Below, in pieces: positions 1 through 64,000 of a DNA stretch of 64,000 nt (positions are counted from its first letter, which is position 1; every line of letters starts with the position of its first letter). This DNA is from an uncultured Gemmatimonadota bacterium. GTDB taxonomy: Bacteria > JAAXHH01. A program made the position numbers and the translations under genes. The DNA is taken from positions 2,496,001 through 2,560,000 of the forward strand of contig OX638340.1 of the NCBI GenBank assembly GCA_951812955.1, in the 5' to 3' direction. The notes under the pieces are model-generated. The model made no database searches and was not told where the DNA came from. It saw only the letters and a program-made list of their open reading frames with translations.

Positions 1-540
1 GTGCTGTCCTTCATCGTGAAGCTCCTGCTCTTCCCGCTGACCCACAAGAGCATGAAGGCCACCCAGGGCATGGCCGCGCTTCAACCGAAAATGGAATCCC
101 TCAAGGAGAAGTTCAAGAACGATTCGACCAAGCTGAACCAGGAGATGATGAAGCTGTACCGGGAAGCGGGGGTGAACCCCCTGGGCGGCTGCCTGCCCCT
201 GCTGCTGCAGATGCCGATCCTCATTGCGCTCTATACCATCTTCAACAGCACGATAGAACTGAGGGACGCGCCTTTCGTGGGGTGGATCCAGGATCTGTCC
301 CTGATGGATCCGTACTACGTGCTGCCTGTCCTCATGGCGGCCACGATGCTGCTGCAGTCCAAGATGACGATGAAGGACCCCCGGCAGGCCATGTTCGTCT
401 ACATCATGCCCGCGGTGCTGTTTTTCATCATGATGAACCTGCCTTCCGGCCTGATCCTGTACTGGACCATGATCAACGTGCTGACCATCGCGCAGCAGGC
501 GATACAGAACCGGTTCTTCCCGGTTCAACCCGCGAAATGA
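1..540 (+). CDS. yidC: Membrane protein insertase YidC, C-terminal part (the gene continues upstream of the window).
   Basis: The translation contains the conserved YidC/Oxa1 C-terminal core (NPLGGCLPLLLQMPILIALY, then the LPSGLILYW helix). The ORF is open to position 1 and is followed directly by mnmE, as in oriC-proximal gene order. Confidence 0.85.
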   Translation: MLSFIVKLLLFPLTHKSMKATQGMAALQPKMESLKEKFKNDSTKLNQEMMKLYREAGVNPLGGCLPLLLQMPILIALYTIFNSTIELRDAPFVGWIQDLSLMDPYYVLPVLMAATMLLQSKMTMKDPRQAMFVYIMPAVLFFIMMNLPSGLILYWTMINVLTIAQQAIQNRFFPVQPAK

Positions 541-590
541 CGCGCCCGCAATGCACTGGGCGCCTGGGTGCGGCACGCCCCGATAATCCC

Positions 591-1973
591 ATGGACTCGC
601 AGGCCCCGAACGATACGATTGCCGCGATAGGCACGCCGCCCGGCGAGGGCGGTCTGTGCGTGGTGCGCATGAGCGGCCCCGACGCTTTCTCCATTGCCGA
701 CAGGGTGTTCGGCGGTGCCACCCGGCCTTCCGCGTGCGTGACGCACACCATACATCACGGACACGTCGTCGACCCCGGTACCCGCGAATGGGTCGATGAA
801 GTGCTTATGTCCGTGTTCAGGGCGCCTCGCACCTACACGCGGGAGGACCTGGTAGAATTCAGCGGTCACGGCGGCATGGTGCCAGGAAGTATGATCCTGG
901 ATGTGCTGATCCGCTCGGGCGCCAGGCTGGCGGAACCTGGCGAGTTTACAAAACGCGCCTTTCTCAACGGGAGGATCGACCTGCTGCAGGCGGAAGCGGT
1001 GGGCGAGTTAATCAGGGCGCGGACCGATGCCTGTGCGCGGGCGGCACTCAGGCAGTTGAACGGGACCTGCTCGCAACAGATCGACGGATTCAGGATAGAA
1101 CTGATTCAAATAATTGCAAATATTGAAGTAACACTTGATTTCACCGAAGAGGGACTCCCCGAAATGTCGCCGCGGACCTTCGTGGAACAGCTGCGACCCG
1201 TCAAGGTAGCGCTGGACCGCCTCATCAGGTCATCCCGCGAGACGCGCGTACTGCGCGACGGGATCCGGATCGCGTTACTCGGCAGACCCAACGTGGGCAA
1301 GTCCAGCCTGCTCAACATGCTGACGTCGCGGGACCGGGCGATCGTACATCCCGAATCCGGGACGACGCGGGATACCATCGAGGAAAACGTCGATATCCAA
1401 GGTGTGCCCGTCGTTTTCGTGGATACGGCAGGCATCCGGATTACGTCTGATATGGTAGAACAGCAGGGCGTTACACGGTCGCAAAGGGAACTGGAGCAGG
1501 CCGACATTCCCGTTTTGGTCTTCGACGCTTCGTTTCCACCGGATGACGATGACCGGCGACTGGCAGCGCAGTTGTCCGGGCGGACGGGTGTGTTTATATT
1601 GAATAAGTGCGATCTGGATTCTTACGATCCGGACGCCTATGCAGGATTACTGTCGGGTGGCCGATCGGTCCGGACCTCAGCGTTAAACGGAGCAGGCCTG
1701 GAAGACCTGTTGGAGGCGATATTCGAGATTGCGCAATTCGATCCCTCCAGCTTCGAGTCGGGACTCGTAGTCAATGCCCGTCAGGGTGAGTTGCTTGACC
1801 GGGCAAAAGCCAGCCTCGAACGAGGTATCGAAGTCCTGGAAGAAGGATCAGGTGCTGAAATGGCCGCCGTCGATTTGCGAGAATGCGTGCATCAGCTTGG
1901 TGTGCTCGTGGGCAAAGAAATCGGCGATGCGGTTTTGGACCATGTATTCTCCAGGTTCTGCATCGGTAAATAA
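591..1973 (+). CDS. mnmE: tRNA modification GTPase MnmE (TrmE).
   Basis: There is an N-terminal DTIAAIGTPPGEGG motif, a G domain (GRPNVGKSSLLN, DTAGIR, NKCDL) and the characteristic C-terminal CIGK. The chosen start is the ATG at 591, internal to the longer ORF track entry 282-1973. Confidence 0.9.
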   Translation: MDSQAPNDTIAAIGTPPGEGGLCVVRMSGPDAFSIADRVFGGATRPSACVTHTIHHGHVVDPGTREWVDEVLMSVFRAPRTYTREDLVEFSGHGGMVPGSMILDVLIRSGARLAEPGEFTKRAFLNGRIDLLQAEAVGELIRARTDACARAALRQLNGTCSQQIDGFRIELIQIIANIEVTLDFTEEGLPEMSPRTFVEQLRPVKVALDRLIRSSRETRVLRDGIRIALLGRPNVGKSSLLNMLTSRDRAIVHPESGTTRDTIEENVDIQGVPVVFVDTAGIRITSDMVEQQGVTRSQRELEQADIPVLVFDASFPPDDDDRRLAAQLSGRTGVFILNKCDLDSYDPDAYAGLLSGGRSVRTSALNGAGLEDLLEAIFEIAQFDPSSFESGLVVNARQGELLDRAKASLERGIEVLEEGSGAEMAAVDLRECVHQLGVLVGKEIGDAVLDHVFSRFCIGK

Positions 1974-2000
1974 TGTTCCACGTGAAACAGGGGCCATGCA

Positions 2001-3923
2001 GTGGGTGGAATTGATCAGCTGACAAAGGTCGAAGTCCTCGTCATCGGCGGCGGTCACGCGGGATGTGAAGCCGCGCTGGCGTCGGCCAGAATGGGCGTGG
2101 AAACTGCGCTCGTTACGCTCGACGCCTCGAAGATCGGACAGATGTCCTGCAATCCCTCCATCGGCGGCCTGGGCAAGGGCCAACTGGTGCGGGAGGTGGA
2201 CGCGCTCGGAGGGGAGATGGGCAAGGCCGCGGACGCGACGGCCGTTCAGGTCAAGATGCTGAACACGCGCAAGGGACCGGCCGTCCAATCCCTGAGATCA
2301 CAGAATGACCGGGTCGCTTACAGGGATTACATGCAGCGGGTCATTGGGGAGACGCAAAACCTGACGGTAGTGGAAGGTGAGGTATCGCAGCTGGAAGTCA
2401 ACCGAAGCCGCATTGCGGGAGTCTGGACTAGCGACGGCCGTAGCATCTCATGCCGGGCCGTAATCGTCGCTTCCGGCACATTTCTGAACGGGGTCATGCA
2501 TCGGGGTGCGAGCAACGCGCCCGGAGGACGCCTGGGTGAAAAAGCGGCAACCGAACTGTCGGATTCCCTGCGCGACCTCGGGTTCAATATCGGCAGGCTG
2601 AAGACCGGAACACCACCTAGAATTGATGGTAACACCATAGATTACAGCAAGTTGGATATAATACCAGGCGACGAGTTCCCCGAACATTTCTCCCAGGAAA
2701 GACTTTCACCTGCCGATGAACAACTGCCGTGTTACCAGACGTTTACGAACGTCCGAACCCACGAAATAATCCGGTCCGCCCTGGATCAGTCTCCCATGTT
2801 CTCTGGACGGATAACTGGCCGCGGTCCCAGGTACTGTCCGTCGGTAGAGGACAAGATCGTGCGCTTCCCGGACAGGGATAGTCACCAGATCATACTGGAA
2901 CCTGAGGGATGGAACACCGACGAGGTATATGTAAACGGATTCTCCACCAGCCTGCCGGAACCGATCCAGGATCTCGCGCTGCACACGGTAAAAGGCCTGG
3001 AAAAGGCGGAGATCGTCCAGTTCGGATACGCCGTAGAATACGATTTCATTCCACCGGAAAACCTGACCCGGACTCTTGAAACGCGCCAGGTCGCCGGCCT
3101 GTTCCTTGCGGGACAGATCAATGGAACAACGGGATATGAAGAAGCCGCGGCACAAGGGATTTTCGCTGGCATTAACGCCGCATTGGCGGTACGGAAACGT
3201 CCCGGGTTTACCCTTGACAGGGGTGAGGCTTATATCGGTGTGATGATAGACGATCTCATCACAAAAGGTGCGGACGAACCCTACCGGATGTTCACTTCAC
3301 GTGCCGAATACCGGTTGCTGCTGAGGCATGACAACGCGGACATGCGATTATCGGATCGTGCTTTCGAAGTCGGAGTGATCTCAAAAGAACGTCACGAAAC
3401 CACGGTCCGCCGGAGACGGTTGGTGGAAGGGGAAACAGAACGGCTGAAACGGATATTTGTAGCCCCGGACGCCATAAACGGCATACTGAAGGCCAGGTCC
3501 TCGATGCCGGTCACGGAACCGATGTCGTTGCACAAGCTATTGTCCCGCCCCGAGATACAATACACGGATCTGTATCCCGTGGACCCTGCACCAATGGACC
3601 ACGAGCCATCGGTCATCGGGCAGATACAGACTGCGGTCAAATACGCGGGGTACCTGGACCGCCAGAAAAAAGAGATTGAACGCATGCGGACCTGGGAATC
3701 CCGTGGGATCCCTTCTGACTTTGATTACGCATCGATCCGGGCCATGTCACACGAGGCGCGAGAAAAACTGACTGAAATCAGACCAGCAAACGTGGGACAG
3801 GCGTCTAGAATACCTGGCGTGACGCCGGCTGATCTGTCCATTCTTGTTGTGCATCTGGAACGCCGAAATTCAGTTCGCCGCAATGAAAAACAGGTGTTCC
3901 ACGTGGAACAATCGAAAACATGA
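2001..3923 (+). CDS. mnmG: tRNA uridine 5-carboxymethylaminomethyl modification enzyme MnmG (GidA).
   Basis: It has the FAD-binding N-terminus [21 protein letters not shown] and GidA-typical length and motifs (640 aa). The start is a GTG. Confidence 0.92.
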
Positions 3924-3924
3924 A

Positions 3925-4581
3925 ATGGAAACACTCGAGCCATTTGCGCTGCGCATCGAAGAGTTGGGACATCGCCTGGACGCCCGTCAAATAGAGGCAT
4001 TCGAACGGTACCTGGCAGAGATTCGGCGCGTAAACAGTCAGCTCAATCTCGTATCCCATAACGATCTGCAACGGATTCCGACAAGACACTTCCTCGATTC
4101 GGTCATACCCTCCCTGAAGGGCATCTTGCCCCTGGATGATACGATCATCGACATAGGTAGCGGAGGTGGTTTTCCAGGGATTCCTCTTGGCATCCTACTT
4201 CCGGACACATCCTTCTTGCTGGTCGAATCGAATCAGAAAAAGAGTACTTTTCTTCGACAGGTGAGGCGCGTTCTCTCGCTGAATAATGTCAACGTGTGCA
4301 ACGCCCGCATAGAAAATCTGCCGGAATTCGTTAAAGATAGATTGTATGACGGCGCGGTAGCGAGGGCCGTTGGTTCAATAGGTCAACTGGCAGGATGGTG
4401 CGGAGGCGTGCTGAAACCGGGTGGAAAGCTGATTTGTTACAAGGGTCCAGATCCGGAAGTAGAGATCGAGTCAGCCGGGAACGTCTTGGAAGCGGAGGGT
4501 ATGGTCTGGGAAGGAACACATTCATACGACGAAAGTCGCCGTGATTCGCCTACCCTCGTCGTGTTGAGAAAAACAGAATAA
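3925..4581 (+). CDS. rsmG: 16S rRNA (guanine527-N7)-methyltransferase RsmG (GidB).
   Basis: It contains the SAM-binding motif IDIGSGGGFPGIPLGIL. The ATG lies 2 nt after the mnmG stop, so the genes are colinear as mnmG-rsmG. Confidence 0.88.
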   Translation: METLEPFALRIEELGHRLDARQIEAFERYLAEIRRVNSQLNLVSHNDLQRIPTRHFLDSVIPSLKGILPLDDTIIDIGSGGGFPGIPLGILLPDTSFLLVESNQKKSTFLRQVRRVLSLNNVNVCNARIENLPEFVKDRLYDGAVARAVGSIGQLAGWCGGVLKPGGKLICYKGPDPEVEIESAGNVLEAEGMVWEGTHSYDESRRDSPTLVVLRKTE

Positions 4582-4762
4582 AGGTTGATCGTTAGTCAGG
4601 GCAACATCTGGTGAAGTCAAAAACCAGCCGTAAGGTGATAATTACCACCGATTAAACAGCCTACCTCACTGCCGATTGGGCAGCGGTGACAAAAAACGCG
4701 TATACATAATAATATACGGGCTTTCGGCAGTGTTTCATACAACAATATAACTAAGTGTAATA

Positions 4763-6004
4763 TCAGTAGTTACGATCAGTAAACAACCCGCTGTAACCAC
4801 CGAGCAACATGACCTCTATTTCCTGGCCTGTCTTCATGTATTCCTGGTCTTCATGGCTGACGGCCAATCCATCCGCAATGGACATGGACCTTAGAATGCC
4901 TGAGCCCTGCGCACCGGTACGCGAAGCGAAATAAATGTCGCCTCGCTTACGGAGGGTAACGCGTATGAACTGCTTTCGTCCAAGCGATTTAGTGATGTCT
5001 TCCAACAATCGGGCCTTGATTGTGGGACGATAGATGTGGGTGTAGCCTTGCATCTTGAGCAGGGCGGGTCGCATGAACAGTTCGAAAGTGACCATGGAAG
5101 CTACGGGGTTGCCCGGCAGGCCGAATACTATGGTATCTTCGATCGCGCCGAAGGCGAGTGGTCGCCCCGGCGTCATGGATACCTTCCAGAATGCCATGGA
5201 GGTGCCGACGGCCTCGAGGGCGGCCTTGACGTAGTCGTATTCTCCCACGGAAACCCCGCCCGAAGTAATGATCGCGTCCGCCACGAGTCCGTCGCGCAGT
5301 ACCCGTTCAAGCTCTTCCTGTGTATCCGGACAGATACCCAAACGCAAGGGGATGCCGCCGGCATCCGCCACCAGTGCGGAAAGGGCGTATCCGTTGCTGT
5401 CCACGATCTTGCCGTCTTCGAGCGGTTCATCCACGTCGACGATCTCATCGCCGGTGGATAGCACGGCGACCCTGGGGCGGCGGTAGACCGACACGTGGGA
5501 GCGATTGGTAGAGGCGAACAGACCGACCTCGGCCGGCCGGATCAGCATCCCGGAAGGGATGATGAGGTCTCCTTCGCGGATGTCTTCGCCTATCCTGCGG
5601 AGATCCGTTCCGGATTCCACGGGCTGGAGAATGCGCACGCGCCGCTCATCGATCCGTAATGTGCGCTCGGCGCGAACGATGGTATCCGCGCCATCGGGCA
5701 CCGGCGCGCCGGTCATGATATGTATGGCCTGTCCCGGTCCGACGGTGTGTTTCGCCACGTATCCGGCGGGCAGATCCTCAACGATCTCCAGTTCCGCCGG
5801 GGAATCCGGCGACGCGGGCACCGTATCCGCGGCCCGGACCGCGTAGCCGTCCATGGCCGAATTGTCCCAGGGTGGCTGGTTCCTCGTGGCGTGGACGTCT
5901 TCGGCAAGCACCCGGCCGAGGCCCGACGCGATATCGACTCTCTCCGCGCCGAGGGGCCGGATCCGGTTCAGTATGGCATCGCGGGCTTCGATCACTGAGA
6001 TCAT
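4763..6004 (-). CDS. moeA: Molybdopterin molybdenumtransferase MoeA.
   Basis: The translation shows the MoeA domain order, including VLSTGDE and the C-terminal SGGVSVGEYDYV and PGNPVAS signatures. It has an ATG start and is 413 aa. Confidence 0.85.
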   Translation of the reverse strand: MISVIEARDAILNRIRPLGAERVDIASGLGRVLAEDVHATRNQPPWDNSAMDGYAVRAADTVPASPDSPAELEIVEDLPAGYVAKHTVGPGQAIHIMTGAPVPDGADTIVRAERTLRIDERRVRILQPVESGTDLRRIGEDIREGDLIIPSGMLIRPAEVGLFASTNRSHVSVYRRPRVAVLSTGDEIVDVDEPLEDGKIVDSNGYALSALVADAGGIPLRLGICPDTQEELERVLRDGLVADAIITSGGVSVGEYDYVKAALEAVGTSMAFWKVSMTPGRPLAFGAIEDTIVFGLPGNPVASMVTFELFMRPALLKMQGYTHIYRPTIKARLLEDITKSLGRKQFIRVTLRKRGDIYFASRTGAQGSGILRSMSIADGLAVSHEDQEYMKTGQEIEVMLLGGYSGLFTDRNY

Positions 6005-6014
6005 CGCGGATTCC

Positions 6015-7262
6015 TCACGATACGGCCTGGTCAGCCGCGCCCATCAGCAGCACGGAAACCTCGGCTCCTCGTGAAATGGACGTCACGCCCGTTTCCACGA
6101 TGACGAGCCCGTTGGTCCCGGTCATGGAACTGAGCATGCCCGAGCCCTGGCCCGCGACTGTCGAGGCGTGAAACCGGCCGCCGGTACAGGAGATCCTGGC
6201 GCGGAGATAGTGCCGCCGGTCCCCGCCTGCCGTCAGGTCGTTCTCGAGTTCCGCCTGAACCGTAGGCAAGCGCCAGTCATGGGGGCCATAGCCCATCATC
6301 TTGCGCATGGCAGGCCGTGCGAAAAGGAGGAAAGAGACCATGCACGAAACGGGATTTCCCGGCAGGCCGAAAAACGGTTTCCCTTGAAGCAGCCCATAGG
6401 CCAGGGGCTTCCCTGGCTTCATCTTCACCCGCCAGAACCTCATATCCGCGCCGAGGTCTTCCAGTACTTTCTTCACGTAATCGTAGTCACCTACGGATAC
6501 GCCGCCGGTCGAAAGGACCACATCCGCGCTCAGGGCAGACCGTATGGCCGCTGCGATCTCTGACTCGCTGTCCCCGGCGATGCCCAGGTTGACGGGCATG
6601 CCGTTGCATTCCCGCACGAGCGCGGACAGGGAATAGCTGTTGCTGTTGACGATCTTTCCCGGTTCGAGCCGTTCGTCGATTTCGACCACCTCGTCGCCCG
6701 TGGAAAGCACGGCCACGACCGGGCGCCTGCGAACCGAGACCTGGGACCTTTGGAAGGCCGCCAGGAGACCGATCTCGCCGGGGCCGATTTCAGCGCCGTC
6801 GAACAGGACTCGCTGCCCCTGCCTTACGTCTTCACCCCGGTAGCGTACGTTCTGGCCCGGCCTGACCGCCTTGAGCACCTCGACACCTTCCTCGTTCTGC
6901 CTGGTGTTCTCCACCATGACGACGGCGTCTGCGCCTTCGGGGAGGAAGGCGCCGGTCATGATGCGCGAAGCTTTGCCGGGACCTATCCGTACGGCGGGTA
7001 CGGTTCCGGCCGGAATCTCTTCGAGGACCTCGAGATGGCAGGGGGTATCCGCTGATGACCCGGTCGTGTCCGCGGCCCATACGGCATAGCCGTCGACGGA
7101 AGAATTGTCGTGGGGCGGCACGTCGAACCTCGGCGCAACGTCCTCGGCGAGCACACGGCCCTGACTCTCGGACAGTGGTACGCGTTCGATTCCCGAGACG
7201 GAGACCGAGTCCAGCACGATCTCCTGGGCTTCCTCCACCGTAAGCATCCGATCCGCAGTCAT
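6015..7262 (-). CDS. Second MoeA-family molybdopterin molybdenumtransferase paralog, tandem to the first.
   Basis: It shares the same signatures (VLSTGDE, TGGVSVGDYDYV, PGNPVS). It is separated by 10 nt from the downstream moeA and the two proteins are roughly 45 percent identical by eye. I chose the internal ATG at 7262 over the TTG at 7277. Confidence 0.82.
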   Translation of the reverse strand: MTADRMLTVEEAQEIVLDSVSVSGIERVPLSESQGRVLAEDVAPRFDVPPHDNSSVDGYAVWAADTTGSSADTPCHLEVLEEIPAGTVPAVRIGPGKASRIMTGAFLPEGADAVVMVENTRQNEEGVEVLKAVRPGQNVRYRGEDVRQGQRVLFDGAEIGPGEIGLLAAFQRSQVSVRRRPVVAVLSTGDEVVEIDERLEPGKIVNSNSYSLSALVRECNGMPVNLGIAGDSESEIAAAIRSALSADVVLSTGGVSVGDYDYVKKVLEDLGADMRFWRVKMKPGKPLAYGLLQGKPFFGLPGNPVSCMVSFLLFARPAMRKMMGYGPHDWRLPTVQAELENDLTAGGDRRHYLRARISCTGGRFHASTVAGQGSGMLSSMTGTNGLVIVETGVTSISRGAEVSVLLMGAADQAVS

Positions 7263-7292
7263 GAATCCATCCTTCAAGGTCTGCAGTACGAC

Positions 7293-8951
7293 TTACCTGC
7301 CGCTGGTTCTCGCCATGAACGCTTCGATGTCTTCGATCGACCTGGGTACGCCGTCCGACAGTACCCGGTGTCCGTCTTCGGTCACCAGCACGTCGTCTTC
7401 GATGCGCACGCCGATATTCCTGTATCGCTCGAAAGCGGGGCGGATCGCCTCGATCAGCGCGTTATTCCGGGGGGTGTCTTCAAGGTTTTCGAGCGTGTCC
7501 TCCCGGATGTAGATGCCGGGTTCCACCGTGATAACCATGCCTGGCCTGAAGGGCATGTCCCTTCCGCCGACGTCATGGACGTCCAGGCCCAGCCAGTGGC
7601 TGGTGCCGTGCATGAACCACATGCGATACTGGTTTCCCGACGCATCTTTAATCAGGCCCAGCTTCAGGAGCCCGTCCGCGACCGCCTTCCGCGCCGTTTC
7701 ATGCACCCTTCGTATGGTCATGCCGGGCCGGACCGCGGCCATGGCGCGGGCATGGGCATCGAGAACGACATCGTACACTTCACGCTGCGCTTCCGTGAAG
7801 ACCCCGCCGACCGGAAACGTCCGGGTGACGTCGGCCGTGTAGTTTCCAACGGCCGCGCCGATATCGGCCAGGACGAGCTCGCCCTTCGTGATTTCACGGT
7901 TGTTCTCTTCGTAGTGTAACGTCGTCGCGTTGGGACCCGAGGCCACGATGGATGGAAATCCCCAGCGCGCGCCGTGACCGCGATAGGTTGCAAGAATGAT
8001 GCCGTCGAGTACGGATTCGTTCAGCGGTTCCGCGGTGCTGGCCGCCTTGCGCATGATGGCCCGTTGCGCCAGGCAGGTAATGTCGATGGCCCGTTGCAGC
8101 CGCCGGAGTTCCCAGGGCGACTTGACGACGCGCTGGTCCCGGAAGAGGCCGGACGCCAACCGCACCTGTACGGCGGGAAATCGAGCGGCTTCCGAGGCGA
8201 ATTGCACGGCCTGGGGATACCGGGTCCCGAACCTGGACTGCGCGTCGGCCAGCAACCAGACTTGCACGGGTTTACCGCGCTCGATGGATTCGGACGTGAC
8301 CTGGTAATCACGCGCGTCGCCGGAGGGACGTTTTTCATACGTGGATCCGCCGAGGATGGCCTCGACAAAGGCTTCGAATTCTTCAATCGGCCATACATGC
8401 TCGATCCCGGTCATGCGCCGGGCTTCATCTACGCCGATCATGTGGCCGGTCCAGATTTCCCGCGCGGGGTCGCGCCTGGGGAGAAAGAGGATTTCCTTCT
8501 GGCTTCTATTATCGGGCAGCAGTACGAGCGCGGCGCCGGGCTGGCTGATGCCGGTCAGGTAGAACAGGTTGCTTTCCTGGCGGTAGGGATAGTTGACGTC
8601 GTTGCTGAATACCTTGGGTTCCGTCCCGAACAGGATCATGATCCCGCTGCCCATACCCTTGAGTATCCGGGCCCGCCGTTCCGCCAGTTCCTCCGCCGGC
8701 GCCGGTCCGGCGTCCTCCGTGATCGACACGGTCTCCAGCTGGGCTGCGGCCGGGGAAGCCGGCGCTGCTCCATAGAGGACCGCGATCCAGAGTGCGGCGG
8801 AAAAGGCCGCGCGAAAAGCGGTGGAAAAGGCCATCCGCATGGAAAAGACCGCGCGAAAAGCGGCAGAAGAGGCCATCCAGGTCGTAGCGGAAAAGTCCGC
8901 GCACCACGCGGTGGCGGCCGTGAAATAACCCGTCGCACTTCGTCGCTTCAT
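7293..8951 (-). CDS. Xaa-Pro aminopeptidase (M24B, PepP-like) with a long N-terminal signal-like extension.
   Basis: The pita-bread metallopeptidase core is present (HGTSHWLGLDVHDVGG, GMVITVEPGIYI, and the metal ligands D/D/H/E/E context). The N-terminus contains a hydrophobic stretch ending in ASPAAAQ that looks like a Sec signal. I chose the ATG at 8951, which has an AGGA 8 nt upstream; the maximal ORF begins with a TTG at 9002. Confidence 0.78.
   Translation of the reverse strand: MKRRSATGYFTAATAWCADFSATTWMASSAAFRAVFSMRMAFSTAFRAAFSAALWIAVLYGAAPASPAAAQLETVSITEDAGPAPAEELAERRARILKGMGSGIMILFGTEPKVFSNDVNYPYRQESNLFYLTGISQPGAALVLLPDNRSQKEILFLPRRDPAREIWTGHMIGVDEARRMTGIEHVWPIEEFEAFVEAILGGSTYEKRPSGDARDYQVTSESIERGKPVQVWLLADAQSRFGTRYPQAVQFASEAARFPAVQVRLASGLFRDQRVVKSPWELRRLQRAIDITCLAQRAIMRKAASTAEPLNESVLDGIILATYRGHGARWGFPSIVASGPNATTLHYEENNREITKGELVLADIGAAVGNYTADVTRTFPVGGVFTEAQREVYDVVLDAHARAMAAVRPGMTIRRVHETARKAVADGLLKLGLIKDASGNQYRMWFMHGTSHWLGLDVHDVGGRDMPFRPGMVITVEPGIYIREDTLENLEDTPRNNALIEAIRPAFERYRNIGVRIEDDVLVTEDGHRVLSDGVPRSIEDIEAFMARTSGR
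8797..8903. repeat. Degenerate tandem repeat (roughly 21-bp subunit, 42-bp unit, 2.5 copies) inside the 5' end of the pepP-like gene.
   Basis: Units ggaaaaggccgcgcgaaaagcg and gtggaaaaggccatccgcat are read directly at 8799-8840, 8841-8882, then a partial copy at 8883-8903. They translate to the repeated peptide AFRAVFSMRMAFSTAFRAAFSAA. Confidence 0.7.
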
Positions 8952-8998
8952 GGGTCGTCGTCCTGTGGAATCGTTTGTGTCGTACGCGTCGTATGTGT

Positions 8999-10210
8999 TC
9001 AAGTGGTGTATTCCGCGTTCACGGTCACGTATTCATGGGACATGTCGCAGGTCCATACCGTGGCCGCGCCGTCTCCCAGTTTGAGATCGATTTCGACCGG
9101 AATTTCCCCGGCGGAGAGCGCTTCCCGCATGGCCGGTTCGTCGAGGGTGAGCCCCCGGCCATCCTGCGTCAGCTGGTGACCGCACAGGAACAGGTCGATG
9201 GCGTCGGGGTCCGTTTCGGCGTCCGCGTAGCCGACGGCGCAGAGGATCCTGCCCCAGTTCGGATCGTGGCCGTAAATGGCTGTCTTCACGAGCGCGGAGT
9301 TCGCCACGCTCATGCCGATCGTCCGGGCGTCCTCGTCCGTCCGGGCTCCCTGCACGCGTATCTCCACGAGTTTCGTCGCCCCTTCGCCGTCCCGCGCGAT
9401 CTTCTTGGCCAGGTCGGTGCAGACGTGCTCCAGCGCTTCGGCGAACCGCTCGTAGGCGTCCCCGTCGGGCCGCGTGATTACCGGGTTTTCCGCGGCGCCG
9501 TTGGCCAGGATGAACACGGTGTCGTTCGTGCTCATGTCGCCGTCGACGGTGATGCAGTTGAAGGACTTCCCGGCGGCCCGGCGCAGGGCCGACTGGAGGG
9601 CCCCCGGCGCGATGGCGGCGTCCGTCGTGATCAACCCGATCATCGTGGCCATGTTCGGGCAGATCATGCCCGCGCCCTTGGCGATTCCGCCGACCACCAC
9701 GGCCGACCCTTCGAGATCGCACCACACCGCGCAGGATTTGGGGACCGTGTCAGTCGTCATGATTGAATCGGCGGCGTCCCGGTCCGAACCCAGCCGTTGC
9801 CGGTCCAGCGCTTCCCGGATGCCGTCGCGGATTATGTCCATGGGCAGGGGACGTCCGATCACCCCGGTGGAGGCGACGAGGATCTCGCTTGCGGGCACGG
9901 ACAGACCGCCGGCGACCAGGCCGGCCATCTCCCGGGCGTCCGCCATGCCGGCCTCCCCGTTGCACGCGTTCGCGTTGCCGCTGTTTGCCACTACGGCCCG
10001 CGCCATGCCGGTCTGCAGATGGTCCCTGGACAGGATCACCGGCGCGGCCTGCACCCGGTTCGTGGTAAATACGCCCGCCGCGGAGGCGGTACCGCCCGCG
10101 TCGATCAAAACCAGGTCCTTGCGGCTGCCCTTCGGACTGTTGATGCCGCAACTCGCTGTGTTGGCCAGGAATCCCTTCGGCGCCAGCACGCCCCCGTCTA
10201 CCGTTTGCAT
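8999..10210 (-). CDS. argJ: Bifunctional ornithine acetyltransferase / N-acetylglutamate synthase ArgJ.
   Basis: It has the ArgJ autoprocessing-site region ATMIGLITTDAAI, the downstream TVDGDMSTNDT, and the C-terminal AEYTT. The ATG at 10210 lies 2 nt after the carB stop. Confidence 0.9.
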   Translation of the reverse strand: MQTVDGGVLAPKGFLANTASCGINSPKGSRKDLVLIDAGGTASAAGVFTTNRVQAAPVILSRDHLQTGMARAVVANSGNANACNGEAGMADAREMAGLVAGGLSVPASEILVASTGVIGRPLPMDIIRDGIREALDRQRLGSDRDAADSIMTTDTVPKSCAVWCDLEGSAVVVGGIAKGAGMICPNMATMIGLITTDAAIAPGALQSALRRAAGKSFNCITVDGDMSTNDTVFILANGAAENPVITRPDGDAYERFAEALEHVCTDLAKKIARDGEGATKLVEIRVQGARTDEDARTIGMSVANSALVKTAIYGHDPNWGRILCAVGYADAETDPDAIDLFLCGHQLTQDGRGLTLDEPAMREALSAGEIPVEIDLKLGDGAATVWTCDMSHEYVTVNAEYTT

Positions 10211-10212
10211 AG

Positions 10213-13200
10213 TCAAGCCCTCGCTTCTCTCAATATCTCATGCCATTCCTGCAGGCTCTTCACGGAAATCTCGCTGCCCTCGTTCTTGAGCGCCTGGATG
10301 GCCTTGACCGCGGACCAGGCCCCCGATAGTGTGGTGATGCACGGGATGTTCTGCTCGATGGCGGCGCGTCGGATCATGTAGTCGTCGTCCCGCGCGCTTT
10401 TGCCCAGGGGCGTGTTGATGATGAGCTGGATGTCATTGCGGCGGATGTGGTCCACGATGTGCGGTTCGCCCTCCCAGACCTTGTTGACCTGGATGACTGT
10501 CAGGCCGGCGTCTTCCAGTGTCTGTCCGGTCCCGCTCGTCGCCATGATCGTGAAACCCAGGCCGGCGAGTTCGCGGGCGATATCGATAACGTTCTCATGA
10601 TCGAAGGCGTTGACGCTGACCAGGACGGTGCCGGACAGGGGCAGGGAGCCGCCCGCCGCGCTCTGTCCCTTTGCGAAGGCGATGCCCGGTTCCTCGTAGA
10701 TGCCCATTACCTCGCCGGTGGACTTCATCTCGGGCCCGAGCAGGCTGTCCGATCCCGCGAATTTGACGAAGGGCAGCACGACCTCCTTCACCGAGGCGTA
10801 GGGCGGGATGATCTCGTCGGTGAAGCCGAGTTCGCGCAATGTCTTCCCGGCCATGACCCGCGCCGCGAGCTGGGCCAGCGGGACGCCGATGGCCTTGGAC
10901 ACGAAAGGAATCGTCCGCGATGCGCGCGGATTGACTTCCAGCACGTAGACTACGTCGTTCTTGATGGCGTATTGCACGTTTATCAGGCCGACGACCTTGA
11001 GGCTTCGGGCCAGTGCGTGGGTGTAGGATCTCATCGTGTCGATGTGCATCGGCTTGACCATGTAGGGCGGAAGCACGCAGGCGCTGTCCCCGGAATGGAT
11101 GCCCGCTTCTTCGATGTGTTCCATGATCCCGCCCAGGACGACGTCCGTACCGTCGGAGATGGCGTCCACGTCGTATTCGAAGGCGTCCTCGAGGAACTTG
11201 TCGATGAGGATGGGATGTTCGGGGGACACGTGAACGGCGGTCCGCATGTAGTTCTTCAGGGAGTCGTCGTCGTAGACCAGGGCCATGTTGCGGCCACCGA
11301 GGACGTAGGAAGGCCGCACCAGCACCGGGTATCCGATCTCGCTCGCCACCCCGAGGGCCTCTTCGAATGAAAAGACCGTGCCGTGGGGCGGATGGGGGAT
11401 GCCCAGCTCCGTCGTCAGGGCGCCGAACCGCTTGCGGTCCTCGGCCAGGTCGATGCTGTCCGGCGAGGTGCCGATGACCGGGACGCCCGCGCGCTCCAGC
11501 GGCAGGGCCAGCTTGAGGGGCGTTTGTCCGCCGAACTGGACGATCACGCCGTCCGGTTTTTCGGTTTCGATTACGTTCATCACGTCTTCGAAGGTCAGGG
11601 GCTCGAAGAACAGCCGGTCCGAGATGTCGTAATCGGTGCTCACAGTCTCCGGATTGCTGTTGACCATGATCGTTTCGTACCCGTCCTCCTTCAGCGCCAT
11701 GACCGCCTGCACGCAACAGTAGTCGAACTCGATCCCCTGGCCGATGCGGTTTGGCCCGCCGCCCAGGATCATGATCGTCTTCCGCGTCTTAGGCCGGGTC
11801 TCGTTCTCGGTCTCGTAGGTCGAATAGTAGTAGGGCGTCATGGCCTCGAACTCGGCCGCGCAGGTGTCCACGGTCTTGAACACCGCGTCCACGCGCGCCT
11901 CCATGCGAAGGTTCCGTACCGCCCGTTCGTCGCTGCCGGTCAGGTAAGCGATCTGCACGTCGGAGAACCCGGCCTGCTTGGCCTTGTACAGCAGGTTCCG
12001 CGGCATGGATCCGTTCCGGTGCGCGCCGATTTCGCCCTCGAGTTCGACGATGTCCAGCAGGTTGTGGAGAAACCAGGGATCGACCCCCGTCAACCCATAG
12101 ATCTCTTCGATGGGCATGCCGAGCTGGAGGGCGGTCCTGATCTGGAAGATGCGCTCCGCCGTGGGCCGGGACATCTGTTCCCTGAGGTCGTTCAGCATGC
12201 CGTCCGCACGCCCCGCGGCCAGGCCGCCGGCGTCAACCTCGTCCTTCCCGTCCGCGCCGAGGCCGTGGCGGTCTATCTCCAGGCCACGGAGACCTTTCTG
12301 GACCGCTTCCTTGAACGTCCTGCCGATGGCCATGGTCTCGCCCACCGACTTCATCTGCGTACCGAGCTGTGTATCGGCGTTGGGGAATTTCTCGAAGGCC
12401 CAGCGCGGGATCTTCACCACCACGTAGTCGATCGTGGGTTCGAACGAAGCCGGCGTCTCCCGGGTGATGTCGTTGGGTATTTCGTCCAACGTGTACCCGA
12501 CGGCAAGCTTAGCGGCGATCTTGGCGATTGGGAAGCCCGTGGCCTTGGAAGCCAGGGCCGAACTGCGGGACACGCGGGGGTTCATTTCGATGGCCAGGAT
12601 GCGGCCGTTTTCGGGGCTGACGGCGAACTGGATGTTCGATCCGCCCGTCTCCACGCCGATTTCCCGGATCACCTTGATCGAGGCGTCCCGGAGCTCCTGG
12701 TATTCCTTGTCCGTGAGCGTCTGCGCGGGCGCGACCGTGATGCTGTCGCCGGTGTGTACGCCCATGGGGTCGAAGTTCTCGATGGAGCAGATGATCACCA
12801 CGTTGTCGGCTAGGTCCCGCATGACCTCGAGTTCGTATTCCTTCCAGCCGATGACCGATTCCTCGATCAGCACCTCGGTGATGGGGCTGGTGGACAGTCC
12901 CCATTCGACGGCCTCGGCGTATTCCGACTCGCTGCGGGCGATGCTTCCGCCCGCGCCGCCCAGGGTGAAGGCCGGACGGATGATGGCGGGGAACCCCGTG
13001 TCCTTCACCAGTTCCCACGCCTCGTCGACGGTCCGCGCGAAGCCTCCCCGGGGAACCTCCAGGCCGATGCGCCCCATGGCCTCCTGGAACAGCTCCCGGT
13101 CCTCCGCCATCTTGATGGCCTCGAGCTTGGCGCCGATTAGTTCGACTCCGTGGCGTTCCAGGACGCCCGATTCGGCGAGTTCGACGGCGACGTTAAGCGC

Positions 13201-13482
13201 CGTCTGCCCACCCAGCGTAGGCAACAGTACGTCGGGCCGCTCGCGCCGGATGATCTTTTCTACGTATTCCGCGGTGATGGGCTCGACGTAGGTCCGGTCC
13301 GCCATGTCCGGGTCCGTCATGATCGTGGCCGGATTGCTGTTGATCAGCACGACCCGGTAGCCCTCTTCCCGGAGCGCCCGGCAGGCCTGGGTGCCGGAAT
13401 AGTCGAATTCGCAGGCCTGTCCGATTACGATCGGACCGGAGCCGATGATCAGGATGGATTCGATGTCGGTGCGTTTAGGCAA
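10213..13482 (-). CDS. carB: Carbamoyl-phosphate synthase large subunit CarB.
   Basis: The protein is 1089 aa with two ATP-grasp halves (N-terminal [22 protein letters not shown] and the repeated [20 protein letters not shown]) and a C-terminal MGS-like domain. carA is not in the window. Confidence 0.95.
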
Positions 13483-13628
13483 GATGGCCCTCGCGGGCGG
13501 CCGCGTCGCGGCTCGGGGATTTCATGTTTAAACAGTCAATGCAAATCGTTAGAATATATACGCGGGGAGCCGGCCCTGCAACGTTAAAACGGGAATGGGG
13601 CGCGCGTTTCAAGACGCCCCGCGGCATC

Positions 13629-16325
13629 TCATTCCAGCGACCGGAGCAGGACGTCCTGGGCGGCTTCGAAACCGGGCGCGATCTCCAGGGCTTTCAGCGC
13701 GGCCTTCCTGGCGTCGTCCTTCCTTCCCGCCGCCAGGTACGCACGAGCCAGGTCGTATTGCGCCTGAACCCTGTCGGTGGTTTCAACCGCCAGTACCGCT
13801 TCGTAATCCGGAACGGCGAGATGAGGCCTCCCGTCCCCTTCGAACAAGCTGCCGCGCAGTTTCCGGACCTCCCCGTCAAAGGGATCGATCATGACGGCGC
13901 GTTCCAGAATTCGGAGTGCGTCCCCGCGCCTGCCTTGACGGGCATACAGCCGGGCCAGCGTCTTGCAGGACGCGATATCGTCCTCATCCACGGCCGTAAT
14001 CGCCTCGAGTACCTCCATCGCCGCTTCGGTGTTGTCCAGCTCGAGGTAGATTTCCGCCAGCAGTTCGTGAGGATTGCCGGGGTGCGTGTAATGCCCGTAG
14101 AGGGCCCGGGCGCGTTCGAGCGGCGACACGGCTTCTTCGAAACGCGCCTGTGCGTGCAATGCCTGGCCCAGCATAAGGTGGGCGTAGAAACTCTCCGGGT
14201 GGCCGTCGGCCATCTCCTCCAGTGCAGCCAGGGACAGCTTCTCGTTCCCCGGCGGCTTGAATCGAAGTACGCGCCGGAGTCCGGCGCTCCGCTTCCCGGC
14301 ATAGTCCGCGAAAGCCCGGTCGAGGTCGCCCATGGACACTCCCAGCACCTCGCGAACGATTTCAGCGGTGGTTCGATTCTCGTTGTACAGGTTCAGCATG
14401 CCCCGGACCGCGTCGAATCCAAAGGCGTCCACGATGTATTCCACGACGATCGAGGCCTGGTAGTAGGAAAGGACGACCTGGCCACGGGATTTAGGCCGGG
14501 TGAAACCCCGGTTCAGCTCGCTGACGGCGAGCAATTCGCCCTGGACCGCCGCCTCCGCAAATTCCGCCTCCAGGTCCATGTCCCACTCAGGTCGGGCGAG
14601 ACGGGTCTCGTAGACGGCGATGCCCTCCGCCAGCCAGCGGGGGATGCGGTTGCGCGTCTGCTGCAGATGGATGACGTGGACGTACTCGTGCCAGAGCGTC
14701 TGGCCCCAGTTGAACGTCCCCTTTTCCCGGGCGCGGGGTGAATTCGCTACCACTACCTCCCCGAAACAGACCCCGAGCAGGCCGCCGGTCCCCGGCACGC
14801 CGGCGATACGCACCATGAAGTCGTCGTTGTCCGGCAGGATCTCGACGAGCACGGGTTCATCCGGCACGAAGCCGTATCGCGGCGCGATCGTCCGGTGGGC
14901 TTCTTCGAGCAGGCCAAGGGCCATTTTACCGTAAACGGCATCTTCGTCGCGATGAAGCTTCAGCGTGAAACGGTCGCTGGTCCGGGTCTCGAAATCTTCG
15001 AAGGAATCGAGTAGCTCCAGCGTATTGTACGTGCGGGTATTGAAGGAGTCTTTGTCGAACGCCTGTTCAAGCATTCGCCGGCCTTCCGCCATCTCGCCGA
15101 CACGGGTCAGGTTGATCCCCAGCCCGGCATAGGCCGACCAGAGAGCGGGGTCGGTTTCGATCGCCCTGCGGCCCATTTCCACGGCCTCCCGGAACCGGTA
15201 GCGCCGCGTAAGTAGGTCGGCGATGACCTCATAGAGCCGGCCATAGGAAGGATTGATCCCGAGAACGCGCCTGCGCGCCGCTTCGTATTCGGCCTCGCGG
15301 CCCTGGCCATGATAGGCGGCGGCCAGCAGGGCATGGGTCTCCGGTGATTCCGGGTTGACAACCAGGGTTTGATTCAACTGGCCGATCGCATCGTCATAGG
15401 CTTCGTCCGTCAGGTGGAGTTCCGCGAGGAAATGGCGTCCCTCCATTAACGCTGGGTTGATCGCGAGCGCCTTCCGCACCGCGGCCTCCGCCTGTACCGC
15501 CTGTTTCTCCGCAAGCGCTTCGGCGAGTCCGATCAGGGCCGGTGGATAGTCGGGGTCGATTTTCAGTGCGTCTTCGAAGACGGAAACCGCCTCCGCCCGG
15601 TTGTGCTTGTCGAGGAAGAGGCGGCCCCACGCTACGTAGGCATCGATTAATTCGCTGTCGACACGGGTCGCCGCCGTCAGAAAGGTGTTGGCCTCGTGAA
15701 CCAGCTCAAGGTACTTCGCGGCGAGTCCCGCGGCCATCAGGTCCGGTGCGTTCGGCAGCCCATCCGTTCTGCTGCCTTTCAGTATGTCGCGGCACAGCTC
15801 GAGGGCTTCCGCCGTCCTGCCCGTCGTGAAATACACCTCCGCGAACCGGAGGGTGGCCAGGGAAGGCCTCCCCCGGGTAAACCGCCTGGCGTCCAGCGCA
15901 GACTCCGCTTCGTCGTACCTCCCCAGGCGCAGGTACAGGCTACCCAGCAACTCGCGCATCTCGTTCGTTGCGCCCGCGACCCCCGCCTCGCTCGAGGCAT
16001 CCGCCTTCCCCACCTCGCCCGTCAGAAGTTCGACGGCCTGCCCATACTGGCCGACAGACGCGTGAAGCCGGGCCAGCGCCAGGGTCATTTCAATACGGCG
16101 CGTCTCCTCCCCGCGGTCACGGGCTTCGGCGGTGAACAAGCGGGCATTCCGCCTCGAAATCTCCGATCGGAGTCCATCGATCCGGTCCACGTAGCGCTGG
16201 CGCGCCGCGCGTCCTTCTTCAAACGCTTCTTCGAAGGCGGCGCCGTCCTGGGCGGATGCTCGGGGACCGATTCCCGCCACGGTGAGCAGGAGTAAAACCG
16301 GGAGCAAATGGACGGATCGTATCAT
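13629..16325 (-). CDS. Secreted TPR-repeat protein with an embedded HExxH zincin-like (peptidase MA-like) module.
   Basis: There is a signal peptide (MIRSVHLLPVLLLLTVAGIGPRASAQ) and multiple TPR-like A/L/Y-rich 34-aa repeats across the protein. A single WHEYVHVIHL motif with a downstream E-rich segment sits in the C-terminal third. Confidence 0.68.
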   Translation of the reverse strand: MIRSVHLLPVLLLLTVAGIGPRASAQDGAAFEEAFEEGRAARQRYVDRIDGLRSEISRRNARLFTAEARDRGEETRRIEMTLALARLHASVGQYGQAVELLTGEVGKADASSEAGVAGATNEMRELLGSLYLRLGRYDEAESALDARRFTRGRPSLATLRFAEVYFTTGRTAEALELCRDILKGSRTDGLPNAPDLMAAGLAAKYLELVHEANTFLTAATRVDSELIDAYVAWGRLFLDKHNRAEAVSVFEDALKIDPDYPPALIGLAEALAEKQAVQAEAAVRKALAINPALMEGRHFLAELHLTDEAYDDAIGQLNQTLVVNPESPETHALLAAAYHGQGREAEYEAARRRVLGINPSYGRLYEVIADLLTRRYRFREAVEMGRRAIETDPALWSAYAGLGINLTRVGEMAEGRRMLEQAFDKDSFNTRTYNTLELLDSFEDFETRTSDRFTLKLHRDEDAVYGKMALGLLEEAHRTIAPRYGFVPDEPVLVEILPDNDDFMVRIAGVPGTGGLLGVCFGEVVVANSPRAREKGTFNWGQTLWHEYVHVIHLQQTRNRIPRWLAEGIAVYETRLARPEWDMDLEAEFAEAAVQGELLAVSELNRGFTRPKSRGQVVLSYYQASIVVEYIVDAFGFDAVRGMLNLYNENRTTAEIVREVLGVSMGDLDRAFADYAGKRSAGLRRVLRFKPPGNEKLSLAALEEMADGHPESFYAHLMLGQALHAQARFEEAVSPLERARALYGHYTHPGNPHELLAEIYLELDNTEAAMEVLEAITAVDEDDIASCKTLARLYARQGRRGDALRILERAVMIDPFDGEVRKLRGSLFEGDGRPHLAVPDYEAVLAVETTDRVQAQYDLARAYLAAGRKDDARKAALKALEIAPGFEAAQDVLLRSLE

Positions 16326-16383
16326 GACGGAACGCACAGTTAGTATGGAGTTAAATATATTATTGATAACGACTTATGGCGTA

Positions 16384-18951
16384 TTATCGAAATATAGACA
16401 GACGGGAATTTCCTGTCAAGAGAAAGCCATCCAGCACTTGCCTGGGTGAAGGACCGAGGGGTTCCGGCGGAGCGAAGTTATAAAGATCCCAGGACCGGCC
16501 GTTGGTGCGAATGACGACCGCGCCGCCCAGGTCCGTTCTGTACACTTCCGCTCCCCGCCGCCTGTATCGCTCGATGATCTGGGGCGAGGGGTGTCGGAAG
16601 CGGTTGTACATGCCGGCGGAAACGGCCACGGCCTCCGGGTCGACGGCGTTCAGGAAGGCGAAGCTGCTCGACGTGTTGCTCCCGTGATGGGGCGATTTGA
16701 GCACCGTACTTTTCAGTGTGGACGGCCAACGGCCGGTCGCGGCCTCCGCCCTTTCCTCGATGTCACCGGTCAGCAGCATGCTGAATTTACCGTAGAACAG
16801 GCGCAGGACCACAGACACCTCGTTGGCATGGTTTTTCGCGGCACCGGTCAGGAATAGGGGGTCGGGATGGAGAAATAGGCCGCGCACGTCGCCCAGAGCC
16901 GCCAGGGTGTCTCCCTTTACAACTGTACGGTACGGAATGCCGTGCAGGTCGACGGTCTCCCGCCATGCCCGGTAGGATCCGGACTCCGACGGCACGCCGC
17001 TCGAGACGACCTCGCCCACTTCCACGGACTCCACCACGGCCGAAAGTCCACCGTAGTGGTCCAGGTGTGGGTGGGTTACGATCATCGTATCCACGCGCCG
17101 GTAGCCCCCGGCGCGCAGGAAAGGCACGATGACGCGGGCGCCTGCGTCCCAGGTGGGCGACCTGGGACCGCCGTCGACCAGCAGGGTGCGCCCGTTGGGA
17201 CAGGCAATGAAGATGGCGTCGCCCTGTCCGACGTCGAGGACGGTGATCTCAAGCGACCGTTCGGGCAGCAGGCTGTAGCAGAAGAGCAGGATGGAAAGGG
17301 CCACCAGTCCCAGCCGTGCCCGGCGCTCCCGGGGAGCGCCGGGGTTCCAGAGCAGCAGCAGGCCGGCGGCATAAAACGACGCGAAAAAAAGGCCGGAAGG
17401 CGCCGGTACTTTTACCAGTGCGGTTGGCACGCTGGACAAGAACTTCGAGAGATGGATCATGACAAACAGGACCAGGGCGTTTGCGGCGCTGAACAGACGG
17501 GCTATTTCGAAGAAAAGGGGACCGGTCAGGGCGGTGAGAACGCCGAAGGTCGTATTCAGAAAGACCAGCGGCCCGATAAAGAGATTTGCGACCGCCGACA
17601 TCCAGGAAACCTGGTAGAACGTGCCCGCCACCACGGGCAGCGTGCCCAGCTGCGCCGCGATCGAGACCAGCAACCCGTCCCGCAGCCATCGGGACCACCA
17701 CTTCTCCGACCGGGAAAGCCGTTCGGGCAGCAGCTCTTTCATCCTGGGATAACCCGAGATGATGGCGTAGGTCGCGAGAAAAGAAAGCTGGAAGCTCAGG
17801 TCGAAAAGCGCCGAGGGCCAGATCAGGAGTATGACGACGGCCGCCACGGCCAGGATGTTGACGGTGTCGGTCTGCCGATCCAGCTGACGGCCTGCCAGAA
17901 AGAGCGCCGCCATGATCGTGGCCCGGATGACCGAAGGCGTCAGGTTGGTGATGAAGGCGTACAGCACCAGGACGCCCAGCGTGCCGGCTACGACGATGTG
18001 CCGCGGGAGTCTGAGGACGAAAAGCAGCGTATGGATCACCAGGGTGATCAGGCCGACGTGCAGTCCGGAAACGGCCAGGATATGGGCCAGGCCGATCGTC
18101 TTGAAGGTGTCGAGCAGCTCTTCGGGCAGCTGGCGCCGCGCGCCGAGGAGAATGCCTTTCAGCAGGGCGGCGGAATCACCCCGCATGGTCCGGTCGATTG
18201 ATCGCTCGATGCTGTTTCGGAGCGGGTCTATGACGCCGGTCTGCCAGGTGAACGACCGGTTGCGCCGCGTCACGCGATAGCTTGCGGGATCGCGCACGCT
18301 CACGAGCGCGTGGATTCCCCGGCTCTCGTAGTAGGTGCGCGCGTCGAAGCCGCCGGGATTCCGGGCAGGTTGCGGACGGCGCAGGCGGCCCGAAACGAGG
18401 ACCCGGTCGCCGTACCGGCCGGGGTCGATACCGTTGGTCAGGCGAACCTGAAGGCGTCCCGCTACCGGCGAATTACGGCCAGCCGCGGATTCCGACCCGG
18501 CCCGATCAGCCGGAAACCGTCCGGCGGCCGAAAATCGCCCGGTGGCCGGCGACATGCCACGGGATACCTCTGGAGTCCGCCCGGCAACACCAAGGGAGAT
18601 GGAATCAGCGTCCAGGGTGACGACCGTGAATCGGGATCTGACCTCGGGCGTGCGGACGATCGTGCCCGTCAGGGTGTGGCGCTCCCGCTGGTCGCTGAGT
18701 CGCCGGATGTCGTTAGACGGCACGACCCGCATCTGCGCCGCGTACCAGAAAGCGCCCGCGAACACGAGGCACAGGGCCATGCAGATCCGTGGGGATATAG
18801 CGGCGGGACCACGGGTGCGGTAGAGCACGTAACCGGACGCGATAGCCGCCATAGAACACAGCGCGAAAAGCATCGGAGATACGGCGACGCGATGACCCAG
18901 CAGGATACCGAGTACGTAGCAGACCGCGATGAACAGGGCCGGGCGCCGCAT
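16384..18951 (-). CDS. comEC: DNA internalization-related competence protein ComEC/Rec2.
   Basis: The N-terminal region is polytopic, the central segment is the competence domain, and the C-terminus is a metallo-beta-lactamase (VLDVGQGDAIFIACPNG, MIVTHPHLDHYGGL). It is 855 aa. Confidence 0.85.
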   Translation of the reverse strand: MRRPALFIAVCYVLGILLGHRVAVSPMLFALCSMAAIASGYVLYRTRGPAAISPRICMALCLVFAGAFWYAAQMRVVPSNDIRRLSDQRERHTLTGTIVRTPEVRSRFTVVTLDADSISLGVAGRTPEVSRGMSPATGRFSAAGRFPADRAGSESAAGRNSPVAGRLQVRLTNGIDPGRYGDRVLVSGRLRRPQPARNPGGFDARTYYESRGIHALVSVRDPASYRVTRRNRSFTWQTGVIDPLRNSIERSIDRTMRGDSAALLKGILLGARRQLPEELLDTFKTIGLAHILAVSGLHVGLITLVIHTLLFVLRLPRHIVVAGTLGVLVLYAFITNLTPSVIRATIMAALFLAGRQLDRQTDTVNILAVAAVVILLIWPSALFDLSFQLSFLATYAIISGYPRMKELLPERLSRSEKWWSRWLRDGLLVSIAAQLGTLPVVAGTFYQVSWMSAVANLFIGPLVFLNTTFGVLTALTGPLFFEIARLFSAANALVLFVMIHLSKFLSSVPTALVKVPAPSGLFFASFYAAGLLLLWNPGAPRERRARLGLVALSILLFCYSLLPERSLEITVLDVGQGDAIFIACPNGRTLLVDGGPRSPTWDAGARVIVPFLRAGGYRRVDTMIVTHPHLDHYGGLSAVVESVEVGEVVSSGVPSESGSYRAWRETVDLHGIPYRTVVKGDTLAALGDVRGLFLHPDPLFLTGAAKNHANEVSVVLRLFYGKFSMLLTGDIEERAEAATGRWPSTLKSTVLKSPHHGSNTSSSFAFLNAVDPEAVAVSAGMYNRFRHPSPQIIERYRRRGAEVYRTDLGGAVVIRTNGRSWDLYNFAPPEPLGPSPRQVLDGFLLTGNSRLSIFR

Positions 18952-19076
18952 GAGCTGCTGTTTCTCTCCATAAAGTGAAGGCGGTCGACAGGATGAGAGG
19001 CTGAATCCGGTGATATGGGTTTTCCACCAGGATTACCTGCTTACTAAGCCATTTCGCTCACCGGTTGCGATATCCT

Positions 19077-19769
19077 TTAGTCCCCCACGATCTTCCCGTC
19101 ACGCAGTCGCAGGATCCGGTCGCAGTGCCTGGCGACGTGCTCTTCATGGGTCACCAGCACGATCGTATGTCCGTCCCCGTTCAGGCGATCGAATATCGCC
19201 ATGACCTCCTCCCCGGTCCCGCTGTCCAGGTTTCCGGTGGGTTCGTCCGCCAGAATGATGGACGGTTCGTTGACCAGCGCACGGGCGATGGCCACACGCT
19301 GGCGTTGTCCGCCGGACATCTCGTTGGGCCGGTGGCGGGCCCGGTCGGCGACACCCACCGCGTCCAGGGCCTCCATGGATCGTCGACTCCTTTCCATTCT
19401 GTTCATCCCACGGTAGAGGAGCGGCAATTCCACATTGCGCAGGGCGTCCATTCTCGGAAGCAAGTTGAAAGCCTGGAACACGAACCCGATCTTGCGGTTC
19501 CGGATGAAAGCCTGTTCATCGTCCGAAAGGTCTCCAACCGGTCTGCCGTCAAGTTCGTAGCTGCCCGCCGTCGGCGTATCCAGGCAACCCAGGATGTTCA
19601 TCAGGGTGGATTTCCCGGAACCCGACTGCCCCATCACAGCTACGTACTCACCCCGGTCTATGGTGGCGGAGACGCCCCGGAGCGCGGTAATGCGGTCGCC
19701 TCCCATGGGGAAGGACTTATGCAGGTTTACGATGGAGATAAGGGACGAGGAACGGATGGATCGATGCAC
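19077..19769 (-). CDS. MacB/LolD-type ABC transporter ATP-binding protein (cassette C).
   Basis: It has Walker [10 protein letters not shown], the Q-loop, the signature [15 protein letters not shown], Walker [12 protein letters not shown] and an H-loop. It has a GTG start with AGGAAG 6 nt upstream. Confidence 0.85.
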
Positions 19770-19812
19770 GACGGCTTCCTGTGACCGGGTGTGTGATTCG
19801 GTTCTATACAGG

Positions 19813-19842
19813 TATAGTCGTGGTTAAATGGGAAATCTCGTA
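19813..19842. repeat. Leader motif copy S1 (TATAGTCGTGGTTaaaTGGGAAATCTCGTA), 45-75 nt upstream of the cassette-C ATPase start on the coding strand.
   Basis: The 30-mer is read directly and recurs at 21613-21642 and, with 4 mismatches, at 26475-26504. About 95 bp of extended homology between S1 and S3 (19762-19845 versus 26406-26504) includes the GTGCATC start-codon region. Confidence 0.75.
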
Positions 19843-19991
19843 CGGGTTGCTGAATTGACAGGGTGTTCTCAATACCTGGAGTATGTTGTCAATACAAATG
19901 GTAACCAGTTGGGTTGACGGGACGTTTGCATCTCTATACCATAGTCGTTGCCCCTAATCATGAAATTGCCCCTGACCAAGGAACCAGTGAC

Positions 19992-20597
19992 ATGTCCGCT
20001 CCCGCCTCACGCATGAATGCCCGGCTATTTCTTTACGCAGCTGTCGCAGCCCTCGTCGCATTTAGCATCACCCTCTTCTGGCGCAATTATCAACAAAATC
20101 AAGACCTTCAGATTCTGCAGCATGGGCTATACAACGCCCAGGTAGAAATCCGCGTGCTGCAGGCGACCAATATGTTCGGGGCGCCCTTTATCACCCCCTT
20201 CCCCATGGTCGACCAGCACGGCCAACCTGCTGCATTACCGAATTTCGGTAATGGTCACCTGCTCCTCCTGTTTTTTAATGCGACGCATAGTCCATTTCGC
20301 CTCGACCTGATGTCTACATTTGGGTCGGTGATCGGAGACAATGTCCCGGTTATCGGCATTCTCCAGGCAGAATCGGCCGAGGAGATCTCGCCGATCGTGG
20401 ATCAATTCAGGTACAGCTTTCCGGTGTATCTGGCCGTCGATTCGCCCTTTGATCTGCCGTTTACACCCTACTGCGTGCTGATCGATGGATCCGGCAACGT
20501 GGTACACCTGTCACCCATCGCACCCGTCGGGTCCGCCGATACCCGATCGGTGGAGGCACTTATTTCGGAATTTGCGCAGTTGCTAGAGGGCGGGTAA
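19992..20597 (+). CDS. Hypothetical membrane-anchored protein with a thioredoxin/redoxin-like fold signature that lacks the CxxC motif.
   Basis: It has an N-terminal TM helix (LFLYAAVAALVAFSITLFW). A redoxin-like segment HLLLLFFNATHSPF sits where TlpA/ResA proteins carry WCxxC. This is a low-GC gene. Confidence 0.5.
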   Translation: MSAPASRMNARLFLYAAVAALVAFSITLFWRNYQQNQDLQILQHGLYNAQVEIRVLQATNMFGAPFITPFPMVDQHGQPAALPNFGNGHLLLLFFNATHSPFRLDLMSTFGSVIGDNVPVIGILQAESAEEISPIVDQFRYSFPVYLAVDSPFDLPFTPYCVLIDGSGNVVHLSPIAPVGSADTRSVEALISEFAQLLEGG

Positions 20598-20681
20598 GCC
20601 TTTTGCGCAACCTGGTGTGAAGTATCACCGGGCACCCGAAATGACGAATATGTACAATGTAAAACAAGGAGTAGCCTGATC

Positions 20682-21176
20682 ATGATCACTATTCACAAGG
20701 TGTTAATGGTATTATTGGTCCTGTCTGTAACCGCTTGTGGCGATGATGGTCAACCGAAGCAGGCAGGTCAATCGCAAATGGCTGGCCAACCGGACCAGGT
20801 TGGTCAAACGCCAACGGCAAGCCGACCGGACCCTGTGGCCGACCAGAAAGCTGGTATTTATCGGCCCACTACGGTGGACACGAAAGCTGAGATTGTTTAT
20901 TTTCCCCCTGTTCCCACCGACGTCGTCGATCTCGAATTCGATGGCCTCACAGTGATACAACTCGTTGTTGGTACTAATGGCAATGTAGACACGGCATTCG
21001 TCGAAAGATCGTCAGATCGCGTTTCTGTGGACTCTCTGATGCTGGACGTGGCTAAAAAAATGGTCTGGACGCCGGCAGTACATGACGGTGCCCGGGTAAA
21101 GATGCGAACCTCGATCCCGTTTATGTTCAAGATACCCACTCCAACCCCTGGCGAGGAGACCGTCACCGAGGAATAA
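20682..21176 (+). CDS. Lipoprotein with a C-terminal TonB-C-like domain (cassette C partner).
   Basis: It has a lipoprotein signal (LVLSVTAC). The C-terminal roughly 90 aa fit the TonB C-terminal pattern (P-x-P...VVDLEF...G-V..A-V..SS....LD.AA...V..W.P....G.V....IPF.F). This is a low-GC gene. Confidence 0.68.
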   Translation: MITIHKVLMVLLVLSVTACGDDGQPKQAGQSQMAGQPDQVGQTPTASRPDPVADQKAGIYRPTTVDTKAEIVYFPPVPTDVVDLEFDGLTVIQLVVGTNGNVDTAFVERSSDRVSVDSLMLDVAKKMVWTPAVHDGARVKMRTSIPFMFKIPTPTPGEETVTEE

Positions 21177-21528
21177 GGATCAACGTGAGATACCCCGCAG
21201 ATCGACCGTGAATGCCCTCGTCTTATCAAACCTGCTGTTTCGTTTCGAAGGAGTTACATATCCGGGCGAAGGCCCAAGCAGGCCTTCTATCCGGGAATTA
21301 CGCACGCCCAGGTGCGCAATCCGTTTTTCAATCTACGAAACCCGCTCATCAAGGTGGGCGATACGGTCGCCCAGGCGTATATCGAGTTGAGATATGCGGG
21401 TATCGAGGCTGCGCCAGACAAAGAGCAGGATCCCGATTGCGACGACATTGCTTATGACGTTTGTGGCGTCCACGATCATCTCTTGACTATGTTATTTAAA
21501 AAGTTCCAGCTTCGACATCCTTCGATCT

Positions 21529-21642
21529 ACCTGGTTCTGCCAGAACCGGATTGGCCCGAAACGGCCACGTATTCGCCCCGGTTAATGGTGGCGTATACAC
21601 CCCGCAACGCGGTATAGTCGTGGTTTGGTGGGAAATCTCGTA
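21529..21642 (-). pseudogene. Fragment of an ABC ATPase 5' region (Walker A segment only), directly abutting leader motif copy S2.
   Basis: The reverse-complement frame reads (DFPPNHDYT)ALRGVYATINRGEYVAVSGQSGSG and then terminates. It parallels residues 18-52 of the ATPase at 19077-19769. The motif at 21613-21642 is the same sequence seen upstream of that intact gene. Confidence 0.5.
21613..21642. repeat. Leader motif copy S2.
   Basis: It is identical to S1 except for 3 positions in the central spacer. The upstream 'tataca' homology is also retained, with an 11-bp insertion. Confidence 0.75.
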
Positions 21643-21793
21643 ACAAAAGGCTTTGACAAGGAAAGTGTAAGTGTCGTTCGAATGAAAGAGCATTGTACTG
21701 TGGTCAGGAGGTAATTACTTACCATAGACCCGAACGGCTGAAGCAAATGGTGCTAAGAAACAACCACAATCAGAAGTGTTACTTGCTACTGCC

Positions 21794-24193
21794 TTATTCT
21801 GCTTTGAGTGCATCAGCAGGATTCGCCGTCGCGGCTTTCAGCGCATGGTATCCGACCGTAAACCAAGTGATCGTAAGCGCGGCGAGCCCCGTGAGAATGA
21901 ACATCCACAAACCTATTTCGATACGGTACGGAAAACCTTCCAGCCACCCCTGCATGATGTAGTAACTGATAGGTACGCCAAGAACGAGAGCGATCAGGAT
22001 CAGCCAGGTAAAGTCCTTCGACAACAGCAGGATGACGTTCGAAACCGTCGCACCGACTGCCTTGCGAACGCCGATCTCCCTGGTCCGCTGTTCGGCCATG
22101 TAGGACGCCAGTCCCAACAAGCCCAGACAGGCGATCAGAATGGAAAGCGTCGCTCCGGCGATGAAGACGGACCCCAGCCGTTGTTCGGCGGCGTACTTTT
22201 GCTCGAGATCCTGGTCGAGGAAGTAGAATTCCATGGCGGGATGGTTCGGATAGGTTTCGCGCCACTGGTCCTGCAGTATTTCAAGTCCCTGGGTAAGGCT
22301 CTGGCTGCGCAGCCTGGCTACCATCGTATTGCCACCTTCCCAAAACAGAATCAAAAGCGGTTCAATGCGTTGGTGTAGCGTATGGTAGTGGAAATCCGCC
22401 ATGACGCCGACAACGTGCATTGGAGGATAGTCGGGTGTATGGGTATAGGTAAACGTCTTACCAATCGGGTCTTCCCATCCAAAAGACCTGGCAGCCGTTT
22501 CGTTGATAAGAACTGAGTAGTTGTCCGAAGCGACTGCGCGAGAAAACGTACGTCCCGATATTATCTCGATGCCCATTGTTTCTACGAAGTCGAAACCGGT
22601 CCAGATTGTGGGGATGAGCGGGGTATCCTCCACGATATATCCTTCCGGCTGAATGAAACTGGTAGCAGTTAGTCTGCCGGGCACGCTGGTTGTTGTGCTC
22701 AGGTTTACGATTTCAGGATACTGCATCACCTTGTTCCGGAAGGCCGGGAAACCCTGGACGGTCTCATAATCAGGCAGTCGTATAACTACCACGTGCTCTT
22801 TATCGAATCCCAGTTTCTTGTTTCCGATGTACTCCAGTTGCTCCAGTATAACCAACATTCCGACGATCATGATGATCGAGACGACGAACTGGAAGGTGAT
22901 CAGCGCTTTTCTGATAAGCGACGGTGAAACTCCCGTCTTCAACGCTCCGCTAAGTACGACAGCCGGCCTGAAAGAGGAAAGTACGAGGGCTGGGTATCCT
23001 CCGGCGATAATCCCGGTACAAAGTGCGATGGCCGCCAGGGCCGGCATCAGCCACGTGGATTGATAATCCATCTCCAGTGCCTTTCCCGAAAACCGGCTGA
23101 ACTCGGGCAGGAGCAGGTGTACCAGTGCCAGCGCCACGGCCAGGGCGATGAAGGCGAAGAAAACCGACTCGCCGATGAATTGCCCGATCAACTGGACCCG
23201 CTGGGCGCCCAGCACTTTCCGAATACCGACCTCCTGCGCCCGTCGTGCCGAACGGGCCGTGGATAGGTTCATGAAGTTCACGCAGGCGATCAGCAACATG
23301 AATATAGCCACCGAGGTGAAGATGTAGACATATCGAATGTCGCTGTTCGCTTTTATCTCAAGTTTGAAATTGGAGTGCAGATGGATATCGGTGAGCGGCT
23401 GCAGATAGGGTCTGAATTCCATGCCCAGCGTCTCCAGTCGTTCACCGAGGTGCCTTACCGGAAACTGGGGAAGTTTGTCTTCCAGGTCTTCCGGCGCGTA
23501 TCCCTCTTGAATCAGGAGATAGGTATACAGGGTTCTGTCCATGTTCTGGATCGTGGTCGGCTCGTTGTATATCCCGCTCGCCGAGAGAGTGGAAAACGAA
23601 GCAAGAAAGTCGGCGCGAAAATGCGAGTTCTTTGGCATATCGCGCATGATGCCCGTGACGGTAAACATGTAGATTTCGTCTGCGGAAATCACTTTCCCAA
23701 TCGGGTTCTCATTCCCGAAAATCATCTCCGCCATGGTTTCGGAAACGACAACGGTATGGGGTTTAGTCAGGGCCGTCTGGGGATTGCCCTGAACCAGAGG
23801 GAAGGTGAAAATGTCAAATACGGTTGAATCCGCAAAAATGAAGTATTTCTCCTCATAACTTTTTTCTTCGTAACCAATGAGCCAACTGGAATCCGGCGGC
23901 TTCCACCGGGTGAACTGCTCAATTTCTGGATACTCCTCCTTCAGGACCGGACCCCACGCTGATGGCGTCCTCGCCCATTCGTCCGTTCTGCCTTCCGCGG
24001 TACCAGATACCACTATTCGGTAAATCCGGTCTTTGCGCTCGTGGTGCTGATCGTAACTGAGCTCGTCCTCCACGTAGAGCAGGATCAGAATGCAGGAAGT
24101 CAGACCGATGGCCAGACCCAGGACATTAATCGTGGAATAGCCCCTGTGCCTGAACAGGTGCCTCAAAATGACGGTAACGTAGTTTCTGAACAT
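21794..24193 (-). CDS. MacB-like ABC transporter permease with duplicated FtsX domains and two large extracytoplasmic domains (cassette C).
   Basis: It is 799 aa with an N-terminal TM helix, a large loop, 3 TM, a second large loop and 3 TM. Each half ends with the FtsX-type motif (…ARSARRAQEVGIRKVLGA…, …EQRTREIGVRKAVGAT…). Confidence 0.85.
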   Translation of the reverse strand: MFRNYVTVILRHLFRHRGYSTINVLGLAIGLTSCILILLYVEDELSYDQHHERKDRIYRIVVSGTAEGRTDEWARTPSAWGPVLKEEYPEIEQFTRWKPPDSSWLIGYEEKSYEEKYFIFADSTVFDIFTFPLVQGNPQTALTKPHTVVVSETMAEMIFGNENPIGKVISADEIYMFTVTGIMRDMPKNSHFRADFLASFSTLSASGIYNEPTTIQNMDRTLYTYLLIQEGYAPEDLEDKLPQFPVRHLGERLETLGMEFRPYLQPLTDIHLHSNFKLEIKANSDIRYVYIFTSVAIFMLLIACVNFMNLSTARSARRAQEVGIRKVLGAQRVQLIGQFIGESVFFAFIALAVALALVHLLLPEFSRFSGKALEMDYQSTWLMPALAAIALCTGIIAGGYPALVLSSFRPAVVLSGALKTGVSPSLIRKALITFQFVVSIIMIVGMLVILEQLEYIGNKKLGFDKEHVVVIRLPDYETVQGFPAFRNKVMQYPEIVNLSTTTSVPGRLTATSFIQPEGYIVEDTPLIPTIWTGFDFVETMGIEIISGRTFSRAVASDNYSVLINETAARSFGWEDPIGKTFTYTHTPDYPPMHVVGVMADFHYHTLHQRIEPLLILFWEGGNTMVARLRSQSLTQGLEILQDQWRETYPNHPAMEFYFLDQDLEQKYAAEQRLGSVFIAGATLSILIACLGLLGLASYMAEQRTREIGVRKAVGATVSNVILLLSKDFTWLILIALVLGVPISYYIMQGWLEGFPYRIEIGLWMFILTGLAALTITWFTVGYHALKAATANPADALKAE

Positions 24194-24323
24194 GACGTAT
24201 TATCAGTGCCGATTTATGGACGATCGTAGAGATCGCTTAATAGCGTGCTCGACTATGTTCAGAGTGCTTTCCACGTGCAAAGTGCTTCGGTTTTCGTAAT
24301 CTGGATGCCCCGTCCATCGTCGG

Positions 24324-26198
24324 TCAACCATGTTCAGAGTCCTTCAGCACTTCAATTTTGGTCTGTCCGCTTTCCGTAGCGATTACGACATCGGTATTCC
24401 CATATTCATAGGTTGTCCCTAACGACATTCTAATGTTATTACTCGACCATGCATTGAGAGGCATCAATTCCTTTACCTCTTCATACTTCAGTACACCGCA
24501 ACGGGTATGCATAACCAAGCTGGTAGTTTTCGCTGCTTTTTCGCTTAACGCCAGTATCAGGTTGCCGGAAACGGTACGGAGGTTGCACCTGCCCCTTCGA
24601 ATACCGTCAGTGTAGCACAGCCGAGTGGTGCCATAGCGGTTGAAAATGGAAACATCTCCATTTAGATCACGTGCATCCAACACAGTACGACCGACTTCCA
24701 TATCCACACCGCCACTGATTGACTCGATCTTTCCTTCCCACTGATCTGGGCGTGCTAACATGTCGTGATCCAAGCTGCTTCCCCCACAGCCGTACATACG
24801 CTGATATACCAATCCGCTTACCTGTCGTATTTTGGAGAACTCGCTGTTGAAAAGATAGACATCTCCTGTGATTCCCTGTATATGGCAGGAATAGCAGGAA
24901 TACATTAAAAGTGAACCTTTCAAACCATCCACATTGACCTTATTGGATCTGAAAACCGACATTCTCATCCCGGCGGGAACCGAAATCGACATATGGCAAT
25001 ACGTGGCATGGCCGAATAGATTCGTTTCGTCGGTACAAACAGCTTCGAAAATATCCTCGACATTGCCTGACACGGTCGCTCTCGGCAATTCTATGGGTCG
25101 TACATTCGAAGTGTGAACAGTGATACGTAGTGATTTCCCCAGACTGTTTCCCACAGGTTTCGGCAGGGGCAGAAATCCGTCGACTTCATGCTTCAAATCT
25201 GGAAACATGTCGACCGTTCTTACACCGCCGACATTATCCTCCAGCACGCGGTCATTAATCAGATCACTTCTCCAGAATTTACTGATTGGCGACGTAGCGG
25301 CTACGTAATCAGATCCATAAGGGTTGCTGGTACCAAGAAACAACGCCCCTTCGTGGGGGCCTGTTTCCAGGTAGTTGGCGACCTGGTCATGAGATATATG
25401 AAAGCCGCTGAGGTTGCTTCGCGATTCTTCTTCCGTCAGACCCAACGCGATCTTCGAACCTTCAACAATAACCTGTTTTCCCTGTGCCTGCTTAATATCG
25501 ACCTCCGTATTCACGCCGCAGTAGAGGACAATGTTTTTCGTGTCTCCCATGTCTATGGTTTCACTGAAATCTTCTCTGGCGATCTTGCAGACCACATCCT
25601 GTACTTCATCGGTCACATCGATCTGGCTCATGGCGATGGTCTCCTTTTCCTGAGGCGACAGTGCTGCTCTCAGCCGGATCCGGGACTGGAATAGCCGTCC
25701 TTTCACCGTCGATTCGGGAATGTCCAGAAACGAGGCGATTTCCTTCAGTGAAAAACCGGTGTAGTAGTACAAATTGACGATCTGGCGATAGTGTTCGGGC
25801 AGTCTCTCGACTTCATCCCAAAGCTCGAGACACTCGAGGTATTCCCGATGGATCTGGTCCGCCAGGGGGAATTCGTCGCGCATATGTTCAGCATCCGGAT
25901 CGACTCGGACCAGACGATCAACCTTCTTCCGACGGCGCGATTCCTTGCATCGGTTGACGACGATTCTGTGAAACCAACTACCGAAAACGGCCGGGTCCTT
26001 CAATTGCGACAACTTGCAGTAAGCGGCAACGAATGCATCCTGTACCACGTCCTCCGCGTCTGTTCGATCCCGAAGGAATCCCAGCGCTACGGCGAAAGCG
26101 GCGTTCTGGTACCGCCGGACCAGCGGCTCGAAGGCGTCGGCGTTTCCCTGCAGGCACTGCAGGATGCTGTAAGTGTCGTCGTGTGTTGTTTTCGCCAT
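24324..26198 (-). CDS. ECF sigma-70 family factor fused to a roughly 430-aa cysteine-rich C-terminal domain with DUF4097/beta-solenoid-like periodicity.
   Basis: The N-terminal 180 aa contain sigma region 2 (DAEDVVQDAFVAAYCKLSQL…FHRIVVNRCKE) and region 4 (YYYTGFSLKEIASFLDIPESTVKGRLFQSRIRLR). No TM helix is evident in the remainder. Strands such as TVSGNLILAL, DVSIFNRYGTTRL and DVVIATESGQTKIEV resemble 'toastrack' repeats. Confidence 0.72.
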   Translation of the reverse strand: MAKTTHDDTYSILQCLQGNADAFEPLVRRYQNAAFAVALGFLRDRTDAEDVVQDAFVAAYCKLSQLKDPAVFGSWFHRIVVNRCKESRRRKKVDRLVRVDPDAEHMRDEFPLADQIHREYLECLELWDEVERLPEHYRQIVNLYYYTGFSLKEIASFLDIPESTVKGRLFQSRIRLRAALSPQEKETIAMSQIDVTDEVQDVVCKIAREDFSETIDMGDTKNIVLYCGVNTEVDIKQAQGKQVIVEGSKIALGLTEEESRSNLSGFHISHDQVANYLETGPHEGALFLGTSNPYGSDYVAATSPISKFWRSDLINDRVLEDNVGGVRTVDMFPDLKHEVDGFLPLPKPVGNSLGKSLRITVHTSNVRPIELPRATVSGNVEDIFEAVCTDETNLFGHATYCHMSISVPAGMRMSVFRSNKVNVDGLKGSLLMYSCYSCHIQGITGDVYLFNSEFSKIRQVSGLVYQRMYGCGGSSLDHDMLARPDQWEGKIESISGGVDMEVGRTVLDARDLNGDVSIFNRYGTTRLCYTDGIRRGRCNLRTVSGNLILALSEKAAKTTSLVMHTRCGVLKYEEVKELMPLNAWSSNNIRMSLGTTYEYGNTDVVIATESGQTKIEVLKDSEHG

Positions 26199-26474
26199 AG
26201 GGTAGTTGTCGTCTTAAGGGTTTCGTACAAAATCAGATAATAAGGAAGCGTTACATAGAATAAGATGACCTTGCGGCCTCAACGGTTAAAAACAAAATCG
26301 TGTATATGGTGGCGGTCAGGTCTCGAAGAGTTGAAATACGGCCTATCCCCTCATGGAATGACCTTTCGAGACCGACAACGCAGATTTTGGGGTCGATTCG
26401 TATCGGTAGGTTCAGATTCAAAAGGATGCACGACTCATGACCGGTATCGGAAGCGTATTCAACTTCCTATCACG

Positions 26475-26504
26475 CATAGTCGTGGTTTGGTGGGCAATTT
26501 CGAA
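26475..26504. repeat. Leader motif copy S3, lying between the two ECF-fusion genes.
   Basis: It reads cATAGTCGTGGTTTGGTGGGcAATtTCGaA. The flanking roughly 65 bp, including the GTGCATC pseudo-start, are homologous to the leader of the ATPase at 19077-19769. Confidence 0.7.
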
Positions 26505-26537
26505 CGTACAGTTACCTGCGGGGTTCGAGACTTAAAC

Positions 26538-28412
26538 TCACTTCATCGCGTCGGGGCCATCTGACAACTCGACTTCGGCGGTGCCACTTTCTGTAAGGAG
26601 CAGATAGTCCGCGTGCGTTGTATCATACGTAGTTCCGGCCGTGATGCGATGCCCGTCGTTATATGTCGAATAGAGCCGCATCACGTCCTTTGCCTGACCC
26701 AATTTCAAGACGCCACAACGCGTATACATCACAACGCTGACCGTCTTTGCGAGTCTTTCATCCAGAACCAGCTTTGCCTCGCCAGAGACGGTCCTGAGGT
26801 TACAACGAGTTCCGGATTCCCGGGATGACTGGTACAAGCGGGTTGTACCGAATCGGTTGTAAATGGATACGTCACCCTCCAGGTCCTGCGCGTCCAGCAC
26901 GAAACGGCCGACATCGATATCCACACTGCCCTTTATATTGGATAGTTTTCCTTCCCACACATCCGTGTTGCGTATCATTCCGTCAAGGTAGCTCGCGGCG
27001 CCGTATTCATACATTCGCTGACAGAACACACCGCCTACTTCATGTATATCCGAAAACATGCTGTTGAACAGGTACACATCCTTCGAGATACCGGTTATCT
27101 GGCAGGAATGGCAGGCATACACCATCAAGGAACCGTTCAATCCCTCCGCGTTGATCCGCTTCGCCTTGAACACCGAAATGTTCTTTCCGGCCGGGACCTC
27201 AATAGAAACATGACAGTACGAGGCCGGTCCGAAAACCTTGGAATCATCGGACCAGTAAACCTGGAAAACATCCTTGATGCTTTCCGTCATGGCGGAGTTC
27301 GGTACATGAATCGGCCGTACTTCCATCGTGTGAACCGAAATCCGTATTGATTTGCTCAAGCTCGCACGCGCCGGTTTTGGCAGCGGAGGAAACGTATCGA
27401 TATCGTCTTTAAGATCCGGGTACAGATCGACCAATCTCACCCCGTTACAAACTTCGTCCAGCATCCAGTCGTTCATCAGATCCCGTCTCCAGTGGTCGCT
27501 GATCCGTTTGGTCATAGCTGCGTTTTCGCCACTGGTTGAATCTACACCGACAAAAAGCTCACCTTCATGGGGACCGGCTTTATAGAAATCATCGACCGTA
27601 TCGTGGGAAACGGCAAATCCGCCAAGGTTGAGGGTTGCCTCTTCTTCGCTAAAACCAAGCGCGATCTTCGAACCTCTCACAACAACCTGTTCTCCTTGCG
27701 CCTGCTTAATCTCAACCTCCGTACTCACGCCGCAATAGAGGACGATGTTCTCTACGTCGCCCATGTCGATCGTTTCTACAAAATCCTCCTTGGCGATCCG
27801 GCAGACAACATCCTGGACCTCTTCGGTTACGTCGATCTGGCTCATGGCAATGGTCTCCTTTTCCTGTGGGGACAACGCCTCTCTCAGCCGGATTCTGGAC
27901 TGATAGAGGCGTCCCCGCGCCGTGGATTGCGGAATGTCCAGAAAGGCAGCGATTTCTTTCAGTGAGAAGCCGGTGTAGTAGTACAACGTGACGACCTGGC
28001 GATAAAGTTCCGGGAGCTGCTCGACTTCATCCCAGATTTCGAGACGCTCGATGTATTTTTGATGGATACGATCCGACATAGCGAATTCATCGCGAGATTC
28101 TCCAGAAACCGTATCGACGCGGACTTGACGACCGATTCTGCTTCGTCGGACCAGCTCCTTGCAACGGTTGACAACGATTCGGTGAAACCAACTGCCGAAA
28201 ACGGCCGGGTCCTTCAACTGCGACAGCTTGCAGTAGGCGGCCACAAAAGCATCCTGTACCACGTCCTCCGCGTCTGTTCGATCCCGAAGGTAACCCAGAG
28301 CCACGGCGAAAGCGGCATTCTGGTACCGCCGGACCAGCGGCTCGAAGGCGTTGGCGTTTCCCTGCAGGCACTGGCGGATGTTATAGGTATCGTCGTGTAT
28401 GAGAGTGGTCAT
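26538..28412 (-). CDS. ECF sigma factor / C-terminal beta-solenoid-like domain fusion protein, tandem paralog of 24324-26198.
   Basis: It is the same length (624 aa) and roughly 65-70 percent identical to its neighbour across both the sigma and C-terminal parts. Confidence 0.72.
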   Translation of the reverse strand: MTTLIHDDTYNIRQCLQGNANAFEPLVRRYQNAAFAVALGYLRDRTDAEDVVQDAFVAAYCKLSQLKDPAVFGSWFHRIVVNRCKELVRRSRIGRQVRVDTVSGESRDEFAMSDRIHQKYIERLEIWDEVEQLPELYRQVVTLYYYTGFSLKEIAAFLDIPQSTARGRLYQSRIRLREALSPQEKETIAMSQIDVTEEVQDVVCRIAKEDFVETIDMGDVENIVLYCGVSTEVEIKQAQGEQVVVRGSKIALGFSEEEATLNLGGFAVSHDTVDDFYKAGPHEGELFVGVDSTSGENAAMTKRISDHWRRDLMNDWMLDEVCNGVRLVDLYPDLKDDIDTFPPLPKPARASLSKSIRISVHTMEVRPIHVPNSAMTESIKDVFQVYWSDDSKVFGPASYCHVSIEVPAGKNISVFKAKRINAEGLNGSLMVYACHSCQITGISKDVYLFNSMFSDIHEVGGVFCQRMYEYGAASYLDGMIRNTDVWEGKLSNIKGSVDIDVGRFVLDAQDLEGDVSIYNRFGTTRLYQSSRESGTRCNLRTVSGEAKLVLDERLAKTVSVVMYTRCGVLKLGQAKDVMRLYSTYNDGHRITAGTTYDTTHADYLLLTESGTAEVELSDGPDAMK

Positions 28413-28442
28413 GTTGAATCAAATCGAAGTCTGAATGCAGTT

Positions 28443-29441
28443 TTAGTCGAGATATGCATCAAAAGCCGCCAGCAGTGAAGGATAGTAATCTTCGAAGGTC
28501 ATATCTTGAATATGATGCTGCTCGAAATCCTCAAGTGCTCGAATAAGGGCGGGGAGGTAGTGAAACCCCTTTTCTATATCTCGCACGAGTAAACGATCAC
28601 CGTGTTTTGGACCCGTTTCTCTATGAAACAATCGAGACGTAATGGCGCGTATCAAATGTTCGTTCAAGCATATCTCCCAAGCCCCATAGCCACCCGCCTT
28701 AGCCATTTTATCTAGTATCGGGTCCAACAATGAGGCGTACTTCCCGATGTCAGGGCGATGTCGTTCAGTAACGGGATTAACGAACGAATGGCCGAACTCA
28801 TGCCAGATGAGTTCCAGCAATTCGTCTCTTGTTCCATACACCGGAATACCTTCAACCGATCCGACAGGCCCTATCACGCTGAATATGGACAGCCTGTTAT
28901 CAGGATGTCGGACTCGAGGTCCGATCCCACCGTGTTGAAACAAGGGGCTCAAAACCAGGTTGTAGTCACGATGTCGCATTCCATAGTATTGTTCCAAGAC
29001 GTCGATCAAATTCTCACTGCCCAGTGTTTGAAAAACTGTGTCAATTAAGGATTTGTAGTACGTGGTTTGGCTTTCAAAAAAAGTACCAAAGTCCGATTGG
29101 ATCGCAAAATCACTCAGTAGTTTGTAGAATGTTCGAAACCGGGTTTCGCCTTGAAATGCTCGAATGTAGTATTCGTAGTTTTCGTACGGGAATATAGGTG
29201 TGAGTCCCGGCAGTTCCGACAGCGACAACACCGGACCCAGGTAGGCGTCCGAGTAAGTACCATTCTCTGTGATTTTCCTAAACAGCTTGACTGCCTCATG
29301 CGTTTTGAATGGCGAAAAGTAATCCCGCATGTACTGGGAATACGCCACATCGTACCTGGTTAGTCCTTCATAGTCGCACAGCAACTTTATAGTGATGACA
29401 AGTTCAATTCTGGGATCTACGTCGATGCTCAGCCTGGTCAT
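28443..29441 (-). CDS. Hypothetical HExxH-motif protein (putative zinc-dependent peptidase-like).
   Basis: It has a single HEFGH motif (IWHEFGHSFVNPV) in the C-terminal half. It has no signal peptide and is low-GC. Confidence 0.5.
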   Translation of the reverse strand: MTRLSIDVDPRIELVITIKLLCDYEGLTRYDVAYSQYMRDYFSPFKTHEAVKLFRKITENGTYSDAYLGPVLSLSELPGLTPIFPYENYEYYIRAFQGETRFRTFYKLLSDFAIQSDFGTFFESQTTYYKSLIDTVFQTLGSENLIDVLEQYYGMRHRDYNLVLSPLFQHGGIGPRVRHPDNRLSIFSVIGPVGSVEGIPVYGTRDELLELIWHEFGHSFVNPVTERHRPDIGKYASLLDPILDKMAKAGGYGAWEICLNEHLIRAITSRLFHRETGPKHGDRLLVRDIEKGFHYLPALIRALEDFEQHHIQDMTFEDYYPSLLAAFDAYLD

Positions 29442-29503
29442 CTCTATTTCTCCGTGCTCGGCGAAAGGAGTCGGTATATCTCGACCGAGGATACCGAATG
29501 CAC

Positions 29504-30394
29504 TTACCGTCCGTACCCGCTTTCTTTAAAAAAACGTAGCGCATCGGGGCCGTCCTTTATGGCCAGAATGTCCTCAATAGCCGCCTTTTTATCAGCCCTC
29601 TTCTCGTAGTATGCTTCACATATCTTGTACCCTACGTAGTATCCAAGGTCAGCAGGCCTTGCTCCCGTGCCGCTGCCGCCGTTGTAGAGCCATTTGCTCA
29701 TATCGGTTTGTAACATTTCATTCGAGAACGATTCCCACAATTCAGTTTCGTGCGCCTCTCCATACACGTGCAAATGAGGGTTGATGTGTTTTCCAGTTGC
29801 TAACTCTCCAAGGAAATCGGCAGCACCTTCGAGTATGGAGTGACCCAGTAGTGTGTTTTCTCCAAAATCATAGGCCTGTTGAGTGTGTATAAGTTCGTGG
29901 ATAACGATAAATGGAATCTCTTCTACCGGTTTGAGGACTTCAAGATACCATTCGTTCAGTTCGTCCGAAGGAAGATCGTCCGTCCGGCACCAAATTTCGG
30001 TCCCGATCAGCAGCCCATTGCTCGACGTTGTTCCGCCGGAGGTCATTTTGCCAATCATAAAGTACACATCTGGAAAATCTGCCTTACTGTATAGTTGCTT
30101 CCAGTTGTGCATATACCCACGGATCTGATCGGTCAAATCCAACACACGGTTTGAACTCTCTCTTATAGAAGCGTAATACCTCGGTCGGGCTTCGATTACC
30201 TTGACCAACTCATCCGCACTCTCGATTCTGGATTCGATGAAATCTTTTAAACCGATACTGCCCTTTGCGAAGTACTCCGATTCGAAGATGTTTATCATTT
30301 CTTCTGTAGTCTTGCCTTCTGACAGGTCGTACGCCAGCCAGAAACGATCGATATCGGAAGTAACCAACCGGACGTCGTCGGGATCGTTACTCAT
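29504..30394 (-). CDS. Hypothetical HExxH-motif protein (DUF2268-like putative Zn-dependent protease).
   Basis: It has a HELIHTQ motif followed by GHSILEGAADF, and its length is near 300 aa. The assignment is from memory of the family and was not searched. Confidence 0.5.
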   Translation of the reverse strand: MSNDPDDVRLVTSDIDRFWLAYDLSEGKTTEEMINIFESEYFAKGSIGLKDFIESRIESADELVKVIEARPRYYASIRESSNRVLDLTDQIRGYMHNWKQLYSKADFPDVYFMIGKMTSGGTTSSNGLLIGTEIWCRTDDLPSDELNEWYLEVLKPVEEIPFIVIHELIHTQQAYDFGENTLLGHSILEGAADFLGELATGKHINPHLHVYGEAHETELWESFSNEMLQTDMSKWLYNGGSGTGARPADLGYYVGYKICEAYYEKRADKKAAIEDILAIKDGPDALRFFKESGYGR

Positions 30395-30908
30395 TGAGGA
30401 AAACCTCCCTGTTTGCTGAGCATAGGCTATTGCGAAACTCGTACCAGCAGAAATACCAACAAAGGACCATGCACGTCTCGAATCTCGTTGAGTTCATAAC
30501 AGACATGATCATGGGTCTAGTTTTCCTTTGCCAGTCTGCACCCTGTGAAGAAGTCTGAATCGGTCGACCGTATGTTGACCGTACATGGTTTACAGGTGTT
30601 GATTGCCCGATGAGGGACATAACCCTCTGATAGTTTAGACGCTTCAGTACTCCAATTGATCAAAATCGAATTTGTTGGTTCTGTGAATTTGCAAATGAGA
30701 AGTCCACACACGATCATAAGAGGGACATTTACACATCGTACGTTTTGTCCTCAATTTCGTGGTCTGGTTGTTCACTGTATACACCCCACCGCATCATTGA
30801 CACCGGCACCGATTCCCTTATATTCTATATATAGGTATTACTACATATAAAAAGGATCACGAGAGCAGGCTGAATACCATTAGCATTTCAAACTGAACAG
30901 GAGTAGTC

Positions 30909-31403
30909 ATGGCGTTCCTGGAAGCCGGGGTCGCGGCCCCGGAAGTCACCCTGGAAGACGCGGACGGACAATCGACGTCGCTGGCCGACCTGACTAACGG
31001 CGGCTGGTTGCTGGCCGTCTTTTACAAGGTGGGCTGCGGGACCTGCAAGTTCAGCGCCCCCTATTTCGAGAAGATCCACCAGGCTTACGGCGGCAAGCAG
31101 GGATTCCGGGTGCTCGGTGTCTCGCAGGACACGCCGGAGGACACCCGCGCTTTCATGGACGAACACGGCGCTTCCTTCGAGAACGTGTACGACGCCACCC
31201 ACTGGGCCTCCGCGGATTTCGGCCTGACGAACGTGCCGACGTGGTTTCTCATGGACGAAAACGGCGGCATACTGGACAGCAACACGGGCTTCTGCCGGAC
31301 CGACCTCAACGAGTTGTCGGTGACCGTCGCGGCCCATCTCGGCGAAGAGGCCGTTGTCATTTCGCCGGGGGACGACGGCGCGCCCGAACTGAAGCCTGGA
31401 TGA
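30909..31403 (+). CDS. Thioredoxin-fold thiol-disulfide oxidoreductase (redoxin/TlpA-like).
   Basis: It has the CGTC active-site motif in the context LAVFYKVGCGTCKF, is about 160 aa and is a high-GC gene. Confidence 0.75.
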   Translation: MAFLEAGVAAPEVTLEDADGQSTSLADLTNGGWLLAVFYKVGCGTCKFSAPYFEKIHQAYGGKQGFRVLGVSQDTPEDTRAFMDEHGASFENVYDATHWASADFGLTNVPTWFLMDENGGILDSNTGFCRTDLNELSVTVAAHLGEEAVVISPGDDGAPELKPG

Positions 31404-31644
31404 GGCTCCAAACAACCGGTCGGGCCTCGACCGTAACCCGGACATAAGAAAACGAAACCTGGAAGGCGGCCGCTTCGGCCCGGATCGAATGTTCCCGGCG
31501 CCGGAGGGTCGCTTTTTGTTCCTGTAGAGCGCAAATGATGCCGGTAAATCTGACGTCATGCCGGCCACGGTAGCGCTGAACCATACGAATCTTCACGCGT
31601 CGACCTCAGGATCACGTGCATCACAGCGGGAACATCAAGGAACC

Positions 31645-32688
31645 ATGAGCGAATCGACTACATCCCACGTCCCCAAGCCCCCGTGGCTCAAGGTACGCCT
31701 GAAGCAGGGGCCGAACTTTCGGGAACTGAAGCGCCTGGTCGGAGACAACCGGCTTCACACCATCTGCGAGAGTGCCCAGTGCCCGAATATCTGGGAATGC
31801 TGGGAGCAGCGGACCGCCACCTTCATGATTCTGGGAGATATTTGCACGCGAAGCTGCGGGTTCTGTGCGGTGAAGACGGGCCGGCCGGACAAGGGGCTGG
31901 ACTGGGACGAGCCCGAGCGCGTGGCCGGGGCCGTGGAGAAGCTGGGCCTGCGGTTCGCCGTGATCACCTCGGTCAACCGGGACGAGCGGACCGACGGCGG
32001 CGCGCCGATCTTCGCCGAGACGATCAGGGCCATACGCCGCAGGTGCCCGGGCGTGGGCGTGGAAGTGCTCATCCCGGATTTCAAGGGATCGGAAGAAGCG
32101 CTTCAGACCGTGCTCGACGCCCGTCCCGACCTGCTCAACCACAACCTGGAGACGGTGCCGGAGCTCTACCGGACGGTGCGGCCCCAGGCGCGGTACGACC
32201 AGTCGCTCGAGTTGCTCGAGCGCGCGAAGGCCCGCGGCGCGAAGACCAAGACGGGCATCATGGTGGGCCTCGGCGAAACCGACGACGCCGTCCATGCCCT
32301 CATGCGCGACGTGGCCGCGGTGCGCTGCGACATCCTGACGGTGGGGCAGTACCTGCAGCCGACGAAGAAGCATCTGCCGGTGCACAGGCACTACCACCCG
32401 GACGAGTTCGCGCGTTTCAAGGAAGCTGGCGAGGCGTACGGCATTCCCCACGTGGAGTCCGGCCCCCTGGTCCGCAGTTCCTACCACGCGGCCGACCAGG
32501 CGGACAGCGTCGGCGGCGCGGCCCCGGGCGGTGGAAACGGCGCGCATCCTACAAGCGGAAACGGCGGGCATAAAACGAACGAAATCGATGCGGCCCCGGG
32601 CGGCGCGCACCCTGAAAACGGCAACGGATTGTTGTCTATCGAGCCGTTCGGAACCTCGCCCGGTGAGGACCTTACGACGCGGCCCTGA
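31645..32688 (+). CDS. lipA: Lipoyl synthase LipA with a roughly 55-aa Gly/Ala/Asn/Pro-rich C-terminal tail.
   Basis: It has the N-terminal auxiliary cluster cysteines [12 protein letters not shown] and the radical-SAM [10 protein letters not shown] motif. The tail …[39 protein letters not shown]… follows the normal C-terminus. Confidence 0.88.
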
Positions 32689-32728
32689 GCCGTATTTGGT
32701 CAACAGGAATAAAAATAATAGAAACCTG

Positions 32729-32757
32729 TTGACTTCGAGTACCCCGCTGTGTATCTT
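32729..32757 (+). promoter_or_regulatory. Candidate sigma-70 promoter of the rRNA operon (TTGACT-17nt-TATCTT), preceded by an A/T-rich UP-like tract.
   Basis: The hexamers are read directly at 32729-32734 and 32752-32757. The aataaaaataatagaaacc tract is immediately upstream, about 130 nt before the 16S 5' end. Confidence 0.5.
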
Positions 32758-32888
32758 GCGCGGGTTGCAGTAAGATTTAGCTCTTTGAAAACATGGCAGC
32801 GTGCATGTCCTTAAGTCGTCTGACAAGGACTCTCCGGATTCATTCGGGGAGTTCACACAGATGTAAAATGTTAAGATCGAACTTTTCT

Positions 32889-34452
<1,564 letters not shown>

Positions 34453-34536
34453 AGTTATTGAAACTCGAGGTCGACTTGTCCGGCGCACGATGTGCACGCT
34501 GTCATGTTTTTAAAGTTGGGGGGCCTGTAGTACTGG

Positions 34537-34613
<77 letters not shown>

Positions 34614-34623
34614 TTGAAAGCCG

Positions 34624-34696
34624 GGGGATATAGCTCAGCTGGGAGAGCGCCGGCTTTGCAAGCCGGAGGTCACCGGTTCGATCCCGGTTATCTCCA
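34624..34696 (+). tRNA. tRNA-Ala (anticodon TGC) in the 16S-23S spacer; CCA is not encoded.
   Basis: It has the GGGGATA…TATCTCC acceptor stem with the G3:U70 identity pair, the anticodon loop tTTGCAa and TTCGATCCC in the T-arm. It is followed by ctgg. Confidence 0.92.
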
Positions 34697-34800
34697 CTGG
34701 GCACAGCAGACGAGTACAGGTGCCCGCTCTTTGACAATTACATAGGAATGACGGGAACGGCGTTGTAACATCGGAGCACTCAAGCACAGTAGCATTTTTT

Positions 34801-37869
<3,069 letters not shown>

Positions 37870-37921
37870 GCTCCAATTTATGTCGTCGTTCTCTCATTCC
37901 ATGTAATTGCCAACCCATTTC

Positions 37922-38040
37922 TTCCGGTGGCGATAGCGGAGGGGAAACACCTCTTCCCATTCCGAACAGAGTAGTTAAGCCCTCTTGCGCCGATGGTACT
38001 GCTTGGGTGACCTTGTGGGAGAGTAGGACGCTGCCGGGGG
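37922..38040 (+). rRNA. rrf: 5S ribosomal RNA.
   Basis: It contains CCGAACAGAGTAGTTAAGCC…GCGCCGATGGTA…GGGAGAGTAGGACGCTGCC, which aligns with the bacterial 5S consensus. Confidence 0.9.
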
Positions 38041-38048
38041 ATGCATTG

Positions 38049-38084
38049 AAGGCGCTCGATTCATTTCGAGCGCCTTTTTTGTTT
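38049..38084 (+). terminator. Rho-independent terminator of the rRNA operon.
   Basis: An 11-bp GC-rich stem (aaggcgctcga / tcgagcgcctt) with a 6-nt loop is followed by TTTTTTGTTT. Confidence 0.6.
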
Positions 38085-38147
38085 GGGGCTAATGAAAGCT
38101 TTAGATCGCTAGCGTAGTCTGGTTGTCTGGCCAGGTCCGGTCGTCGT

Positions 38148-38822
38148 TTACGCGGCGGTGTTTACAATGCGTCCGTCGAAGAGGCGGATGATCCGGTGGG
38201 CGTGATCGGCCAGAACCTGGTCGTGGGTCACCATGATGATGGTCGTGCCCGCCTCGTTGAGGCCGTTTAGCAGTTCCATGACCTCCGAGCCGTTGGCAGA
38301 ATCCAGGTTACCCGTCGGCTCATCCGCCAGGATCAGCTTGGGATTGCCGATGACCGCCCGCGCCACGGCTACGCGCTGTTGCTGGCCGCCGGAAAGCTGC
38401 TGCGGGAAGTGATTACGCCGGTGGGGGATCTGCATGTGGTCCATCGCCGCATCCACCCGTTCCTTGCGCTCCTGCTTGGACGTGCCCAGGTAGATCAGCG
38501 GAAGCTCGATGTTCTCGTAGACGGTCAGTTCGTCGATCAGGTTGAAGCTCTGGAACACGAAGCCGATGTTGTTCTTGCGCAGATTGGCTCTTTGCCGCTC
38601 GGAGTGGCCGGACACTTCCTGGTCCAGGAAATGGTATTCCCCGCCCGTAGGGTTGTCGAGAAGGCCGAGGATGTTGAGCAAGGTGGACTTGCCGCAACCC
38701 GACGGCCCCATGACCGCCACGAACTCGCCCTGGTCCACGGCCATGCTCACGTCGTTCAACGCCGTCGTCTCCACCTCTTCGGTCGCATAGAGTTTCTGCA
38801 AGTTGCTGGTCGCTATCATCAC
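38148..38822 (-). CDS. MacB/LolD-type ABC ATP-binding protein (cassette A).
   Basis: It has Walker A GPSGCGKST, the signature LSGGQQQRVAVARAV and Walker [12 protein letters not shown]. It is roughly 93 percent identical at the protein level to the ATPase at 45626-46297. Confidence 0.85.
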   Translation of the reverse strand: MMIATSNLQKLYATEEVETTALNDVSMAVDQGEFVAVMGPSGCGKSTLLNILGLLDNPTGGEYHFLDQEVSGHSERQRANLRKNNIGFVFQSFNLIDELTVYENIELPLIYLGTSKQERKERVDAAMDHMQIPHRRNHFPQQLSGGQQQRVAVARAVIGNPKLILADEPTGNLDSANGSEVMELLNGLNEAGTTIIMVTHDQVLADHAHRIIRLFDGRIVNTAA

Positions 38823-39014
38823 ACACCCCTTTTGCAGTTTATCGGTATGCGTCGCACCTTAATCATTCGACTTGTGTGCGATGCGCATTGTTTCGTCGCG
38901 ATGTTGTGCATGCTTGTAAATGCTCTGCTTCACTAAGTGTTCGAGTGAGGGCGAAGGCGATTCGTGGAAGGCGGTGCTCCAGGATCAACGCTCTCAATAC
39001 TGAAGTGAAGAAGT

Positions 39015-39509
39015 TCAATCCGTACTATCCGGCAAATTCACTCCAAATTCCTTGATAAACCGCTCAAAGAAACCGGCCGACCTGTATTCCAACAGCACGT
39101 TTACAGGTTCTCCATCCATGCCCGATATGCCGAGCGGCTTTTCTCCCAAGAAAAATTCCAACCCAAGACTATCCACTTCCGGGTAACCGGATGACCGAAT
39201 AATCCACGCCGTGTCGACGACACCAGTTGCGTTCGAATGGACTCGAAGCAATACTTCTCCTTCGTTGATGAACTCGGGCGGAAGCGCTACGGTTAATGGC
39301 ATTAATGGTATTTCCCCATTTGAGCTCTCATCCTTGGAACGGAGAGTGTCTGATTGTCCTGTGCTATCCTGTTCCAGGTCGGTCATCGTCGTATCTATTA
39401 CAGTTTCGCCTTCCCGGTTCACATCGTCCTTTCCTTCACATGCCGTGTGACTCAGGATGAGGAAAAGCGACACCAGCGCGCATAGACTGATCACAGTCTT
39501 TTTTACCAT
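39015..39509 (-). CDS. Small secreted/lipoprotein with a TonB-C-like domain (cassette A).
   Basis: It has a signal peptide (VISLCALVSLFLILSHTAC). The C-terminal domain ALPPEFINEGEVLLRVHSNATGVVDTAWIIRSSGYPEVDSLGLEFF…GEPVNVLLEY fits the TonB C-terminal pattern. Confidence 0.65.
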   Translation of the reverse strand: MVKKTVISLCALVSLFLILSHTACEGKDDVNREGETVIDTTMTDLEQDSTGQSDTLRSKDESSNGEIPLMPLTVALPPEFINEGEVLLRVHSNATGVVDTAWIIRSSGYPEVDSLGLEFFLGEKPLGISGMDGEPVNVLLEYRSAGFFERFIKEFGVNLPDSTD

Positions 39510-39651
39510 TTGTTGAGTCATCGACCTTGATCCTCCAGATTGCGACGTTTCCAGTCTATCGGTGGAATACCGGTTGTCCCGCTCAGAATCCATGGTCTTC
39601 GACGTATTTGGCATCAGACCGTAGCCCGGCACCGGCCGGCGTCTATATCGT

Positions 39652-40540
39652 CTACCGGCCCGTCACTTCGATTCGATTCCGGATGCCACGCGTGTAAGTC
39701 AGATGCCCGCGTCGGTCAATCCAGATCCCTTCGACGTGAGGCAAATCATCCAGTAACCGCTTTGAATTCTCGACTCCCATGACGTACGTCGCAGTCGCCA
39801 GGGCGTCCGCCGTCATGGCGTCCGGGGCGATGACCGTGGCGCTGAGCACGTGGTTCGATGAAACCCCCAGCCGTGGATTGAGAATGTGAGCGATACGAGG
39901 GCCCTGGTGCAGTCTATAGTTCTCATAGTCTCCTGCCTTCGCAATGGCCTCGTCTTCGAGTTCGACCATGGCGCATAGTGCATCCATCCGAGCGGTATGG
40001 TGAACGTATCCCGATGCGCCACAGGCGAGTAAGCTCGAGCCATCACAGGGCAAAGATGTCTCCTCCGGCCGAAACCAGGCCACATCGGACCCGGTGGTCC
40101 CGCAACGCCCCGACCGCCCGATCCACCATCTTGCCGATCTCCCTGATCCCGCCATCGGCTTCGAGGGCGACGAGCAATCGAACGTTGTTGCACACGGGAC
40201 AACGAAGATCCTCCTGTACCTCGTAAACGTACCCTACAGGATCGCCCTGTTCACCGAAAATCACGTAGCGGTCATATTCCCGAAAGTCCTCGTGCTTCCG
40301 GGATTCGGCCATGTGGAACGTAACCGAAACAAACTCCGAAACTGTCGGTTCATCGAGCGGTGGAAACAGGTTGGACATGCCGGCTAGCTCGTTTGACATC
40401 CTGTAAAGCGACGGGTCGGATCCGACTACATCGGTTCCGCCGGATCCCATGAGATAGATGAGATTCACGGCCACGACTACGGTGCCTGCTCCGGCGATCA
40501 ACACCACCGCCATTCGACTACGTTTCAAAAACTGCGCCAT
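39652..40540 (-). pseudogene. Decayed FMN-binding-domain::ApbE fusion, formed by an internal deletion plus a frameshift (two overlapping ORFs, 40043-40540 and 39652-40155).
   Basis: The first ORF begins like the FMN-binding protein at 50779-51396 (TM helix, …EDLRCPVCNNVRLLVALE). It then jumps at 'DGGI' into sequence that aligns with the middle of ApbE at 49708-50709 (GGIAKGYGLDRMAHVLRNRHIRCGLISAGGD versus GGIREIGKMVDRAVGALRDHRVRCGLVSAGGD). That ORF stops after DIFAL. The ApbE C-terminal half (…YENYRLHQGPRIAHILNPRLG…ADALATATYVMG…) continues in another frame. Confidence 0.65.
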
Positions 40541-40582
40541 AGGTAAGTCACCCGAATGGACGTCTGAAGAACGTCGGAAACG

Positions 40583-43027
40583 CTACTCGTACCTCAACGC
40601 TTCAACAGGATTCGACCGCGCCGCTTTGAGGACGTGTAGGCCGACCGTGGAGGCCGCTACGGCAAGAATGGCCAGGCCCACCAGGACAAAGAGCGCCGGG
40701 TTGGGCGCAATGCGATAGGCGAAGTCACGCAGCCAACTTTCCATGACGAGGTAGGCGATCGGCCAGGCGATGACGCTCCCCGCAATGGCCATGATCACGA
40801 ACTCTTTCGACAGAAGCTGTACAAGTTGCGCCCTGGTCGCCCCCAAAATCTTGCGAACGCCGATTTCCTTCGTTCGCTGGTGCACGGTGAGGGAGACCAG
40901 GTTGAATAGCCCCAGGAAGGTCAGCACAATGGCAAGCAACGCGCATATTCCGAGGAGCGTGCCAAGGCGTTCTTCAGCCAAATACAGCTGGTCTATATCG
41001 TCTTCGAGAAAGGAATAGACGAGCGGGATTTCCGGGTAATGGGATCTCCAGACGCTATTGAGGTCCTCGAGCGCGGAGGCCGTACTCCCAGGTTGCAGTC
41101 GAACGCTCATGTGTTCGCCAAAGGAACTGCTTAAGAATACCATGGGCTCGACGGGCTGGTAAAGAGAACGAAAGTGGGTGTCTTGAATCACGCCGACGGC
41201 TCTGCCGCGCTGGACGTACTGCGGTAAGACGATTTCGATCGTCTTGTCCAGGGCCACTTCAGCGGAACTCCATCCCAGATGCCGGACGGCCGTTTCATTC
41301 AGGACTACCTCGAATACGGCGAACGGATTGAACATCCTCATATCTCTTGGCTTCAGATTCGAGCCCAGCACCAGGCTTATGTCCAGGGTCTCGAAAAAGT
41401 CGTGCTCCACGTTCACTATGCGGATAGACGAGGATACCGGCATATCGCTGTCGTCCCCGCGTCGAACCATGGTTTCCCCGATCATGCCCCTCCCCGGCGC
41501 GAGCCCGGGAACGTAATCCGACAGGGAGACGCCCTCGATGTACGGTGACCGCAGCAACTCGTTCTGGAATCCATCGGAGGATCTAGGATTAAACTGTTGG
41601 GAGCCTTCAGAAGAGCTTGATTCAATGGCCTCCACGAAGAATCCCGATATGAGGGGAACGACTATCACATTGGATTTTTCGAAGCCCGGAGGTTCGTTCA
41701 TCATGAACCGCAACTGGCTGTAGACCACACCCGTGCCGATGATCAGGATGGCGGAAAGGGCGAACTGGACCGTGATAAGAATACGCTTCACAAAGGGATA
41801 GTCGATCGCCTGGCTCAACCGGCGGCTAAGTGCGTCCATCGGCCGGTATCCAGACAGAACCATGGCCGGAAAACTCCCCGAGAATGCCCCCACGAGGACT
41901 GAAATGGCGATCAGACCAAGCCATATGTCGAGGTGTTGTATAAAACCCATGGACAGTGCCTTCCCAGTCACGGCGTTGAAGGCTGGAAGCGAAAGCCGGG
42001 CAAGCAGAACCGCCAGGACGAGTACCAGGCCTGAGATCATTACGGACCCGCTCAGATACTGCACGACAATACGTGAACGGTTCGCGCCGTACACTTTCAT
42101 TAGGCCCACTTCCTTCGCGCGGGCTGTCGACTGAACCATAGACAGATTGATGAAGTTGATGCAGGCGATCAGCAGCAGGAAAACGGCCCCCGTCATGAGG
42201 GTGTAGAGATAGGCCACACTGCTGTTCGCCTCGAGTTCGTTGAGTAGATTGGAACGCAGGTGAATCGCGGTCAGCGGTTGAAGGGAAAACCGGTAGTCCC
42301 GGATGCTCTCCCGGTTCACGGGCTTGATCTCGGTGTCGAAGTAAGCCTGGAACTTGGACGTCAGTTCCGGCACCAGGCTCTGATCGTGCAAACGCAGGTA
42401 CGTATAGTAGGTTGCGCTCCACCAGTTGTCCATGAACTGCAATTCCGTTCCGAAAGACAGGAACATGTCCGCGGTGAAATGCGTATGGCCCGGGAAGTCC
42501 TCCATGACGCCCGTGATGGTAAAGCTGTACGTGTTGTCCAGGCGCATCACCTCGCCCATGGGGTCCACTTCGCCGAAGTACTTCCTTGCCATCGATTCCG
42601 AGATGACCGCTTTGTTCTGCCCCTCCAATGCGGTGGCGGGATTCCCCTTGAGCAGGGGGATGGTGAAAACGTCGAATAGCGAAGGCTCGGTCCAGTAGAC
42701 CCGGTCTTCGTAGAACTCCCGGTCACCGAACCGTATAAGCCAAATGGCCCGAGTCGCCCGCATGCGGACAGCGCTTGCTACTTCCGGAAAGTTCTGTTTC
42801 AGCGTGGAAGCCGCTGCGCCCGGCGTGCGCGCGTTGTTGCCATTGATCAGCCGATAGACCTGCGGAGCGTACCTGTGGTGTGTATCGTAGGTCCATTCGT
42901 CCTTTATGTACAATAGCGTGAGTACGCACGCGGCCATGGCGATGGCCAGCCCCGTGACGTTGATGGTCGTATGGGATCTTTGCTTGAGCAGGGCTCTGAC
43001 GGCTATTCTGAGGTGGTGGGTGAACAT
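40583..43027 (-). CDS. MacB-like ABC permease with duplicated FtsX domains (cassette A).
   Basis: It is roughly 815 aa with the same topology and conserved blocks (TARAKEVGLMKVYGA, QRTKEIGVRKILGAT, C-terminal NPVEALRYE) as the permeases at 21794-24193 and 46447-48864. The chosen start MFTHHLRIAVRALLKQRS aligns with its paralogs. Confidence 0.85.
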   Translation of the reverse strand: MFTHHLRIAVRALLKQRSHTTINVTGLAIAMAACVLTLLYIKDEWTYDTHHRYAPQVYRLINGNNARTPGAAASTLKQNFPEVASAVRMRATRAIWLIRFGDREFYEDRVYWTEPSLFDVFTIPLLKGNPATALEGQNKAVISESMARKYFGEVDPMGEVMRLDNTYSFTITGVMEDFPGHTHFTADMFLSFGTELQFMDNWWSATYYTYLRLHDQSLVPELTSKFQAYFDTEIKPVNRESIRDYRFSLQPLTAIHLRSNLLNELEANSSVAYLYTLMTGAVFLLLIACINFINLSMVQSTARAKEVGLMKVYGANRSRIVVQYLSGSVMISGLVLVLAVLLARLSLPAFNAVTGKALSMGFIQHLDIWLGLIAISVLVGAFSGSFPAMVLSGYRPMDALSRRLSQAIDYPFVKRILITVQFALSAILIIGTGVVYSQLRFMMNEPPGFEKSNVIVVPLISGFFVEAIESSSSEGSQQFNPRSSDGFQNELLRSPYIEGVSLSDYVPGLAPGRGMIGETMVRRGDDSDMPVSSSIRIVNVEHDFFETLDISLVLGSNLKPRDMRMFNPFAVFEVVLNETAVRHLGWSSAEVALDKTIEIVLPQYVQRGRAVGVIQDTHFRSLYQPVEPMVFLSSSFGEHMSVRLQPGSTASALEDLNSVWRSHYPEIPLVYSFLEDDIDQLYLAEERLGTLLGICALLAIVLTFLGLFNLVSLTVHQRTKEIGVRKILGATRAQLVQLLSKEFVIMAIAGSVIAWPIAYLVMESWLRDFAYRIAPNPALFVLVGLAILAVAASTVGLHVLKAARSNPVEALRYE

Positions 43028-43040
43028 GATCGGGTGCTCC

Positions 43041-45503
43041 CTACGGTTCCAGGACAAGAAAGTTGACCGACTTGAAGACGCGCTGATCAGCGTGCCGGTC
43101 CGTCAGCGTCACGGTCAGCACATACTCCCCGGCTTCGAGATCCGTGGTGTCCATCGCGGTGTATTCAGCCTCTTCCGCTGAACTCCCCTCGCCTTCGAAG
43201 AAGGACATCACAGTCTGCATGTCGTCCGGCCTTCTGGCCCTGCGGTTCCTCAGTGCGGGCATGCCCAGGGGCGTGATTTCGTAAAGTGTCTCGTAGGAAG
43301 TGCGTCCGGCGTTGCCTAAATCCAGGTTGTACAATTCGTAGTAAACGTAAACGGGGTTTCCCCGAATGTAGAGCCGTCCCGGATTGGGCGTGATATTCAA
43401 CCCCTTGCGCACAAAGGGGCCCTGTACGCCTGACGGCGTGATGAGGGTGGCCAGCTTGAGATCGCTGATGAGCAGGTCGCGGCCGCGGTAGTCGGACAGC
43501 GTGACTGGCTTGCGATACACTCCGACCCGGCTCGTTGTCTCGTCCCGCACCTGGACTGCCAGCGTGAAACTACCCGACGGCGCGACAACGCTTTCAGGCA
43601 GGGTATACACCGGAACTTTCACGTTGCTTTCAGCCATCATACGCTTCGGCCTGTCGAAGGGACCGAAACCGAACTCGTGGGTGAACTGGGGGCTCATGGT
43701 CGAATCACGCAGGGTGACCAGGTGCGCGAGCCGGGTGCTGTTACCCCTGCCGTCCGAGACATCGCCGAACTGCCACACGGGGATGCTGTAGGACAGGTCC
43801 AGTTCCGTCGCGCCGTTGTCAGCCCTGTAGCTTACGGCGTCGAAGGCATATTCGAGTGGTTCTCCCCCGAAGTCGTGCAGGAATTCCTCGGGACTGCGCT
43901 TGATCAGGTTCTCGGCAACTCGTTGAGGATGATGGGTATCGTTTCGACGCATCAACTCGAAACCCGTGATGTCACCAAACGAATCCCCACCTTCATAGAT
44001 TGTCTGAAGTGGATAATCGAATTTCCCACCGCCCATCTGGTCCACGAAAAACAGTTCAAGATTATGCTGTACGTAAACCCAGCTTTCGACCTTGTACGAT
44101 TCTCCGACCAGACGTTTGAGTAACTCGAATGGATTGCTCTCCGACGAGCTCCCCCAGAGATCCACCGATCCCAAATCGAATCCCTGGAGCTGCATGATCT
44201 CCTCATCCAACAACGCCACCGGATCTCCCCTGCCCACCCGCAACACGTAGCCGGACTGCATATTCCGCACGCGTATTGCGTCCACGGCAGGAATCGCCGA
44301 CGGCTTGAAAACGGAAAAGGTGTTCCCATGCCTGCGCAGCAAGAAGTTGCTACGGTCATCCGGCGTACCGTATCGAACGTGAATCTCCCCGCGGCGGTCA
44401 AAGGGATACTGGCCCTCTGAGAAATGATTGCGGGCGTACAGTACGCGCCGGTAGTGTTCCACCAGGCGCTCGTTTTCGACGGTGGCCGGATTGGAATCCC
44501 GTGCGTTCCAGAAGGTCTGCCACAGCGCGTCGCGTTCCGGTCCTTCCACAGCCTCCCAGGTCTTCAATTCATCGGGAGGCGCGACATGTCGCAGGTCCCG
44601 GTACACCGCCTGCTCATCGGGATCGAGACCCGATATATAGGTCTCCAGGGCTTCCTGCAATCGATCGAACCCCCGTTCAGTCGAACCCGAAAGCATGCTG
44701 AACTGAAGCTGCAGGGTCCTGACCTCGTCCGCGACGGCATCTCCTGATTCTTCGACCAACTGTCCCAGGAGTTCAGCACCTATTTCGAACGCTTCGGCAC
44801 GAAGACACACATTGGTAAACCGCTCGAAGGCCCGACGGTGTTTGGGGTTTACCCGGTACTGGTTGAAATAGGCGGCTATCGCTTTTTCGTAGTCCGGCAA
44901 CGGGGGACTTTCATAACATCGTCCCAGTTGATAGTAGGCGTCCTCATGGGATGGATTCAGCTCTACGACCTTGAGGAAATACGTCCTGCCATCCCGGTCG
45001 CTGCCCACGATGGTATCTACTTTTTTATCATTCATGAAGGACATGCCCAGGTAGTACTGGGCGTCCGCGTTGTCCGGATCCAGGCGGATCGCGGTACGCA
45101 ACGCGTTGCGGGCATCCAGCTTTCTGTTTTGCAACTTCAGGTAGGTCTTCCCCAATCCGATGTGACCAGGCGCCCATTTTTTGTCCTGCCGCACTGCGCT
45201 CCTGAACGAACTCAACGCCTCACGGTAGTCGCCCAATTCATACCGCGCCATTCCGAGCCAGTAGTGGGCGGGCGCCGAATCCCCGTCAGCCTTGACGGCC
45301 ATTAGGAAGTACGGCAGCGCTTCCGCGTATCGTCCCTGTTGGTAAAGTGATTTGCCTTTTTCGTGGGCTGGCAGATCAATATCGGATACGGCCGATTGCG
45401 GCGGGGAAGTCCAGGTCTGGGAATGGCCGGGTAAACTCAGTGCAAGCGCGGCGATTGTAAGAAGCAGGCGGACGTACACGTAGTGCCTCTTTGGACGAAT
45501 CAA
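43041..45503 (-). CDS. Secreted TPR-repeat protein with a possible GWxTD-family C-terminal region.
   Basis: It has a signal peptide and several TPR units (AHYWLGMARYELGDYREAL, GHIGLGKTYL, AQYYLGMSF). It has a segment FDRRGEIHVRYGTPDD that resembles the (GWxTD)RG-x-IY-x-YG-x-PD block. The family call is from memory. Confidence 0.6.
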   Translation of the reverse strand: MIRPKRHYVYVRLLLTIAALALSLPGHSQTWTSPPQSAVSDIDLPAHEKGKSLYQQGRYAEALPYFLMAVKADGDSAPAHYWLGMARYELGDYREALSSFRSAVRQDKKWAPGHIGLGKTYLKLQNRKLDARNALRTAIRLDPDNADAQYYLGMSFMNDKKVDTIVGSDRDGRTYFLKVVELNPSHEDAYYQLGRCYESPPLPDYEKAIAAYFNQYRVNPKHRRAFERFTNVCLRAEAFEIGAELLGQLVEESGDAVADEVRTLQLQFSMLSGSTERGFDRLQEALETYISGLDPDEQAVYRDLRHVAPPDELKTWEAVEGPERDALWQTFWNARDSNPATVENERLVEHYRRVLYARNHFSEGQYPFDRRGEIHVRYGTPDDRSNFLLRRHGNTFSVFKPSAIPAVDAIRVRNMQSGYVLRVGRGDPVALLDEEIMQLQGFDLGSVDLWGSSSESNPFELLKRLVGESYKVESWVYVQHNLELFFVDQMGGGKFDYPLQTIYEGGDSFGDITGFELMRRNDTHHPQRVAENLIKRSPEEFLHDFGGEPLEYAFDAVSYRADNGATELDLSYSIPVWQFGDVSDGRGNSTRLAHLVTLRDSTMSPQFTHEFGFGPFDRPKRMMAESNVKVPVYTLPESVVAPSGSFTLAVQVRDETTSRVGVYRKPVTLSDYRGRDLLISDLKLATLITPSGVQGPFVRKGLNITPNPGRLYIRGNPVYVYYELYNLDLGNAGRTSYETLYEITPLGMPALRNRRARRPDDMQTVMSFFEGEGSSAEEAEYTAMDTTDLEAGEYVLTVTLTDRHADQRVFKSVNFLVLEP

Positions 45504-45625
45504 GAAGTGGCATTGACGATTCGCGTTACCGAATCAAGGGGAGTTGCTTTCAAGGTATCCAATAGACCAGGAATCAACAACCGTCTATGCGACGCAGTTC
45601 CACAAGGTATCCCCATAGGTCGCGC

Positions 45626-46297
45626 TTACGCGGCCTCCGTCACGATCCGTCCGTCGAAGAGCCTGATGGTCCGGTGGGCGTGGTCGGCCAGCGCCTGGTC
45701 GTGGGTCACCATGATGATGGTCGTGCCCGCCTCGTTGAGGCCGTTGAGCAGTTCCATCACCTCGGCGCCGTTGGCCGAGTCCAGGTTACCCGTCGGCTCG
45801 TCCGCCAGGATCAGCCTGGGGTTGCCGATGACCGCCCGCGCCACGGCCACGCGCTGCTGCTGGCCGCCGGATAGCTGCTGCGGGAAGTGGTTCCGGCGGT
45901 GGGGGATCTGCATGTGCTCCATCGCCGCGTCCACCCGTTCCTTGCGCTCCTGCTTCGACGTGCCCAGGTAGATCAGCGGCAGTTCGATGTTCTCGTACAC
46001 GGTCAGCTCATCGATCAGGTTGAAGCTCTGGAAGACGAAGCCTATGTTGGCCTTGCGCAGGTTGGCGCGCTGCCGCTCGGAGTGGCCGGACACTTCCTGG
46101 TCCAGGAAATGGTACTCCCCGCCCGATGGATTGTCGAGGAGACCGAGGATGTTGAGCAGGGTGGACTTGCCGCAGCCCGAGGGTCCCATGACCGCCACGA
46201 ACTCGCCTTCGTCCACGGCCATGGTCACATCGTTCAGCGCCGTCGTCTCTACCTCTTCGGTCGCGTAGAGTTTCTTGAGATGTTCTGTCCTGATCAT
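45626..46297 (-). CDS. MacB/LolD-type ABC ATP-binding protein (cassette B), a near-identical paralog of 38148-38822.
   Basis: The motifs are the same. DNA identity to the cassette-A ATPase is high from about codon 10 to the stop and ends abruptly at both gene ends. The gene has backbone-like GC and sits at the edge of low-GC DNA. Confidence 0.85.
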   Translation of the reverse strand: MIRTEHLKKLYATEEVETTALNDVTMAVDEGEFVAVMGPSGCGKSTLLNILGLLDNPSGGEYHFLDQEVSGHSERQRANLRKANIGFVFQSFNLIDELTVYENIELPLIYLGTSKQERKERVDAAMEHMQIPHRRNHFPQQLSGGQQQRVAVARAVIGNPRLILADEPTGNLDSANGAEVMELLNGLNEAGTTIIMVTHDQALADHAHRTIRLFDGRIVTEAA

Positions 46298-46446
46298 GGT
46301 GCGCTCCCGTAGTGTGGTAATACTCCGTATCCACGCATGCCATTTCGGAATCGTTCCTAATATCAAAGTAGCAAATGAAGAGGGTTGCAATTCCAGGTCG
46401 GAGAGATTAACTCCATAGATTGTGCGACTACGTTCATGCTGGAGAA

Positions 46447-48864
46447 TCACTCATACCTGAGCGCATCTACCGGGTTCAACGGTGCTTCTTTTGTAACATG
46501 GAAGGCAATCGTAGCGATGATTACTAACAGAATCCCCATGCTTACCAAGATGTAGAGGCTAAGGGGTGGAGAAACTCGATATGCGAAATCTTGTAACCAA
46601 ACGGCAGTAACCAAGTACGCCAACGGCCACGCTACCAGATTGGCGATCGCTGCCATAACTACAAACTGTCTAGACAGCAACTGAGTCAATTTCATAACTG
46701 TAGCACCCAGGGTCTTGCGTATGCCTAATTCCTTCGTTCTCTGTTTTGTGGTCAGGGAGACCAGGTTGAAAAGTCCCAGGAATGTCAAGATAGTAGCTAA
46801 GATGGTACAGACACCTATAAGCGAACCTAGACGTTTCTCCGGTACGTAAAGTCGATCAATATCGTCCTCCAAGAGGGAATAGATAAATGGAATTTCAGGA
46901 AAATAAGACTGCCAGGTAAGATCTAGGTAACTTAACGCAGATTCCATTTTCCCATCCTGAAAGCGCACCATCATGTGTTCGCCATTACCGTTCGTGAAAA
47001 CCATCGGTTCAACAGGCTGATAAGACGACCGGAAGTGGGCATCCGCAACGACACCTACAACCCTGCCTCGTTGGGTGATCTGAGGGTATACGATATCTAT
47101 CGTCTGGTCTACTGCTGACACTGGAGAAGTCCAACCTAGGTGGCGTACTGCCGTTTCGTTGAGAACAAGCTCGATTACGGGCAAAGGCCCAAAAGTCGAA
47201 TATGTAGCAAGACTCCTGTGCCTCAAAAAGCGTCCGTGTACCAGCTGTAAACCCAGTGTGTTTATGTAATCGTGCTCAACGCCCACAAATCGTACGGATC
47301 TGGAATTCCTCAGACTGTTTCCTGCCCGAGTTCGAACCATCCCATCACCCATTGTACCACGGGCAGGTTCAAGTGCCGGCACATAAGTTGAGAATGAAAC
47401 GCTGAGTACATCTGGCGATCTCAACATATCGTTTTTGAATCCGCTAGGTGGAACTAGTATTCCGCCTGGGAAGAAGCCTGTTATCAGGGGTACATTGACT
47501 ACATTTGATTCGTCAAAACCCTGGGGTTTGGTCAACATGTATTGAATCTGGATGTAGACCACGCAGGTGCTGATAATCAGAATAGTGGAGAGAGAAAACT
47601 GGATGATGATGAGCATCCGTTTCACCAGTGGAAAGTCCACTGAATGGCTGATTCTGTTTCCAAGAGAAAAGAGAGGGTGTACTCCTGACATAACCAAAGC
47701 CGGAAATCCTCCTGAAACGACTCCAACGATTATCGCAACGACAACTATCCCAAGCCAGATTCCAAAGTCTTCAGTAACGCCAAAAGAAAGCGTTTTACCT
47801 GTCAGCCAATTAAATGATGGCAGTGCAAGATAGGTCAAAATGAGAGCTAAAAACAAAACCAACATCACCATGGTTAAGGATGCAATCATATGCTGCCTGA
47901 TAATCTGAATTCGATCAGCACCGAAAATCTTAATCAAACCCACTTCCTTCATCTGATCAGCCGAATGAACCATAGACAGATTGACAAAATTGATTGAAGC
48001 GATGAGCAACAAGAAGATCGCACCTGAAATGAGCGCAAAGATGTAACTCACACTGCTATTCACCTCGAGTTCATTCAAAAGGCGGGAACGAAGGTGAATC
48101 TCCGTTAGTGGTTGAAGTATGAAACTATACTCCCGGATCCACGCGCTGTTGCTAGGTTTTACCGTTGATTCAAAATACCGCTGAAACTTGTCTTCGAGAA
48201 TTGAAGCCTGGTTACCTTCGTTCAACCGGACGTAGGTGTAATAGTCGGGACGCGACCAGTTGTCAATGTAGGATAGTTCATTGCCGAAACTCAGGAAGAA
48301 CCCAGCCTCGAAATGGGAGTTGACCGGGAAATCCTCCATTATCGCGGTAACGGTAAAATCCCATGTGTTGTCGGCTTGCAACACCTTACCGATGGGATCT
48401 TCCTCGCCAAAGTACTTTCTGGCGACTGACTCTGATATAACGACCTTGCCTATGCCATCCAACGCGTTGGTTTTGTTCCCCTTTACAAGTGGTATGGTAA
48501 AGACATCAAACAAGGAGGCTTCGGTCCAGTATACCTTATCTTCGTAAAAAGCACGATCACCGTACTGCATTAGCCAGATGGCCCTGGCCGCCCTTAAACG
48601 AACAGTACTTACAACTTCAGGAAAGTTCAGCTCAAGGGAACCTGAGGCGGCACCTGGAGTTCGGGCATTGGTGCCGTCAATCAATCGGAAGATCTCGTTG
48701 GCGTGTTCGTGGTGAGAATCGTATTTCAGTTCTTCCTGGATATACATCAGGGTTAAAATACACATAGCCATCCCGACAGTTATTCCGCTGATGTTTAATA
48801 TGGTATTGGATTTCTGCTTTAATAGTGCACGGGTGGAGATTTTCAGGTGGTGGGGTAGTTCCAT
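46447..48864 (-). CDS. MacB-like ABC permease with duplicated FtsX domains (cassette B, low-GC).
   Basis: It is 805 aa with the same architecture and conserved blocks (SADQMKEVGLIKIFGA, QRTKELGIRKTLGAT, NPVDALRYE). Confidence 0.85.
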   Translation of the reverse strand: MELPHHLKISTRALLKQKSNTILNISGITVGMAMCILTLMYIQEELKYDSHHEHANEIFRLIDGTNARTPGAASGSLELNFPEVVSTVRLRAARAIWLMQYGDRAFYEDKVYWTEASLFDVFTIPLVKGNKTNALDGIGKVVISESVARKYFGEEDPIGKVLQADNTWDFTVTAIMEDFPVNSHFEAGFFLSFGNELSYIDNWSRPDYYTYVRLNEGNQASILEDKFQRYFESTVKPSNSAWIREYSFILQPLTEIHLRSRLLNELEVNSSVSYIFALISGAIFLLLIASINFVNLSMVHSADQMKEVGLIKIFGADRIQIIRQHMIASLTMVMLVLFLALILTYLALPSFNWLTGKTLSFGVTEDFGIWLGIVVVAIIVGVVSGGFPALVMSGVHPLFSLGNRISHSVDFPLVKRMLIIIQFSLSTILIISTCVVYIQIQYMLTKPQGFDESNVVNVPLITGFFPGGILVPPSGFKNDMLRSPDVLSVSFSTYVPALEPARGTMGDGMVRTRAGNSLRNSRSVRFVGVEHDYINTLGLQLVHGRFLRHRSLATYSTFGPLPVIELVLNETAVRHLGWTSPVSAVDQTIDIVYPQITQRGRVVGVVADAHFRSSYQPVEPMVFTNGNGEHMMVRFQDGKMESALSYLDLTWQSYFPEIPFIYSLLEDDIDRLYVPEKRLGSLIGVCTILATILTFLGLFNLVSLTTKQRTKELGIRKTLGATVMKLTQLLSRQFVVMAAIANLVAWPLAYLVTAVWLQDFAYRVSPPLSLYILVSMGILLVIIATIAFHVTKEAPLNPVDALRYE

Positions 48865-49707
48865 AACTGGCCTACAGATACTTAGTAAATGGTTCTAAGA
48901 GGGTTGTGATTAACGTCGAAGGGGCAGTTGAAAGTCTATAACTGCCTGTACGTTTAAACTCGTCCTCCGGTTTGATCAGCCCCAGACGTTCGCCGAGTGT
49001 TTTGGACTCGTCCACCACTGGCATTCAGCGAGGAGAGCATTTCCGTTGTCGGTGCGTGGAGCGTCGTTTGTTTTTTAACCTTGATGAATTCAATACCCAG
49101 ACGAAGTCGGTCAATCAACTCTTCCAACTGCTTGATTTGAATAGGCTAATAGAGGAAGTCACGGCGAAGGCTTCACTGGCAATATCGCGACTTTGATTCA
49201 GGTAGTTAATGTTGTCGTACGCATCTTAGTCTCCATGTGCGCTGTCAGGTTGGGTCTGTGACGGATTTTGTGTTACTGACTTTATCATGTTAAGGGCACT
49301 TTGTCTTCGTACATGATGATGAACTTGCTGGTGGCGGCCGTCCAGTTGGCGATGGGCCGTGTCTACCTTCGGGCCAGGTAGAGCAGTTTCCTGGCTACCC
49401 CGTCGGTGGGGAAGGCGCCGCCGCGCTATGGTCACCCCCAGTCTGCATGAGCACGTTCACCGCCCGTTACAATTCTGCTTCACATTGCATGGCGGCCAGC
49501 AATAGACTGGCAAAAGACGGTCAAAGGACAGGCGTAAACTTGTCGCTCTGAGTGCTATCCTTTACATAAACCTCTTCGACTCAGTCGTCTTCCACGGCTT
49601 CTTTATTCAGTCGACGTTTTCATCAAGCCCTTTAGATCCTCGTCGGTCTGTCTTGAAGCTACCGTGTATTTAACACCGCTCCCTTGTCATGAAGTACGAC
49701 CCACTCG

Positions 49708-50709
49708 TTAATTGACAATCTGCAATCTATTCTGGATCCCTCTTGTAAAAATAAACTGTCCATGCTGATCAATCCAGATCCCCTCGACGTATGGCATATC
49801 GTTCAGCAATCTCTGAGAACTTTCGATACCCATAACATAAGTCGCTGTGGCAAGCGCATCCGCTATCATTGCGTCGGGAGCGATAATCGTGGCGCTATGC
49901 ACGTGATCCGTCGAAGTCCCAAGTCGAGGATTGAGTATGTGTGTAATACGGCGACCTTGATTGATTTTGTAGTTTTCATAACCACCCGACGTCGCAACCG
50001 CCTCATCTTCGATTTCGACTGTGGCGCACAATGTATTGGGATGGTATGGAGACCGGATACCAATACGCCAAAGACGTTCAGGTTCTGGCCTTCCCATGGC
50101 AAGAACATCCCCACCTGCAGATATCAACCCGCATCTAATGTGGCGGTTTCGTAATACGTGAGCCATTCGATCCAATCCGTAACCTTTTGCTATTCCGCCA
50201 AAGTCTACCCCATAACCAGACGAAGCAATTCGTACTTTCTGTTCTTGCACTTGCAACTGATTAAAGTCTACCAGTTCGAGCATTTGCCGTAAGCTTCGAC
50301 TTGACGGATCACAATTATAAAATCCCCAGTGGTACATAATCGGTAGAATTGTCACATCGAAGGCACCATCTGTAATCTCGCCGATTCGTCTTGCTGTAGT
50401 CGCGACCTTGATAAAGTGGGGTGTTACGCCATGCCAAAGCCCATACATGTTGTTTACATGCGTAAGTTCACTGGTATTACGATAGAGGCTTAGCAGGCTG
50501 TCAATTTGAGCTAAAGCATCGAAGGCATCATAAATTGATTCTTTACTGTACTCGCATTCCTTGATTACAAGTTCTACTTTCGTCCCCATATGAATCTGAT
50601 GACGACGAACAAGCCTTTGCTTGTCTGACAATCCTGCGCCAAAATTGTATGGCACAAGTAACATTGCCGATGAAAGGCCGACCGATTTTATGAAATTGCG
50701 TCGCTTCAT
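49708..50709 (-). CDS. apbE: FAD:protein FMN transferase ApbE (flavin transferase), with a Tat/lipoprotein-type signal.
   Basis: It has an N-terminal MKRRNFIKSVGLSSAML signal. The ApbE family blocks are present (HMGTKVELVI…, GAFDVTI…, VDFGGIAKGYGLD, ISAGGDV, ATSGGYENY, PRLG, ADALATATYVMG). It is 333 aa. Confidence 0.85.
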   Translation of the reverse strand: MKRRNFIKSVGLSSAMLLVPYNFGAGLSDKQRLVRRHQIHMGTKVELVIKECEYSKESIYDAFDALAQIDSLLSLYRNTSELTHVNNMYGLWHGVTPHFIKVATTARRIGEITDGAFDVTILPIMYHWGFYNCDPSSRSLRQMLELVDFNQLQVQEQKVRIASSGYGVDFGGIAKGYGLDRMAHVLRNRHIRCGLISAGGDVLAMGRPEPERLWRIGIRSPYHPNTLCATVEIEDEAVATSGGYENYKINQGRRITHILNPRLGTSTDHVHSATIIAPDAMIADALATATYVMGIESSQRLLNDMPYVEGIWIDQHGQFIFTRGIQNRLQIVN

Positions 50710-50778
50710 AGGGGCTATGCTATGATGGAATCTAGGACCATCTTTGTTTTCAAAAACAAGGCTACGTACAGAAAGCCC

Positions 50779-51396
50779 CTAACCTCGATGGATATGCCTA
50801 AGTCTATTGAGAGCATCAACAATATGAATCGAGCTTTTGGTAGCACCTGTGATTCCGTCGATATTTTCGCCTAATACGTAGAAATGTAGGTTCGGTTTCG
50901 ACTTAAATTGCCTCAGAAACCTCGTTTCATCCTCAACAGATAGTGGTTCACCGGAGAGTTCAAGGGGTTCAAGCACTCTGATATCATGGAGCCGACCCAA
51001 GTCATCGAGTGCGACGAGCATTCGGACGTTATTGCAAACAGGACATTTGAGATCCTCCTGTATTTCGTAGACGTAGCCAACAGTGTCGATTCGTTCGTCA
51101 AACACCACATATCGATCGTAACCTCTGAATTTCTCGTGTTTGCTAGAATAGCTTTCAGAGAAAGCGGATATAGTGAATTCCCTTAAGATACGATCGTCAA
51201 GTGGTGGGAATATGTCGGATGAAGTAATCGAACCACTTCCCGATCCCAAGTTCGACACGTGTGAGTAAATCACATCGTCATCACATGAATGTCCGGATAA
51301 GTAGACTATATTGACCACAGCAATTACTACTCCGGTTATAAGAAACATGGTTCTTTGAATGAGTTTGAAATTTCGCATACTACAACCGAACTCCAT
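50779..51396 (-). CDS. Membrane-anchored FMN-binding domain protein (NqrC/RnfG/NosR-type FMN_bind), the predicted flavinylation substrate of ApbE.
   Basis: It has an N-terminal TM helix, a CPVCNN element and the flavinylation-type motif IDGITGATKSS near the C-terminus. Its 5' end lies 70 nt after the apbE stop. Confidence 0.75.
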   Translation of the reverse strand: MEFGCSMRNFKLIQRTMFLITGVVIAVVNIVYLSGHSCDDDVIYSHVSNLGSGSGSITSSDIFPPLDDRILREFTISAFSESYSSKHEKFRGYDRYVVFDERIDTVGYVYEIQEDLKCPVCNNVRMLVALDDLGRLHDIRVLEPLELSGEPLSVEDETRFLRQFKSKPNLHFYVLGENIDGITGATKSSIHIVDALNRLRHIHRG

Positions 51397-51515
51397 CTTC
51401 GTTTGAGCAGAAGAGGCCGAAGTTTGACTGGTTGTTCCTTGGGAGCCACGACATAGATTTGGGATTTCACTGACTGAACAGAATGTTGAGTTGAGGGGAG
51501 GCCGAGCCAATACAC

Positions 51516-51911
51516 TTATCTAAGGCGGAAGCTCATTGGAAAGTAGAATTGCGCAGATATAGGCTTTCCTTCCTTAGTCGCTGGCTTGAAAATCATCATT
51601 CGTGCTTGCGACAGTGCAAGACTATCTAGTTCTGGATGGGTCGACGATTCTATGATCGAAACAGATTCCACCGTGCCATCTGCCTTAGATCTTAAGAGAA
51701 GTACAACATCGCCTTCATTGCTGTACTTATCCTGTGGCGTGGGTCTAAACAATAGTCGTGGAGACGTATCCCAATCACCCACTTTAGCTATAACTTCAGT
51801 GTCAACTTGGGTTTCTTCCACCGGCACACTATCGTTCTCTACATTTCTGTCGTTACTGCAGGAGATGACTAACGAAAAGAGTACAATCTGGGACAGGCTG
51901 AATCGAAGCAT
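51516..51911 (-). CDS. Lipoprotein with a TonB-C-like domain (cassette B).
   Basis: It has the lipobox LVISC. Its C-terminal domain reads EGDVVLLLRSKADGTVESVSIIESSTHPELDSLALSQARMMIFKPATKEGKPISAQFYFPMSF. Confidence 0.65.
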   Translation of the reverse strand: MLRFSLSQIVLFSLVISCSNDRNVENDSVPVEETQVDTEVIAKVGDWDTSPRLLFRPTPQDKYSNEGDVVLLLRSKADGTVESVSIIESSTHPELDSLALSQARMMIFKPATKEGKPISAQFYFPMSFRLR

Positions 51912-52022
51912 TTGTGGAGCCCTTTCTGTCATATGAGGTCGATTTCTGAACGCGAGGTAAATTCTGATTCATGTTCTAACTTTCAATGTGATTCAAAATC
52001 ACCAGTATAAGTTAAAACCTGA

Positions 52023-53735
52023 TCAATCGGGGCTATTGACCCGAGAAGTAAATCGAAAATTGTATTTAAATATCGTATTTTGGGGGACGATGAGTCGTGT
52101 TCCCATAGTGGGCATTAAACGAAACCTGCCTACAGACTCTAAGGCGATACTATCCAGTGCCGGATGTGCTGATGGTGTCTTTGTCCAAATCGAATCTACG
52201 ATACCATTTGAGTCGAAAAGTACGTTCACTGCAATTTCCATTTCGTCAAGATGACCGTACTCAAGAGGGAATGCACGACTCGTAGCCGTACCGAGGTGCA
52301 AGATTAGAGGTTCTTCATACGATGGCACAACATAGTCGTCAATGATCCCGTCGGTCACTAGTCGAATGTATTGGTCATATCCTTCCAAGGATCGCCAGGA
52401 ATCATCTTTTGTGAATCTGGCGATACTCTGTGCAAAAGATGTAAAAGGGAGGTCACCGATACGGCGAGGATGGGACATCATGTTGACGGATTGATTGTTG
52501 GCGTACGATCTGATAAAAAGACTCGATTCATCTATCGGCATGGAAGACACGTTATCGAAGTATCGTGTGAAAGTTGACCGGTCCGACCCGTTGGAATCAT
52601 GGGCTTCGGTGGACGGCATGTTAGTGAAGTATTGAGAGATATCAAATCGGTCTGACCCGCTGGATGCCTGCACTTCGCGATAGGTAGTTGTAGTCAGATA
52701 GTACTCCACATTTGAAACGTAGAATACGGAAATGGTCGCATCATGAGACCGGACGTAGTCTGATATACCACGCAAGGCTGTTTCACCGGCGAAATCACCT
52801 ACGACTGGAACGATCAAGTTCCTCCCGTGCAACTTCTTGACGACGTCAAATGCACTATCATCAGCAAGGAAGTTGGCTTGCTCCCCACTTATCGTTTCTG
52901 CAAGAATCAACTCCCGCAGACTCGGGAAATTAAAGGTTGCATCCCCCGGTGTTCCCAGATCGTACTGGATGTCTAACTGGCTCCTGAAGAAAGCCTGATA
53001 GACTCGTTCGACAGCTTTCATATCTTCCATCGAGTCTATGCCATACGAATGTAAATGGGACTTGATGACCCGGAGATTTCGCTCGTAGAGTTTTACATCG
53101 GGATCTATTCCGTCGAAATATGCGATCAGCGTTGCAACAGATGATTCACTTCGAGACCAGGGCCGGACCGGTCCTCCCTTAAATATCTCGGCCAGGTAGG
53201 AGAGATTCCGGTTCAATGGTTTGCTGAGCAGCCTAGACAGGAATTCAGCACTGTCGCTGGACTGAGCGAAGAGGGACTTGTAGATCAGGTGCAACAGCAT
53301 GTTATCGCGACGAATGTCAACCACGAAAGCCATGTGCGGCCTGGTCTCGGCGATGTAGGTAAAATTCTGTTCGGGGCCGACACCCACATAAACGCCACCG
53401 GAAACGTGCCGTTCGCGTAGTACGGCAAATGGATGCAGGTAAGAAGATTCGTTTGAGGTGAAATTGGTTGAATGAAAGGAGCCACCCGTCTCCGACAGTT
53501 CTCTAATCAGGTTCGAGAAGGCTGGCGTGGACAGTGAGTCCGGGAGGGCACCTGCTCTTGGATATGGCTTTACAGTCCTCTTGTTAGACCAATCAGAAGG
53601 ATTGTAACACTGGACTGCAAACAACATCACGACAACACCTGCCGTTATCCATGTTGTTGTTTTCCATATAACCATATCCGAGGATTTCCAAGCAGCTAAA
53701 GATTGACCTAAGTATTGTGAAAGTCTCTCAGCCAC
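52023..53735 (-). CDS. Large membrane-anchored protein of unknown function with a C-terminal TonB-C-like domain (cassette B).
   Basis: It has an N-terminal TM helix and a roughly 380-aa domain I could not assign (…GVYVGVGPEQNFTYIAETRPHMAFVVDIRRDN…IVPVVGDFAGETALRGISDYV…). The C-terminus, PSYEEPLILHLG…GIVDSIWTKTPSAHPALDSIALESVGRFRLMP…FKYNFRF, matches the TonB-C pattern. Confidence 0.58.
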   Translation of the reverse strand: MAERLSQYLGQSLAAWKSSDMVIWKTTTWITAGVVVMLFAVQCYNPSDWSNKRTVKPYPRAGALPDSLSTPAFSNLIRELSETGGSFHSTNFTSNESSYLHPFAVLRERHVSGGVYVGVGPEQNFTYIAETRPHMAFVVDIRRDNMLLHLIYKSLFAQSSDSAEFLSRLLSKPLNRNLSYLAEIFKGGPVRPWSRSESSVATLIAYFDGIDPDVKLYERNLRVIKSHLHSYGIDSMEDMKAVERVYQAFFRSQLDIQYDLGTPGDATFNFPSLRELILAETISGEQANFLADDSAFDVVKKLHGRNLIVPVVGDFAGETALRGISDYVRSHDATISVFYVSNVEYYLTTTTYREVQASSGSDRFDISQYFTNMPSTEAHDSNGSDRSTFTRYFDNVSSMPIDESSLFIRSYANNQSVNMMSHPRRIGDLPFTSFAQSIARFTKDDSWRSLEGYDQYIRLVTDGIIDDYVVPSYEEPLILHLGTATSRAFPLEYGHLDEMEIAVNVLFDSNGIVDSIWTKTPSAHPALDSIALESVGRFRLMPTMGTRLIVPQNTIFKYNFRFTSRVNSPD

Positions 53736-53771
53736 TTCTTTTGACTAAGAGACTCTCACGCCGGATCAGCC

Positions 53772-55055
53772 CTAACAACTTCTACCACCATTACAGTAAC
53801 AACCTACATAGCCCCACACATATGCATCCCCACAGTCATCATAATAACTACAATATACGCGATGGGCCAGGACCGCATAGGCAAAGGAGAAGGGCAACGC
53901 GCACTGCAACCCCACGTGGACGATTCGATCGAGCATCCAGACTATCACGGGTAGGGCTGGACCGGATGCCGGAACCAGACCCCAAGAGGACAGGAGCGTG
54001 CCGGGTTTCGTGATTGTCCACATCGGCGCGAGGATGAGGGCCAGGATGAATCCGGCCTCGATAATCTGGAGGCGTATGCGCTGTTGCTGGCTCGCCACGA
54101 AACGCTGGGCAATCAGTAGGCATCCTGTTAAGATAACAACGAGGAGAGGAAACATTGGAACGGGAATGGGCTCAACTATGCGGACGACGAACTGCGCAAT
54201 CTCATTATTCCAACCATGGGTGATGCTCAGTAAGTAGATCGAATGTAAGACTATCCACACAAAGAGAGGCGTCAGGATGAACAATGCTTTTTTTCGTAAC
54301 CATTCTCCAAAGACAGACGAACTTGGAAAAACAGTTAATATCTGAAAGATAAGAACAGTTTCCAGGATTGTTGCTAATACGACGATGTATATACTGAGCG
54401 ATAGTAACCAAACCGGCCATCCTGCGATCATGGGATGAAAGGCAGGAGACGATGTGAGCGCCGTAGCGAGGAAGAGCAACGCGCATCGAAAGGCGATGAC
54501 GTTTAGATGACTGCGGAATCCCATCCAAGTACCAAAACCTAACAGCACGATCGGGAAGATCAGAAAGGGTCCTCTTTGGAACCAGGTCATCTCCGCGACA
54601 CCCATCACAATCTCCTGCTGATCAACCTGTAGGGTGTAAGGTACCTCTTCGATCTCCTCAAGTGTCATGATACCGGTATGTATCCGATCTTCGCGAAGCC
54701 AGACGATTTCGATACGTTCTCCGGGTTGACTTTGCAAACGTGCCTGGAAATAGGCTTCTGGTCGTGATCTCAGGTCGATTCCATTTACCGATATGATCCG
54801 GTCGCCCGACTGTATTCCTGCCAGGTCGGCCGGACTTCCGTTCTCGATCTGTACTGCGATGATACCTTCGTCTTGGCGAATCCGGACGAGATGAAACCAC
54901 GTACCTTCCTGTAGATTGCTAACGGCGCTCTTCGTCAACCCCGGCGTTTGTATCATCTCGCTACCAAAAAATTGAATGCCGGGCGACCAGTGTTCGATCT
55001 GCGTGAATCGAACAAGTGTCCACGCCACCAGACCCAATTGCATGCATAGCAGCAA
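53772..55055 (-). CDS. Polytopic membrane protein with a PDZ domain.
   Basis: It has an N-terminal TM helix. The PDZ domain reads GIIAVQIENGSPADLAGIQSGDRIISVNGIDL. It is followed by roughly 6 predicted TM segments with no HExxH, and it is low-GC. Confidence 0.6.
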   Translation of the reverse strand: MLLCMQLGLVAWTLVRFTQIEHWSPGIQFFGSEMIQTPGLTKSAVSNLQEGTWFHLVRIRQDEGIIAVQIENGSPADLAGIQSGDRIISVNGIDLRSRPEAYFQARLQSQPGERIEIVWLREDRIHTGIMTLEEIEEVPYTLQVDQQEIVMGVAEMTWFQRGPFLIFPIVLLGFGTWMGFRSHLNVIAFRCALLFLATALTSSPAFHPMIAGWPVWLLSLSIYIVVLATILETVLIFQILTVFPSSSVFGEWLRKKALFILTPLFVWIVLHSIYLLSITHGWNNEIAQFVVRIVEPIPVPMFPLLVVILTGCLLIAQRFVASQQQRIRLQIIEAGFILALILAPMWTITKPGTLLSSWGLVPASGPALPVIVWMLDRIVHVGLQCALPFSFAYAVLAHRVYCSYYDDCGDAYVWGYVGCYCNGGRSC

Positions 55056-55506
55056 GGCAAGTGTACAAACTATGAGATATCGATAGTTGAAAAACTTCAG
55101 TTGAGATCACCCCTGAGACTATGGACTGGATTCCGCAATACATGTTGCGTTGTGCCGACAATCGCCGTAAAGAGTTCAATTATAGACTATTCAGAGAAGA
55201 CGTGTCGGCAGCTTTGAAGAAATGTTACGAAACAGTAAGTGTCAAGAAAGTGCTGGTCACTGGTATTAGTCGTTACAAGGACCAGAACGAGGTCTTGTAG
55301 AAAATACTGGTCTAAACTAACACGGAATAGGAAAGGGAAGGTATTGCGAAACTATTGCTTGCGTTGTAGAACCGGCCATTCAACTCTGTGTGGTCGATTC
55401 AACCTGGCGGACCGCAGGTCGATTGGATTGTTCTTAAGGCTTTTTCAACTCGATTGTGTATCGTAGCCACGAGTTTTTAGCCGAAACAAAGCGACGCCCT
55501 TAAAAC

Positions 55507-55536
55507 TTGACACCAGAAGCTGGATCGCAACATATT
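55507..55536 (+). promoter_or_regulatory. Candidate sigma-70-type promoter upstream of the EF-G-family gene (TTGACA-17/18nt-ACATAT/CATATT).
   Basis: A perfect -35 hexamer sits at 55507-55512. A weak -10 lies 17-18 nt downstream. This is about 85-110 nt before the GTG at 55615/55621, which has a GAGGAGG RBS. Confidence 0.3.
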
Positions 55537-55614
55537 AGAGTTTTCCCGGTGAGTTGCCTTGTTTGAACTTTAAATGACTCGTAGAACGGAAGAGAGCGGT
55601 CCTGAAGAGGAGGA

Positions 55615-57696
55615 GTGTTCGTGAAGGAATATCGCATCGAAAACATCAGAAACATATGCCTCGCGGGCCACGGGGGGAGCGGCAAGACCTCCCTGGCGGA
55701 AGCCATGCTCTTCAACGCCGGCGCCACGAACCGCCTGGGCAGCGTGGACGATGGCAACACGGTTTCCGACTACCGCGAGGAAGAGATCGAGCACCGCATT
55801 TCGATGAACCTCACACCCCTTCACTTCGAGTGGAACGAACAGAACCTCCACGTGATCGACACCCCGGGATATTCCGATTTCACCAGCGAGGTGCACTGCG
55901 CGATGCGCGTCTCGGACAACGTGGCTATCGTGGTCAAGGCCATCGAAGGCATCGAGGTGGAGACCGAACGCGCCTGGGAATATACAGAACAGTACGGCCT
56001 GCCCCGCATGGTGGTGGTCAACCTGCTGGATAAGGAACACGCCGACTTCTACGACGTGCTGGGCCGCATCCAGGAACGGTTCGGCACGCAGGCCGTCCCC
56101 CTGCAAATCCCCATCGGCGAAGGCGAAGGCTTCGCGGGCGTTGTCGACCTGGTCGCCATGGAGGCGGTGACCTCTGAAGACGGCAAGGACAGCCGCGGCG
56201 AAATCCCCGGCGATCTCGCTGACCTGGCGGAGGAGTACCGTGAAAAGCTCATGGAGGCGGTGGCGGAATCCGACGATGGGCTGCTCGAGGTTTACTTCGA
56301 AGAAGGCGCATTGTCCGATGAGCAGCTCCTGGAAGGACTGCGAAAGGGTGTGCGGGAAGGCGCCATTTACCCCGTCATGGCGACATCGGCTACGCGGAAT
56401 ATCGGGGTCTCCGGCGTGATGGACGCGGTGGGAGCGTACCTGGCCTGCCCTGCGGACCGGCCGCCGGTTACGGTCACCCCTTCGGGAGGAGACGAAGAAA
56501 TCGCCCTGGATTCCGATCCATCCGGGCCCCTGGCGGCCCTTGTTTTCAAGACGGTTTCCGAAGCCCATATCGGAGAACTCACCTATTTCCGAGTGTATTC
56601 CGGCGAGATCAAGCACGGCGGCGACGTCTACAACTCGTCCAAGAACACGGCGGAGCGGTTCGGTCAGATCTACCAGACGAACGGCCACGAGCGGCATGAA
56701 CTGAACGTCATCCGCGCCGGCGAGATCGGGGCGACGGTCAAGCTGAAGGATACCCACACCGGCGACTCGCTCAGTACGAGACAGAAAACCTTCGACCTGG
56801 AGTGGGTGAACTTCTCCGAGCCCGTGGCGAACGTGGCCGTCCTGCCAAAGAGCAAGGAAGACGAGGAGAAGATCAGCACCGGCCTCTCCCGGCTGCACGA
56901 GGAAGATCCCTCCTTTACCTTCCAGTTCAACAGCGAGATCAAGCAGCTGATCCTGGCCGGGGCCGGCGAAATGCACCTGGACCTCATCGTCGAGCGGCTC
57001 AGCCGCCGTTTCGGCGTGGAAGTCGAGATGGTGCAGCCGCGCATTCCCTACCGCGAAGCAATCAAGGGCAAGTCCGAGGCCCAGGGCCGGTTCAAACGGC
57101 AGAGCGGAGGTCGCGGACAGTTCGGCGACGTCTGGCTGCGCGTGGAACCCAGGCATCGCGGCGACGGTTACGAATTCGACAACGGCATCGTCGGCGGAGC
57201 CGTCCCCAGCCGCTTCATTCCGGCGGTGGACAAGGGCATCCAGGAGGCCATGGTGGAGGGCGTGATGGCCAAGTATCCCGTGGTCGATCTGAAGGCCACG
57301 TTGTACGATGGCTCCTTCCACACGGTCGATTCATCCGAAATGGCCTTCAAGGTCGCCGCGTCCATGGGATTCAAGAAGGCCTTCATGGAAGCCCGGCCCG
57401 TCCTGCTCGAACCGATCTACGAAGTGGACGTGGTCGTCCCGGAAGACTATATGGGCGACGTCATGGGAGATCTTTCCAGCCGGCGCGGACGCATCCTGGG
57501 CATGTCGCCGCGGGGGAGCAACCAGGTGGTGCGGGCCGAAGTGCCCCTGGCCGAACTGTACAGGTACTCGACCGTGTTGCGATCGATAACGCACGGGCGC
57601 GGCAGCCACGCACGGAAATTCGTCCGCTACGAGGAAATACCGAAGGAAATCGAGAACAAGGTCATCGAAGAGGCCAAGACCCAGGAAGAGGACTGA
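55615..57696 (+). CDS. EF-G family translational GTPase paralog (EF-G2-like; not in the str operon context).
   Basis: It has the G1 variant GHGGSGKTSL, DTPGYSDF and NLLDK, then the EFG_II/III/IV/C domains (…PVLLEPIYEVDVVVPEDYMGDVMGDLSSRRGRILG…). It is 693 aa. Confidence 0.88.
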   Translation: MFVKEYRIENIRNICLAGHGGSGKTSLAEAMLFNAGATNRLGSVDDGNTVSDYREEEIEHRISMNLTPLHFEWNEQNLHVIDTPGYSDFTSEVHCAMRVSDNVAIVVKAIEGIEVETERAWEYTEQYGLPRMVVVNLLDKEHADFYDVLGRIQERFGTQAVPLQIPIGEGEGFAGVVDLVAMEAVTSEDGKDSRGEIPGDLADLAEEYREKLMEAVAESDDGLLEVYFEEGALSDEQLLEGLRKGVREGAIYPVMATSATRNIGVSGVMDAVGAYLACPADRPPVTVTPSGGDEEIALDSDPSGPLAALVFKTVSEAHIGELTYFRVYSGEIKHGGDVYNSSKNTAERFGQIYQTNGHERHELNVIRAGEIGATVKLKDTHTGDSLSTRQKTFDLEWVNFSEPVANVAVLPKSKEDEEKISTGLSRLHEEDPSFTFQFNSEIKQLILAGAGEMHLDLIVERLSRRFGVEVEMVQPRIPYREAIKGKSEAQGRFKRQSGGRGQFGDVWLRVEPRHRGDGYEFDNGIVGGAVPSRFIPAVDKGIQEAMVEGVMAKYPVVDLKATLYDGSFHTVDSSEMAFKVAASMGFKKAFMEARPVLLEPIYEVDVVVPEDYMGDVMGDLSSRRGRILGMSPRGSNQVVRAEVPLAELYRYSTVLRSITHGRGSHARKFVRYEEIPKEIENKVIEEAKTQEED

Positions 57697-57802
57697 CCGC
57701 CGGGCGTCGGTACGGAGTAATATAATAGGTAAGGCGGGCCGTTCGGGCCGGCCGGAGTGACCGAGGCGGGCTGTTCGGGTCGCCACAGGGAAGCATGGAT
57801 AC

Positions 57803-58783
57803 ATGGAACCCTTACTGAAAGTTGAGAACCTTTCGACCCACTTCTTGACCCGCAACGGCGCGGTGCGGGCCGTGGACGACGTCAGTTTCGACGTGGCGGA
57901 AGGGGAAACGGTGGGCATCGTGGGGGAGAGCGGATGCGGCAAGAGCGCCACCGTGCTGTCCATCATGCGGCTCATCCCGAGTCCTCCGGGCCGCATCGTC
58001 AACGGCAACATCCTGTTCAGGCCGGGGGCCGACGAACCAGCGGTCGACCTGCGCAACATTTCGGAACGCGAAATGCAGAAAATCCGGGGCAATATCGTCT
58101 CCATGGTGTTCCAGGATCCGATGACGTCCCTCAACCCGGTGCTGACCATAGGATGGCAGCTGCGGGAACCCCTCCAGCTGCATCTCGGCCTCGACAAGAA
58201 AGAGGCCACGGACCGCAGCATCGAACTGCTGCAGATGGTCAACATCCCGAGCCCGGAACAGCGCCTCAACGACTACCCCCACCAGTTCAGCGGGGGCATG
58301 AGGCAGCGCGTGATGATCGCCATGGCCATCGCGTGCAACCCGAAACTGCTTATCGCGGACGAGCCGACCACGGCGCTGGACGTCACCATCCAGGCGCAGA
58401 TCCTGGAGCTGATGATGAAGCTGCAGGAAGAACTGAACATGTCCGTCGTCATCATCACCCACGACCTCGGGGTCGTGGGCGAGGTGTGCGACCGGGTGAT
58501 CGTCATGTACGCCGGCCGGATCATCGAATCGGGCCCGGTGGATACGCTGCTCGACGATCCCAAGCATCCCTACACGCACGGACTGCTCCAGTCCGTTCCC
58601 AAGCTCGGCGCCACGGTGAAGGAGCGCATGGAACCCATCGACGGGCTGCCGCCGAACCTGATCAACCTGCCTGCCGGCTGCCGGTTTGCGCCGCGGTGCC
58701 CCAGCCGATTCGATCTGTGCGGCGACGATCCGGATTTGAAGGACGTGGCGCAGGGACACGACTGCGCCTGCTGGCTGTACTGA
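57803..58783 (+). CDS. Oligopeptide/dipeptide ABC transporter ATP-binding protein (OppD/DppD family).
   Basis: It has Walker A GESGCGKS, the signature [14 protein letters not shown], and the C-terminal oligopeptide-family extension with Cys-rich CRFAPRCP. Confidence 0.88.
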
Positions 58784-58843
58784 CTCAGGCCGCACTAATG
58801 CCGGCTATACTGACTCAGACCGCATGCAATCCTGGAGGACGCG

Positions 58844-59812
58844 TTGAACGAGCCCCTGCTGCAACTGGATAACCTGGTCAAGCACTTCGAGCTGGAAGAA
58901 GGCCTGGGCCGCACGCAAGAAGGCGGCACCGTGCGGGCGCTGGACGGCGTTTCCTTCTCCATCGACCGGGGCGAAACTTTCGGACTGGTGGGAGAAAGCG
59001 GCTGCGGAAAATCCACCCTGGGCCTGACCTTGCTGCAGCTCTACCGGCCCACGGCGGGAAAAGTCCTCTTCGAAAGCAACGACCTGGCGGCCATGTCCGA
59101 AAACGAACTGAAGCCCGTCCGCAAGCGTCTGCAGATGATCTTCCAGGACCCCTACGCCTCCCTGGACCCGCGCATGACGGTGGGGAATATCGTGCAGGAA
59201 CCCCTCGACATCCATCGCGTGGGCAACCGGGAAGAACGGAAGGCGAGACTCGTCAGCCTGCTCGATATGGTCGGACTGAGCGAAGCCTACGTGGACCGCT
59301 ATCCCCATGAGTTCAGCGGTGGCCAGCGGCAACGCATCGGAATCGCCCGGGCGATCGCGCTGAACCCGAGCCTCATTATCTGCGACGAGCCCGTATCCGC
59401 ACTGGACGTGTCTATACAGGTCCAGATCCTGAACCTGCTCCAGGACTTGCAGACCGAGCTGAACCTGACCTACTTGTTCATCGCCCACAACCTGGCCGTC
59501 GTCGCCCACATCAGCGATCGCATCGGGGTCATGTACCTCGGCAAGCTCATCGAGTCGGGACGGACCTCCGATGTGACGGACAACGCCCAGCACCCCTATA
59601 CGCAGAGCCTGCTGTCCGCCGTGCCGGAAATCAGCAAACGTCGCCAGAAGCAGCGCATCCAACTGACAGGAGACGTTCCCAGTCCGGTCAACCCGCCTTC
59701 GGGCTGCCGTTTTCATCCCCGCTGCCCCATCGCGAAGGCCGATTGCGCCGAGCACGAACCGGAACTCAAACAGAATGACAGCGGCCACTGGGTGGCCTGT
59801 CATTACGCCTGA
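58844..59812 (+). CDS. Oligopeptide/dipeptide ABC transporter ATP-binding protein (OppF/DppF family).
   Basis: It has Walker [10 protein letters not shown], the signature FSGGQRQRIGIARA, and the C-terminal CRFHPRCP motif. Confidence 0.88.
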   Translation: MNEPLLQLDNLVKHFELEEGLGRTQEGGTVRALDGVSFSIDRGETFGLVGESGCGKSTLGLTLLQLYRPTAGKVLFESNDLAAMSENELKPVRKRLQMIFQDPYASLDPRMTVGNIVQEPLDIHRVGNREERKARLVSLLDMVGLSEAYVDRYPHEFSGGQRQRIGIARAIALNPSLIICDEPVSALDVSIQVQILNLLQDLQTELNLTYLFIAHNLAVVAHISDRIGVMYLGKLIESGRTSDVTDNAQHPYTQSLLSAVPEISKRRQKQRIQLTGDVPSPVNPPSGCRFHPRCPIAKADCAEHEPELKQNDSGHWVACHYA

Positions 59813-59874
59813 AGCGCCACGCCTGACCCATTAATCCGAACATGTCTTCTTCCCTTTCCGGCGAGTCGAACCGA

Positions 59875-60936
59875 ATGCGTTACGATGTCATTACATTCGG
59901 CGAGACCATGATCCGGTATTCGCCGGTGGACGGCCAGATGCTGGAACAGGCCGATTACCTGCGGGCCGATCCGGCGGGCACGGAATCCAACATGGCCGTG
60001 GCCCTGGCCAGGATGGGCGCCGACGTGGCCTGGGTCTCCGCCCTCCCGGATCATCCCGCGGGGCGGTGGATCGCCTCCCGCCTGGCCCTTCACGGCGTGG
60101 ACACGTCCCACGTGGCGTGGTCGGATGGGCGGGCCGATCGGAACGGGCAGACTAGCGGGGCAGGGCAGACTGGCGGGGCCGGGCAGGCCTTAGGACCCAT
60201 GGATTCCACGCGGCCCGAGCGGGCCATGCGGACCGGCGTATTCTTTCTCGAACCCGGCACACCGCCGAGAGGCAGCCGGGTCGTCTACGACCGAGCCGGT
60301 TCCGCCGCAACCAGAATGACGAGCGAGATGGTGGAACGGGCGCTGCGGTCCGGCGCCCGAATCGTGCATACGTCCGGCATCACGGCTTCCCTGGGCCCGG
60401 CGTGCCTCGAAACCGTCACCCGGATCCTGGAAAAACGGTCGGAGGGCGGATACCGGACGTCCTTCGACATCAACTACCGGGCCAAGCTGTGGTCGCCCGA
60501 GCAGGCACGCGAGGTCCTGGACACCTTGCTGGCCCAGGTCGACATCCTGGTGTCGACGTCCGACGACGCAGCGTTGATCTTCGGGCTGGACGGCGCGCCG
60601 GAGGCAACCATCGACGCCTTCCACGCGCGGTTCGGGAACGAAATTATCGTGCTGACGCTGGCCGAGGGCGGGGCCGTAGGCTGGTCCGCGGAGACCGGCT
60701 TTCTCTACACGAAGCCCTACGTGGTGGAACCGGTCGACCGGCTTGGCGCCGGGGATGCCTTCGATGCCGGTCTGCTGTACGGCCTGCTGCGGAAAGATCT
60801 CCCGACCGGGCTTTCCTACGGCACCGCGCTGTCCGCGCTGTCCTTTTCGGAACGGGGCGACGTGACGTGGGCTACGCTGGAGGAAGTGAAGGGGATGGCC
60901 CGTCCGGTCGGTCGCACGCGGTCCGCTGGATCATGA
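59875..60936 (+). CDS. PfkB-family carbohydrate kinase (2-keto-3-deoxygluconate kinase-like) with a low-complexity insertion.
   Basis: It has the N-terminal DVITFGETMIRY, the C-terminal anion hole GAGDAF and the PfkB fold length. The start could also be the ATG at 59842. Confidence 0.72.
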   Translation: MRYDVITFGETMIRYSPVDGQMLEQADYLRADPAGTESNMAVALARMGADVAWVSALPDHPAGRWIASRLALHGVDTSHVAWSDGRADRNGQTSGAGQTGGAGQALGPMDSTRPERAMRTGVFFLEPGTPPRGSRVVYDRAGSAATRMTSEMVERALRSGARIVHTSGITASLGPACLETVTRILEKRSEGGYRTSFDINYRAKLWSPEQAREVLDTLLAQVDILVSTSDDAALIFGLDGAPEATIDAFHARFGNEIIVLTLAEGGAVGWSAETGFLYTKPYVVEPVDRLGAGDAFDAGLLYGLLRKDLPTGLSYGTALSALSFSERGDVTWATLEEVKGMARPVGRTRSAGS

Positions 60937-62120
60937 AGACGAAAGCAACTCCCAACACGCCCATCCGGAAGCCGGTCATGACGACCGTGGGTATACTGAG
61001 CCGCCGCGCACCCAATGAAGCAGGCCGCCCCTTCGGTCCACCCACGGGGTTTTTCGTGGAGTGCTGCCAGGCCGCTGCGAAGCTCGACCTGCGCGCGGTG
61101 GTATTCGACGCGTTGGACGTGGATCCCGGGAAAGGCACGATAAAGCCGGCCACGGTCGTGGACGGCAGGTGGGTCGAATGCGGCCTTGAACCTTTTCCGA
61201 CGGTCATATACGACCGCGCGCCCGTGGTCGATCCGGCCGGTTCAGCCGCGGCGGAGCCGGTGCGGAGTCTGTTCGACCGGGCCGGTATCTCTTTCGTGAA
61301 TCCCCTCCCGTTCATCCGCCTGGCCGCCGACAAGCTGGAAACGTACCGGCGCATGTCGGACGGCGGTCTCCCCGTGGCGCATACCGCCCCGCTCGATGAG
61401 CAGTCTCTGCGGACTTTTCTGTCCCGCTACGATCATGTGTACGTCAAGCCGAGGGCGGGGTCCCAGGGAACGGGCGTCATCGAAGTCGTACGGACCGGGG
61501 ATGGGTGCCATGTCATACGGACGCTGGCCGCTACCTACGAGTTACGAGGCGCGCAACCGGCGAGGGACCGGATCATGGACCTGGCCGGCCACGGCCCAAC
61601 AGGAGCTCTCGACTGCCTGGTGCAGCAGGGGATATCGGCCGAACCCCCGGGCGAAAGGCGCTTCCCTCGGTTCGACCTGCGGTTGCTGATGCAGAAGAAC
61701 GGCCATGCACGGTGTATACTGACCGGCCTGGTTGCCCGTATCAGCCAGACAAGCGGTCCTACGACCAACCTGAGCAACGGCGCCCGCTCAGAAGAGGCGG
61801 AACCCCTGCTCGACGCGCTTTATGGCCGGTCTATGCGTAAGGAGGTCCTGCGCCGCGCCGCGAAGGCGTCTCACGCGACGTGCGGGTTGATGGAGTCGGA
61901 GCTGGGACCCATCGGGGAAGTGGGACTCGATATCGTGCCGGACGCCGCCGGCATGCCCTGGATTATCGAAGTCAACGCCCGCCCCGGCAGGAACGTGTTC
62001 AAGCGCATTGCCGACAGCGCGGACGTTTCTGCACCGGCGCGCCGGCGTTTCGGCGCGATACGGCGCAGCGCCGTGTCCCGCCCCTTCGAGTATGCGAAGA
62101 CCCTGGCCAGCACGGGATGA
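60933..62120 (+). CDS. YheC/YheD-family ATP-grasp protein (putative amino-acid/peptide ligase).
   Basis: It is roughly 395 aa. The ATP-grasp central and C-terminal blocks are present (…YVKPRAGSQGTGV…, …DLRLLMQKNG…, …WIIEVNARPG…). Its ATG overlaps the upstream stop (ATGA). Confidence 0.6.
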   Translation: MKTKATPNTPIRKPVMTTVGILSRRAPNEAGRPFGPPTGFFVECCQAAAKLDLRAVVFDALDVDPGKGTIKPATVVDGRWVECGLEPFPTVIYDRAPVVDPAGSAAAEPVRSLFDRAGISFVNPLPFIRLAADKLETYRRMSDGGLPVAHTAPLDEQSLRTFLSRYDHVYVKPRAGSQGTGVIEVVRTGDGCHVIRTLAATYELRGAQPARDRIMDLAGHGPTGALDCLVQQGISAEPPGERRFPRFDLRLLMQKNGHARCILTGLVARISQTSGPTTNLSNGARSEEAEPLLDALYGRSMRKEVLRRAAKASHATCGLMESELGPIGEVGLDIVPDAAGMPWIIEVNARPGRNVFKRIADSADVSAPARRRFGAIRRSAVSRPFEYAKTLASTG

Positions 62121-62124
62121 GCGT

Positions 62125-63468
62125 ATGACCTTCAAAGAGGCGCTGGACTATCTCTACGACTTCGTGGATTTCGAAAAGATGCCGGGCGCCGCGCCTGAAC
62201 GCATGGACCTGGCGGGCATCACTTCGCTGACGGAAGCCCTGGGCCATCCCGAAATGCATTGGAAATCGGTACACGTGGCGGGGACCAAGGGGAAGGGATC
62301 CACCGCCGTCATGATCGCGTCCATCGTCCGCGAGAGCGGTCACCGCGTCGGTCTGTACACGTCTCCGCACCTGGTGTCGCTGCGCGAACGCATCCAGGTC
62401 GACGGCGAGCCGATCTCCGAGCGCGAATTCGCCGATCTCACGGAACGAACGCGTCCTGTGATCGAAGGGATCAGGCTGCGGCCGGAAGGGATGGGCTCGT
62501 TTTTTGATATACTCACGGCCATGGCCTTTGTGTATTTTAAGGAACGAAGCGTAGACTTGGCGGTGGTCGAATGCGGTCTCGGCGGACGACTTGACTCGAC
62601 CAACGTGATCCAGCCGATGGTCTGTGCGATTACGCCCGTCGGGCTGGACCACACGGACCGCCTCGGAGAGACGATCGCGGAGATCGCCCGCGAAAAAGCA
62701 GGAATCGTAAAAGAAAGCGCCTGTACCGTTACCGCCGTCCAGTCGCGGCAGGCGTCGAAGGTGATCCGGGAGGCCTGCCGGCTTCGGTCGAGTCCCATGG
62801 TGGAAGCGGGCGTCGACGTGCGGTACGCGCTCCGGGAAGAATCGGTGGGGCGGCAGGTGGTCGATATCGAGACCGCCGGCGGGGTGTATGAAGGGGTAAC
62901 GCTCCCGTTGTCCGGGGCGTTCCAGGCCGGTAACGCGGCCGTGGCGGTGGGCGTGGCGGAGGCGCTGGCGAAGCAGGGCATGGAAGTAACGCGACAAGCC
63001 GTGCGCCGCGGCCTCTCGAAGGTGCGGTTGCCGGGACGCATGGAGGTATTCCAGCGCCGGCCGTGGCTGGTACTGGACGTGGCCCACAACGTGCTGGCGG
63101 CGGAGAACCTGACGGCCAGCCTGCGCCGGCTGTTCCCGGCCCGACGCGTAATCGTCGTGTTGTCCGCGCACCGCGACAAGGCGGTCGGGGCGCTTTGCGA
63201 GGTCATTGCGCGTTACGCCGACGAAATCCTCGTTCCCGAGCGGCGGGTACTTAGAAACAGGCAGGCCGATCCCGGGGAAGTGGCCGATGCCTGCACAGGT
63301 CTTGGAACGCCGTCACGGACGGCGACGTCGGTGGCGGACGCCATCGCGGAGGCGAGGACCCTGGCGCAACCGGACGACCTGATCCTAGTGACAGGGTGTT
63401 TCGCGCTGGTGGGAGAAGCCATCGAGATACTGCGCGGGATGGAGCCGGAAGAAACGCGCAGCCGTTGA
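62125..63468 (+). CDS. folC: Bifunctional folylpolyglutamate synthase / dihydrofolate synthase FolC.
   Basis: It has the P-loop VAGTKGKGST, the Mur-ligase-family central and C-terminal domains, and the N-terminal MTFKEALDYLY typical of FolC. Confidence 0.88.
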   Translation: MTFKEALDYLYDFVDFEKMPGAAPERMDLAGITSLTEALGHPEMHWKSVHVAGTKGKGSTAVMIASIVRESGHRVGLYTSPHLVSLRERIQVDGEPISEREFADLTERTRPVIEGIRLRPEGMGSFFDILTAMAFVYFKERSVDLAVVECGLGGRLDSTNVIQPMVCAITPVGLDHTDRLGETIAEIAREKAGIVKESACTVTAVQSRQASKVIREACRLRSSPMVEAGVDVRYALREESVGRQVVDIETAGGVYEGVTLPLSGAFQAGNAAVAVGVAEALAKQGMEVTRQAVRRGLSKVRLPGRMEVFQRRPWLVLDVAHNVLAAENLTASLRRLFPARRVIVVLSAHRDKAVGALCEVIARYADEILVPERRVLRNRQADPGEVADACTGLGTPSRTATSVADAIAEARTLAQPDDLILVTGCFALVGEAIEILRGMEPEETRSR

Positions 63469-63523
63469 AGAGATTCATACTTGAAGGCGGTTGAAGAGAA
63501 CCATACCGGAAGGCGGTAGTGAA

Positions 63524-64000
63524 TGAGCGAAAGAAACCAGACATCGGGAATCGATCCGTTGCGTACGGTCCTGGCGACCGCCCTGTGCGTCCTTTACCTT
63601 TACGCTCTCGGGACCACCGCGGCCGCGCCGCAGTCGTCCACCGCGGCGTCACAGCAGTCGTCCACCGCGGGATCACAGCAGCCGGCTGAATCGGCCGCCG
63701 GGACGGTCCAGCCGCCCGCGCCCGCCCAGGAAGACGCGGCCCCGGACACCTCCCTGACGCTCGAACAACGGCAGCAGGCGGCGGTACAGCAGTTTCTTAC
63801 CAACGTCGCCCTCGCGAAGAACAACCTGGGCGCCGTTTATTACGCGCAGGGACAGTTCGACAGCGCACAGGTACATCTCGAACACGCCCTGGAGGTCGCT
63901 CCGGGCTTCGCCGCCGCTTACCTCACACTGGGGTTGATCCACCACGCCAGGGGGGACATGGCCGCGGCGCTGGAGGCGTTCAAGAAGACCGTAGAGGGCG
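63524..64000 (+). CDS. TPR-repeat protein with a signal peptide and Ser/Gln-rich linker, 5' part only (continues past the window end).
   Basis: It starts MSERNQTSGIDPLRTVLATALCVLYLYALG, then has the repeat SSTAASQQSSTAGSQQ, then the TPR units NNLGAVYYAQGQFDSAQ and AYLTLGLIHHARGDMAAALEAF. Confidence 0.55.

Follow-up and report, generated by a model that had tools for sequence, protein, structure and literature searches.

Three copies of a short sequence core lie within 7 kb of one another in a 64-kb stretch of DNA from an uncultured Gemmatimonadota bacterium (the window, meaning the whole stretch that was analysed). One stands in front of an intact ABC-transporter ATPase gene, and the other two are found at places where no such gene is intact. 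This raises the question of whether the core is a mobile or regulatory element that has spread through the locus, or simply what was left behind when the locus was rearranged. Our analysis indicates that the three repeats probably derive from the control region and first codons of the ATPase gene, one still working and two decayed, and that duplications and deletions at the border of a strain-variable island produced them. Genome scars of this kind are ordinary and do not amount to a new mobile or regulatory system; they probably surround an uncharacterised, putative cis-regulatory element.

Copies of the core and their distribution

The core, a 30-nt pattern with three free central bases, occurs exactly at 19813-19842 (copy 1) and 21613-21642 (copy 2) when read on the forward strand, and the chance expectation for this pattern is 0.00 (100 shuffles). 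A third copy at 26475-26504 has four mismatches over its full length and contains the shorter ATAGTCGTGGTTNNNTGGG with no mismatches at 26476-26494. A repeat search of the window placed all three in one family (D4), and the 64-kb window holds no further copy. An earlier note had described three copies of an ATPase leader segment, and this description is confirmed, with copies 1 and 2 exact and copy 3 slightly diverged.

That note had also asked whether the core might be a common genome-wide repeat. Among representative genomes (n = 185,579) only three matches were found, all at the ATPase locus of two related chromosomes; in these complete chromosomes of 3.7 and 3.9 Mb the pattern occurs at that locus only, in one and two copies, respectively. 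A metagenome search returned one contig with the core, from the same ATPase locus, and 422 kb of related loci contain no core besides that at the position upstream of the ATPase and in its relics. No inverted repeat, terminal inverted repeats or palindrome involving the core was detected by the repeat search of the window. A 6-2-6 dyad (CTATAC-CT-GTATAG) adjoins the core and is not kept in the related loci L007, L008 and L013.

The probable working copy upstream of the ATPase gene

Copy 1 (about 19811-19842, reverse strand) is probably the working copy of the core. It makes up the distal 30 nt, or the distal half, of a conserved and presumably functional 72-nt upstream region, or leader, of the ABC ATPase gene (19770-19841, reverse strand), which was delimited by an ungapped alignment of 14 upstream regions. 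The gene itself (19077-19769, reverse strand) has a GTG start and encodes an intact ATPase of 230 amino acids (Pfam ABC_tran, E = 1.7e-33), to which protein P0001, encoded on a 3.81-Mb contig, is 100% identical. The gene downstream of it (16384-18951) had been taken for a permease, and its Competence, DUF4131 and Lactamase_B domains identify it as ComEC/Rec2 instead.

Leader homology begins at ACGAG (-72) in every orthologue of the alignment, and the 72-nt region stands at a fixed offset (-72 to -1) before the orthologous ATPase in 23 of 23 related loci, whatever the upstream context. These contexts include at least four that are unrelated to one another, namely an ECF end, a permease end, the Trx side and a NERD-helicase side. 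In every pair compared, the leader is better conserved than the adjacent coding DNA (65-72 of 72 positions versus 126-151 of 160). Two boxes stand out within it, (C)GAGAT at 19835-19840 and CACGACTA at 19815-19822, both on the reverse strand. Together they form a bipartite element, CGAGAT-N12-CACGACTA, which spans -70 to -46 from the ATPase start codon and is found at -70 in all 23 related loci. These include L022 and L023, where ATPase identity falls to 70% and only the two boxes remain of the leader, at an unchanged offset. The TGTATAGA and AGGAAG sequences previously reported in copy 1 are present as well, at 19804-19817 and 19775-19780 of the reverse strand.

On the basis of its position and conservation, the bipartite element is most likely a promoter and/or regulator-binding site of the ATPase-ComEC transcription unit. 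A consensus scan for sigma-70 hexamers (TTGACA-like and TATAAT-like, 16-18 nt apart) found none in the three copies; the same scan does detect the neighbouring Trx-like promoter. GAACC-N16-CACA is present in the proximal part of the leader, and L007 and L008 do not conserve the GTC found there. As for a match between the core and the -35/-10 preference of the fused ECF sigmas, which the earlier note had proposed as a check, the core does not contain the ECF-type motif (TTTTGAYC-N16-CGTC) that is found nearby. It is possible, if doubtful, that CGAGAT-N12-CACGACTA is recognised by an uncharacterised protein, either a regulator or an alternative sigma factor, which would control comEC, and that the element would also act as a homology anchor for strain-to-strain swaps of ECF-sigma and permease modules. 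If so, one element across this Gemmatimonadota lineage would govern expression of the DNA-uptake channel gene comEC.

Copies 2 and 3 as probable relics of the ATPase gene

The suggestion that copies of the core are attached to ATPase gene fragments holds for two of them, copies 2 and 3, where ATPase homology continues past the 30-mer (tblastn). Copy 2 (21611-21642, reverse strand) has perfect boxes, is identical to the leader over 31 of 31 positions (blastn), and is joined directly to an ATPase pseudogene fragment (21532-21614, reverse strand; residues ~28-54, tblastn E = 1e-12), whose degenerate Walker A motif, GSGRTR, is followed by a stop. Relative to copy 1, the 29-32-nt core is followed by a gap of ~125 nt and then by 83 nt of ATPase homology, which share 75% nucleotide identity with 19607-19689 (ATPase codons ~28-54) and encode TALRGVYATINRGEYVAVSGQSGSGRTR*. 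The proximal 40 nt of the leader, the start codon and the first 27 ATPase codons are therefore all missing. A small ORF at 21333-21479 (reverse strand) is shortened to 48 amino acids by a TAG, compared with 82-91 amino acids in relatives, and in the gene tables of L007, L013 and L014 it directly follows a complete ATPase.

Less decayed versions of the copy-2 unit are present in relatives. The one in OZ252103.1 consists of the leader, ~85 codons, the ATPase 3' end and an intact small ORF, the 5' 245 nt of the ATPase being joined to its last ~40 nt ahead of the ORF, and the one in L004 consists of the leader, ~55 codons and an intact small ORF. Decay is graded, OZ252103.1 showing a single deletion, L004 more than that and the window copy the largest number. 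Copy 2 is probably the remnant of a second unit that consisted of the upstream element, the ATPase and the small ORF, and not an independent element. This second unit would once have been complete, and would have become redundant when a segment comprising the Trx/TonB genes, an upstream element and an ATPase joined beside it. The probable route would have been recombination with DNA of a strain with a different arrangement, with a single homologous crossover on the side of ATPase and ComEC and an illegitimate join at the other end. The redundant ATPase would then have decayed through stepwise internal deletions, and the loss of a further ~125 nt in the window would have fused the core to codon 28.

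In copy 3 (26471-26506, reverse strand), box 1 reads CGAAAT and box 2 is intact. A pseudo-start, GTCGTGCATC, and a diverged ATPase remnant occupy 26305-26434 on the same strand. The 10-mer of the pseudo-start (26425-26434) is identical to that at the ATPase start codon, and the remnant at 26305-26403 matches ATPase residues 5-37 with 45% identity (tblastn E = 2e-5). The start frame meets a stop after ~30 codons, and the ATPase-like stretch lies in another frame. In the window and in L005, L006 and L016, a pair of tandem ECF genes encloses copy 3 and its ATPase relic; L015 has a more decayed version of the remnant from which the core has been lost, and the L014 relic also has no core. Copy 3 is probably a relic, a by-product of a tandem duplication of the ECF-sigma gene that extended over the upstream element and into the start of the ATPase gene. 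The duplication, with a period of 2214 bp, would have taken in the ECF-fusion gene with its ECF promoter, as well as the upstream element and ~70 codons from the beginning of the ATPase, and would have left a shortened ATPase 5' end stranded between two ECF genes. ECF1 is itself a recombinant mosaic.

The copies lie in and beside a strain-variable island

From the ATPase upstream element to the AhpC promoter (19842-30782) extends a strain-variable island of 11 kb, with a GC content of 0.47-0.54 compared with 0.61-0.66 in the flanks. It contains Trx-like and TonB_C genes on the forward strand, a MacB/FtsX permease gene (21794-24193), two ECF-fusion genes (24324-26198 and 26538-28412), and DUF4932 and DUF2268 genes. 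The island is missing from L002 and L017-L021, its content is different in L004-L016, and nearly every relative has a different set of genes. The far border at 30782 is equally sharp and has no core; it precedes by 15 nt the -35 hexamer of the AhpC promoter, which was recognised by eye at 30797-30826.

Copies 1 and 2 enclose a 1.8-kb segment (19843-21610), which they flank as a 31-32-nt direct repeat and which encodes only the Trx-like protein, the TonB_C protein, the ATPase relic and the small ORF, the Trx/TonB genes being on the opposite strand with their own promoter-like site, TTGACG-17-TACCAT. The closest relative, L016, lacks exactly this segment: its positions 3137-9959 correspond to window positions 28414-21611 and its positions 9928-20693 to 19842-9093, the overlap being the core. 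This is the only structural difference between the two on this side of the island, and the choice between insertion and deletion as its origin would be a matter of parsimony. In L002 the whole stretch from copy 1 to 30782 is missing, and its copy 1 abuts ECF-gene scraps, indicating that this 'empty' state is a deletion derivative. These two relatives, together with the low GC content between the copies, bear out the proposal that the copies mark rearrangement junctions. The companion proposal, of foreign insertions into an ancestral permease-ATPase operon, fails for the ECF genes and the permease, as ECF-fusion and MacB-type permease genes are what this position normally holds, in much reshuffled form, among relatives whose ATPases are as little as 83% identical.

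Copies inside one genome share genome-specific variants, as seen in L004 (72 of 72 positions) and in the two copies of OZ252103.1 (GATAG..AGG in both). Being direct repeats, the copies would be substrates for gene conversion and deletion and, along with the ECF and permease paralogues, may help to make the island one of the most rearranged places in the lineage. Preservation of the core in copies 2 and 3 of the window may be due to selection or to gene conversion; its loss in L015 would favour conversion or chance.

Alternative explanations

An alternative reason for the retention of the copies would be promoter capture, with copy 3 driving ECF1 and the permease and copy 2 driving the small ORF. 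Both copies do lie upstream of same-strand genes, the core in the window has decayed less than the relic sequence beside it, and in L004 and OZ252103.1 a complete leader precedes the intact small ORF. However, ECF1 has a conserved ECF-type promoter-like motif of its own (26264-26292, reverse strand), located ~70 nt upstream of ECF1 and between copy 3 and the ECF1 start codon. This motif, TTTTTAACC-N16-CATC, is a variant of TTTTGAYC-N16-CGTC, a putative promoter motif derived in this analysis from upstream conservation in relatives. It is kept upstream of the ECF-fusion genes of L004, L005, L012, L013, L014, L015 and OZ252103.1, and a second such site is found at 30638-30665, upstream of the DUF2268 gene. 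Copy 2 of the window, for its part, has lost the proximal leader and precedes only a stop-interrupted ORF, and the core, which resembles neither the ECF-type motif nor the sigma-70 consensus, has been lost from the copy-3 orthologue of L015 and is missing from the relic of L014. The succession of leader and small ORF is an ancestral linkage via the ATPase, as in L007, L013 and L014, and so points to retention, not capture. Capture, as put forward earlier, is therefore unlikely.

The ECF-type motif invites comparison with ECF41-type sigma factors (PMC3426412). As in that group, the ECF sigmas encoded nearby, of 624 amino acids, carry a long extension at the C-terminus, and the motif conserved upstream of their genes has CGTC as its -10 consensus, which is called typical of ECF promoters (PMC3426412). 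The -35 of ECF41, TGTCACA, differs from that of the motif described here and, unlike ECF-sigma target promoters, the repeated core does not carry TTTTGAYC-N16-CGTC.

A site-specific recombination site, att-like or a cassette boundary, at whose outer edge a recombinase would insert and excise modules in the manner of integrons or integrative elements, is a rather improbable origin of the core. The direct repeat around the segment missing in L016 and the low GC between copies are in line with such a site, and in all copies the homology stops no more than 1-2 nt from ACGAG, where at least four different and unrelated sequences adjoin it, which could also reflect the site preference of some recombination process. 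Nevertheless, neither the island nor its flanks encode an integrase or recombinase domain (Pfam search of large ORFs at 13.6-30.4 kb; gene tables of 23 related loci), and the core does not have an inverted-repeat architecture. In L004 and OZ252103.1 the repeat measures 170-300 nt including ATPase coding sequence, which fits duplication of a gene end and not a short crossover site, and the sharp border at 30782 suggests that trimming to functional edges suffices to give sharp borders. The arrangement resembles attL/attR integrative elements in that direct repeats with a host gene end flank inserted DNA and one gene-end copy is displaced and decaying. In contrast to those elements, there is no integrase or excisionase here, the repeat varies from 31 to ~300 nt between strains, and the displaced copy was a whole gene that kept its own 3' end and downstream ORF. 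It differs from integron cassette arrays as well, as the window ORFs and the 23 related loci include no IntI-type tyrosine recombinase, the core has no attC-like inverted-repeat arms, and both the Trx/TonB segment, on the opposite strand, and the ECF genes have promoter-like sites of their own.

It is highly unlikely that the leader is a cis-regulatory RNA, in which CACGAC of the core would pair with GUCGUG at the start codon and hide the RBS and start until a signal arrives. Both RNAalifold and a single-sequence fold predict a 6-bp outer stem and two inner stems, and all 12 aligned leaders, that of copy 3 among them, contain the predicted stem. Yet none of the 15 predicted stem pairs shows compensatory changes, the predicted fold is no more stable than that of shuffled sequence (z = -1.07), and Rfam gave no family for the copies, at gathering score or at E<=10. 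Copy 2, moreover, retains the box with no start codon at all. In L022 and L023 box CACGACTA is kept and the start region reads GGCGATGACT, which offers no pairing partner, so that the proposed start-codon hairpin appears already weakened by L023.

Finally, a dispersed genome-wide repeat of the REP/MITE type, for which the clustering of three copies inside 7 kb is the sole support, is scarcely credible given the restriction of exact matches to one locus in two related complete chromosomes, the origin of the lone metagenome contig from the same locus, the 422 kb of related loci with no extra copies elsewhere, and the lack of terminal inverted repeats or a palindrome.

Biological meaning of the repeats

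That the repeats are one working copy and two leftovers agrees with what is known of duplication relics and pseudogene fragments. The extra copies run in register into the coding sequence of the parent ATPase, they are shortened and interrupted by stops with less decayed intermediates in relatives, and they lie at the junctions of the 2214-bp tandem repeat and of the second duplicated unit. In contrast to relics of plain decay, the non-coding distal part is better preserved here than the coding part and the copies within a genome are homogenised, which points to gene conversion and/or constraint on a cis-element.

Strain-variable islands can be exchanged through their conserved flanks, including by homology-facilitated illegitimate recombination in natural transformation. 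The locus is similar in having fixed flanks (the AhpC promoter on one side, and the upstream element, ATPase and ComEC on the other), low GC content, at least eight arrangements among relatives, and homology on one side only, the join between the small ORF and the TonB-Trx segment having none. It is different in that its content is mostly paralogous ECF-sigma and permease modules, as opposed to typical mobile-element cargo, with no mobility genes. The term 'homology-facilitated illegitimate recombination' is used for natural transformation in PMC3410848 and PMC8116780.

These repeats leave current understanding unchallenged. What they illustrate is that a conspicuous short repeat can be the outward sign of gene duplications that have decayed, and the locus provides a well-resolved example, with graded intermediates, of an island remodelled by tandem duplication, gene conversion and direct-repeat deletion. 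As by-products for a poorly studied phylum, the analysis yields a candidate cis-element upstream of the ATPase-ComEC unit and a candidate ECF-type promoter-like motif for sigma factors with large fused C-terminal domains.

Distribution of the core

The repeated 30-nt element (the core) lies at 19813-19842 (copy 1), 21613-21642 (copy 2), and 26475-26504 (copy 3), with all three copies on the minus strand relative to the local genes. Copy 1 is the distal part of the leader, the 72-nt region upstream of an ABC ATPase gene (19077-19769); homologues sharing 86% identity with this ATPase carry the label Gemmatimonadetes/Gemmatimonadota. The other local genes include a MacB/FtsX permease gene (21794-24193), two minus-strand genes for 624-aa ECF-sigma fusions (ECF1, 24324-26198, and ECF2, 26538-28412), DUF4932 and DUF2268 genes, plus-strand Trx-like and TonB_C genes (19914-20597 and 20682-21176), and an rRNA operon (32890-38039). 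Trx-like and TonB_C are encoded by two genes in the window and OZ252103.1 and by one fused gene of 346-364 aa in the related loci L004, L006, and L013. The earlier note had described the sequence correctly, with one error: the gene that follows the intact ATPase is ComEC (16384-18951) and not a permease. Two more ABC ATPase paralogues (38145-38444 and 45623-45922), 90% identical over 300 nt, each adjoin MacB-type permease genes (40583-48864), and neither has the core upstream.

Exact matches to TATAGTCGTGGTT-NNN-TGGGAAATCTCGTA occur at copies 1 and 2, where chance predicts no match; a 19-nt version is also exact at 26476-26494, and copy 3 at full length carries four substitutions. A repeat search placed the three copies in one family (D4) and found no further copy in the 64-kb window. 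Among 185,579 genomes (one per species), a 22-base version of the motif has three sites, two in OZ252103.1 (the contiguous loci L003 and L001) and one in OY762445.1 (L002), all at the same locus as in the window, and a metagenome scan added a single contig, L004, which carries the motif twice, likewise at this locus. Therefore, the motif is not the dispersed genome-wide repeat that the earlier note had asked about; the repeats are genuine and specific to this locus. The first half of the core alone gave a near-chance 28 matches against 18.8 expected, and a match of its second conserved box to the N-terminal part of the ECF2 coding sequence (28386-28400) is no more than chance would give.

The ATPase leader

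ATPase orthologues with 70-98% identity were found on 19 further contigs. On all of them ComEC lies 3' of the ATPase gene, in some cases with one to three small ORFs between, and the leader keeps the same offset 5' of it. In an ungapped comparison the leader homology begins at ACGAG, 72 nt 5' of the GTG start, and this edge is constant whether the DNA upstream is an ECF gene end, a permease gene end, or a divergent gene, either Trx/TonB or a NERD/UvrD-type helicase. Each pairwise comparison shows stronger conservation in the leader than over the first 160 bases of ATPase coding sequence. In L022 and L023, the most distant orthologues (70% ATPase identity), the upstream DNA is AT-rich and unalignable apart from exactly two boxes, CGAGAT-N12-CACGACTA, which occupy the same -70 position and both fall inside the core. 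From these alignments we infer that the core functions in cis for the ATPase-ComEC unit, most likely as part of the promoter or as an operator, with one copy being a probable regulatory element of this unit.

The core matches neither the sigma-70 consensus nor the ECF-type motif TTTTGAYC-N16-CGTC. This Gemmatimonadota genome seems to use canonical promoters, as good sigma-70-type promoter-like sites lie 5' of AhpC (TTGACA-17-TATTCT, 30797-30826, plus strand) and 5' of the Trx-like gene (TTGACG-17-TACCAT, 19914-19942, plus strand), which makes the lack of such a site in the ATPase leader notable.

Other readings of the core fared less well. A predicted start-codon hairpin, in which core CACGAC would pair with GUCGUG, was dropped: the pairing partner is missing in L023 although the box is retained, compensatory changes were not found, and the predicted stability is no greater than that of shuffled sequence. 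Read on the minus strand, the core translates as RDFP(P/F)NHDYT, with the 3 nt at which copies 1 and 2 differ amounting to one codon, and this peptide aligns weakly (tblastn) with a 12-residue stretch of the ATPase. The alignment was judged to be due to chance because this element also lies 5' of the sequence that truly encodes those residues, and a coding role was rejected on the unconserved frame past the core and the missing start. No Rfam family matches the copies, and permissive thresholds over 19600-26700 gave three chance-level matches, none of them in the copies. Sigma-54 and extended -10 readings of the leader fit poorly by eye.

Copy 2 and copy 3

Copy 2 is joined directly to an 83-nt ATPase fragment, encoding TALRGVYATINRGEYVAVSGQSGSGRTR*, that has 75% identity to 19607-19689 (tblastn E=1e-12); relative to copy 1, about 125 nt are lost, a stretch that takes in the proximal leader and codons 1-27. 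In OZ252103.1 the corresponding unit has an entire leader and ~85 ATPase codons, followed by the last ~40 nt of the ATPase gene and a small ORF. The ATPase part is shorter in L004 (about 55 codons) and shortest in the window, where the small ORF (21333-21479, minus strand) has only 48 aa, owing to TAG in place of the CAG of relatives; in L007, L013, and L014, a small ORF of 82-91 aa lies 3' of a complete ATPase. The product is a membrane/coiled-coil protein whose intact form is normally encoded between ATPase and ComEC, and the intact protein of L014 has a weak DUF2730 match. Given this graded decay, copy 2 derives from a second unit in which upstream element, ATPase, and small ORF were once all complete. 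This second unit decayed after a segment carrying Trx/TonB, upstream element, and ATPase had been placed next to it. Where the small ORF meets the Trx/TonB segment there is no homology, and the ATPase/ComEC side is homologous, which fits recombination with DNA of a strain in which Trx/TonB and ATPase were arranged as they are in L006 and L013. Genome-specific variants are common to the copies within one genome (72/72 in L004; GATAG..AGG in both OZ252103.1 copies), and this sharing shows gene conversion or recent exchange.

Copy 3 retains the 10-mer GTCGTGCATC at the start codon and a diverged remnant of ATPase residues 5-37 (tblastn E=2e-5). It lies between ECF1 and ECF2, which are tandem paralogues with a period of 2214 bp. 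The same tandem pair with core and ATPase relic between is found in L005, L006, and L016; a more decayed relic separates the ECF genes of L015, where the core has also decayed, and another lies between permease and ECF gene in L014. Copy 3 is thus a scar left at the junction of a tandem duplication, in which the unit copied reached from 5' of an ECF gene into the beginning of the ATPase gene. The intergenic region around copy 3 is no more conserved between the window and L005/L006 than neighbouring ECF DNA.

The earlier note had also suggested promoter capture. The interval between copy 3 and ECF1 holds a promoter-like motif of ECF type, TTTTTAACC-N16-CATC (26264-26292, minus strand), and ECF promoters typically have a CGTC -10 element and a 16-nt spacer (PMC3426412). 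The consensus TTTTGAYC-N16-CGTC is kept in seven relatives, ~70 nt 5' of ECF-fusion genes and 5' of the first gene at array heads (L004 2207-2228, L012 7149-7172, L013 6688-6709, L014 5351-5374, and L015 7943-7971), with a second window site at 30638-30665 (minus strand). As ECF1 has its own ECF-type motif, it does not need the ATPase element, and with the core of the L015 relic decayed, promoter capture finds no support. The motif probably marks autoregulation and a local regulon of the ECF-fusion sigmas.

ECF1 is 95.6% identical to L016 throughout and a mosaic relative to L005/L006, with 97-100% identity upstream of a breakpoint near 25350 and 62-69% downstream. The C-terminal extension of ~440 aa in ECF1 and ECF2 matches no Pfam family and shows no obvious membrane segment. 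The ECF-fusion genes of relatives are in every case interspersed with MacB/FtsX permease genes and lie 5' of a single ATPase gene, which suggests a sigma-permease-ATPase signalling module.

The strain-variable island

The island (19842-30782), between the ATPase upstream element and the AhpC promoter, has a GC content of 47-54% versus 61-66% in the flanks, and adjoins the rRNA operon. What fills this slot varies between relatives: permease-ECF-ECF in L005, the same plus Trx/TonB in L006, permease-ECF in L007, permease-ECF-ECF-permease in L016, ECF-permease-relic-Trx/TonB in L004, ECF followed by Trx/TonB on the opposite strand in L012 and L013, two ECF-permease pairs in L014, DUF2268-DUF4932-ECF-ECF in L015, and a NERD/UvrD-type helicase gene in L008-11. 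In L002 and L017-21 the slot is empty, and this form retains 34 nt of an ECF N-terminus and the final ~50 nt of an ECF gene, which identifies it as a deletion derivative. Both island borders are sharp. Since the far border (30782), 15 nt 5' of the AhpC -35 hexamer, has no core copy, trimming to the edges of functional elements suffices and a site-specific enzyme is not needed; no recombinase gene was found in any of these loci.

Discussion

Duplication and decay left copies 2 and 3 as scars at the edges of a strain-variable island. The repeated rearrangement proposed in the earlier note was the right reading. L016, the closest relative, is collinear with the window on both sides (95.6%) and is without precisely the 1.8 kb that separates copies 2 and 1, with the two alignments overlapping by the core. 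The further proposal of the earlier note, that the ECF pair is foreign, has no support. The locus is a tidy case of already known genome dynamics, and two candidate cis-elements are gained for a little-studied phylum.

Follow-up and report, generated by a model that had tools for sequence, protein, structure and literature searches.

A decayed ATPase copy beside a MacB-type permease gene in an uncultured Gemmatimonadota bacterium: probable remnant of a duplicated leader-ATPase unit

Introduction

How does a permease gene come to be followed by only the 5' end of an ATPase gene, with the intact ATPase gene lying beyond two genes on the opposite strand? This is the arrangement of cassette C in the 64,000-nt stretch of DNA analysed here (the window), and both the ORFs and the sequence confirm it. 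An earlier note had read it as an ancestral operon split by an insertion or inversion that preserved a functional ATPase, and had set it apart from cassettes A and B, in which the ATPase follows the permease; cassette B is indeed contiguous, but the cassette A ATPase also lies ~1.8 kb away from its own permease. About a dozen related loci, all from metagenome assemblies and referred to by L numbers, were used for comparison.

Organization of the locus

The features of the locus are as follows.

16384-18951, minus strand: ComEC (Pfam Competence, DUF4131 and Lactamase_B)
18976-19026, minus strand: remnant of small gene S2, first ~22 codons; small gene S1 is missing at the same position
19077-19769, minus strand: ATPase C, intact, 230 aa, MacB/LolD-type NBD (Pfam ABC_tran, E=1.7e-33)
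19770-19865, minus strand: leader L, conserved and non-coding, 5' of the intact ATPase
19992-20597, plus strand: Trx-like protein without CxxC, membrane-anchored, first half of module X (ORF opens at 19914)
20682-21176, plus strand: TonB_C-domain lipoprotein, second half of module X (Pfam TonB_C, E=1.2e-6; TIGR01352)
21232-21479, minus strand: sp1', decayed copy of a small TM/coiled-coil gene (sp1) normally found 3' of the ATPase in relatives
21529-21614, minus strand: ATPase 5' stub, codons ~27-57 only
21611-21690, minus strand: leader', a copy of the ATPase upstream region (promoter/5'UTR-like) with its upstream flank; the leader copy proper is 21611-21660
21794-24193, minus strand: permease C, intact, 799 aa, duplicated MacB/FtsX-type (ADOP-like) ABC permease
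26301-26507, minus strand: second, older stub (leader'' and ATPase codons ~1-38), upstream of a sigma-fusion gene (24324-26198)

Permease C contains the Pfam MacB_PCD and FtsX domains in two stretches each, as tandem modules in one polypeptide. Its best NCBIfam match is TIGR03434 (ADOP), which it matches from end to end (residues 9-799 against profile positions 8-803 of 803) at 286.6 bits, compared with a cut-off of 622.3. It probably works as an ADOP/MacB-type permease, outside the curated membership of TIGR03434. The term "orphan" in the TIGR03434 description denotes genes that usually do not adjoin an ATPase gene. Orthologues with 85-89% amino acid identity are present in L001 and L013. Permeases of 64-69% identity were also seen in L002-L004, where the surroundings are unrelated and uninformative.

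A functional ABC NBD (PF00005; MacB/LolD type) is expected to have Walker A (GxxGxGKS/T), Q-loop, LSGGQ, Walker B and H-loop motifs in one ORF with a start codon. ATPase C appears functional by this standard, with complete motifs (VTHE is seen in the translation), a start codon and an ABC_tran match covering profile positions 1-136 of 137; its best NCBIfam matches are the MacB and LolD NBDs. It is 84% identical at the amino acid level to its counterparts in L001 and L009, and 96-99.6% identical to those in L005, L008 and L012, and is under purifying selection (dN/dS ~0.15 or lower). Its linkage to ComEC is found in every related locus that reaches that far. The 76-nt core of leader L is 87-92% identical to those of L001 and L009, compared with differences at 39-45% of ATPase synonymous sites. 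An Rfam search of 18900-21900 (E<=1) gave no match to a known cis-regulatory RNA, and a scan for sigma-70 promoters and terminators gave nothing above background. A candidate leader hairpin, in which CACGAC pairs with the GUCGUG start region, was rejected: only one of its pairs varies at all, z = -1.15, and L022, whose leader is divergent, has one compensatory and two disruptive changes. RNA structure in the leader is thus not supported.

The ATPase stub and sp1'

The stub lies in a 39-codon ORF (21527-21646, minus strand) whose product ends in ...TALRGVYATINRGEYVAVSGQSGSGRTR*. In a repeat search this ORF aligns with residues 27-57 of the intact ATPase at 75% nucleotide identity over 83 nt, and a 32-nt leader repeat (21611-21642 versus 19811-19842) is 91% identical, a value reached by 0 of 100 shuffles. 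A DNA profile of the leader and ATPase 5' end from six genomes, searched with nhmmer, matches the stub at 21614-21532 (E=2.6e-16) and leader' at 21657-21611. The 114-bp element of the earlier note is thus a true 5' ATPase fragment, as claimed there, and not a conserved small gene. The stub is closer to ATPase C than to ATPases A or B; over 74 nt the known stubs are 74-81% identical to the full copies and roughly equidistant from all of them, so that no donor can be named.

Within the stub, leader' runs straight into about codon 27 of the ATPase; a deletion of 125 nt, at a TACC microhomology, took out codons 1-26 together with the start codon and what remained of the 5' UTR. The Walker A motif reads GQSGSGRTR*, with the lysine lost. 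With no start codon, RBS, signature motif or Walker B, the stub does not qualify as a functional ABC NBD. Other lineages carry other lesions. The L009 stub has codons 1-60 and a GTG>GTA change at the start, the L013 stub (codons 1-57) has a nonsense change (TAC>TAA), and L005-7 have an additional 10-nt deletion just after the stub; L008 retains no trace of this stub and L012 only a decayed relic. Homologous to a working gene, truncated, and disabled by different lesions in different lineages, the stub fits the description of a pseudogene or relic.

The truncation junction ACCAGGTAG in the window corresponds to ACCAGGTAA in L009, with the shared motif ACCAGGTAR. The order in L009 is stub, sp1', TonB_C, Trx, leader, ATPase, S1, S2 and ComEC, and its ATPase and ComEC are 84% and 80% identical to those of the window at the amino acid level. 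Because the junction is shared with a locus whose ComEC is only 80% identical, the truncation is old, which contradicts a recent event. In L013, one of two loci returned by a metagenome scan with a Trx-like alignment, the order is permease (89% amino acid identity), complete leader, stub, 42-nt spacer, sp1', X, leader and ATPase, with the spacer 3' of the stub the same as in the window. The leader' upstream flank TTCGAACGACA is common to the window, L001 and L013.

The stub is separated from the TonB_C gene by sp1', which had been overlooked previously. It is 83.7% identical in nucleotides to S1 of L001, and is interrupted at 21333-21335 by a TAG nonsense codon, the corresponding codon of relatives being CAG or GAG. 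Its C-terminus is frameshifted, and the window and L005 copies differ by nine nonsynonymous and two synonymous codon changes. Pfam searches with S1, S2 and sp1' yielded nothing beyond coiled-coil matches below threshold. The window's close relatives lost S1 through a deletion of its own, located between the start regions of S1 and S2; L008 carries the same deletion as the window. Since the stub carries its own copy of sp1, the whole leader-ATPase-sp1 unit appears to have been duplicated, with one copy decaying afterwards.

The stub might instead be functional, as a promoter/5' region or short coupled upstream ORF driving sp1', or as a conserved small gene. The window, L005 and L013 show good conservation of leader' and of the flank upstream of it, and sp1' is intact in L013 and L009, starting 13-57 nt past the stub stop codon. 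The substitution pattern is mixed. The stub has a pN of 0.156, versus 0.02 for the same codons of full genes, and a stub-to-stub pN/pS of 0.36 over 24 codons is eight-fold relaxed relative to full genes, yet below 1 (P=0.03); between the window and L009 stubs, 8 of 17 differences are nonsynonymous, compared with ~12 expected if neutral (binomial P=0.03). This excess of synonymous change points to residual constraint, to later gene conversion or to a truncation younger than the junction implies. However, the start codon and RBS are missing in the window, the start is mutated in L009 and L013 has an internal stop, while sp1' is itself decaying in the window, and the region has also suffered the deletion in L005-7 and the losses in L008 and L012. 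A functional stub is therefore considered very unlikely.

Comparison with related loci

The window layout is reproduced base-for-base in three independent metagenome contigs from different samples, at ~95% identity, and L009 and L013 reproduce its logic. The paralogous ATPases in the window, and a sharp GC step that takes the content from ~0.64 to ~0.52 right at the 5' end of the ATPase (~19.8 kb), might raise the suspicion of a mis-assembly, or of a chimera joined within conserved ATPase sequence. However, the same step occurs in L001, and repeats of 32-83 nt with 75-91% identity are too short and diverged to mislead an assembler, which leaves an artefact hardly credible.

A point in favour of a split operon is L001, the one related locus in which the arrangement is uninterrupted. 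Here the permease is followed by a 141-nt spacer containing the leader, then by an intact ATPase, S1, S2 and ComEC, and both plus-strand genes are absent. The L001 leader and ATPase are colinear with window 19862-19080, and codons 28-54 also with 21612-21532; S1 corresponds to 21482-21232 and the start of S2 to 19026-18976, a colinearity in favour of duplication. On the rival reading, an L001-like operon might have been split by two foreign, low-GC genes, with duplication of the ATPase 5' end as a by-product, and a single-crossover insertion of [X-leader-ATPase-S1] into such a locus would formally give the observed direct repeats. The GC content of the two genes (0.52-0.54) is indeed lower than that of the ATPase (0.62). 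However, low GC extends to the permease (0.53) and over all of 19.8-31 kb, and L001 has the same pattern, so that low GC is not a sign of foreign origin.

The distribution of module X also argues against this reading. X divergently adjoins leader-ATPase-ComEC in L005-7, L008, L009, L012, L013, L017 and L020-22, the last being simple loci with neither stubs nor a permease at that place, and the only exception is L001. X is found next to leader-ATPase in three clades. L001 is nested among X-bearing relatives, its sister L017 carries X, and its spacer is chimeric, with a left part of the window-stub flank type (TTCGAACGACA) and a right part that is its own clade's leader. The L001 locus thus looks like a recombinant rather than an ancestor, and the available loci already point to its type as derived. 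The L001 order could still be ancestral, with X-leader-ATPase inserted later, as polarity from species-tree parsimony is weak in a highly recombining clade. Given also the old junction shared with L009, a split of an L001-like operon is judged unlikely. What stands of the split is the one uninterrupted locus and an ATPase that looks functional and has its own leader, while a simple split does not account for a stub with its own sp1 copy.

The mechanisms invoked earlier fare no better. An inversion does not fit, as the stub repeats the full gene in direct orientation, and X is oriented alike in all X-bearing genomes; the inverted repeats sought at 19850-19990 and 21180-21530 proved to be chance 6-8-nt matches only. 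Insertion of the two genes is not supported by their position beside leader-ATPase-ComEC in all compared relatives except L001. Insertion by a mobile element is not indicated either: by domain and family matches, only the Trx-like and TonB_C genes lie between the repeats, with no transposase, integrase or flanking inverted repeats, and the direct repeats are long, diverged and gene-bearing.

Module X

The Trx-like search found 45 homologues. Distant ones retain WHCASC and match AhpC-TSA, where the window has THSPFR instead. The Trx-like and TonB_C parts are fused in most relatives into one protein of ~347 aa, and the Trx-like gene is divergent from the ATPase in every genome that carries X. 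An exact look-up of the Trx-like ORF taken from a TTG start found nothing; the database start is the ATG at 19992. In distant relatives the Trx-like, TonB_C and MacB-type permease genes share one operon, which suggests that X is a partner of such permeases and not an intruder, a further point against the split-operon reading.

Additional stubs and mosaic ancestry

The older stub at 26301-26507 was detected by the same profile (nhmmer E=9.6e-12), and its translated remnant RISTLRDLTATI matches a 12-residue ATPase segment. It is also present in L005 and L008. Further stubs occur in expanded loci only (window 26507-26301, L005, L008, L012 and L017). The L017 order, sigma-X-leader-stub-sigma-X-leader-ATPase, is the one expected of a tandem duplication with an endpoint within the ATPase.

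In L013 the leader and codons 1-26 of the stub copy, ~190 nt in all, match the full copy of that locus at 100%, with ~12 differing sites in the next 90 nt, as expected of gene conversion. The window itself shows no conversion tract; the coding part of its stub is 75% identical to the full copy. Between L005 and window 19579-21174 only 2 of 1596 sites differ, with 82 expected (P=1e-32), and the window ComEC is 99-100% identical to that of L008. By these identities the window is a recombination mosaic.

A model for the origin of the stub

The region 21529-21660 is probably a pseudogene stub, the remains of a second leader-ATPase-sp1 copy in direct orientation across X from the intact leader-ATPase-ComEC unit. 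The duplicated unit began ~60 nt 5' of the leader and reached the spacer 3' of sp1. One old deletion took the ATPase from about codon 58 to its end, leaving a junction common to the window lineage and L009 and a 3' spacer shared with L013. Later lesions are specific to lineages: in the window and L005-7 they comprise the 125-nt deletion, a ~12-nt loss covering the Walker A lysine and the decay of sp1', in L013 the nonsense codon and in L009 the lost start codon. The duplicate may have arisen by tandem duplication of [X-leader-ATPase-sp1] and loss of redundant parts, although single-crossover integration of a homologous fragment would yield the same structure. The leader and ATPase 5' end may then have served as a repeated homology anchor for recombination and gene conversion, which would explain the sigma-side stub, the alternative haplotypes in close relatives and the uninterrupted L001 locus. 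There need be no functional loss, as a conserved leader precedes the intact ATPase too and this ATPase could serve the permease in trans, the usual situation of ADOP-type "orphan" permeases. An early model, in which [X-leader-ATPase] was inserted into the S1-S2 spacer, was dropped, since S1 loss in the window's close relatives is a separate deletion and X-leader-ATPase is the widespread state.

A broader and quite tentative possibility is that the ~95-nt leader and first ~60 ATPase codons form a recurrent homology landing pad, by which envelope modules (ECF sigma fusions, the ADOP permease and Trx-like/TonB_C) are duplicated, swapped between strains or species and deleted, each event leaving a dated stub while gene conversion keeps the pads alike. 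If so, the serial expansion of the locus could be read from the stubs, and the leader might be a regulatory element not described before, recruited each time to drive the incoming module.

For annotation, the 114-bp ORF, sp1' and ORF 26251-26421 should be marked as relics, and permease C should not be called ATPase-less nor its operon "broken". Neither a GC step nor an opposite-strand gene pair is evidence of recent insertion. The conserved non-coding leader 5' of the ATPase-ComEC unit is flagged as a candidate of interest. The locus may serve as a worked example, from an uncultured lineage, of a transporter/ECF-sigma neighbourhood reshaped by duplication, microhomology deletion, gene conversion and recombination between strains.

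Comparison with known systems

The stub reads as an ordinary pseudogene and not as a fresh insertion. As in bacterial pseudogene decay after segmental or tandem duplication, the locus has colinear direct repeats (leader, ATPase 5' end and sp1), one copy cut by microhomology deletions, lesions that differ among lineages and relaxed constraint on the stub and sp1'. Unlike the usual bacterial pseudogene, this remnant is unusually old, with a junction shared at ~80% ComEC identity. Gene conversion has renewed part of it, and the locus contains several stubs of this one gene. The identity of the L013 leader and stub codons 1-26 to the full copy recalls concerted evolution by gene conversion between paralogous repeats, although the window itself has no conversion tract.

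The topology of 5' stub, inserted segment and complete gene with its own promoter is also that of a Campbell-type single-crossover integration. However, the locus has no integrase, att-like core or plasmid or phage genes, and the segment consists of conserved resident genes; the resemblance is one of outcome only.

The transporter itself resembles ADOP (TIGR03434) and MacB-type (type VII) ABC systems in its full-length duplicated MacB_PCD and FtsX permease and separate MacB/LolD-like ATPase. The ADOP name stands for duplicated "orphan" permeases that were initially noticed in genomes of acidobacteria, and the family members occur as paralogue clusters (PMC3914696). Unlike ADOP members, permease C scores below the curated cut-off and sits in an ECF-sigma-fusion and Trx-like/TonB_C neighbourhood.

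The ATPase fragment of cassette C

The ATPase remnant in cassette C, one of the three permease/ATPase sets in the window, is an old pseudogene of an ordinary kind in a duplication-prone, recombining locus. The layout in which it lies is a direct duplication of a leader-ATPase-sp1-spacer segment on either side of a two-gene module (X), comprising a thioredoxin-like (Trx-like) and a TonB_C gene. The relevant features are:

19077-19769, minus: intact ATPase C
19770-19865, minus: leader of ATPase C
19992-20597, plus: Trx-like gene, membrane-anchored, without CxxC, between stub and intact ATPase
20682-21176, plus: TonB_C lipoprotein gene, between stub and intact ATPase
21232-21479, minus: sp1', a copy of a small transmembrane/coiled-coil protein gene, directly after the stub
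21527-21646, minus: stub ORF, 39 codons, product ending TALRGVYATINRGEYVAVSGQSGSGRTR*
21794-24193, minus: permease C, intact, 799 aa (Pfam MacB_PCD twice and FtsX twice)
26301-26507, minus: second, older stub (leader'' and ATPase codons ~1-38), upstream of the sigma-fusion gene at 24324-26198

The earlier note had described a permease followed by an ATPase fragment, with an intact ATPase at a distance, and ORFs, Pfam matches, a repeat match and a profile all bear this out. The stub ORF product aligns with residues 27-57 of the intact ATPase, and a repeat search places the two at 75% nucleotide identity over 83 nt; ATPase C, and not the ATPase of cassette A or B, is the closest to the stub. A 32-nt portion of the leader is present in two copies (21611-21642 and 19811-19842) that are 91% identical, a match reached by no shuffle, and a DNA profile of the leader and the ATPase 5' end matches the stub with E=2.6e-16. 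In the stub the leader runs straight into codon ~27: a deletion of 125 nt, with a TACC microhomology at its ends, took out the remaining 5' UTR together with the start and the first 26 codons. The stretch at 21529-21642 was correctly spotted as a real gene fragment and is not a conserved small gene. The suggestion that a functional ATPase was preserved also stands, as ATPase C is complete and shows purifying selection.

The small gene that follows the stub was not noticed in the first reading. In relatives, an sp1-type gene comes after the intact ATPase, and the position of sp1' right after the stub indicates that the repeated unit is leader, ATPase and sp1, more than the ATPase 5' end. On the 3' side of the intact ATPase in the window, the small gene S1 is absent and a second, S2, is reduced to ~22 codons, followed by ComEC.

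Comparison with related loci

About a dozen related loci, all from metagenome assemblies, were compared. Three independent ENA assemblies (L005-L007, ~95% nucleotide identity to the window) have a layout identical to that of the window, which rules out an assembly artefact as its source. All three break at or near one point within the permease (L005 8470-8569 and the ends of L006 and L007, corresponding to window ~23127-23177), with an N gap in L005 and ~80 nt of unrelated sequence in L005 and L006; this suggests that the permease of this sister strain carries an inserted repeated element, perhaps an IS.

In L013, whose permease is 89% identical, the order is sigma1, permease, complete leader, stub, spacer, sp1', fused Trx-TonB_C, leader and ATPase; the spacer is the same as that of the window and sp1' is intact. 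In L009 (ATPase 84% and ComEC 80% identical to the window at the amino acid level), the order is sigma, leader', stub, sp1', TonB_C, Trx-like, leader, ATPase, S1, S2 and ComEC, and the junction at the stub end is identical (CTGATGACCAGGTAA in L009, ACCAGGTAG in the window). By ComEC and ATPase, the nearest relatives of the window are L008 and L012 (94-98% amino acid identity), with L017, L020, L021 and L022 farther off; in all six, the Trx-TonB_C gene is divergent from leader-ATPase-ComEC, with no permease between. ATPase identity defines three groups, namely window/L005/L008/L012, L009, and L001 with L017 (96%), and the leader type assigns L020 and L021 to the last of these.

Origin of the duplicated layout

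The earlier note had suggested that an insertion or inversion split an ancestral operon. The inverted repeats sought at the suggested sites were not found, so that an inversion is not borne out, and no transposase, integrase or terminal repeats mark an insertion by a mobile element. Nor do the two plus-strand genes behave as a foreign insert, since X adjoins leader-ATPase in all three groups, with L001 as the sole exception. Low GC does not indicate foreign origin either: the permease and the whole of 19.8-31 kb are equally low, and the same GC step is present in L001. Blocks of ~0.45-0.53 GC (19.8-31 kb and 46-55.5 kb) lie in a ~0.63 background beside an rRNA operon (32890-38039), and the presence of the same mosaic in L001 indicates that it is old.

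The layout may instead have arisen by tandem duplication of X-leader-ATPase-sp1, after which the extra X and the ATPase interior would have been lost. This route is indistinguishable from single-crossover integration of a homologous fragment, which would end in the same arrangement. A matching structure with a shorter segment is found in L017 (sigma, X, leader, stub, sigma, X, leader, ATPase). The second stub is common to the window, L005 and L008; a 56-aa ORF at 26251-26421 is a translation of this relic and not a gene. Stubs are confined to expanded loci, with none in the simple loci L020-L022. A single insertion would be too young and too simple a history for the stub.

Cassette A, in which the ATPase had been read as following the permease on the same strand, has relics of ApbE and FMN-binding-protein genes between permease A and ATPase A, with intact copies upstream of cassette B (39716-40086 vs 49769-50135; 40161-40297 vs 51005-51141). 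The ATPases of these two cassettes (38139-38797 and 45618-46275) share 90% nucleotide identity, although their permeases are only ~64-65% identical. The relics indicate that cassette A too is a decayed segmental duplicate, and not contiguous.

Recombination

The window is a recombination mosaic, with an L005-like X block and an L008-like ComEC. Over the 1596 sites from 19579 to 21174, which take in TonB_C, Trx-like, the leader and the first 64 ATPase codons, it has 2 differences from L005 (99.9% identity), against 82 expected from the flanks, which are ~95% identical (P=1e-32). ComEC (16384-18480) is 99-100% identical to that of L008, while the X modules of the two are 70-90% identical. X itself circulates in alternative haplotypes, some with the split form and some with the fused one.

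L001, from a Latescibacterota MAG, has a permease 85% identical to that of the window at the amino acid level and the order sigma2, sigma1, permease, leader, ATPase, S1, S2, ComEC, without Trx-like or TonB_C. Its permease-ATPase spacer is chimeric: the left part carries the window-type stub flank (TTCGAACGACA), and, starting ~25 nt before the leader, the sequence is of the leader type of its own group. On this sequence comparison, L001 looks like a recombinant, in which recombination at the leader would have removed or bypassed X, and not like the ancestral state, a polarity that rests on parsimony within a recombining clade.

Decay of the stub and sp1'

The truncation is shared between lineages, and the further lesions are specific to each. 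In the window and L005-L007, the 125-nt deletion has taken the 5' end, and a loss of ~12 nt the Walker A lysine; the L013 stub (codons 1-57) has a nonsense codon (TAC>TAA), and the L009 stub (codons 1-60) has lost its start codon (GTG>GTA). The sp1' copy of the window is a dead gene too, with TAG in place of the CAG/GAG of relatives and a frameshifted C-terminus. Between the window and L005, sp1' has 9 nonsynonymous and 2 synonymous codon changes, versus 48 and 87 in ComEC.

Over the 24 codons shared by the window and L009 stubs, pN is 0.156 and pS 0.43; compared with a pN of 0.02 in full genes, this indicates strongly relaxed constraint. Nonsynonymous changes make up 8 of 17, lower than the neutral expectation of ~12 (P=0.03), a deficit ascribed to gene conversion by functional copies. 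Over ~190 nt of the L013 stub copy, spanning the leader and codons 1-26, identity to the full copy in the same genome is 100%, with divergence beyond.

The intervening genes and their neighbors

In most relatives, Trx-like and TonB_C form a single protein of ~347 aa (P0002-P0022); the window, L005-L007 and L009 have two genes, with the TonB_C part carrying its own lipoprotein signal (…LSVTAC). CxxC is absent from the Trx-like part in close relatives, and distant homologues retain WHCASC. In distant relatives (L015/L016, 6001-11220; L018/L019, 6001-12055), a Trx-like gene with CxxC, small protein(s), DUF7790, TonB_C and a MacB-type permease are clustered on one strand, which makes the two intervening genes probable partners of permeases of this type.

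Two paralogous 624-aa proteins (24324-26198 and 26538-28412, minus), ~60% identical, each begin with an ECF sigma factor (regions 2 and 4), to which a ~440-aa C-terminal part without a Pfam match is fused, and fusions of this type are found again in every related locus. Upstream of the Trx-like gene on the plus strand, a block at ~19885-19925 is kept in the window, L008, L009, L012 and L017. Read on the strand of X, it is GG(G/T)AACCAGTT..GTTGACGGGACGTTTGCAT, that is, GGAAC-N17-CGTT, which resembles the promoter consensus of ECF sigma factors. This candidate motif fits the adjoining sigma-fusion genes.

The ATPase leader and the permease

In the ATPase leader, 51 of 76 columns are invariant across 10 genomes (window, L001, L008, L009, L012, L013, L017 and L020-L022). 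This 76-nt core is 87-92% identical between groups for which synonymous sites differ by 39-45%, and conservation beyond that of synonymous sites suggests that ATPase C has a conserved control region of its own, even where the permease directly precedes it. No known RNA family was found at the leader/stub region. A hairpin is possible in the leader, with CACGAC paired to the GUCGUG start region; it lacks covariation support, and a structured leader RNA is not supported.

Permease C is most similar to the ADOP ('duplicated orphan permease') family, with a score under the curated cut-off. For this family (TIGR03434), 'orphan' denotes that a neighboring ATPase gene is usually lacking. With a permease that resembles this orphan type and an ATPase that has its own leader, their separation by 2 kb probably costs nothing. 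ADOP permeases, which are found as clusters of paralogues, first came to notice in the genomes of acidobacteria (PMC3914696).

What the first reader, a model, noticed from the sequence alone, without database searches (positions are those of the whole stretch)
24324..28412. Tandem pair of ECF sigma factors fused to a roughly 430-aa Cys-rich, apparently cytoplasmic C-terminal domain
Both 624-aa proteins carry clear sigma-2 and sigma-4 regions. These are followed, with no transmembrane segment, by a large domain whose repeated short beta-strand motifs (xVSGxIxV-like) resemble DUF4097/toastrack beta-solenoids. Such beta-solenoids are usually found on separate anti-sigma or LiaF-like proteins. An ECF sigma with a fused soluble beta-solenoid of this size is an unusual architecture. 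It is duplicated in tandem at roughly 65-70 percent identity inside the low-GC block. It may define an uncharacterised ECF group with an in-cis regulatory domain.
Basis: partly seen in the sequence, partly recalled or inferred. Interest (0 to 1): 0.6.

Follow-up and report, generated by a model that had tools for sequence, protein, structure and literature searches.

The report
ECF sigma factors fused to Toastrack
Two neighbouring genes each encode an alternative sigma factor fused to a large soluble beta-helix ("Toastrack") domain, and a conserved ribosome-binding site and start codon at the fusion point suggest the same gene also makes the beta-helix domain on its own.

Summary

The fusion is a small, conserved family: 114 representatives among 1.84 billion proteins, all named ones from uncultured Gemmatimonadota, Latescibacterota or Poribacteria. 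No anti-sigma gene is adjacent.

1. Every close-family transcription unit is preceded by an ECF-type promoter, TTTTGAyC-N16-C(G/A)TC. The unit can start at the sigma gene, at DUF2268(/DUF4932), or at a MacB/FtsX permease.
2. The sigma/CTD junction carries a conserved Shine-Dalgarno sequence plus ATG (38 of 43 genes versus 8.8% of control ATGs). It is also the gene's minimum of synonymous variation, while the annotated 5' starts mostly lack an SD.

Best reading: a self-contained, autoregulated ECF sigma with a new type of in-cis regulatory domain, probably also producing free Toastrack protein. This is a new variant of a known kind. All function is inferred.

The parts
24324..26198 (-). Gene A: 624-aa ECF sigma-Toastrack fusion
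   Evidence: ORF; Pfam and NCBIfam sigma domains; 87 close homologue clusters with the same architecture
25644..26198 (-). Gene A sigma2-sigma4 part (residues 1-185)
   Evidence: Sigma70_r2 at 26-92, Sigma70_r4_2 at 125-176, TIGR02937 at 82 bits; PDB profile hits to ECF sigmas only
25629..25646 (-). Gene A internal AAGGAG (25646-25641) plus 9 nt plus the ATG of Met190 (25631-25629): candidate internal translation start
   Evidence: Sequence; conserved in 21 of 21 close copies; global minimum of synonymous diversity; 38 of 43 genes versus 8.8% of controls; canonical anti-SD in this window's 16S
25440..25631 (-). Gene A conserved N-terminal CTD sub-domain (residues 190-253, beta strands), as conserved as sigma itself
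   Evidence: 84% identity between A and B and 79% family mean, versus ~50% for the rest of the CTD; near-invariant columns; pLDDT >90
24327..25439 (-). Gene A variable part of the CTD (residues 254-624), including the Toastrack-type right-handed beta-helix
26538..28412 (-). Gene B: paralogous 624-aa ECF sigma-Toastrack fusion, starting 30 nt after the DUF4932 stop
27843..27860 (-). Gene B internal AAGGAG (27860-27855) plus 9 nt plus the ATG of Met190 (27845-27843)
26252..26295 (-). Promoter-like element upstream of gene A: TTGTTTTTAACC-N16-CATC-TTATTCTATG (ECF-type -35/-10 spacing)
   Evidence: Conserved block upstream of sigma-Toastrack genes in 15 loci; spacer-free pattern gives 15 sites in 840 kb versus 0.2 expected; window coordinates
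30626..30666 (-). Second copy of the promoter, upstream of the DUF2268-DUF4932-gene B unit: TTTTGATC-AATTGGAGTACTGAAG-CGTC-TAAACTATC
   Evidence: the same element sits upstream of DUF2268 in L001, L002, L003, L007, L008, L014 and L017
29504..30394 (-). DUF2268 / GldB-like predicted Zn-protease-like gene: variable cargo, first gene of the B unit
   Evidence: Pfam PF10026 and PF25594; present in 9 of 19 related loci
28443..29441 (-). DUF4932 gene: variable cargo, directly upstream of gene B
   Evidence: Pfam PF16286, E 3e-52; synteny
21794..24193 (-). MacB_PCD/FtsX duplicated permease (799 aa), 130 nt downstream of gene A: variable cargo
   Evidence: Pfam; adjacent on the same strand in close loci and in distant relatives L031/L033 and L042

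Best explanation
These are two paralogous members of a small, uncharacterised family of self-contained ECF sigma factors. A normal sigma2-sigma4 core (residues 1-185) is joined by a short linker to a cytoplasmic 435-aa module. That module has a highly conserved beta sub-domain (190-253) followed by a fast-evolving part that includes a Toastrack-type beta-helix (254-624).

Shown:
- the architecture, the fold, and conservation of the fusion;
- the lack of any adjacent anti-sigma gene;
- a shared bipartite promoter, TTTTGAyC-N16-C(G/A)TC, in front of every close-family sigma-Toastrack transcription unit;
- a conserved Shine-Dalgarno sequence plus ATG exactly at the sigma/CTD junction.

Inferred:
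1. The promoter is read by the sigma-Toastrack proteins themselves (autoregulation). Genes lying between promoter and sigma gene, or just after it (DUF2268, DUF4932, MacB/FtsX permeases), would be their regulon.
2. The CTD replaces an anti-sigma factor. The conserved sub-domain 190-253 would contact or gate the sigma core, and the variable beta-helix would be the input surface. By analogy with other Toastrack proteins, it would dock a partner near the membrane, possibly a MacB-type transporter.
3. Paralogues keep the same promoter specificity but have diverged inputs.
4. The internal SD/ATG is used. One mRNA would then give a weakly translated full-length fusion (its 5' start usually has no SD) and a well-translated free 435-aa Toastrack protein that acts in trans, for example as an inhibitor or a partner-titrating buffer.
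For: Architecture:
- Sigma domains and no TM segment.
- Sub-threshold PF13349 hits in 25 of 81 and 6 of 60 relatives.

Family:
- 87 clusters in the close family, all fused. 114 representatives of 1.84e9 proteins, nearly all 590-670 aa with the CTD starting at ~185-198. 49 of 60 distant ones carry sigma domains.
- 'Stand-alone' CTD calls are start miscalls or contig-end truncations.
- No anti-sigma neighbour.

Promoter:
- 15 sites in 840 kb versus 0.2 expected, all on the gene strand, with constant 16-nt spacing and at least 5 unrelated spacers. They lie upstream of the sigma gene, DUF2268 or MacB.
- The two predicted sigma-unit promoters are among only three pattern matches in the 64-kb window; the third (1083-1110) lacks the T-tract and ACTA tail (0.22 expected by chance).

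Conservation split: sigma plus residues 186-253 are ~80% identical, residues 254-624 ~52%.

Internal start:
- AAGGAG-N9-ATG in both window genes and in 21 of 21 close copies, with GAG fixed although the adjacent Glu codon is mostly GAA.
- The lowest synonymous diversity of the whole gene is at codons 183-194: 0.11 versus a mean of 0.45, and versus 0.36-0.42 in the equally conserved sigma part.
- The Met is kept in 35 of the 39 closer sigma-fused relatives, inside a variable, disordered linker.
- A GGAG/GAGG core occurs at -17..-5 in 38 of 43 genes versus 39 of 442 control ATGs. Duplex energy is -9.7 versus -3.5 kcal/mol.
- The 16S 3' end is ...CACCTCCTTTCT.
- The annotated 5' starts have a core in only 8 of 40, although DUF2268 starts have GGGAGG-type SDs.
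- Gene callers chose the internal ATG where an intact sigma domain lies in frame upstream (P0072, P0073); other CTD-only calls lie at contig ends or were not checked.

Literature: Toastrack is predicted to be intracellular and linked to ABC ATPase/permease operons and transcription factors (PMC11237479).
Against: - There is no experimental data of any kind; all organisms are uncultured MAGs.
- The full-length AF2 model gives low confidence for the sigma part (pLDDT 35-70) and no usable sigma-CTD interface.
- The window's own two proteins do not hit any Toastrack Pfam model at E<=1, and no PDB Toastrack is found by sequence profile.
- The assignment of the promoter to this sigma is by position only. 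Its -35 (TGAyC) is not the classical GGAAC, and the motif is not enriched upstream of distant relatives (3 of 17 versus ~1.3 expected).
- Cargo genes are variable. In 6 genomes none of them lies between the conserved flanks, i.e. directly adjacent to the sigma gene, and distant relatives sit in unrelated contexts.
- The SD statistics are not corrected for phylogeny.
- An acidic linker (Glu followed by a G-initial codon) could produce GAGG by itself.
- One lineage lacks the ATG (L029/L041) and two have weak cores.
Confidence: 0.55

Rival explanations
1. The fusion is as described, but the junction SD/ATG is not a start site. It would be a by-product of an acidic linker and a relic of an ancestral two-gene (sigma plus partner) operon, or an SD-like element that only slows ribosomes between the two domains. 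Only the full-length protein would be made.
For: There is no stop codon between the domains in any of 43 genes, so full-length protein is always possible. The linkers are Glu-rich, which favours GAG-G. One lineage has lost the ATG yet keeps the fusion (L029/L041).
Against: The ATG is conserved at 25-40% protein identity inside an otherwise variable, disordered linker. The distance from SD to ATG is fixed. Synonymous sites are frozen there specifically (GAG in 21 of 21 while the neighbouring Glu codon is mostly GAA; gene-wide minimum). The anti-SD is canonical. A relic would not be held by selection over this depth.
Confidence: 0.3
2. The C-terminal module is not a regulator of sigma activity. 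It would be a tether or scaffold that places the sigma factor at a membrane complex (for example a MacB-type transporter), or it has an unrelated function. Control of the sigma would then lie elsewhere: transcription, proteolysis, or an unlinked anti-sigma.
For: Toastrack domains are proposed to be protein-docking platforms near the membrane (PMC11237479). MacB/FtsX genes recur next to the gene in close and distant lineages. One distant relative has an overlapping Peptidase_S41 gene downstream. No sigma-CTD interface was predicted.
Against: The first CTD sub-domain is as conserved as the sigma core itself, as expected for an intramolecular partner. In ECF groups with extensions, absence of an anti-sigma usually goes with regulation by the extension (PMC7826278). 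Many loci have no transporter gene nearby.
Confidence: 0.2
3. The long ORFs are artefacts: two adjacent genes (an ECF sigma and a DUF4097-like protein) merged by assembly or frameshift error.
For: Several database entries list a ~435-aa CTD-only protein.
Against: Those entries are start-codon choices or contig-end truncations, with sigma sequence in frame upstream. 43 non-identical genes from independent assemblies, including complete MAG chromosomes, keep one continuous frame.
Confidence: 0.02

Closest known systems
ECF sigma factors with fused C-terminal regulatory extensions (ECF41 SigJ with a SnoaL-like domain, ECF42 with TPR, ECF238 CorE with a Cys-rich tail): the 'one-component' ECFs
   Same: A sigma2-sigma4 core directly fused to a soluble cytoplasmic domain; no cognate anti-sigma gene nearby; genes likely autoregulated (PMC7826278 and PMC8999054).
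   Different: The extension is a 435-aa all-beta module with a Toastrack beta-helix, not SnoaL, TPR or a Cys motif. The sigma core is RpoE/SigW/SigM-like by NCBIfam and PDB ranking. No listed extension group is from Gemmatimonadota or Latescibacterota. A conserved internal SD/ATG at the junction is not described for those groups in the texts read.
ECF48/52/53 (for example SCO4117): sigma fused to its own anti-sigma (ZAS) domain plus TM helices
   Same: Sigma and its presumed inhibitor or sensor are encoded in a single ORF with a long (~400 aa) extension (PMC8999054).
   Different: Those extensions contain a zinc-finger anti-sigma domain and TM helices and are thought to be activated by proteolysis. 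Here there is no ZAS/RskA Pfam hit, no TM segment, and a beta-rich fold.
Toastrack proteins (DUF4097/DUF2154/DUF2807: LiaF, LiaG, VraT, YvlB; structures 4QRK, 4OPW, 3LYC, 3PET)
   Different: Known Toastracks usually sit C-terminal to TM domains (PspC, LiaI-LiaF-TM), or are separate proteins that act on two-component systems or on an operon-linked sigma. Here the domain is fused directly to an ECF sigma, has an extra ~200-aa N-terminal part, and matches the Pfam models only below threshold.
Genes with functional internal translation starts that give a long and a short isoform (CheA-L/CheA-S, IF2 alpha/beta, ClpB-93/79); from my own knowledge, not tested here
   Same: An in-frame SD plus ATG inside a coding region would yield a C-terminal product identical to part of the full-length protein.
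   Different: I know of no case in which the short product is the regulatory domain of a sigma fusion. Use of this start is only predicted.

Membership tests
ECF (group 4) sigma-70 family | Sigma region 2 and region 4 present, with regions 1.1 and 3 absent | tested here: met
   PF04542, PF08281, PF07638; TIGR02937 at 82-83.5 bits (cutoff 42.9); the whole sigma part is only ~185 aa; the PDB profile hits ECF sigmas
ECF (group 4) sigma-70 family | Own gene preceded by a bipartite promoter of ECF type (-35 with AAC-like core, ~16-17 nt spacer, -10 CGT-like) | tested here: inconclusive
   TTTTGAyC/TTAACC-N16-C(G/A)TC is conserved before all close-family units. Recognition by this sigma is not shown, and the motif is not enriched in distant relatives
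ECF (group 4) sigma-70 family | Cognate anti-sigma factor gene adjacent (typical, not universal) | tested here: not met
   Neighbours are DUF4932, DUF2268, MacB/FtsX, a TonB_C lipoprotein, and a 227-aa protein without a Pfam hit. No zf-HC2, RskA or other anti-sigma domains in the window or related loci
ECFs with C-terminal regulatory extension | Extension longer than 50 aa fused after sigma4 and conserved across the group | tested here: met
   A 435-aa extension is present in essentially all 87 close clusters and ~50 distant full-length relatives
ECFs with C-terminal regulatory extension | The extension modulates sigma activity | not testable with these tools
   Indirect only: co-conservation of residues 186-253 with sigma. 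The full-length AF2 model was uninformative
ECF41/56/294/295 (SnoaL-like) or ECF42 (TPR) groups | SnoaL-like or TPR domain in the extension | tested here: not met
   No such Pfam hit at E<=1 in the window proteins or 141 relatives; the fold is a beta-helix
Assignment to a numbered ECF Hub group | Score above threshold with a group-specific HMM of the ECF classification | not testable with these tools
   The ECF Hub HMMs are not available here. The best NCBIfam models (PRK11922, SigM, SigW, RpoE-like) all fall far below their equivalog cutoffs
Toastrack (DUF4097 / DUF2807 / DUF2154) | [quoted passage not shown] | tested here: met
Toastrack (DUF4097 / DUF2807 / DUF2154) | Sequence match to the Pfam models (PF13349 and relatives) at or above the gathering score | tested here: not met
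   The window copies give no hit at E<=1. Relatives give only sub-threshold hits: 25 of 81 (best 3.3e-4), 6 of 60 (best 1.3e-5), and 3 to PF22744. No PDB Toastrack is found by profile
Toastrack (DUF4097 / DUF2807 / DUF2154) | Intracellular: no signal peptide or TM within the domain | tested here: met
   Fused after a cytoplasmic sigma; the maximum hydropathy window is 1.03 or less
Class I anti-sigma domain (ASD / ZAS) | Helical anti-sigma domain, often with an HxxxCxxC zinc motif, next to sigma | tested here: not met
   No zf-HC2 or RskA hit. Residues 205-253 are predicted to be beta strands

The most novel reading that the evidence does not exclude
One gene encodes both an ECF sigma-sensor fusion and, from a conserved internal ribosome-binding site and ATG at the domain junction, the free sensor (Toastrack) domain. 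The ratio of fused to free domain, set by translation rather than by a separate anti-sigma gene, would tune sigma activity. Paralogous copies would share one promoter specificity but carry diverged sensor beta-helices, so that several inputs feed one regulon of envelope-related cargo (MacB-type permeases, DUF2268, DUF4932).
Probability: 0.45. Interest if true: 0.72.

Novelty: new variant of a known kind. Interest (0 to 1): 0.58.

Why it matters
ECF sigma factors are the third major mode of bacterial signal transduction, and their fused-extension members work as one-component systems. This family would add a new, large, all-beta extension type, and it would give the enigmatic Toastrack domain a direct transcriptional read-out to study.

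The conserved in-frame SD/ATG at the fusion point is a concrete, cheap hypothesis to test: a nested gene for the regulator inside the gene for the regulated sigma. If true, it would be a new way of setting sigma/anti-sigma stoichiometry. It would also warn that gene callers and domain-architecture surveys miss such dual products.

The defined promoter (TTTTGAyC-N16-CGTC) and the sigma/sensor modularity could also be useful as orthogonal parts for synthetic biology. The lineages involved (Gemmatimonadota, Latescibacterota, Poribacteria MAGs) are uncultured, so this is one of the few regulatory circuits in them that can be predicted end to end.

Tried and rejected
1. Stand-alone CTD proteins as evidence of a split sigma/partner pair: rejected. 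P0072 and P0073 have intact sigma in frame upstream. P0107, P0121 and P0123 lie at contig ends.
2. Full-length AF2 model to see sigma-CTD docking: the sigma part is low confidence, so nothing usable came of it.
3. AFDB50 fold search: the library was not available.
4. Sequence-profile link to solved Toastrack structures: none found.
5. Conserved gene context in distant relatives: contigs were short or contexts unrelated. Only MacB adjacency recurs, in 3-4 lineages.
6. The promoter motif in distant relatives: not enriched.
7. Sigma-70-type promoters or terminators in the region: not above chance, and none at the ECF-like sites.
9. Rfam: no regulatory RNA in the locus, only the rRNA operon.
10. 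'Cys-rich metal/redox sensor' idea: only one CTD Cys is invariant family-wide. The distance between Cys residues could not be measured because model coordinates are not exposed.
11. First attempt at a metagenome scan with the 60-sequence alignment failed for lack of conserved stretches. It was repeated with 15 sequences.
12. The giant-protein hit P0181 (cadherin/Ig repeats) is probably only generic beta-sandwich similarity.

Full report
**1. The observation.** Both carry Pfam Sigma70_r2 (26-92) and Sigma70_r4_2 (124-176), and both pass NCBIfam's ECF superfamily model (TIGR02937, 82-83.5 bits, cutoff 42.9). Nothing in Pfam or NCBIfam matches residues ~190-624, even at E<=1. The highest 19-residue hydropathy window is 0.76 (A) and 1.03 (B), so there is no TM helix. 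The block is low in GC (0.47-0.53 versus 0.61-0.66 in the flanks), and the same contrast is seen in related genomes. Two details needed correction. Overall identity is 62%, made up of 78% in sigma, 84% in residues 186-253 and 46-50% beyond. The CTD is not notably Cys-rich: 2.1-2.3% Cys, and only one CTD Cys is invariant family-wide.

**3. How widespread and how constant the fusion is.** A word-indexed search with the CTD found 87 clusters, virtually all 619-633 aa with the sigma domains. Named ones come from Gemmatimonadetes MAGs. An exhaustive HMM search of 1.84 billion representatives with a CTD-only profile found just 114 proteins, most of them 590-670 aa with the CTD beginning at residue ~185-198. 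49 of 60 sampled carry sigma domains. Named distant members are from Latescibacterota and Poribacteria and are annotated only as 'sigma-70 family'. Species-level genomes holding it number 16. Apparent stand-alone CTD proteins are not real. In L001 and L002 an intact sigma domain lies in frame upstream, and three others sit at contig ends. The fusion is thus an invariant feature of a rare family.

**4. Genomic setting.** In the close family the gene always lies between a divergent redoxin/lipA pair and a convergent TonB_C-like lipoprotein gene. Between those flanks the content varies: one or two sigma-Toastrack genes, with or without DUF2268, DUF4932 and zero to two MacB_PCD/FtsX permeases. In six genomes none of that cargo lies between the flanks. 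No anti-sigma-type gene is present. Distant relatives sit in unrelated contexts, again without anti-sigma genes. A same-strand MacB-type permease is directly adjacent in at least three further lineages (L031/L033, L042, L039), and one locus again has two fusions in tandem.

**5. A shared promoter.** Upstream of every close-family sigma-Toastrack gene that has its own intergenic region there is a conserved block. Stripped of its spacer, the pattern TTTT(T)[GA]A[TC][CG]-N15-17-C[GA]TC[ACT]T[AT] occurs at 15 distinct sites in 840 kb of loci, against 0.2 expected. All sites are on the gene strand, all have a 16-nt spacer, and there are at least five unrelated spacer sequences. The sites lie in front of the sigma gene, of DUF2268 (L007, L014), or of MacB (L010, L015). 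The remaining DUF2268-led units, including the window's, carry the same element with a slightly different tail. In the 64-kb window the -35/-10 pattern matches three times: 26291-26264 and 30665-30638 on the minus strand, plus one probable chance match at 1110-1083 (0.22 expected). No sigma-70-type promoter coincides with the two sites. The geometry (T-tract, TGAyC, 16 nt, CGTC) is that of ECF promoters (AAC-like -35 and CGT-like -10; established knowledge of the family). I infer autoregulation and co-transcription of the cargo genes. That inference rests on position only. The motif is not enriched upstream of distant relatives.

**6. Modularity.** Across 19 close-family genes, sigma (1-185) and the first CTD sub-domain (186-253) are ~80% identical, while residues 254-624 are ~52% identical. 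Synonymous divergence differs much less (0.38 versus 0.52), so protein-level selection explains the contrast better than gene conversion does. Paralogues therefore keep one DNA-recognition module and one adjoining beta sub-domain, and let the large beta-helix part diverge. This is the pattern expected if residues 190-253 are the intramolecular partner of sigma and the rest is the input surface.

**7. A conserved start signal at the junction.**
- Both window genes read CAG GAA AAG GAG ACC ATY GCC ATG at Met190: AAGGAG, nine bases, then ATG. The window's own 16S rRNA ends ...GATCACCTCCTTTCT, a canonical anti-SD.
- In 21 close copies the motif is (A/C)AGGAG-ACC-ATY-GCC-ATG. The Glu codon inside it is GAG in 21 of 21, whereas the preceding Glu codon is GAA in 15 of 21.
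- Per-codon synonymous diversity over 20 genes reaches its gene-wide minimum at codons 183-194 (0.11 versus a mean of 0.45). The equally conserved sigma region sits at 0.36-0.42.
- Among relatives of only 25-40% identity, the Met is kept in 35 of the 39 closer sigma-fused relatives, inside an otherwise variable linker that the model predicts to be disordered.
- With DNA from 27 further metagenomic loci, 38 of 43 non-identical genes have GGAG/GAGG at -17..-5 of this ATG, against 39 of 442 (8.8%) for other in-frame ATGs of the same genes. Mean anti-SD duplex energy is -9.7 versus -3.5 kcal/mol. The linker peptides differ (EKET, EQEV, EREE, QQEE, ELEG, DHEE, ETEG, HEEE, ITED, SGEV, DREE).
- The annotated 5' starts have such a core in only 8 of 40 (mean -3.1 kcal/mol), although ordinary neighbours such as DUF2268 have GGGAGG-type SDs.
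- Exceptions are one lineage without the ATG (L029/L041) and two with weak cores.
- The statistics are not phylogenetically corrected, and an acidic linker favours GAG-G. Even so, the fixed spacing, the conserved Met and the frozen synonymous sites together point to a functional internal initiation site. It would produce a free 435-aa Toastrack protein alongside the fusion.

**8. Mechanism proposed.** The shown steps are the architecture, the fold, the family, the promoter element, and the SD/ATG conservation. The inferred steps are as follows. The sigma-Toastrack protein reads its own promoter and drives the adjacent envelope-related cargo. The CTD takes the place of an anti-sigma factor, with residues 190-253 gating the sigma core and the variable beta-helix binding a partner or signal. 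By analogy with Toastrack proteins, which are predicted to be intracellular docking platforms tied to ABC transporters and transcription factors, this would happen near the membrane. The internal start supplies free CTD that acts in trans. Rivals are that the SD/ATG is unused (0.3), that the CTD is a tether rather than a regulator (0.2), and that the ORF is an artefact (refuted).

**9. Comparison with what is known.** ECFs with fused C-terminal regulatory domains are a known kind: 19 groups, with SnoaL-like, TPR, Cys-rich, DUF1835, TM and ZAS-containing extensions (PMC7826278 and PMC8999054). Neither text mentions Toastrack, DUF4097, a beta-helix or Gemmatimonadetes; the supplements were not available. 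The Toastrack survey reports operon-linked sigma factors and fused or associated HTH domains, but in its main text no direct ECF fusion. The family is therefore best filed as a new variant of a known kind. It is an ECF sigma by every sequence criterion and has a Toastrack fold. It does not belong to the SnoaL, TPR or ZAS extension groups, and it is unplaced in the ECF Hub scheme, which could not be tested here.

**10. Verdict.** The locus is more structured than described: two promoter copies, variable cargo, and a likely nested start. Interest is moderate to fairly high. The extension type alone would be an incremental addition for ECF specialists. The conserved internal start is unexpected and directly testable.

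Noticed in passing
window 32890-38039 (+): A complete rRNA operon lies next to the island: 16S at 32890-34447, two tRNAs at 34537-34610 and 34624-34696, 23S at 34801-37868, and 5S at 37923-38039. Its 16S 3' end supplied the anti-SD used above.
   Followed up: partly
window 26199-26225 (-), start of gene A: Homologues start at CCCTATGACGAC... In the window's gene A that ATG reads CCCTTAAGACGAC, and a new ATG ~18 nt downstream (MAKTTHDD instead of MTTTTHDD) is used. The start codon seems to have shifted after a small duplication or mutation.
   Followed up: no
window 30387-30620 (-), upstream of DUF2268: The ~230-nt leader of DUF2268 contains an ORF whose end (…MIMSVMNSTRFETCMVLCWYFCWY…) looks like a signal peptide. 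In the window it is out of frame with DUF2268 and overlaps its ATG (ATGAGTAA). A similar hydrophobic stretch occurs upstream in L003 and L017. The true DUF2268 start, or a frameshift, is unresolved.
   Followed up: no
window ~19000-31000 and L003, L005, L010, L012: The whole sigma-Toastrack island is 10-20 GC points below the flanking lipA/redoxin genes in every genome examined (for example sigma 0.51-0.55 versus lipA 0.66-0.70). The compositional oddity is therefore old and maintained, not a recent transfer into this genome.
   Followed up: partly
window 40586-43027 (-) and 46450-48852 (-): There are two further MacB_PCD/FtsX-type permease paralogues (33-36% identity to the one beside gene A). 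The second lies in another low-GC block (46-56 kb). No sigma-Toastrack promoter was found near them.
   Followed up: partly
L081 8821-10119; L079 4082-6052 and 7001-8884: In one distant relative, a Tricorn_C1/Peptidase_S41 gene overlaps the stop of the sigma-Toastrack gene. In another, two sigma fusions (656 and 627 aa) sit in tandem, echoing the window's pair.
   Followed up: no
P0181/P0206/P0207 (ENA metagenome proteins): A 5500-aa cadherin/He_PIG repeat protein matches CTD positions 41-107 ten times (E 4e-10). This hints that the N-terminal CTD part contains a generic Ig-like beta module.
   Followed up: partly
L083-L085 and the P0107/P0121/P0123 contigs: Several assemblies break exactly inside the highly conserved sigma-coding part of these genes. 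This probably happens because paralogous copies act as repeats, and it creates artificial 'CTD-only' database entries.
   Followed up: partly
window 1083-1110 (-): A third match to the relaxed -35/-10 pattern (TTTGAATC-N16-CGTC) lacks the T-tract and the ACTA tail. It is probably a chance match (0.22 expected).
   Followed up: no
window 30797-30824 (+): A near-consensus sigma-70-type promoter (TTGACA-16-TATATT, 11 of 12) points toward the redoxin/lipA genes, in the divergent intergenic region shared with the DUF2268 unit.
   Followed up: no

What the first reader, a model, noticed from the sequence alone, without database searches (positions are those of the whole stretch)
38148..43027. Second, backbone-GC copy of the same cassette, in which the FMN-binding gene and apbE are fused by a deletion and then frameshifted
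Cassette A has the same order (permease, FMN_bind, ApbE, TonB-C lipoprotein, ATPase). ORF 40043-40540 starts like the FMN_bind protein. At ...LVALEADGGI it switches into sequence colinear with the middle of ApbE (…RVRCGLVSAGGDIFAL) and stops. The ApbE C-terminal half continues in another frame (39652-40155). The FMN attachment threonine motif and the ApbE N-terminal half, including the signal peptide, are missing. This looks like gene decay of a native copy that coexists with an intact, low-GC copy 6 kb away. It gives a natural knock-out comparison for the function of the system.
Basis: seen in the sequence. Interest (0 to 1): 0.65.

Follow-up and report, generated by a model that had tools for sequence, protein, structure and literature searches.

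The report
Dead flavoprotein genes beside intact transporter
Two neighbouring genes, one for a flavin-carrying protein and one for the enzyme that attaches the flavin, have been deleted into each other and further broken; this is a genuine but ordinary pseudogene, inside a locus that seems to make and export cysteine-rich peptides and is losing parts strain by strain.

Summary
On the minus strand, 40540-39652 is a remnant of an FMN_bind gene and an ApbE gene. There are three lesions, not two. About 0.83 kb is deleted, which fuses FMN_bind codon ~134 in frame to the middle of ApbE. A GGA→TGA nonsense mutation lies at 40045-40043. A 4-nt GGAT tandem duplication at 39982-39989 shifts the frame.

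It is not an assembly error. An independent metagenome contig (L001) carries the same three lesions and is 99.8% identical across them.

- Gene order differs between the two cassettes.
- The low-GC copy B is not obviously foreign. It sits at the same place, next to EF-G, in a more distant Latescibacterota relative. There it has the same low GC and a divergence similar to EF-G.
- L001 has the pseudogene but no B at this locus.
- A third strain (L016) has a complete B and no cassette A.
- B in this window is damaged too. It has lost its thioredoxin-like gene and peptide precursor, and its adaptor gene is a remnant.

Intact relatives show what the cassette is. It encodes cysteine-rich leader peptides, a thioredoxin-like protein, an RnfG-like flavoprotein with ApbE, and a MacB/ADOP ABC exporter. 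That combination was absent from the flavinylation literature I searched. The pseudogene is one of several erosion events.

The parts
40138..40540 (-). Remnant of FMN_bind_A. It keeps the N-terminal TM anchor and the first half of the RnfG/NqrC-like domain, including the CPVC motif, and ends at ...LVALEADGGIRE.
   Evidence: tblastn to FMN_bind_B (E 3e-31). 74-87% aa identity to intact orthologues P0002-P0004. Alignment A2 shows window-specific changes at nearly invariant P74 (to H) and G86 (to E).
40127..40137 (-). 11-nt island (TCGGCAAGATG) between the two alignment gaps. It matches ApbE codons 'IGEM' with one mismatch. It marks either the boundary between two deletions or junction filler.
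   Evidence: MAFFT alignment with L007, L003, L002 and L008.
40046..40126 (-). ApbE middle remnant (VDRAVGALRDHRVRCGLVSAGGDIFAL), read in frame with the FMN_bind remnant.
   Evidence: 80-87% nt identity to intact orthologues.
40043..40045 (-). TGA nonsense codon. Intact orthologues have GGA/GGG (Gly) here.
39986..40042 (-). ApbE remnant after the stop, still in the fusion frame (WLELTRLWRIGIRSPYRSD).
39982..39989 (-). GGAT-GGAT tandem duplication. It is a 4-nt insertion relative to all intact orthologues and gives a +1 frameshift.
   Evidence: window-only insertion at 39989-39986.
39652..39984 (-). ApbE C-terminal remnant in the shifted frame (DALCAMVELEDEA...EVTGR plus stop).
   Evidence: Pfam ApbE profile positions 180-265 of 266. 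89% aa identity to L007.
40583..43027 (-). perm_A. An intact 814-aa duplicated MacB/FtsX (ADOP-like) permease.
   Evidence: Pfam MacB_PCD + FtsX. NCBIfam ADOP and DarB-like. Full-length 86% aa identity to L007; dN/dS 0.145 against L001.
39015..39521 (-). p168. A small signal-peptide protein with a weak TonB_C-like stretch. The ORF runs up to 39632, but L007 has a stop there and the L001 gene call is 168 aa.
38148..38819 (-). ATPase_A. An intact ABC ATPase, MacB/DarD-like.
   Evidence: Pfam ABC_tran. NCBIfam DarD-like, 277 bits. dN/dS 0.017 against L001.
43041..45503 (-). 820-aa TPR protein between the two cassettes. Its N-terminal part is very divergent between strains.
45626..46297 (-). ATPase_B. 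It has high GC3 (0.81) although it sits next to low-GC genes, and is 93% aa identical to ATPase_A.
46447..48864 (-). perm_B. An intact 805-aa MacB/ADOP-like permease, 55% aa identical to perm_A.
48953..49601 (-). Remnant of a HlyD-family periplasmic adaptor gene in cassette B. It has internal stops and a frameshift and covers only aa 105-297 of the L008 homologue.
   Evidence: tblastn with the L008 MFP. Pfam and NCBIfam results for that MFP.
49708..50709 (-). ApbE_B. Intact, with a twin-arginine signal (MKRRNFIK).
   Evidence: Pfam ApbE, 242 bits, profile positions 1-263 of 266.
50779..51378 (-). FMN_bind_B. Intact, 199 aa, with a TM anchor, the CPVC motif and the DGITGAT motif.
   Evidence: Pfam FMN_bind, 23.3 bits. 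AF2 model and Foldseek hit to RnfG 7zc6_G (E 1e-4, TM 0.51-0.54) and to NqrC.
51516..51932 (-). TonB_C-domain protein of cassette B.
   Evidence: Pfam TonB_C, E 1.4e-10.
52023..53735 (-). DUF7790 protein of cassette B (weak match to the LIC_10091-family).
53772..55055 (-). Chimeric ORF. It joins the N-terminal sensor half (PDZ + TM) of a histidine kinase to the last 26 codons (53852-53775) of a Cys-rich precursor peptide. It is the scar of a 4.8-kb deletion.

Best explanation
Window 40540-39652 (minus strand) is a non-functional remnant of the FMN_bind-ApbE gene pair of cassette A. The genome is from Candidatus Latescibacterota.

What is shown:
- About 0.83 kb was lost. It ran from the middle of the RnfG-like FMN-binding domain to ApbE codon ~180, leaving an in-frame chimera. 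Short sequence similarity at the first junction (GGAG(G)ATC) suggests microhomology-mediated deletion.
- A Gly codon then became TGA.
- A GGAT duplication shifted the frame.
- The product cannot carry flavin, because the attachment threonine is gone. It cannot transfer flavin either, because the ApbE N-terminal half and export signal are gone.
- The lesions are real and inherited, since a second strain shares them.

What is inferred:
- The loss is part of piecemeal erosion of an accessory locus. It is not a consequence of redundancy with copy B.
- In intact relatives the cassette encodes one or two ~80-aa peptides with a conserved leader and a hypervariable core of 6-8 cysteines. It also encodes a membrane-anchored thioredoxin-fold CxxC protein, DUF7790, a TonB_C protein, a MacB/ADOP permease, the CPVC-containing flavoprotein with its ApbE, and sometimes an adaptor and an ATPase.
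- I read this as a system that folds secreted cysteine-rich peptides oxidatively in the periplasm and expels them with a MacB-type pump.
- In the window's lineage cassette A has no precursor, Trx-like gene or DUF7790. The flavoprotein and ApbE would therefore have had nothing to act on and decayed. The permease and ATPase stay under purifying selection, possibly as an export or immunity function.
For: Lesion map.

Independent copy: L001 has the same deletion junction, TGA and duplication, with 2 differences in ~880 nt. Both differences are non-synonymous at conserved residues: G→E in the window, and C→F in the CPVC motif in L001.

Intact orthologues span the gap: L002-L009 and L017.

Erosion elsewhere:
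- L011/L012 have an independent deletion of the FMN_bind C-terminus plus ApbE, with the permease kept.
- L007 has a broken ATPase.
- Cassette B in the window has an adaptor remnant and a 4.8-kb deletion that removed the Trx-like gene and the precursor leader. The 96%-identical strain L016 still has both.
- L016 lacks cassette A entirely.

Transporter genes are constrained: dN/dS is 0.145 for perm_A and 0.017 for ATPase_A.

Nature of the cassette: precursor alignment; Trx-like proteins; RnfG/NqrC fold; DarBCD/MacB/ADOP similarity.
Against: The rest of either genome is unseen, so another intact copy or precursor gene could exist elsewhere.

The pseudogene segment is far less diverged from L001 than the synonymous sites of the flanking genes. 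It has 2 differences per 880 nt, against dS 0.10-0.24 in the flanks. The locus is therefore a recombination mosaic, and 'purifying selection since pseudogenisation' is not cleanly shown.

Excess substitution at conserved positions in the remnant is only about two-fold (12/279 against 18/814).

The peptide-folding and export function is inferred from gene content alone. No member has been studied, and no electron acceptor or donor for the flavoprotein is evident in the cluster.
Confidence: 0.85

Rival explanations
1. Redundancy-driven decay. The A pair became dispensable because the intact B pair in the same genome supplies the flavoprotein and the flavin transferase. The A permease now works with B's products.
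For: The two cassettes are adjacent in the window. B's FMN_bind and ApbE are full length with all motifs. perm_A and ATPase_A are intact and constrained.
Against: L001 has the identical pseudogene, but HK-RR-RR sits in place of B. A and B proteins are only ~50% identical, so cross-function is not a given. L011 lost the pair with no sign of a second cassette on a 29-kb contig. B itself lacks a precursor and a Trx-like gene in this genome.
Confidence: 0.2
2. Assembly or sequencing artefact. On this view the deletion, the stop and the frameshift are all errors.
For: None beyond prior suspicion. Read data are not available.
Against: All three lesions are base-for-base identical in an independently assembled short-read contig that differs from the window by 2-9% in flanking genes and carries different neighbouring genes. 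The lesions are an 834-nt gap, a substitution and a non-homopolymer 4-nt duplication. None of these is a typical error type.
Confidence: 0.02
3. The chimera is a functional new gene. For example, it could be a membrane-anchored half-domain that keeps the CPVC motif and acts as a regulator or a thiol-redox protein without flavin.
For: The ORF 40540-40043 keeps its start, TM anchor and CPVC motif. It is 98% identical in L001. The segment is unusually conserved between the two strains.
Against: The break falls in the middle of the predicted beta-sheet domain. L001 has replaced the first Cys of CPVC by Phe, and the window has changed two nearly invariant residues. The high identity also covers the clearly dead ApbE tail, so it reflects recent shared ancestry and not constraint.
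Confidence: 0.05
4. Recoding. On this view TGA read-through or selenocysteine, plus a programmed +1 frameshift, produces a working ApbE-like protein.
For: The remnant after the stop stays homologous in frame for 18-19 codons.
Against: Even with both events bypassed, the product lacks ApbE residues 1-~180, the export signal and the flavin-attachment motif. Orthologues have an ordinary Gly codon at the TGA position and no duplication.
Confidence: 0.01

Closest known systems
RnfG / NqrC-type FMN_bind proteins flavinylated by ApbE (Rnf and Na+-NQR complexes; survey in PMC8238504)
   Same: The intact homologues have an N-terminal TM anchor and an RnfG/NqrC-like fold (Foldseek 7zc6_G E 1e-4; 4xhf). 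They carry the D-G-I-T-G-A-T motif and have an adjacent Tat-signal ApbE.
   Different: No Rnf or Nqr subunits are in the cluster, and none of the five transmembrane electron-transfer classes listed in that survey. The only partner membrane protein is a MacB/ADOP permease. The family has a conserved CPVC motif. The copy under study lacks the motif threonine and half the fold.
MacAB-TolC export of the disulfide-bonded enterotoxin STII (reviewed in PMC5985334); DarBCD darobactin exporter (NCBIfam NF038007/8/10)
   Same: A MacB_PCD + FtsX permease, a separate ATPase scoring 277 bits against DarD, and in L008 a DarC/MacA-like adaptor. A Sec-type leader peptide with cysteines lies next to the pump.
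   Different: The permease is the duplicated single-chain ADOP type and scores below the NCBIfam cut-offs. The adaptor is absent from cassette A and is a remnant in B. No outer-membrane duct gene is seen. Dedicated redox genes sit inside the cluster, so housekeeping Dsb is not the only option.
DsbD / thioredoxin-like / DUF3570 / DUF4266 flavinylation clusters (PMC8238504, section 'DsbD systems')
   Same: ApbE, a flavinylated extracytosolic protein, a thioredoxin-fold protein and a small secreted Cys-motif protein occur together in one cluster.
   Different: Here the flavinylated protein is of the FMN_bind/RnfG type, not DUF3570. There is no DsbD. The small proteins have hypervariable multi-Cys cores. 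An ABC exporter is an integral part of the cluster.
Ordinary bacterial pseudogenes and eroding bacteriocin loci that keep their export or immunity genes
   Same: Deletion, nonsense and frameshift lesions. Presence and absence vary between close strains. Transporter genes are retained under constraint.
   Different: That the retained transporter gives immunity is my inference and has not been tested.

Membership tests
Pseudogene (dead remnant of FMN_bind + ApbE) | Clear homology to intact genes | tested here: met
   E 3e-31 and 1.4e-47 to the B copies. 74-89% aa identity to intact A-type orthologues.
Pseudogene (dead remnant of FMN_bind + ApbE) | Disabling lesions relative to intact orthologues | tested here: met
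   An 834-nt gap, GGA→TGA and a 4-nt duplication, seen against L007, L003, L002 and L008. L017 also spans the gap.
Pseudogene (dead remnant of FMN_bind + ApbE) | Lesions are biological, not technical | tested here: met
   The lesions are identical in the independent contig L001. Reads were not available.
Pseudogene (dead remnant of FMN_bind + ApbE) | Relaxed selection on the remnant | tested here: inconclusive
   Both window-versus-L001 differences are non-synonymous at conserved sites. Lineage-specific changes at invariant positions are 4.3%, against 2.2% in the permease. The numbers are too small to be decisive.
Pseudogene (dead remnant of FMN_bind + ApbE) | No functional product | not testable with these tools
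   This needs transcript, protein and flavinylation assays.
FMN_bind (PF04205), ApbE-flavinylated | Domain detected, and the [S/T]GAT threonine motif present | tested here: not met
   Copy A has no Pfam hit and the motif region is deleted. Copy B meets both (23.3 bits against a cut-off of 22; DGITGAT; RnfG fold).
ApbE flavin transferase (PF02424) | Full-length domain with an export signal | tested here: not met
   Copy A retains only profile positions 180-265 of 266 plus ~45 broken codons, and has no signal. Copy B is full length with RRNFIK.
MacB-type / ADOP ABC exporter | MacB periplasmic core domain and FtsX TM domain, with a cognate ATPase | tested here: met
   perm_A and perm_B have duplicated MacB_PCD + FtsX, and ATPases lie adjacent. 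The TIGR03434 ADOP score of 284 bits is below its cut-off of 622, so family-level membership is not established.
MacB-type tripartite pump | Periplasmic adaptor (MacA/HlyD) and an outer-membrane duct | tested here: not met
   Cassette A has no adaptor and B has only a remnant. An adaptor is present in L008. No duct gene is seen in any locus.
Recently acquired genomic island (claim about copy B) | Atypical composition, absence from relatives, and mobility signatures or a non-syntenic position | tested here: not met
   Low GC is met and absence from L001 is met. However, B has the same position, order and low GC in L013/L014. Its dS is similar to that of the flanking EF-G. No integrase or tRNA lies at its borders.
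Leader-peptide / Cys-rich secreted peptide locus | Precursor genes with a conserved leader and a variable core next to maturation and export genes | tested here: met
   Met in 8 relatives. In the window only the last 26 codons of one precursor survive (53852-53775). Secretion and activity have not been tested.

The most novel reading that the evidence does not exclude
The intact version of this cassette is so far seen almost only in Latescibacterota, with distant CPVC-motif relatives elsewhere. It may be an undescribed use of ApbE-dependent flavinylation. In this reading a membrane-anchored RnfG-like flavoprotein with a CPVC dithiol works with a thioredoxin-fold CxxC protein to form or reshuffle disulfides in hypervariable, ribosomally made cysteine-rich peptides in the periplasm. 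A MacB/ADOP pump then expels the peptides. The repeated, strain-specific loss of the maturation genes with retention of the pump would be producer-to-non-producer turnover, as in bacteriocin loci.
Probability: 0.3. Interest if true: 0.7.

Novelty: new member of a known kind. Interest (0 to 1): 0.4.

Why it matters
The pseudogene itself matters little. It is a clean, well-documented case of gene decay in an uncultured phylum, and it is useful mainly as an annotation warning: two ORFs here would otherwise be called as genes.

The context matters more. ApbE-flavinylated proteins have been catalogued with five kinds of membrane electron-transfer partners (PMC8238504). A MacB-type ABC transporter and cysteine-rich leader peptides are not among them.

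If the cassette is a flavin-dependent peptide-folding and export system, it would add a function to extracytosolic flavinylation. It would also point to a family of disulfide-rich peptides in Latescibacterota.

The three strain configurations give natural genotypes for asking which parts are needed for what. These are a complete B without A, an A remnant without B, and both cassettes damaged.

Tried and rejected
- Exact look-up of the two remnant ORFs found nothing. The first was later recovered through homology as P0001, which has a different start.
- A profile search of solved structures by sequence gave only chance-level MamM hits. The fold search was informative instead.
- ApbE in L010 looked truncated (229 aa) and was a candidate for a second decay event. 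tblastn shows it is intact and the gene caller picked a late start. Rejected.
- I suspected that a stretch of the gap in cassette B was the C-terminus of an IS256-type transposase. Pfam gave no hit. It is kept only as an unverified note. The gap is mostly an adaptor remnant.
- I tried to assign the kinase in L001 to one of the two kinase copies in L013, in order to reconstruct the deletion history. It is ~66% identical to both, so this was uninformative.
- A search of JGI metagenome contigs for the exact 26-nt deletion junction found no match.
- A homology search with the distant relative P0045 returned only itself.
- Literature searches for MacB/FtsX together with FMN_bind/ApbE, for DUF7790, and for Latescibacterota bacteriocins found nothing relevant.
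- My first dN/dS run had frame and stop-codon bugs for p205 and the ApbE C-terminus. It was redone.

Full report
**1. What is there**

Between the 5S rRNA gene (37923-38039) and an EF-G gene (55615-57696), the minus strand carries two paralogous cassettes.

- Cassette A: a TPR protein (45503-43041), the MacB/FtsX permease perm_A (43027-40583), the region in question (40540-39652), a small signal-peptide protein (39521-39015) and an ABC ATPase (38819-38148).
- Cassette B: a chimeric kinase-like ORF (55055-53772), DUF7790 (53735-52023), TonB_C (51932-51516), FMN_bind_B (51378-50779), ApbE_B (50709-49708), an 843-nt gap, perm_B (48864-46447) and ATPase_B (46297-45626).

The gene order therefore differs between the cassettes.

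Per-gene GC:

| Region | GC |
|---|---|
| Low-GC part of B | 0.44-0.48 |
| Cassette A | 0.50-0.61 |
| Neighbouring core genes | 0.63-0.67 |

'Backbone-GC' for A is therefore only approximate.

**2.

tblastn with the intact B proteins finds three pieces:

- FMN_bind residues 59-177 at 40489-40136.
- ApbE residues 171-225 in the same frame at 40153-39986.
- ApbE residues ~226-332 in the next frame, down to 39661.

Pfam sees no domain in ORF 40043-40540. In ORF 39652-40155 it sees only the last third of ApbE.

I aligned the DNA with four intact orthologous loci.

- *Lesion 1.* 615 + 219 nt present in L007 are missing. Between the two gaps sits an 11-nt island (40137-40127) that matches the ApbE 'IGEM' codons with one mismatch. 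The first junction shows GGAG(G)ATC similarity between the two genes. This is either two deletions or one deletion with filler; I cannot tell which. The result is an in-frame chimera, ...LVALEADGGIRE|IGKM|VDRAVGALRDHRVRCGLVSAGGDIFAL.
- *Lesion 2.* The next codon is TGA (40045-40043), where all orthologues have a Gly codon. Homology continues in the same frame (WLELTRLWRIGIRSPYRSD). The stop is therefore a point nonsense mutation and not the frameshift.
- *Lesion 3.* GGAT is tandemly duplicated (39982-39989). After it, the ApbE C-terminus runs in the +1 frame to the stop at 39652.

Four things are lost:

- the second half of the FMN-binding fold, with the DGITGAT motif (alignment A2);
- the intergenic spacer;
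- about 180 ApbE codons;
- the twin-arginine signal.

**3. It is not an artefact**

A homology search with the chimeric ORF returned P0001, at 98% identity. Its contig L001 is ENA ERZ15614337 NODE_50, 173.7 kb, a short-read assembly.

L001 has the same junction, the same TGA and the same duplication, with two substitutions in about 880 nt. It is a different genome for three reasons:

- perm_A differs at 81 sites.
- The ATPase is 95% identical in nucleotides.
- The TPR gene is only 55-75% identical over most of its length, and the genes upstream are different.

Both substitutions in the remnant change conserved residues. The window has G→E in EDFRGYDRY. L001 has C→F in the CPVC motif.

**4. Organism and the normal state of the cassette**

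A scan of species-representative genomes places the FMN_bind family in Candidatus Latescibacterota.

The intact A-type arrangement in L002-L009 is DUF7790 - TonB_C - (TPR) - permease - FMN_bind (~196 aa) - ApbE (~330 aa) - (p168) - (ATPase). L017 is another intact A-type sequence that spans the deleted segment.

The family is very narrow:

- About 40 clusters in 5.8 billion sequences.
- Only two representatives below E 1e-30 in 1.84 billion.

More distant ~190-aa homologues keep the CPVC and GATK motifs. An AlphaFold model of the intact B protein has pLDDT 73.5, above 90 in the core. It matches RnfG (7zc6_G; E 1e-4; TM 0.51-0.54) and NqrC.

**5. What the cassette seems to be for (inference)**

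Upstream of DUF7790, eight relatives carry two further elements.

- A membrane-anchored thioredoxin-fold protein with a CxxC motif.
- One or two 78-82-aa ORFs. These have a conserved leader (…LNFAALGQW[DN]VPx[IV]G[VI][QE]EAxA) and a hypervariable core with 6-8 cysteines that ends in Cys.

The distant homologue P0045 also sits next to a Redoxin protein and a Cys-rich 86-aa ORF.

The transporter parts resemble MacB, ADOP and the darobactin exporter DarBCD. L008 has a DarC/MacA-like adaptor between ApbE and the ATPase.

MacAB-TolC is known to expel the Sec-exported, Dsb-oxidised peptide STII from the periplasm (PMC5985334).

I therefore propose the following sequence. The leader peptides are exported. 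They are oxidatively folded by the Trx-like protein and the flavinylated CPVC protein, with ApbE installing the FMN. The MacB-type pump then ejects them. None of this has been tested, and no terminal electron partner is visible in the cluster.

The broad survey of flavinylation clusters mentions no FtsX/MacB association. Its nearest analogue is the DsbD/Trx-like/DUF3570/DUF4266 cluster. Further literature searches found nothing on this combination.

**6. The pseudogene is one of several erosion events**

- (a) In both the window and L001, cassette A has no precursor, Trx-like gene, DUF7790 or strong TonB_C gene. L007 has all of them.
- (b) Cassette B's 843-nt gap is the wreck of the adaptor gene. 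It has stops and a frameshift and covers only residues 105-297.
- (c) Relative to L013 and to the 96%-identical L016, the window has lost 4.8 kb. That segment held the kinase C-terminal half, two response regulators, p173, the Trx-like gene and the precursor's leader. The last 26 precursor codons are now the tail of ORF 55055-53772.
- (d) In L011/L012 an independent deletion removed the FMN_bind C-terminus and all of ApbE but kept the permease.
- (e) In L007 the ATPase has an 8-nt deletion and is truncated.
- (f) L016 has a complete B and then runs from the TPR gene straight into the rRNA operon, so it has no cassette A at all.

The retained transporter genes look constrained. dN/dS against L001 is 0.145 for perm_A and 0.017 for ATPase_A.

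**7. Is B a foreign copy?**

L013 and L014 carry a B-type cassette in the same order, at the same place next to EF-G, with the same low GC. Synonymous divergence of the B genes from L013 is 0.22-0.48, against 0.50 for EF-G. No integrase or tRNA lies at the borders.

B is therefore a resident allele of a hypervariable locus and not an evident recent import. Because L001 has the same pseudogene without B at this locus, redundancy with B is not needed to explain the decay. A second copy elsewhere in that genome cannot be excluded.

**8. Caveats**

- Only fragments of the related genomes are visible.
- The pseudogene-p168 segment is 99-100% identical to L001, while the flanks show dS 0.10-0.24. 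This implies mosaic recombination, which weakens any dating and any 'selection since loss' argument.
- The excess of changes at invariant positions in the remnant is only about two-fold.

**9. Verdict**

As a pseudogene it is ordinary. The surrounding cassette type appears undescribed and is the more interesting lead.

Noticed in passing
window 48953-49601 (-): The 'gap' between ApbE_B and perm_B is a degraded HlyD/MacA-type adaptor gene. It has internal stops and a frameshift and covers only residues 105-297 of the L008 homologue. Part of the remnant is shared with L013.
   Followed up: yes
window 53772-55055 (-), junction near 53855: Chimeric ORF. The PDZ + TM sensor half of a histidine kinase is fused in frame to the last 26 codons of a Cys-rich precursor peptide (CSYYDDCGDAYVWGYVGCYCNGGRSC). 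It is the scar of a 4.8-kb deletion that removed the kinase domains, two response regulators, p173, the Trx-like gene and the precursor leader. L016 and L013 still have these.
   Followed up: yes
window 38148-38819 and 45626-46297 (-): The two ATPases are 93% aa identical with synonymous difference pS 0.31. The permeases, FMN_bind and ApbE of the two cassettes are saturated (pS 0.74-0.80). ATPase_B has GC3 0.81 next to genes with GC3 0.43-0.51, and it is closest to the L008 ATPase (92.6% nt). This suggests gene conversion or replacement of the ATPase genes, or very strong constraint.
   Followed up: partly
window 38887-40686 compared with L001: The pseudogene and p168 are 99-100% identical between the two strains, while the flanking intact genes differ by 2-9%. 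A neutral remnant should not be the best-conserved part. Recombination mosaicism is likely but has not been shown.
   Followed up: partly
window 19077-24193: A third MacB/ADOP locus in another low-GC stretch. It has an ATPase (19077-19769, -), a Trx-like homologue (19914-20597, +) in which the CxxC is replaced by HSPF, a TonB_C lipoprotein (20682-21176, +) and a permease (21794-24193, -). No FMN_bind, ApbE or precursor was found. Upstream lie two paralogous 624-aa proteins with ECF-sigma N-termini (24324-26198 and 26538-28412), plus DUF4932 and DUF2268/GldB-like proteins.
   Followed up: partly
window 49093-49441: A 349-nt stretch is absent from L013 and lies inside the adaptor remnant. One frame reads KLLYLARR*TRPIANWTAATSKFIIMYEDKVP, which reminded me of an IS256-type transposase C-terminus. 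Pfam gave no hit, so this is unverified.
   Followed up: partly
L007 12639-13320: In the chromosome with the closest intact A-type cassette (OY762445.1), the ATPase gene has an 8-nt deletion and a truncated 3' end. Different lineages break different genes of the cassette.
   Followed up: partly
L011 2064-2492 and L012 2006-2434: An independent deletion in another Latescibacterota lineage. FMN_bind is truncated after residue 153 and ApbE is absent, with the permease still upstream.
   Followed up: yes
L013 1461-5622 and 15603-19752: Two paralogous PDZ-HisKA_3 kinase and double LuxR-type response-regulator triads flank the B-type cassette as ~4-kb direct repeats. They are a plausible substrate for the gain and loss of the cassette seen between strains.
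   Followed up: no
window 43041-45503 (-): The 820-aa TPR protein is 92-100% identical to L001 at its 3' end, but only 55-75% nt identical over the rest. It is ~59% aa identical to the L007 homologue. This marks the edge of the strain-variable region.
   Followed up: partly
window 32890-38039 (+): A complete rRNA operon (16S, tRNA-Ile, tRNA-Ala, 23S, 5S) lies directly next to cassette A. ORFs listed inside it are spurious.
   Followed up: yes
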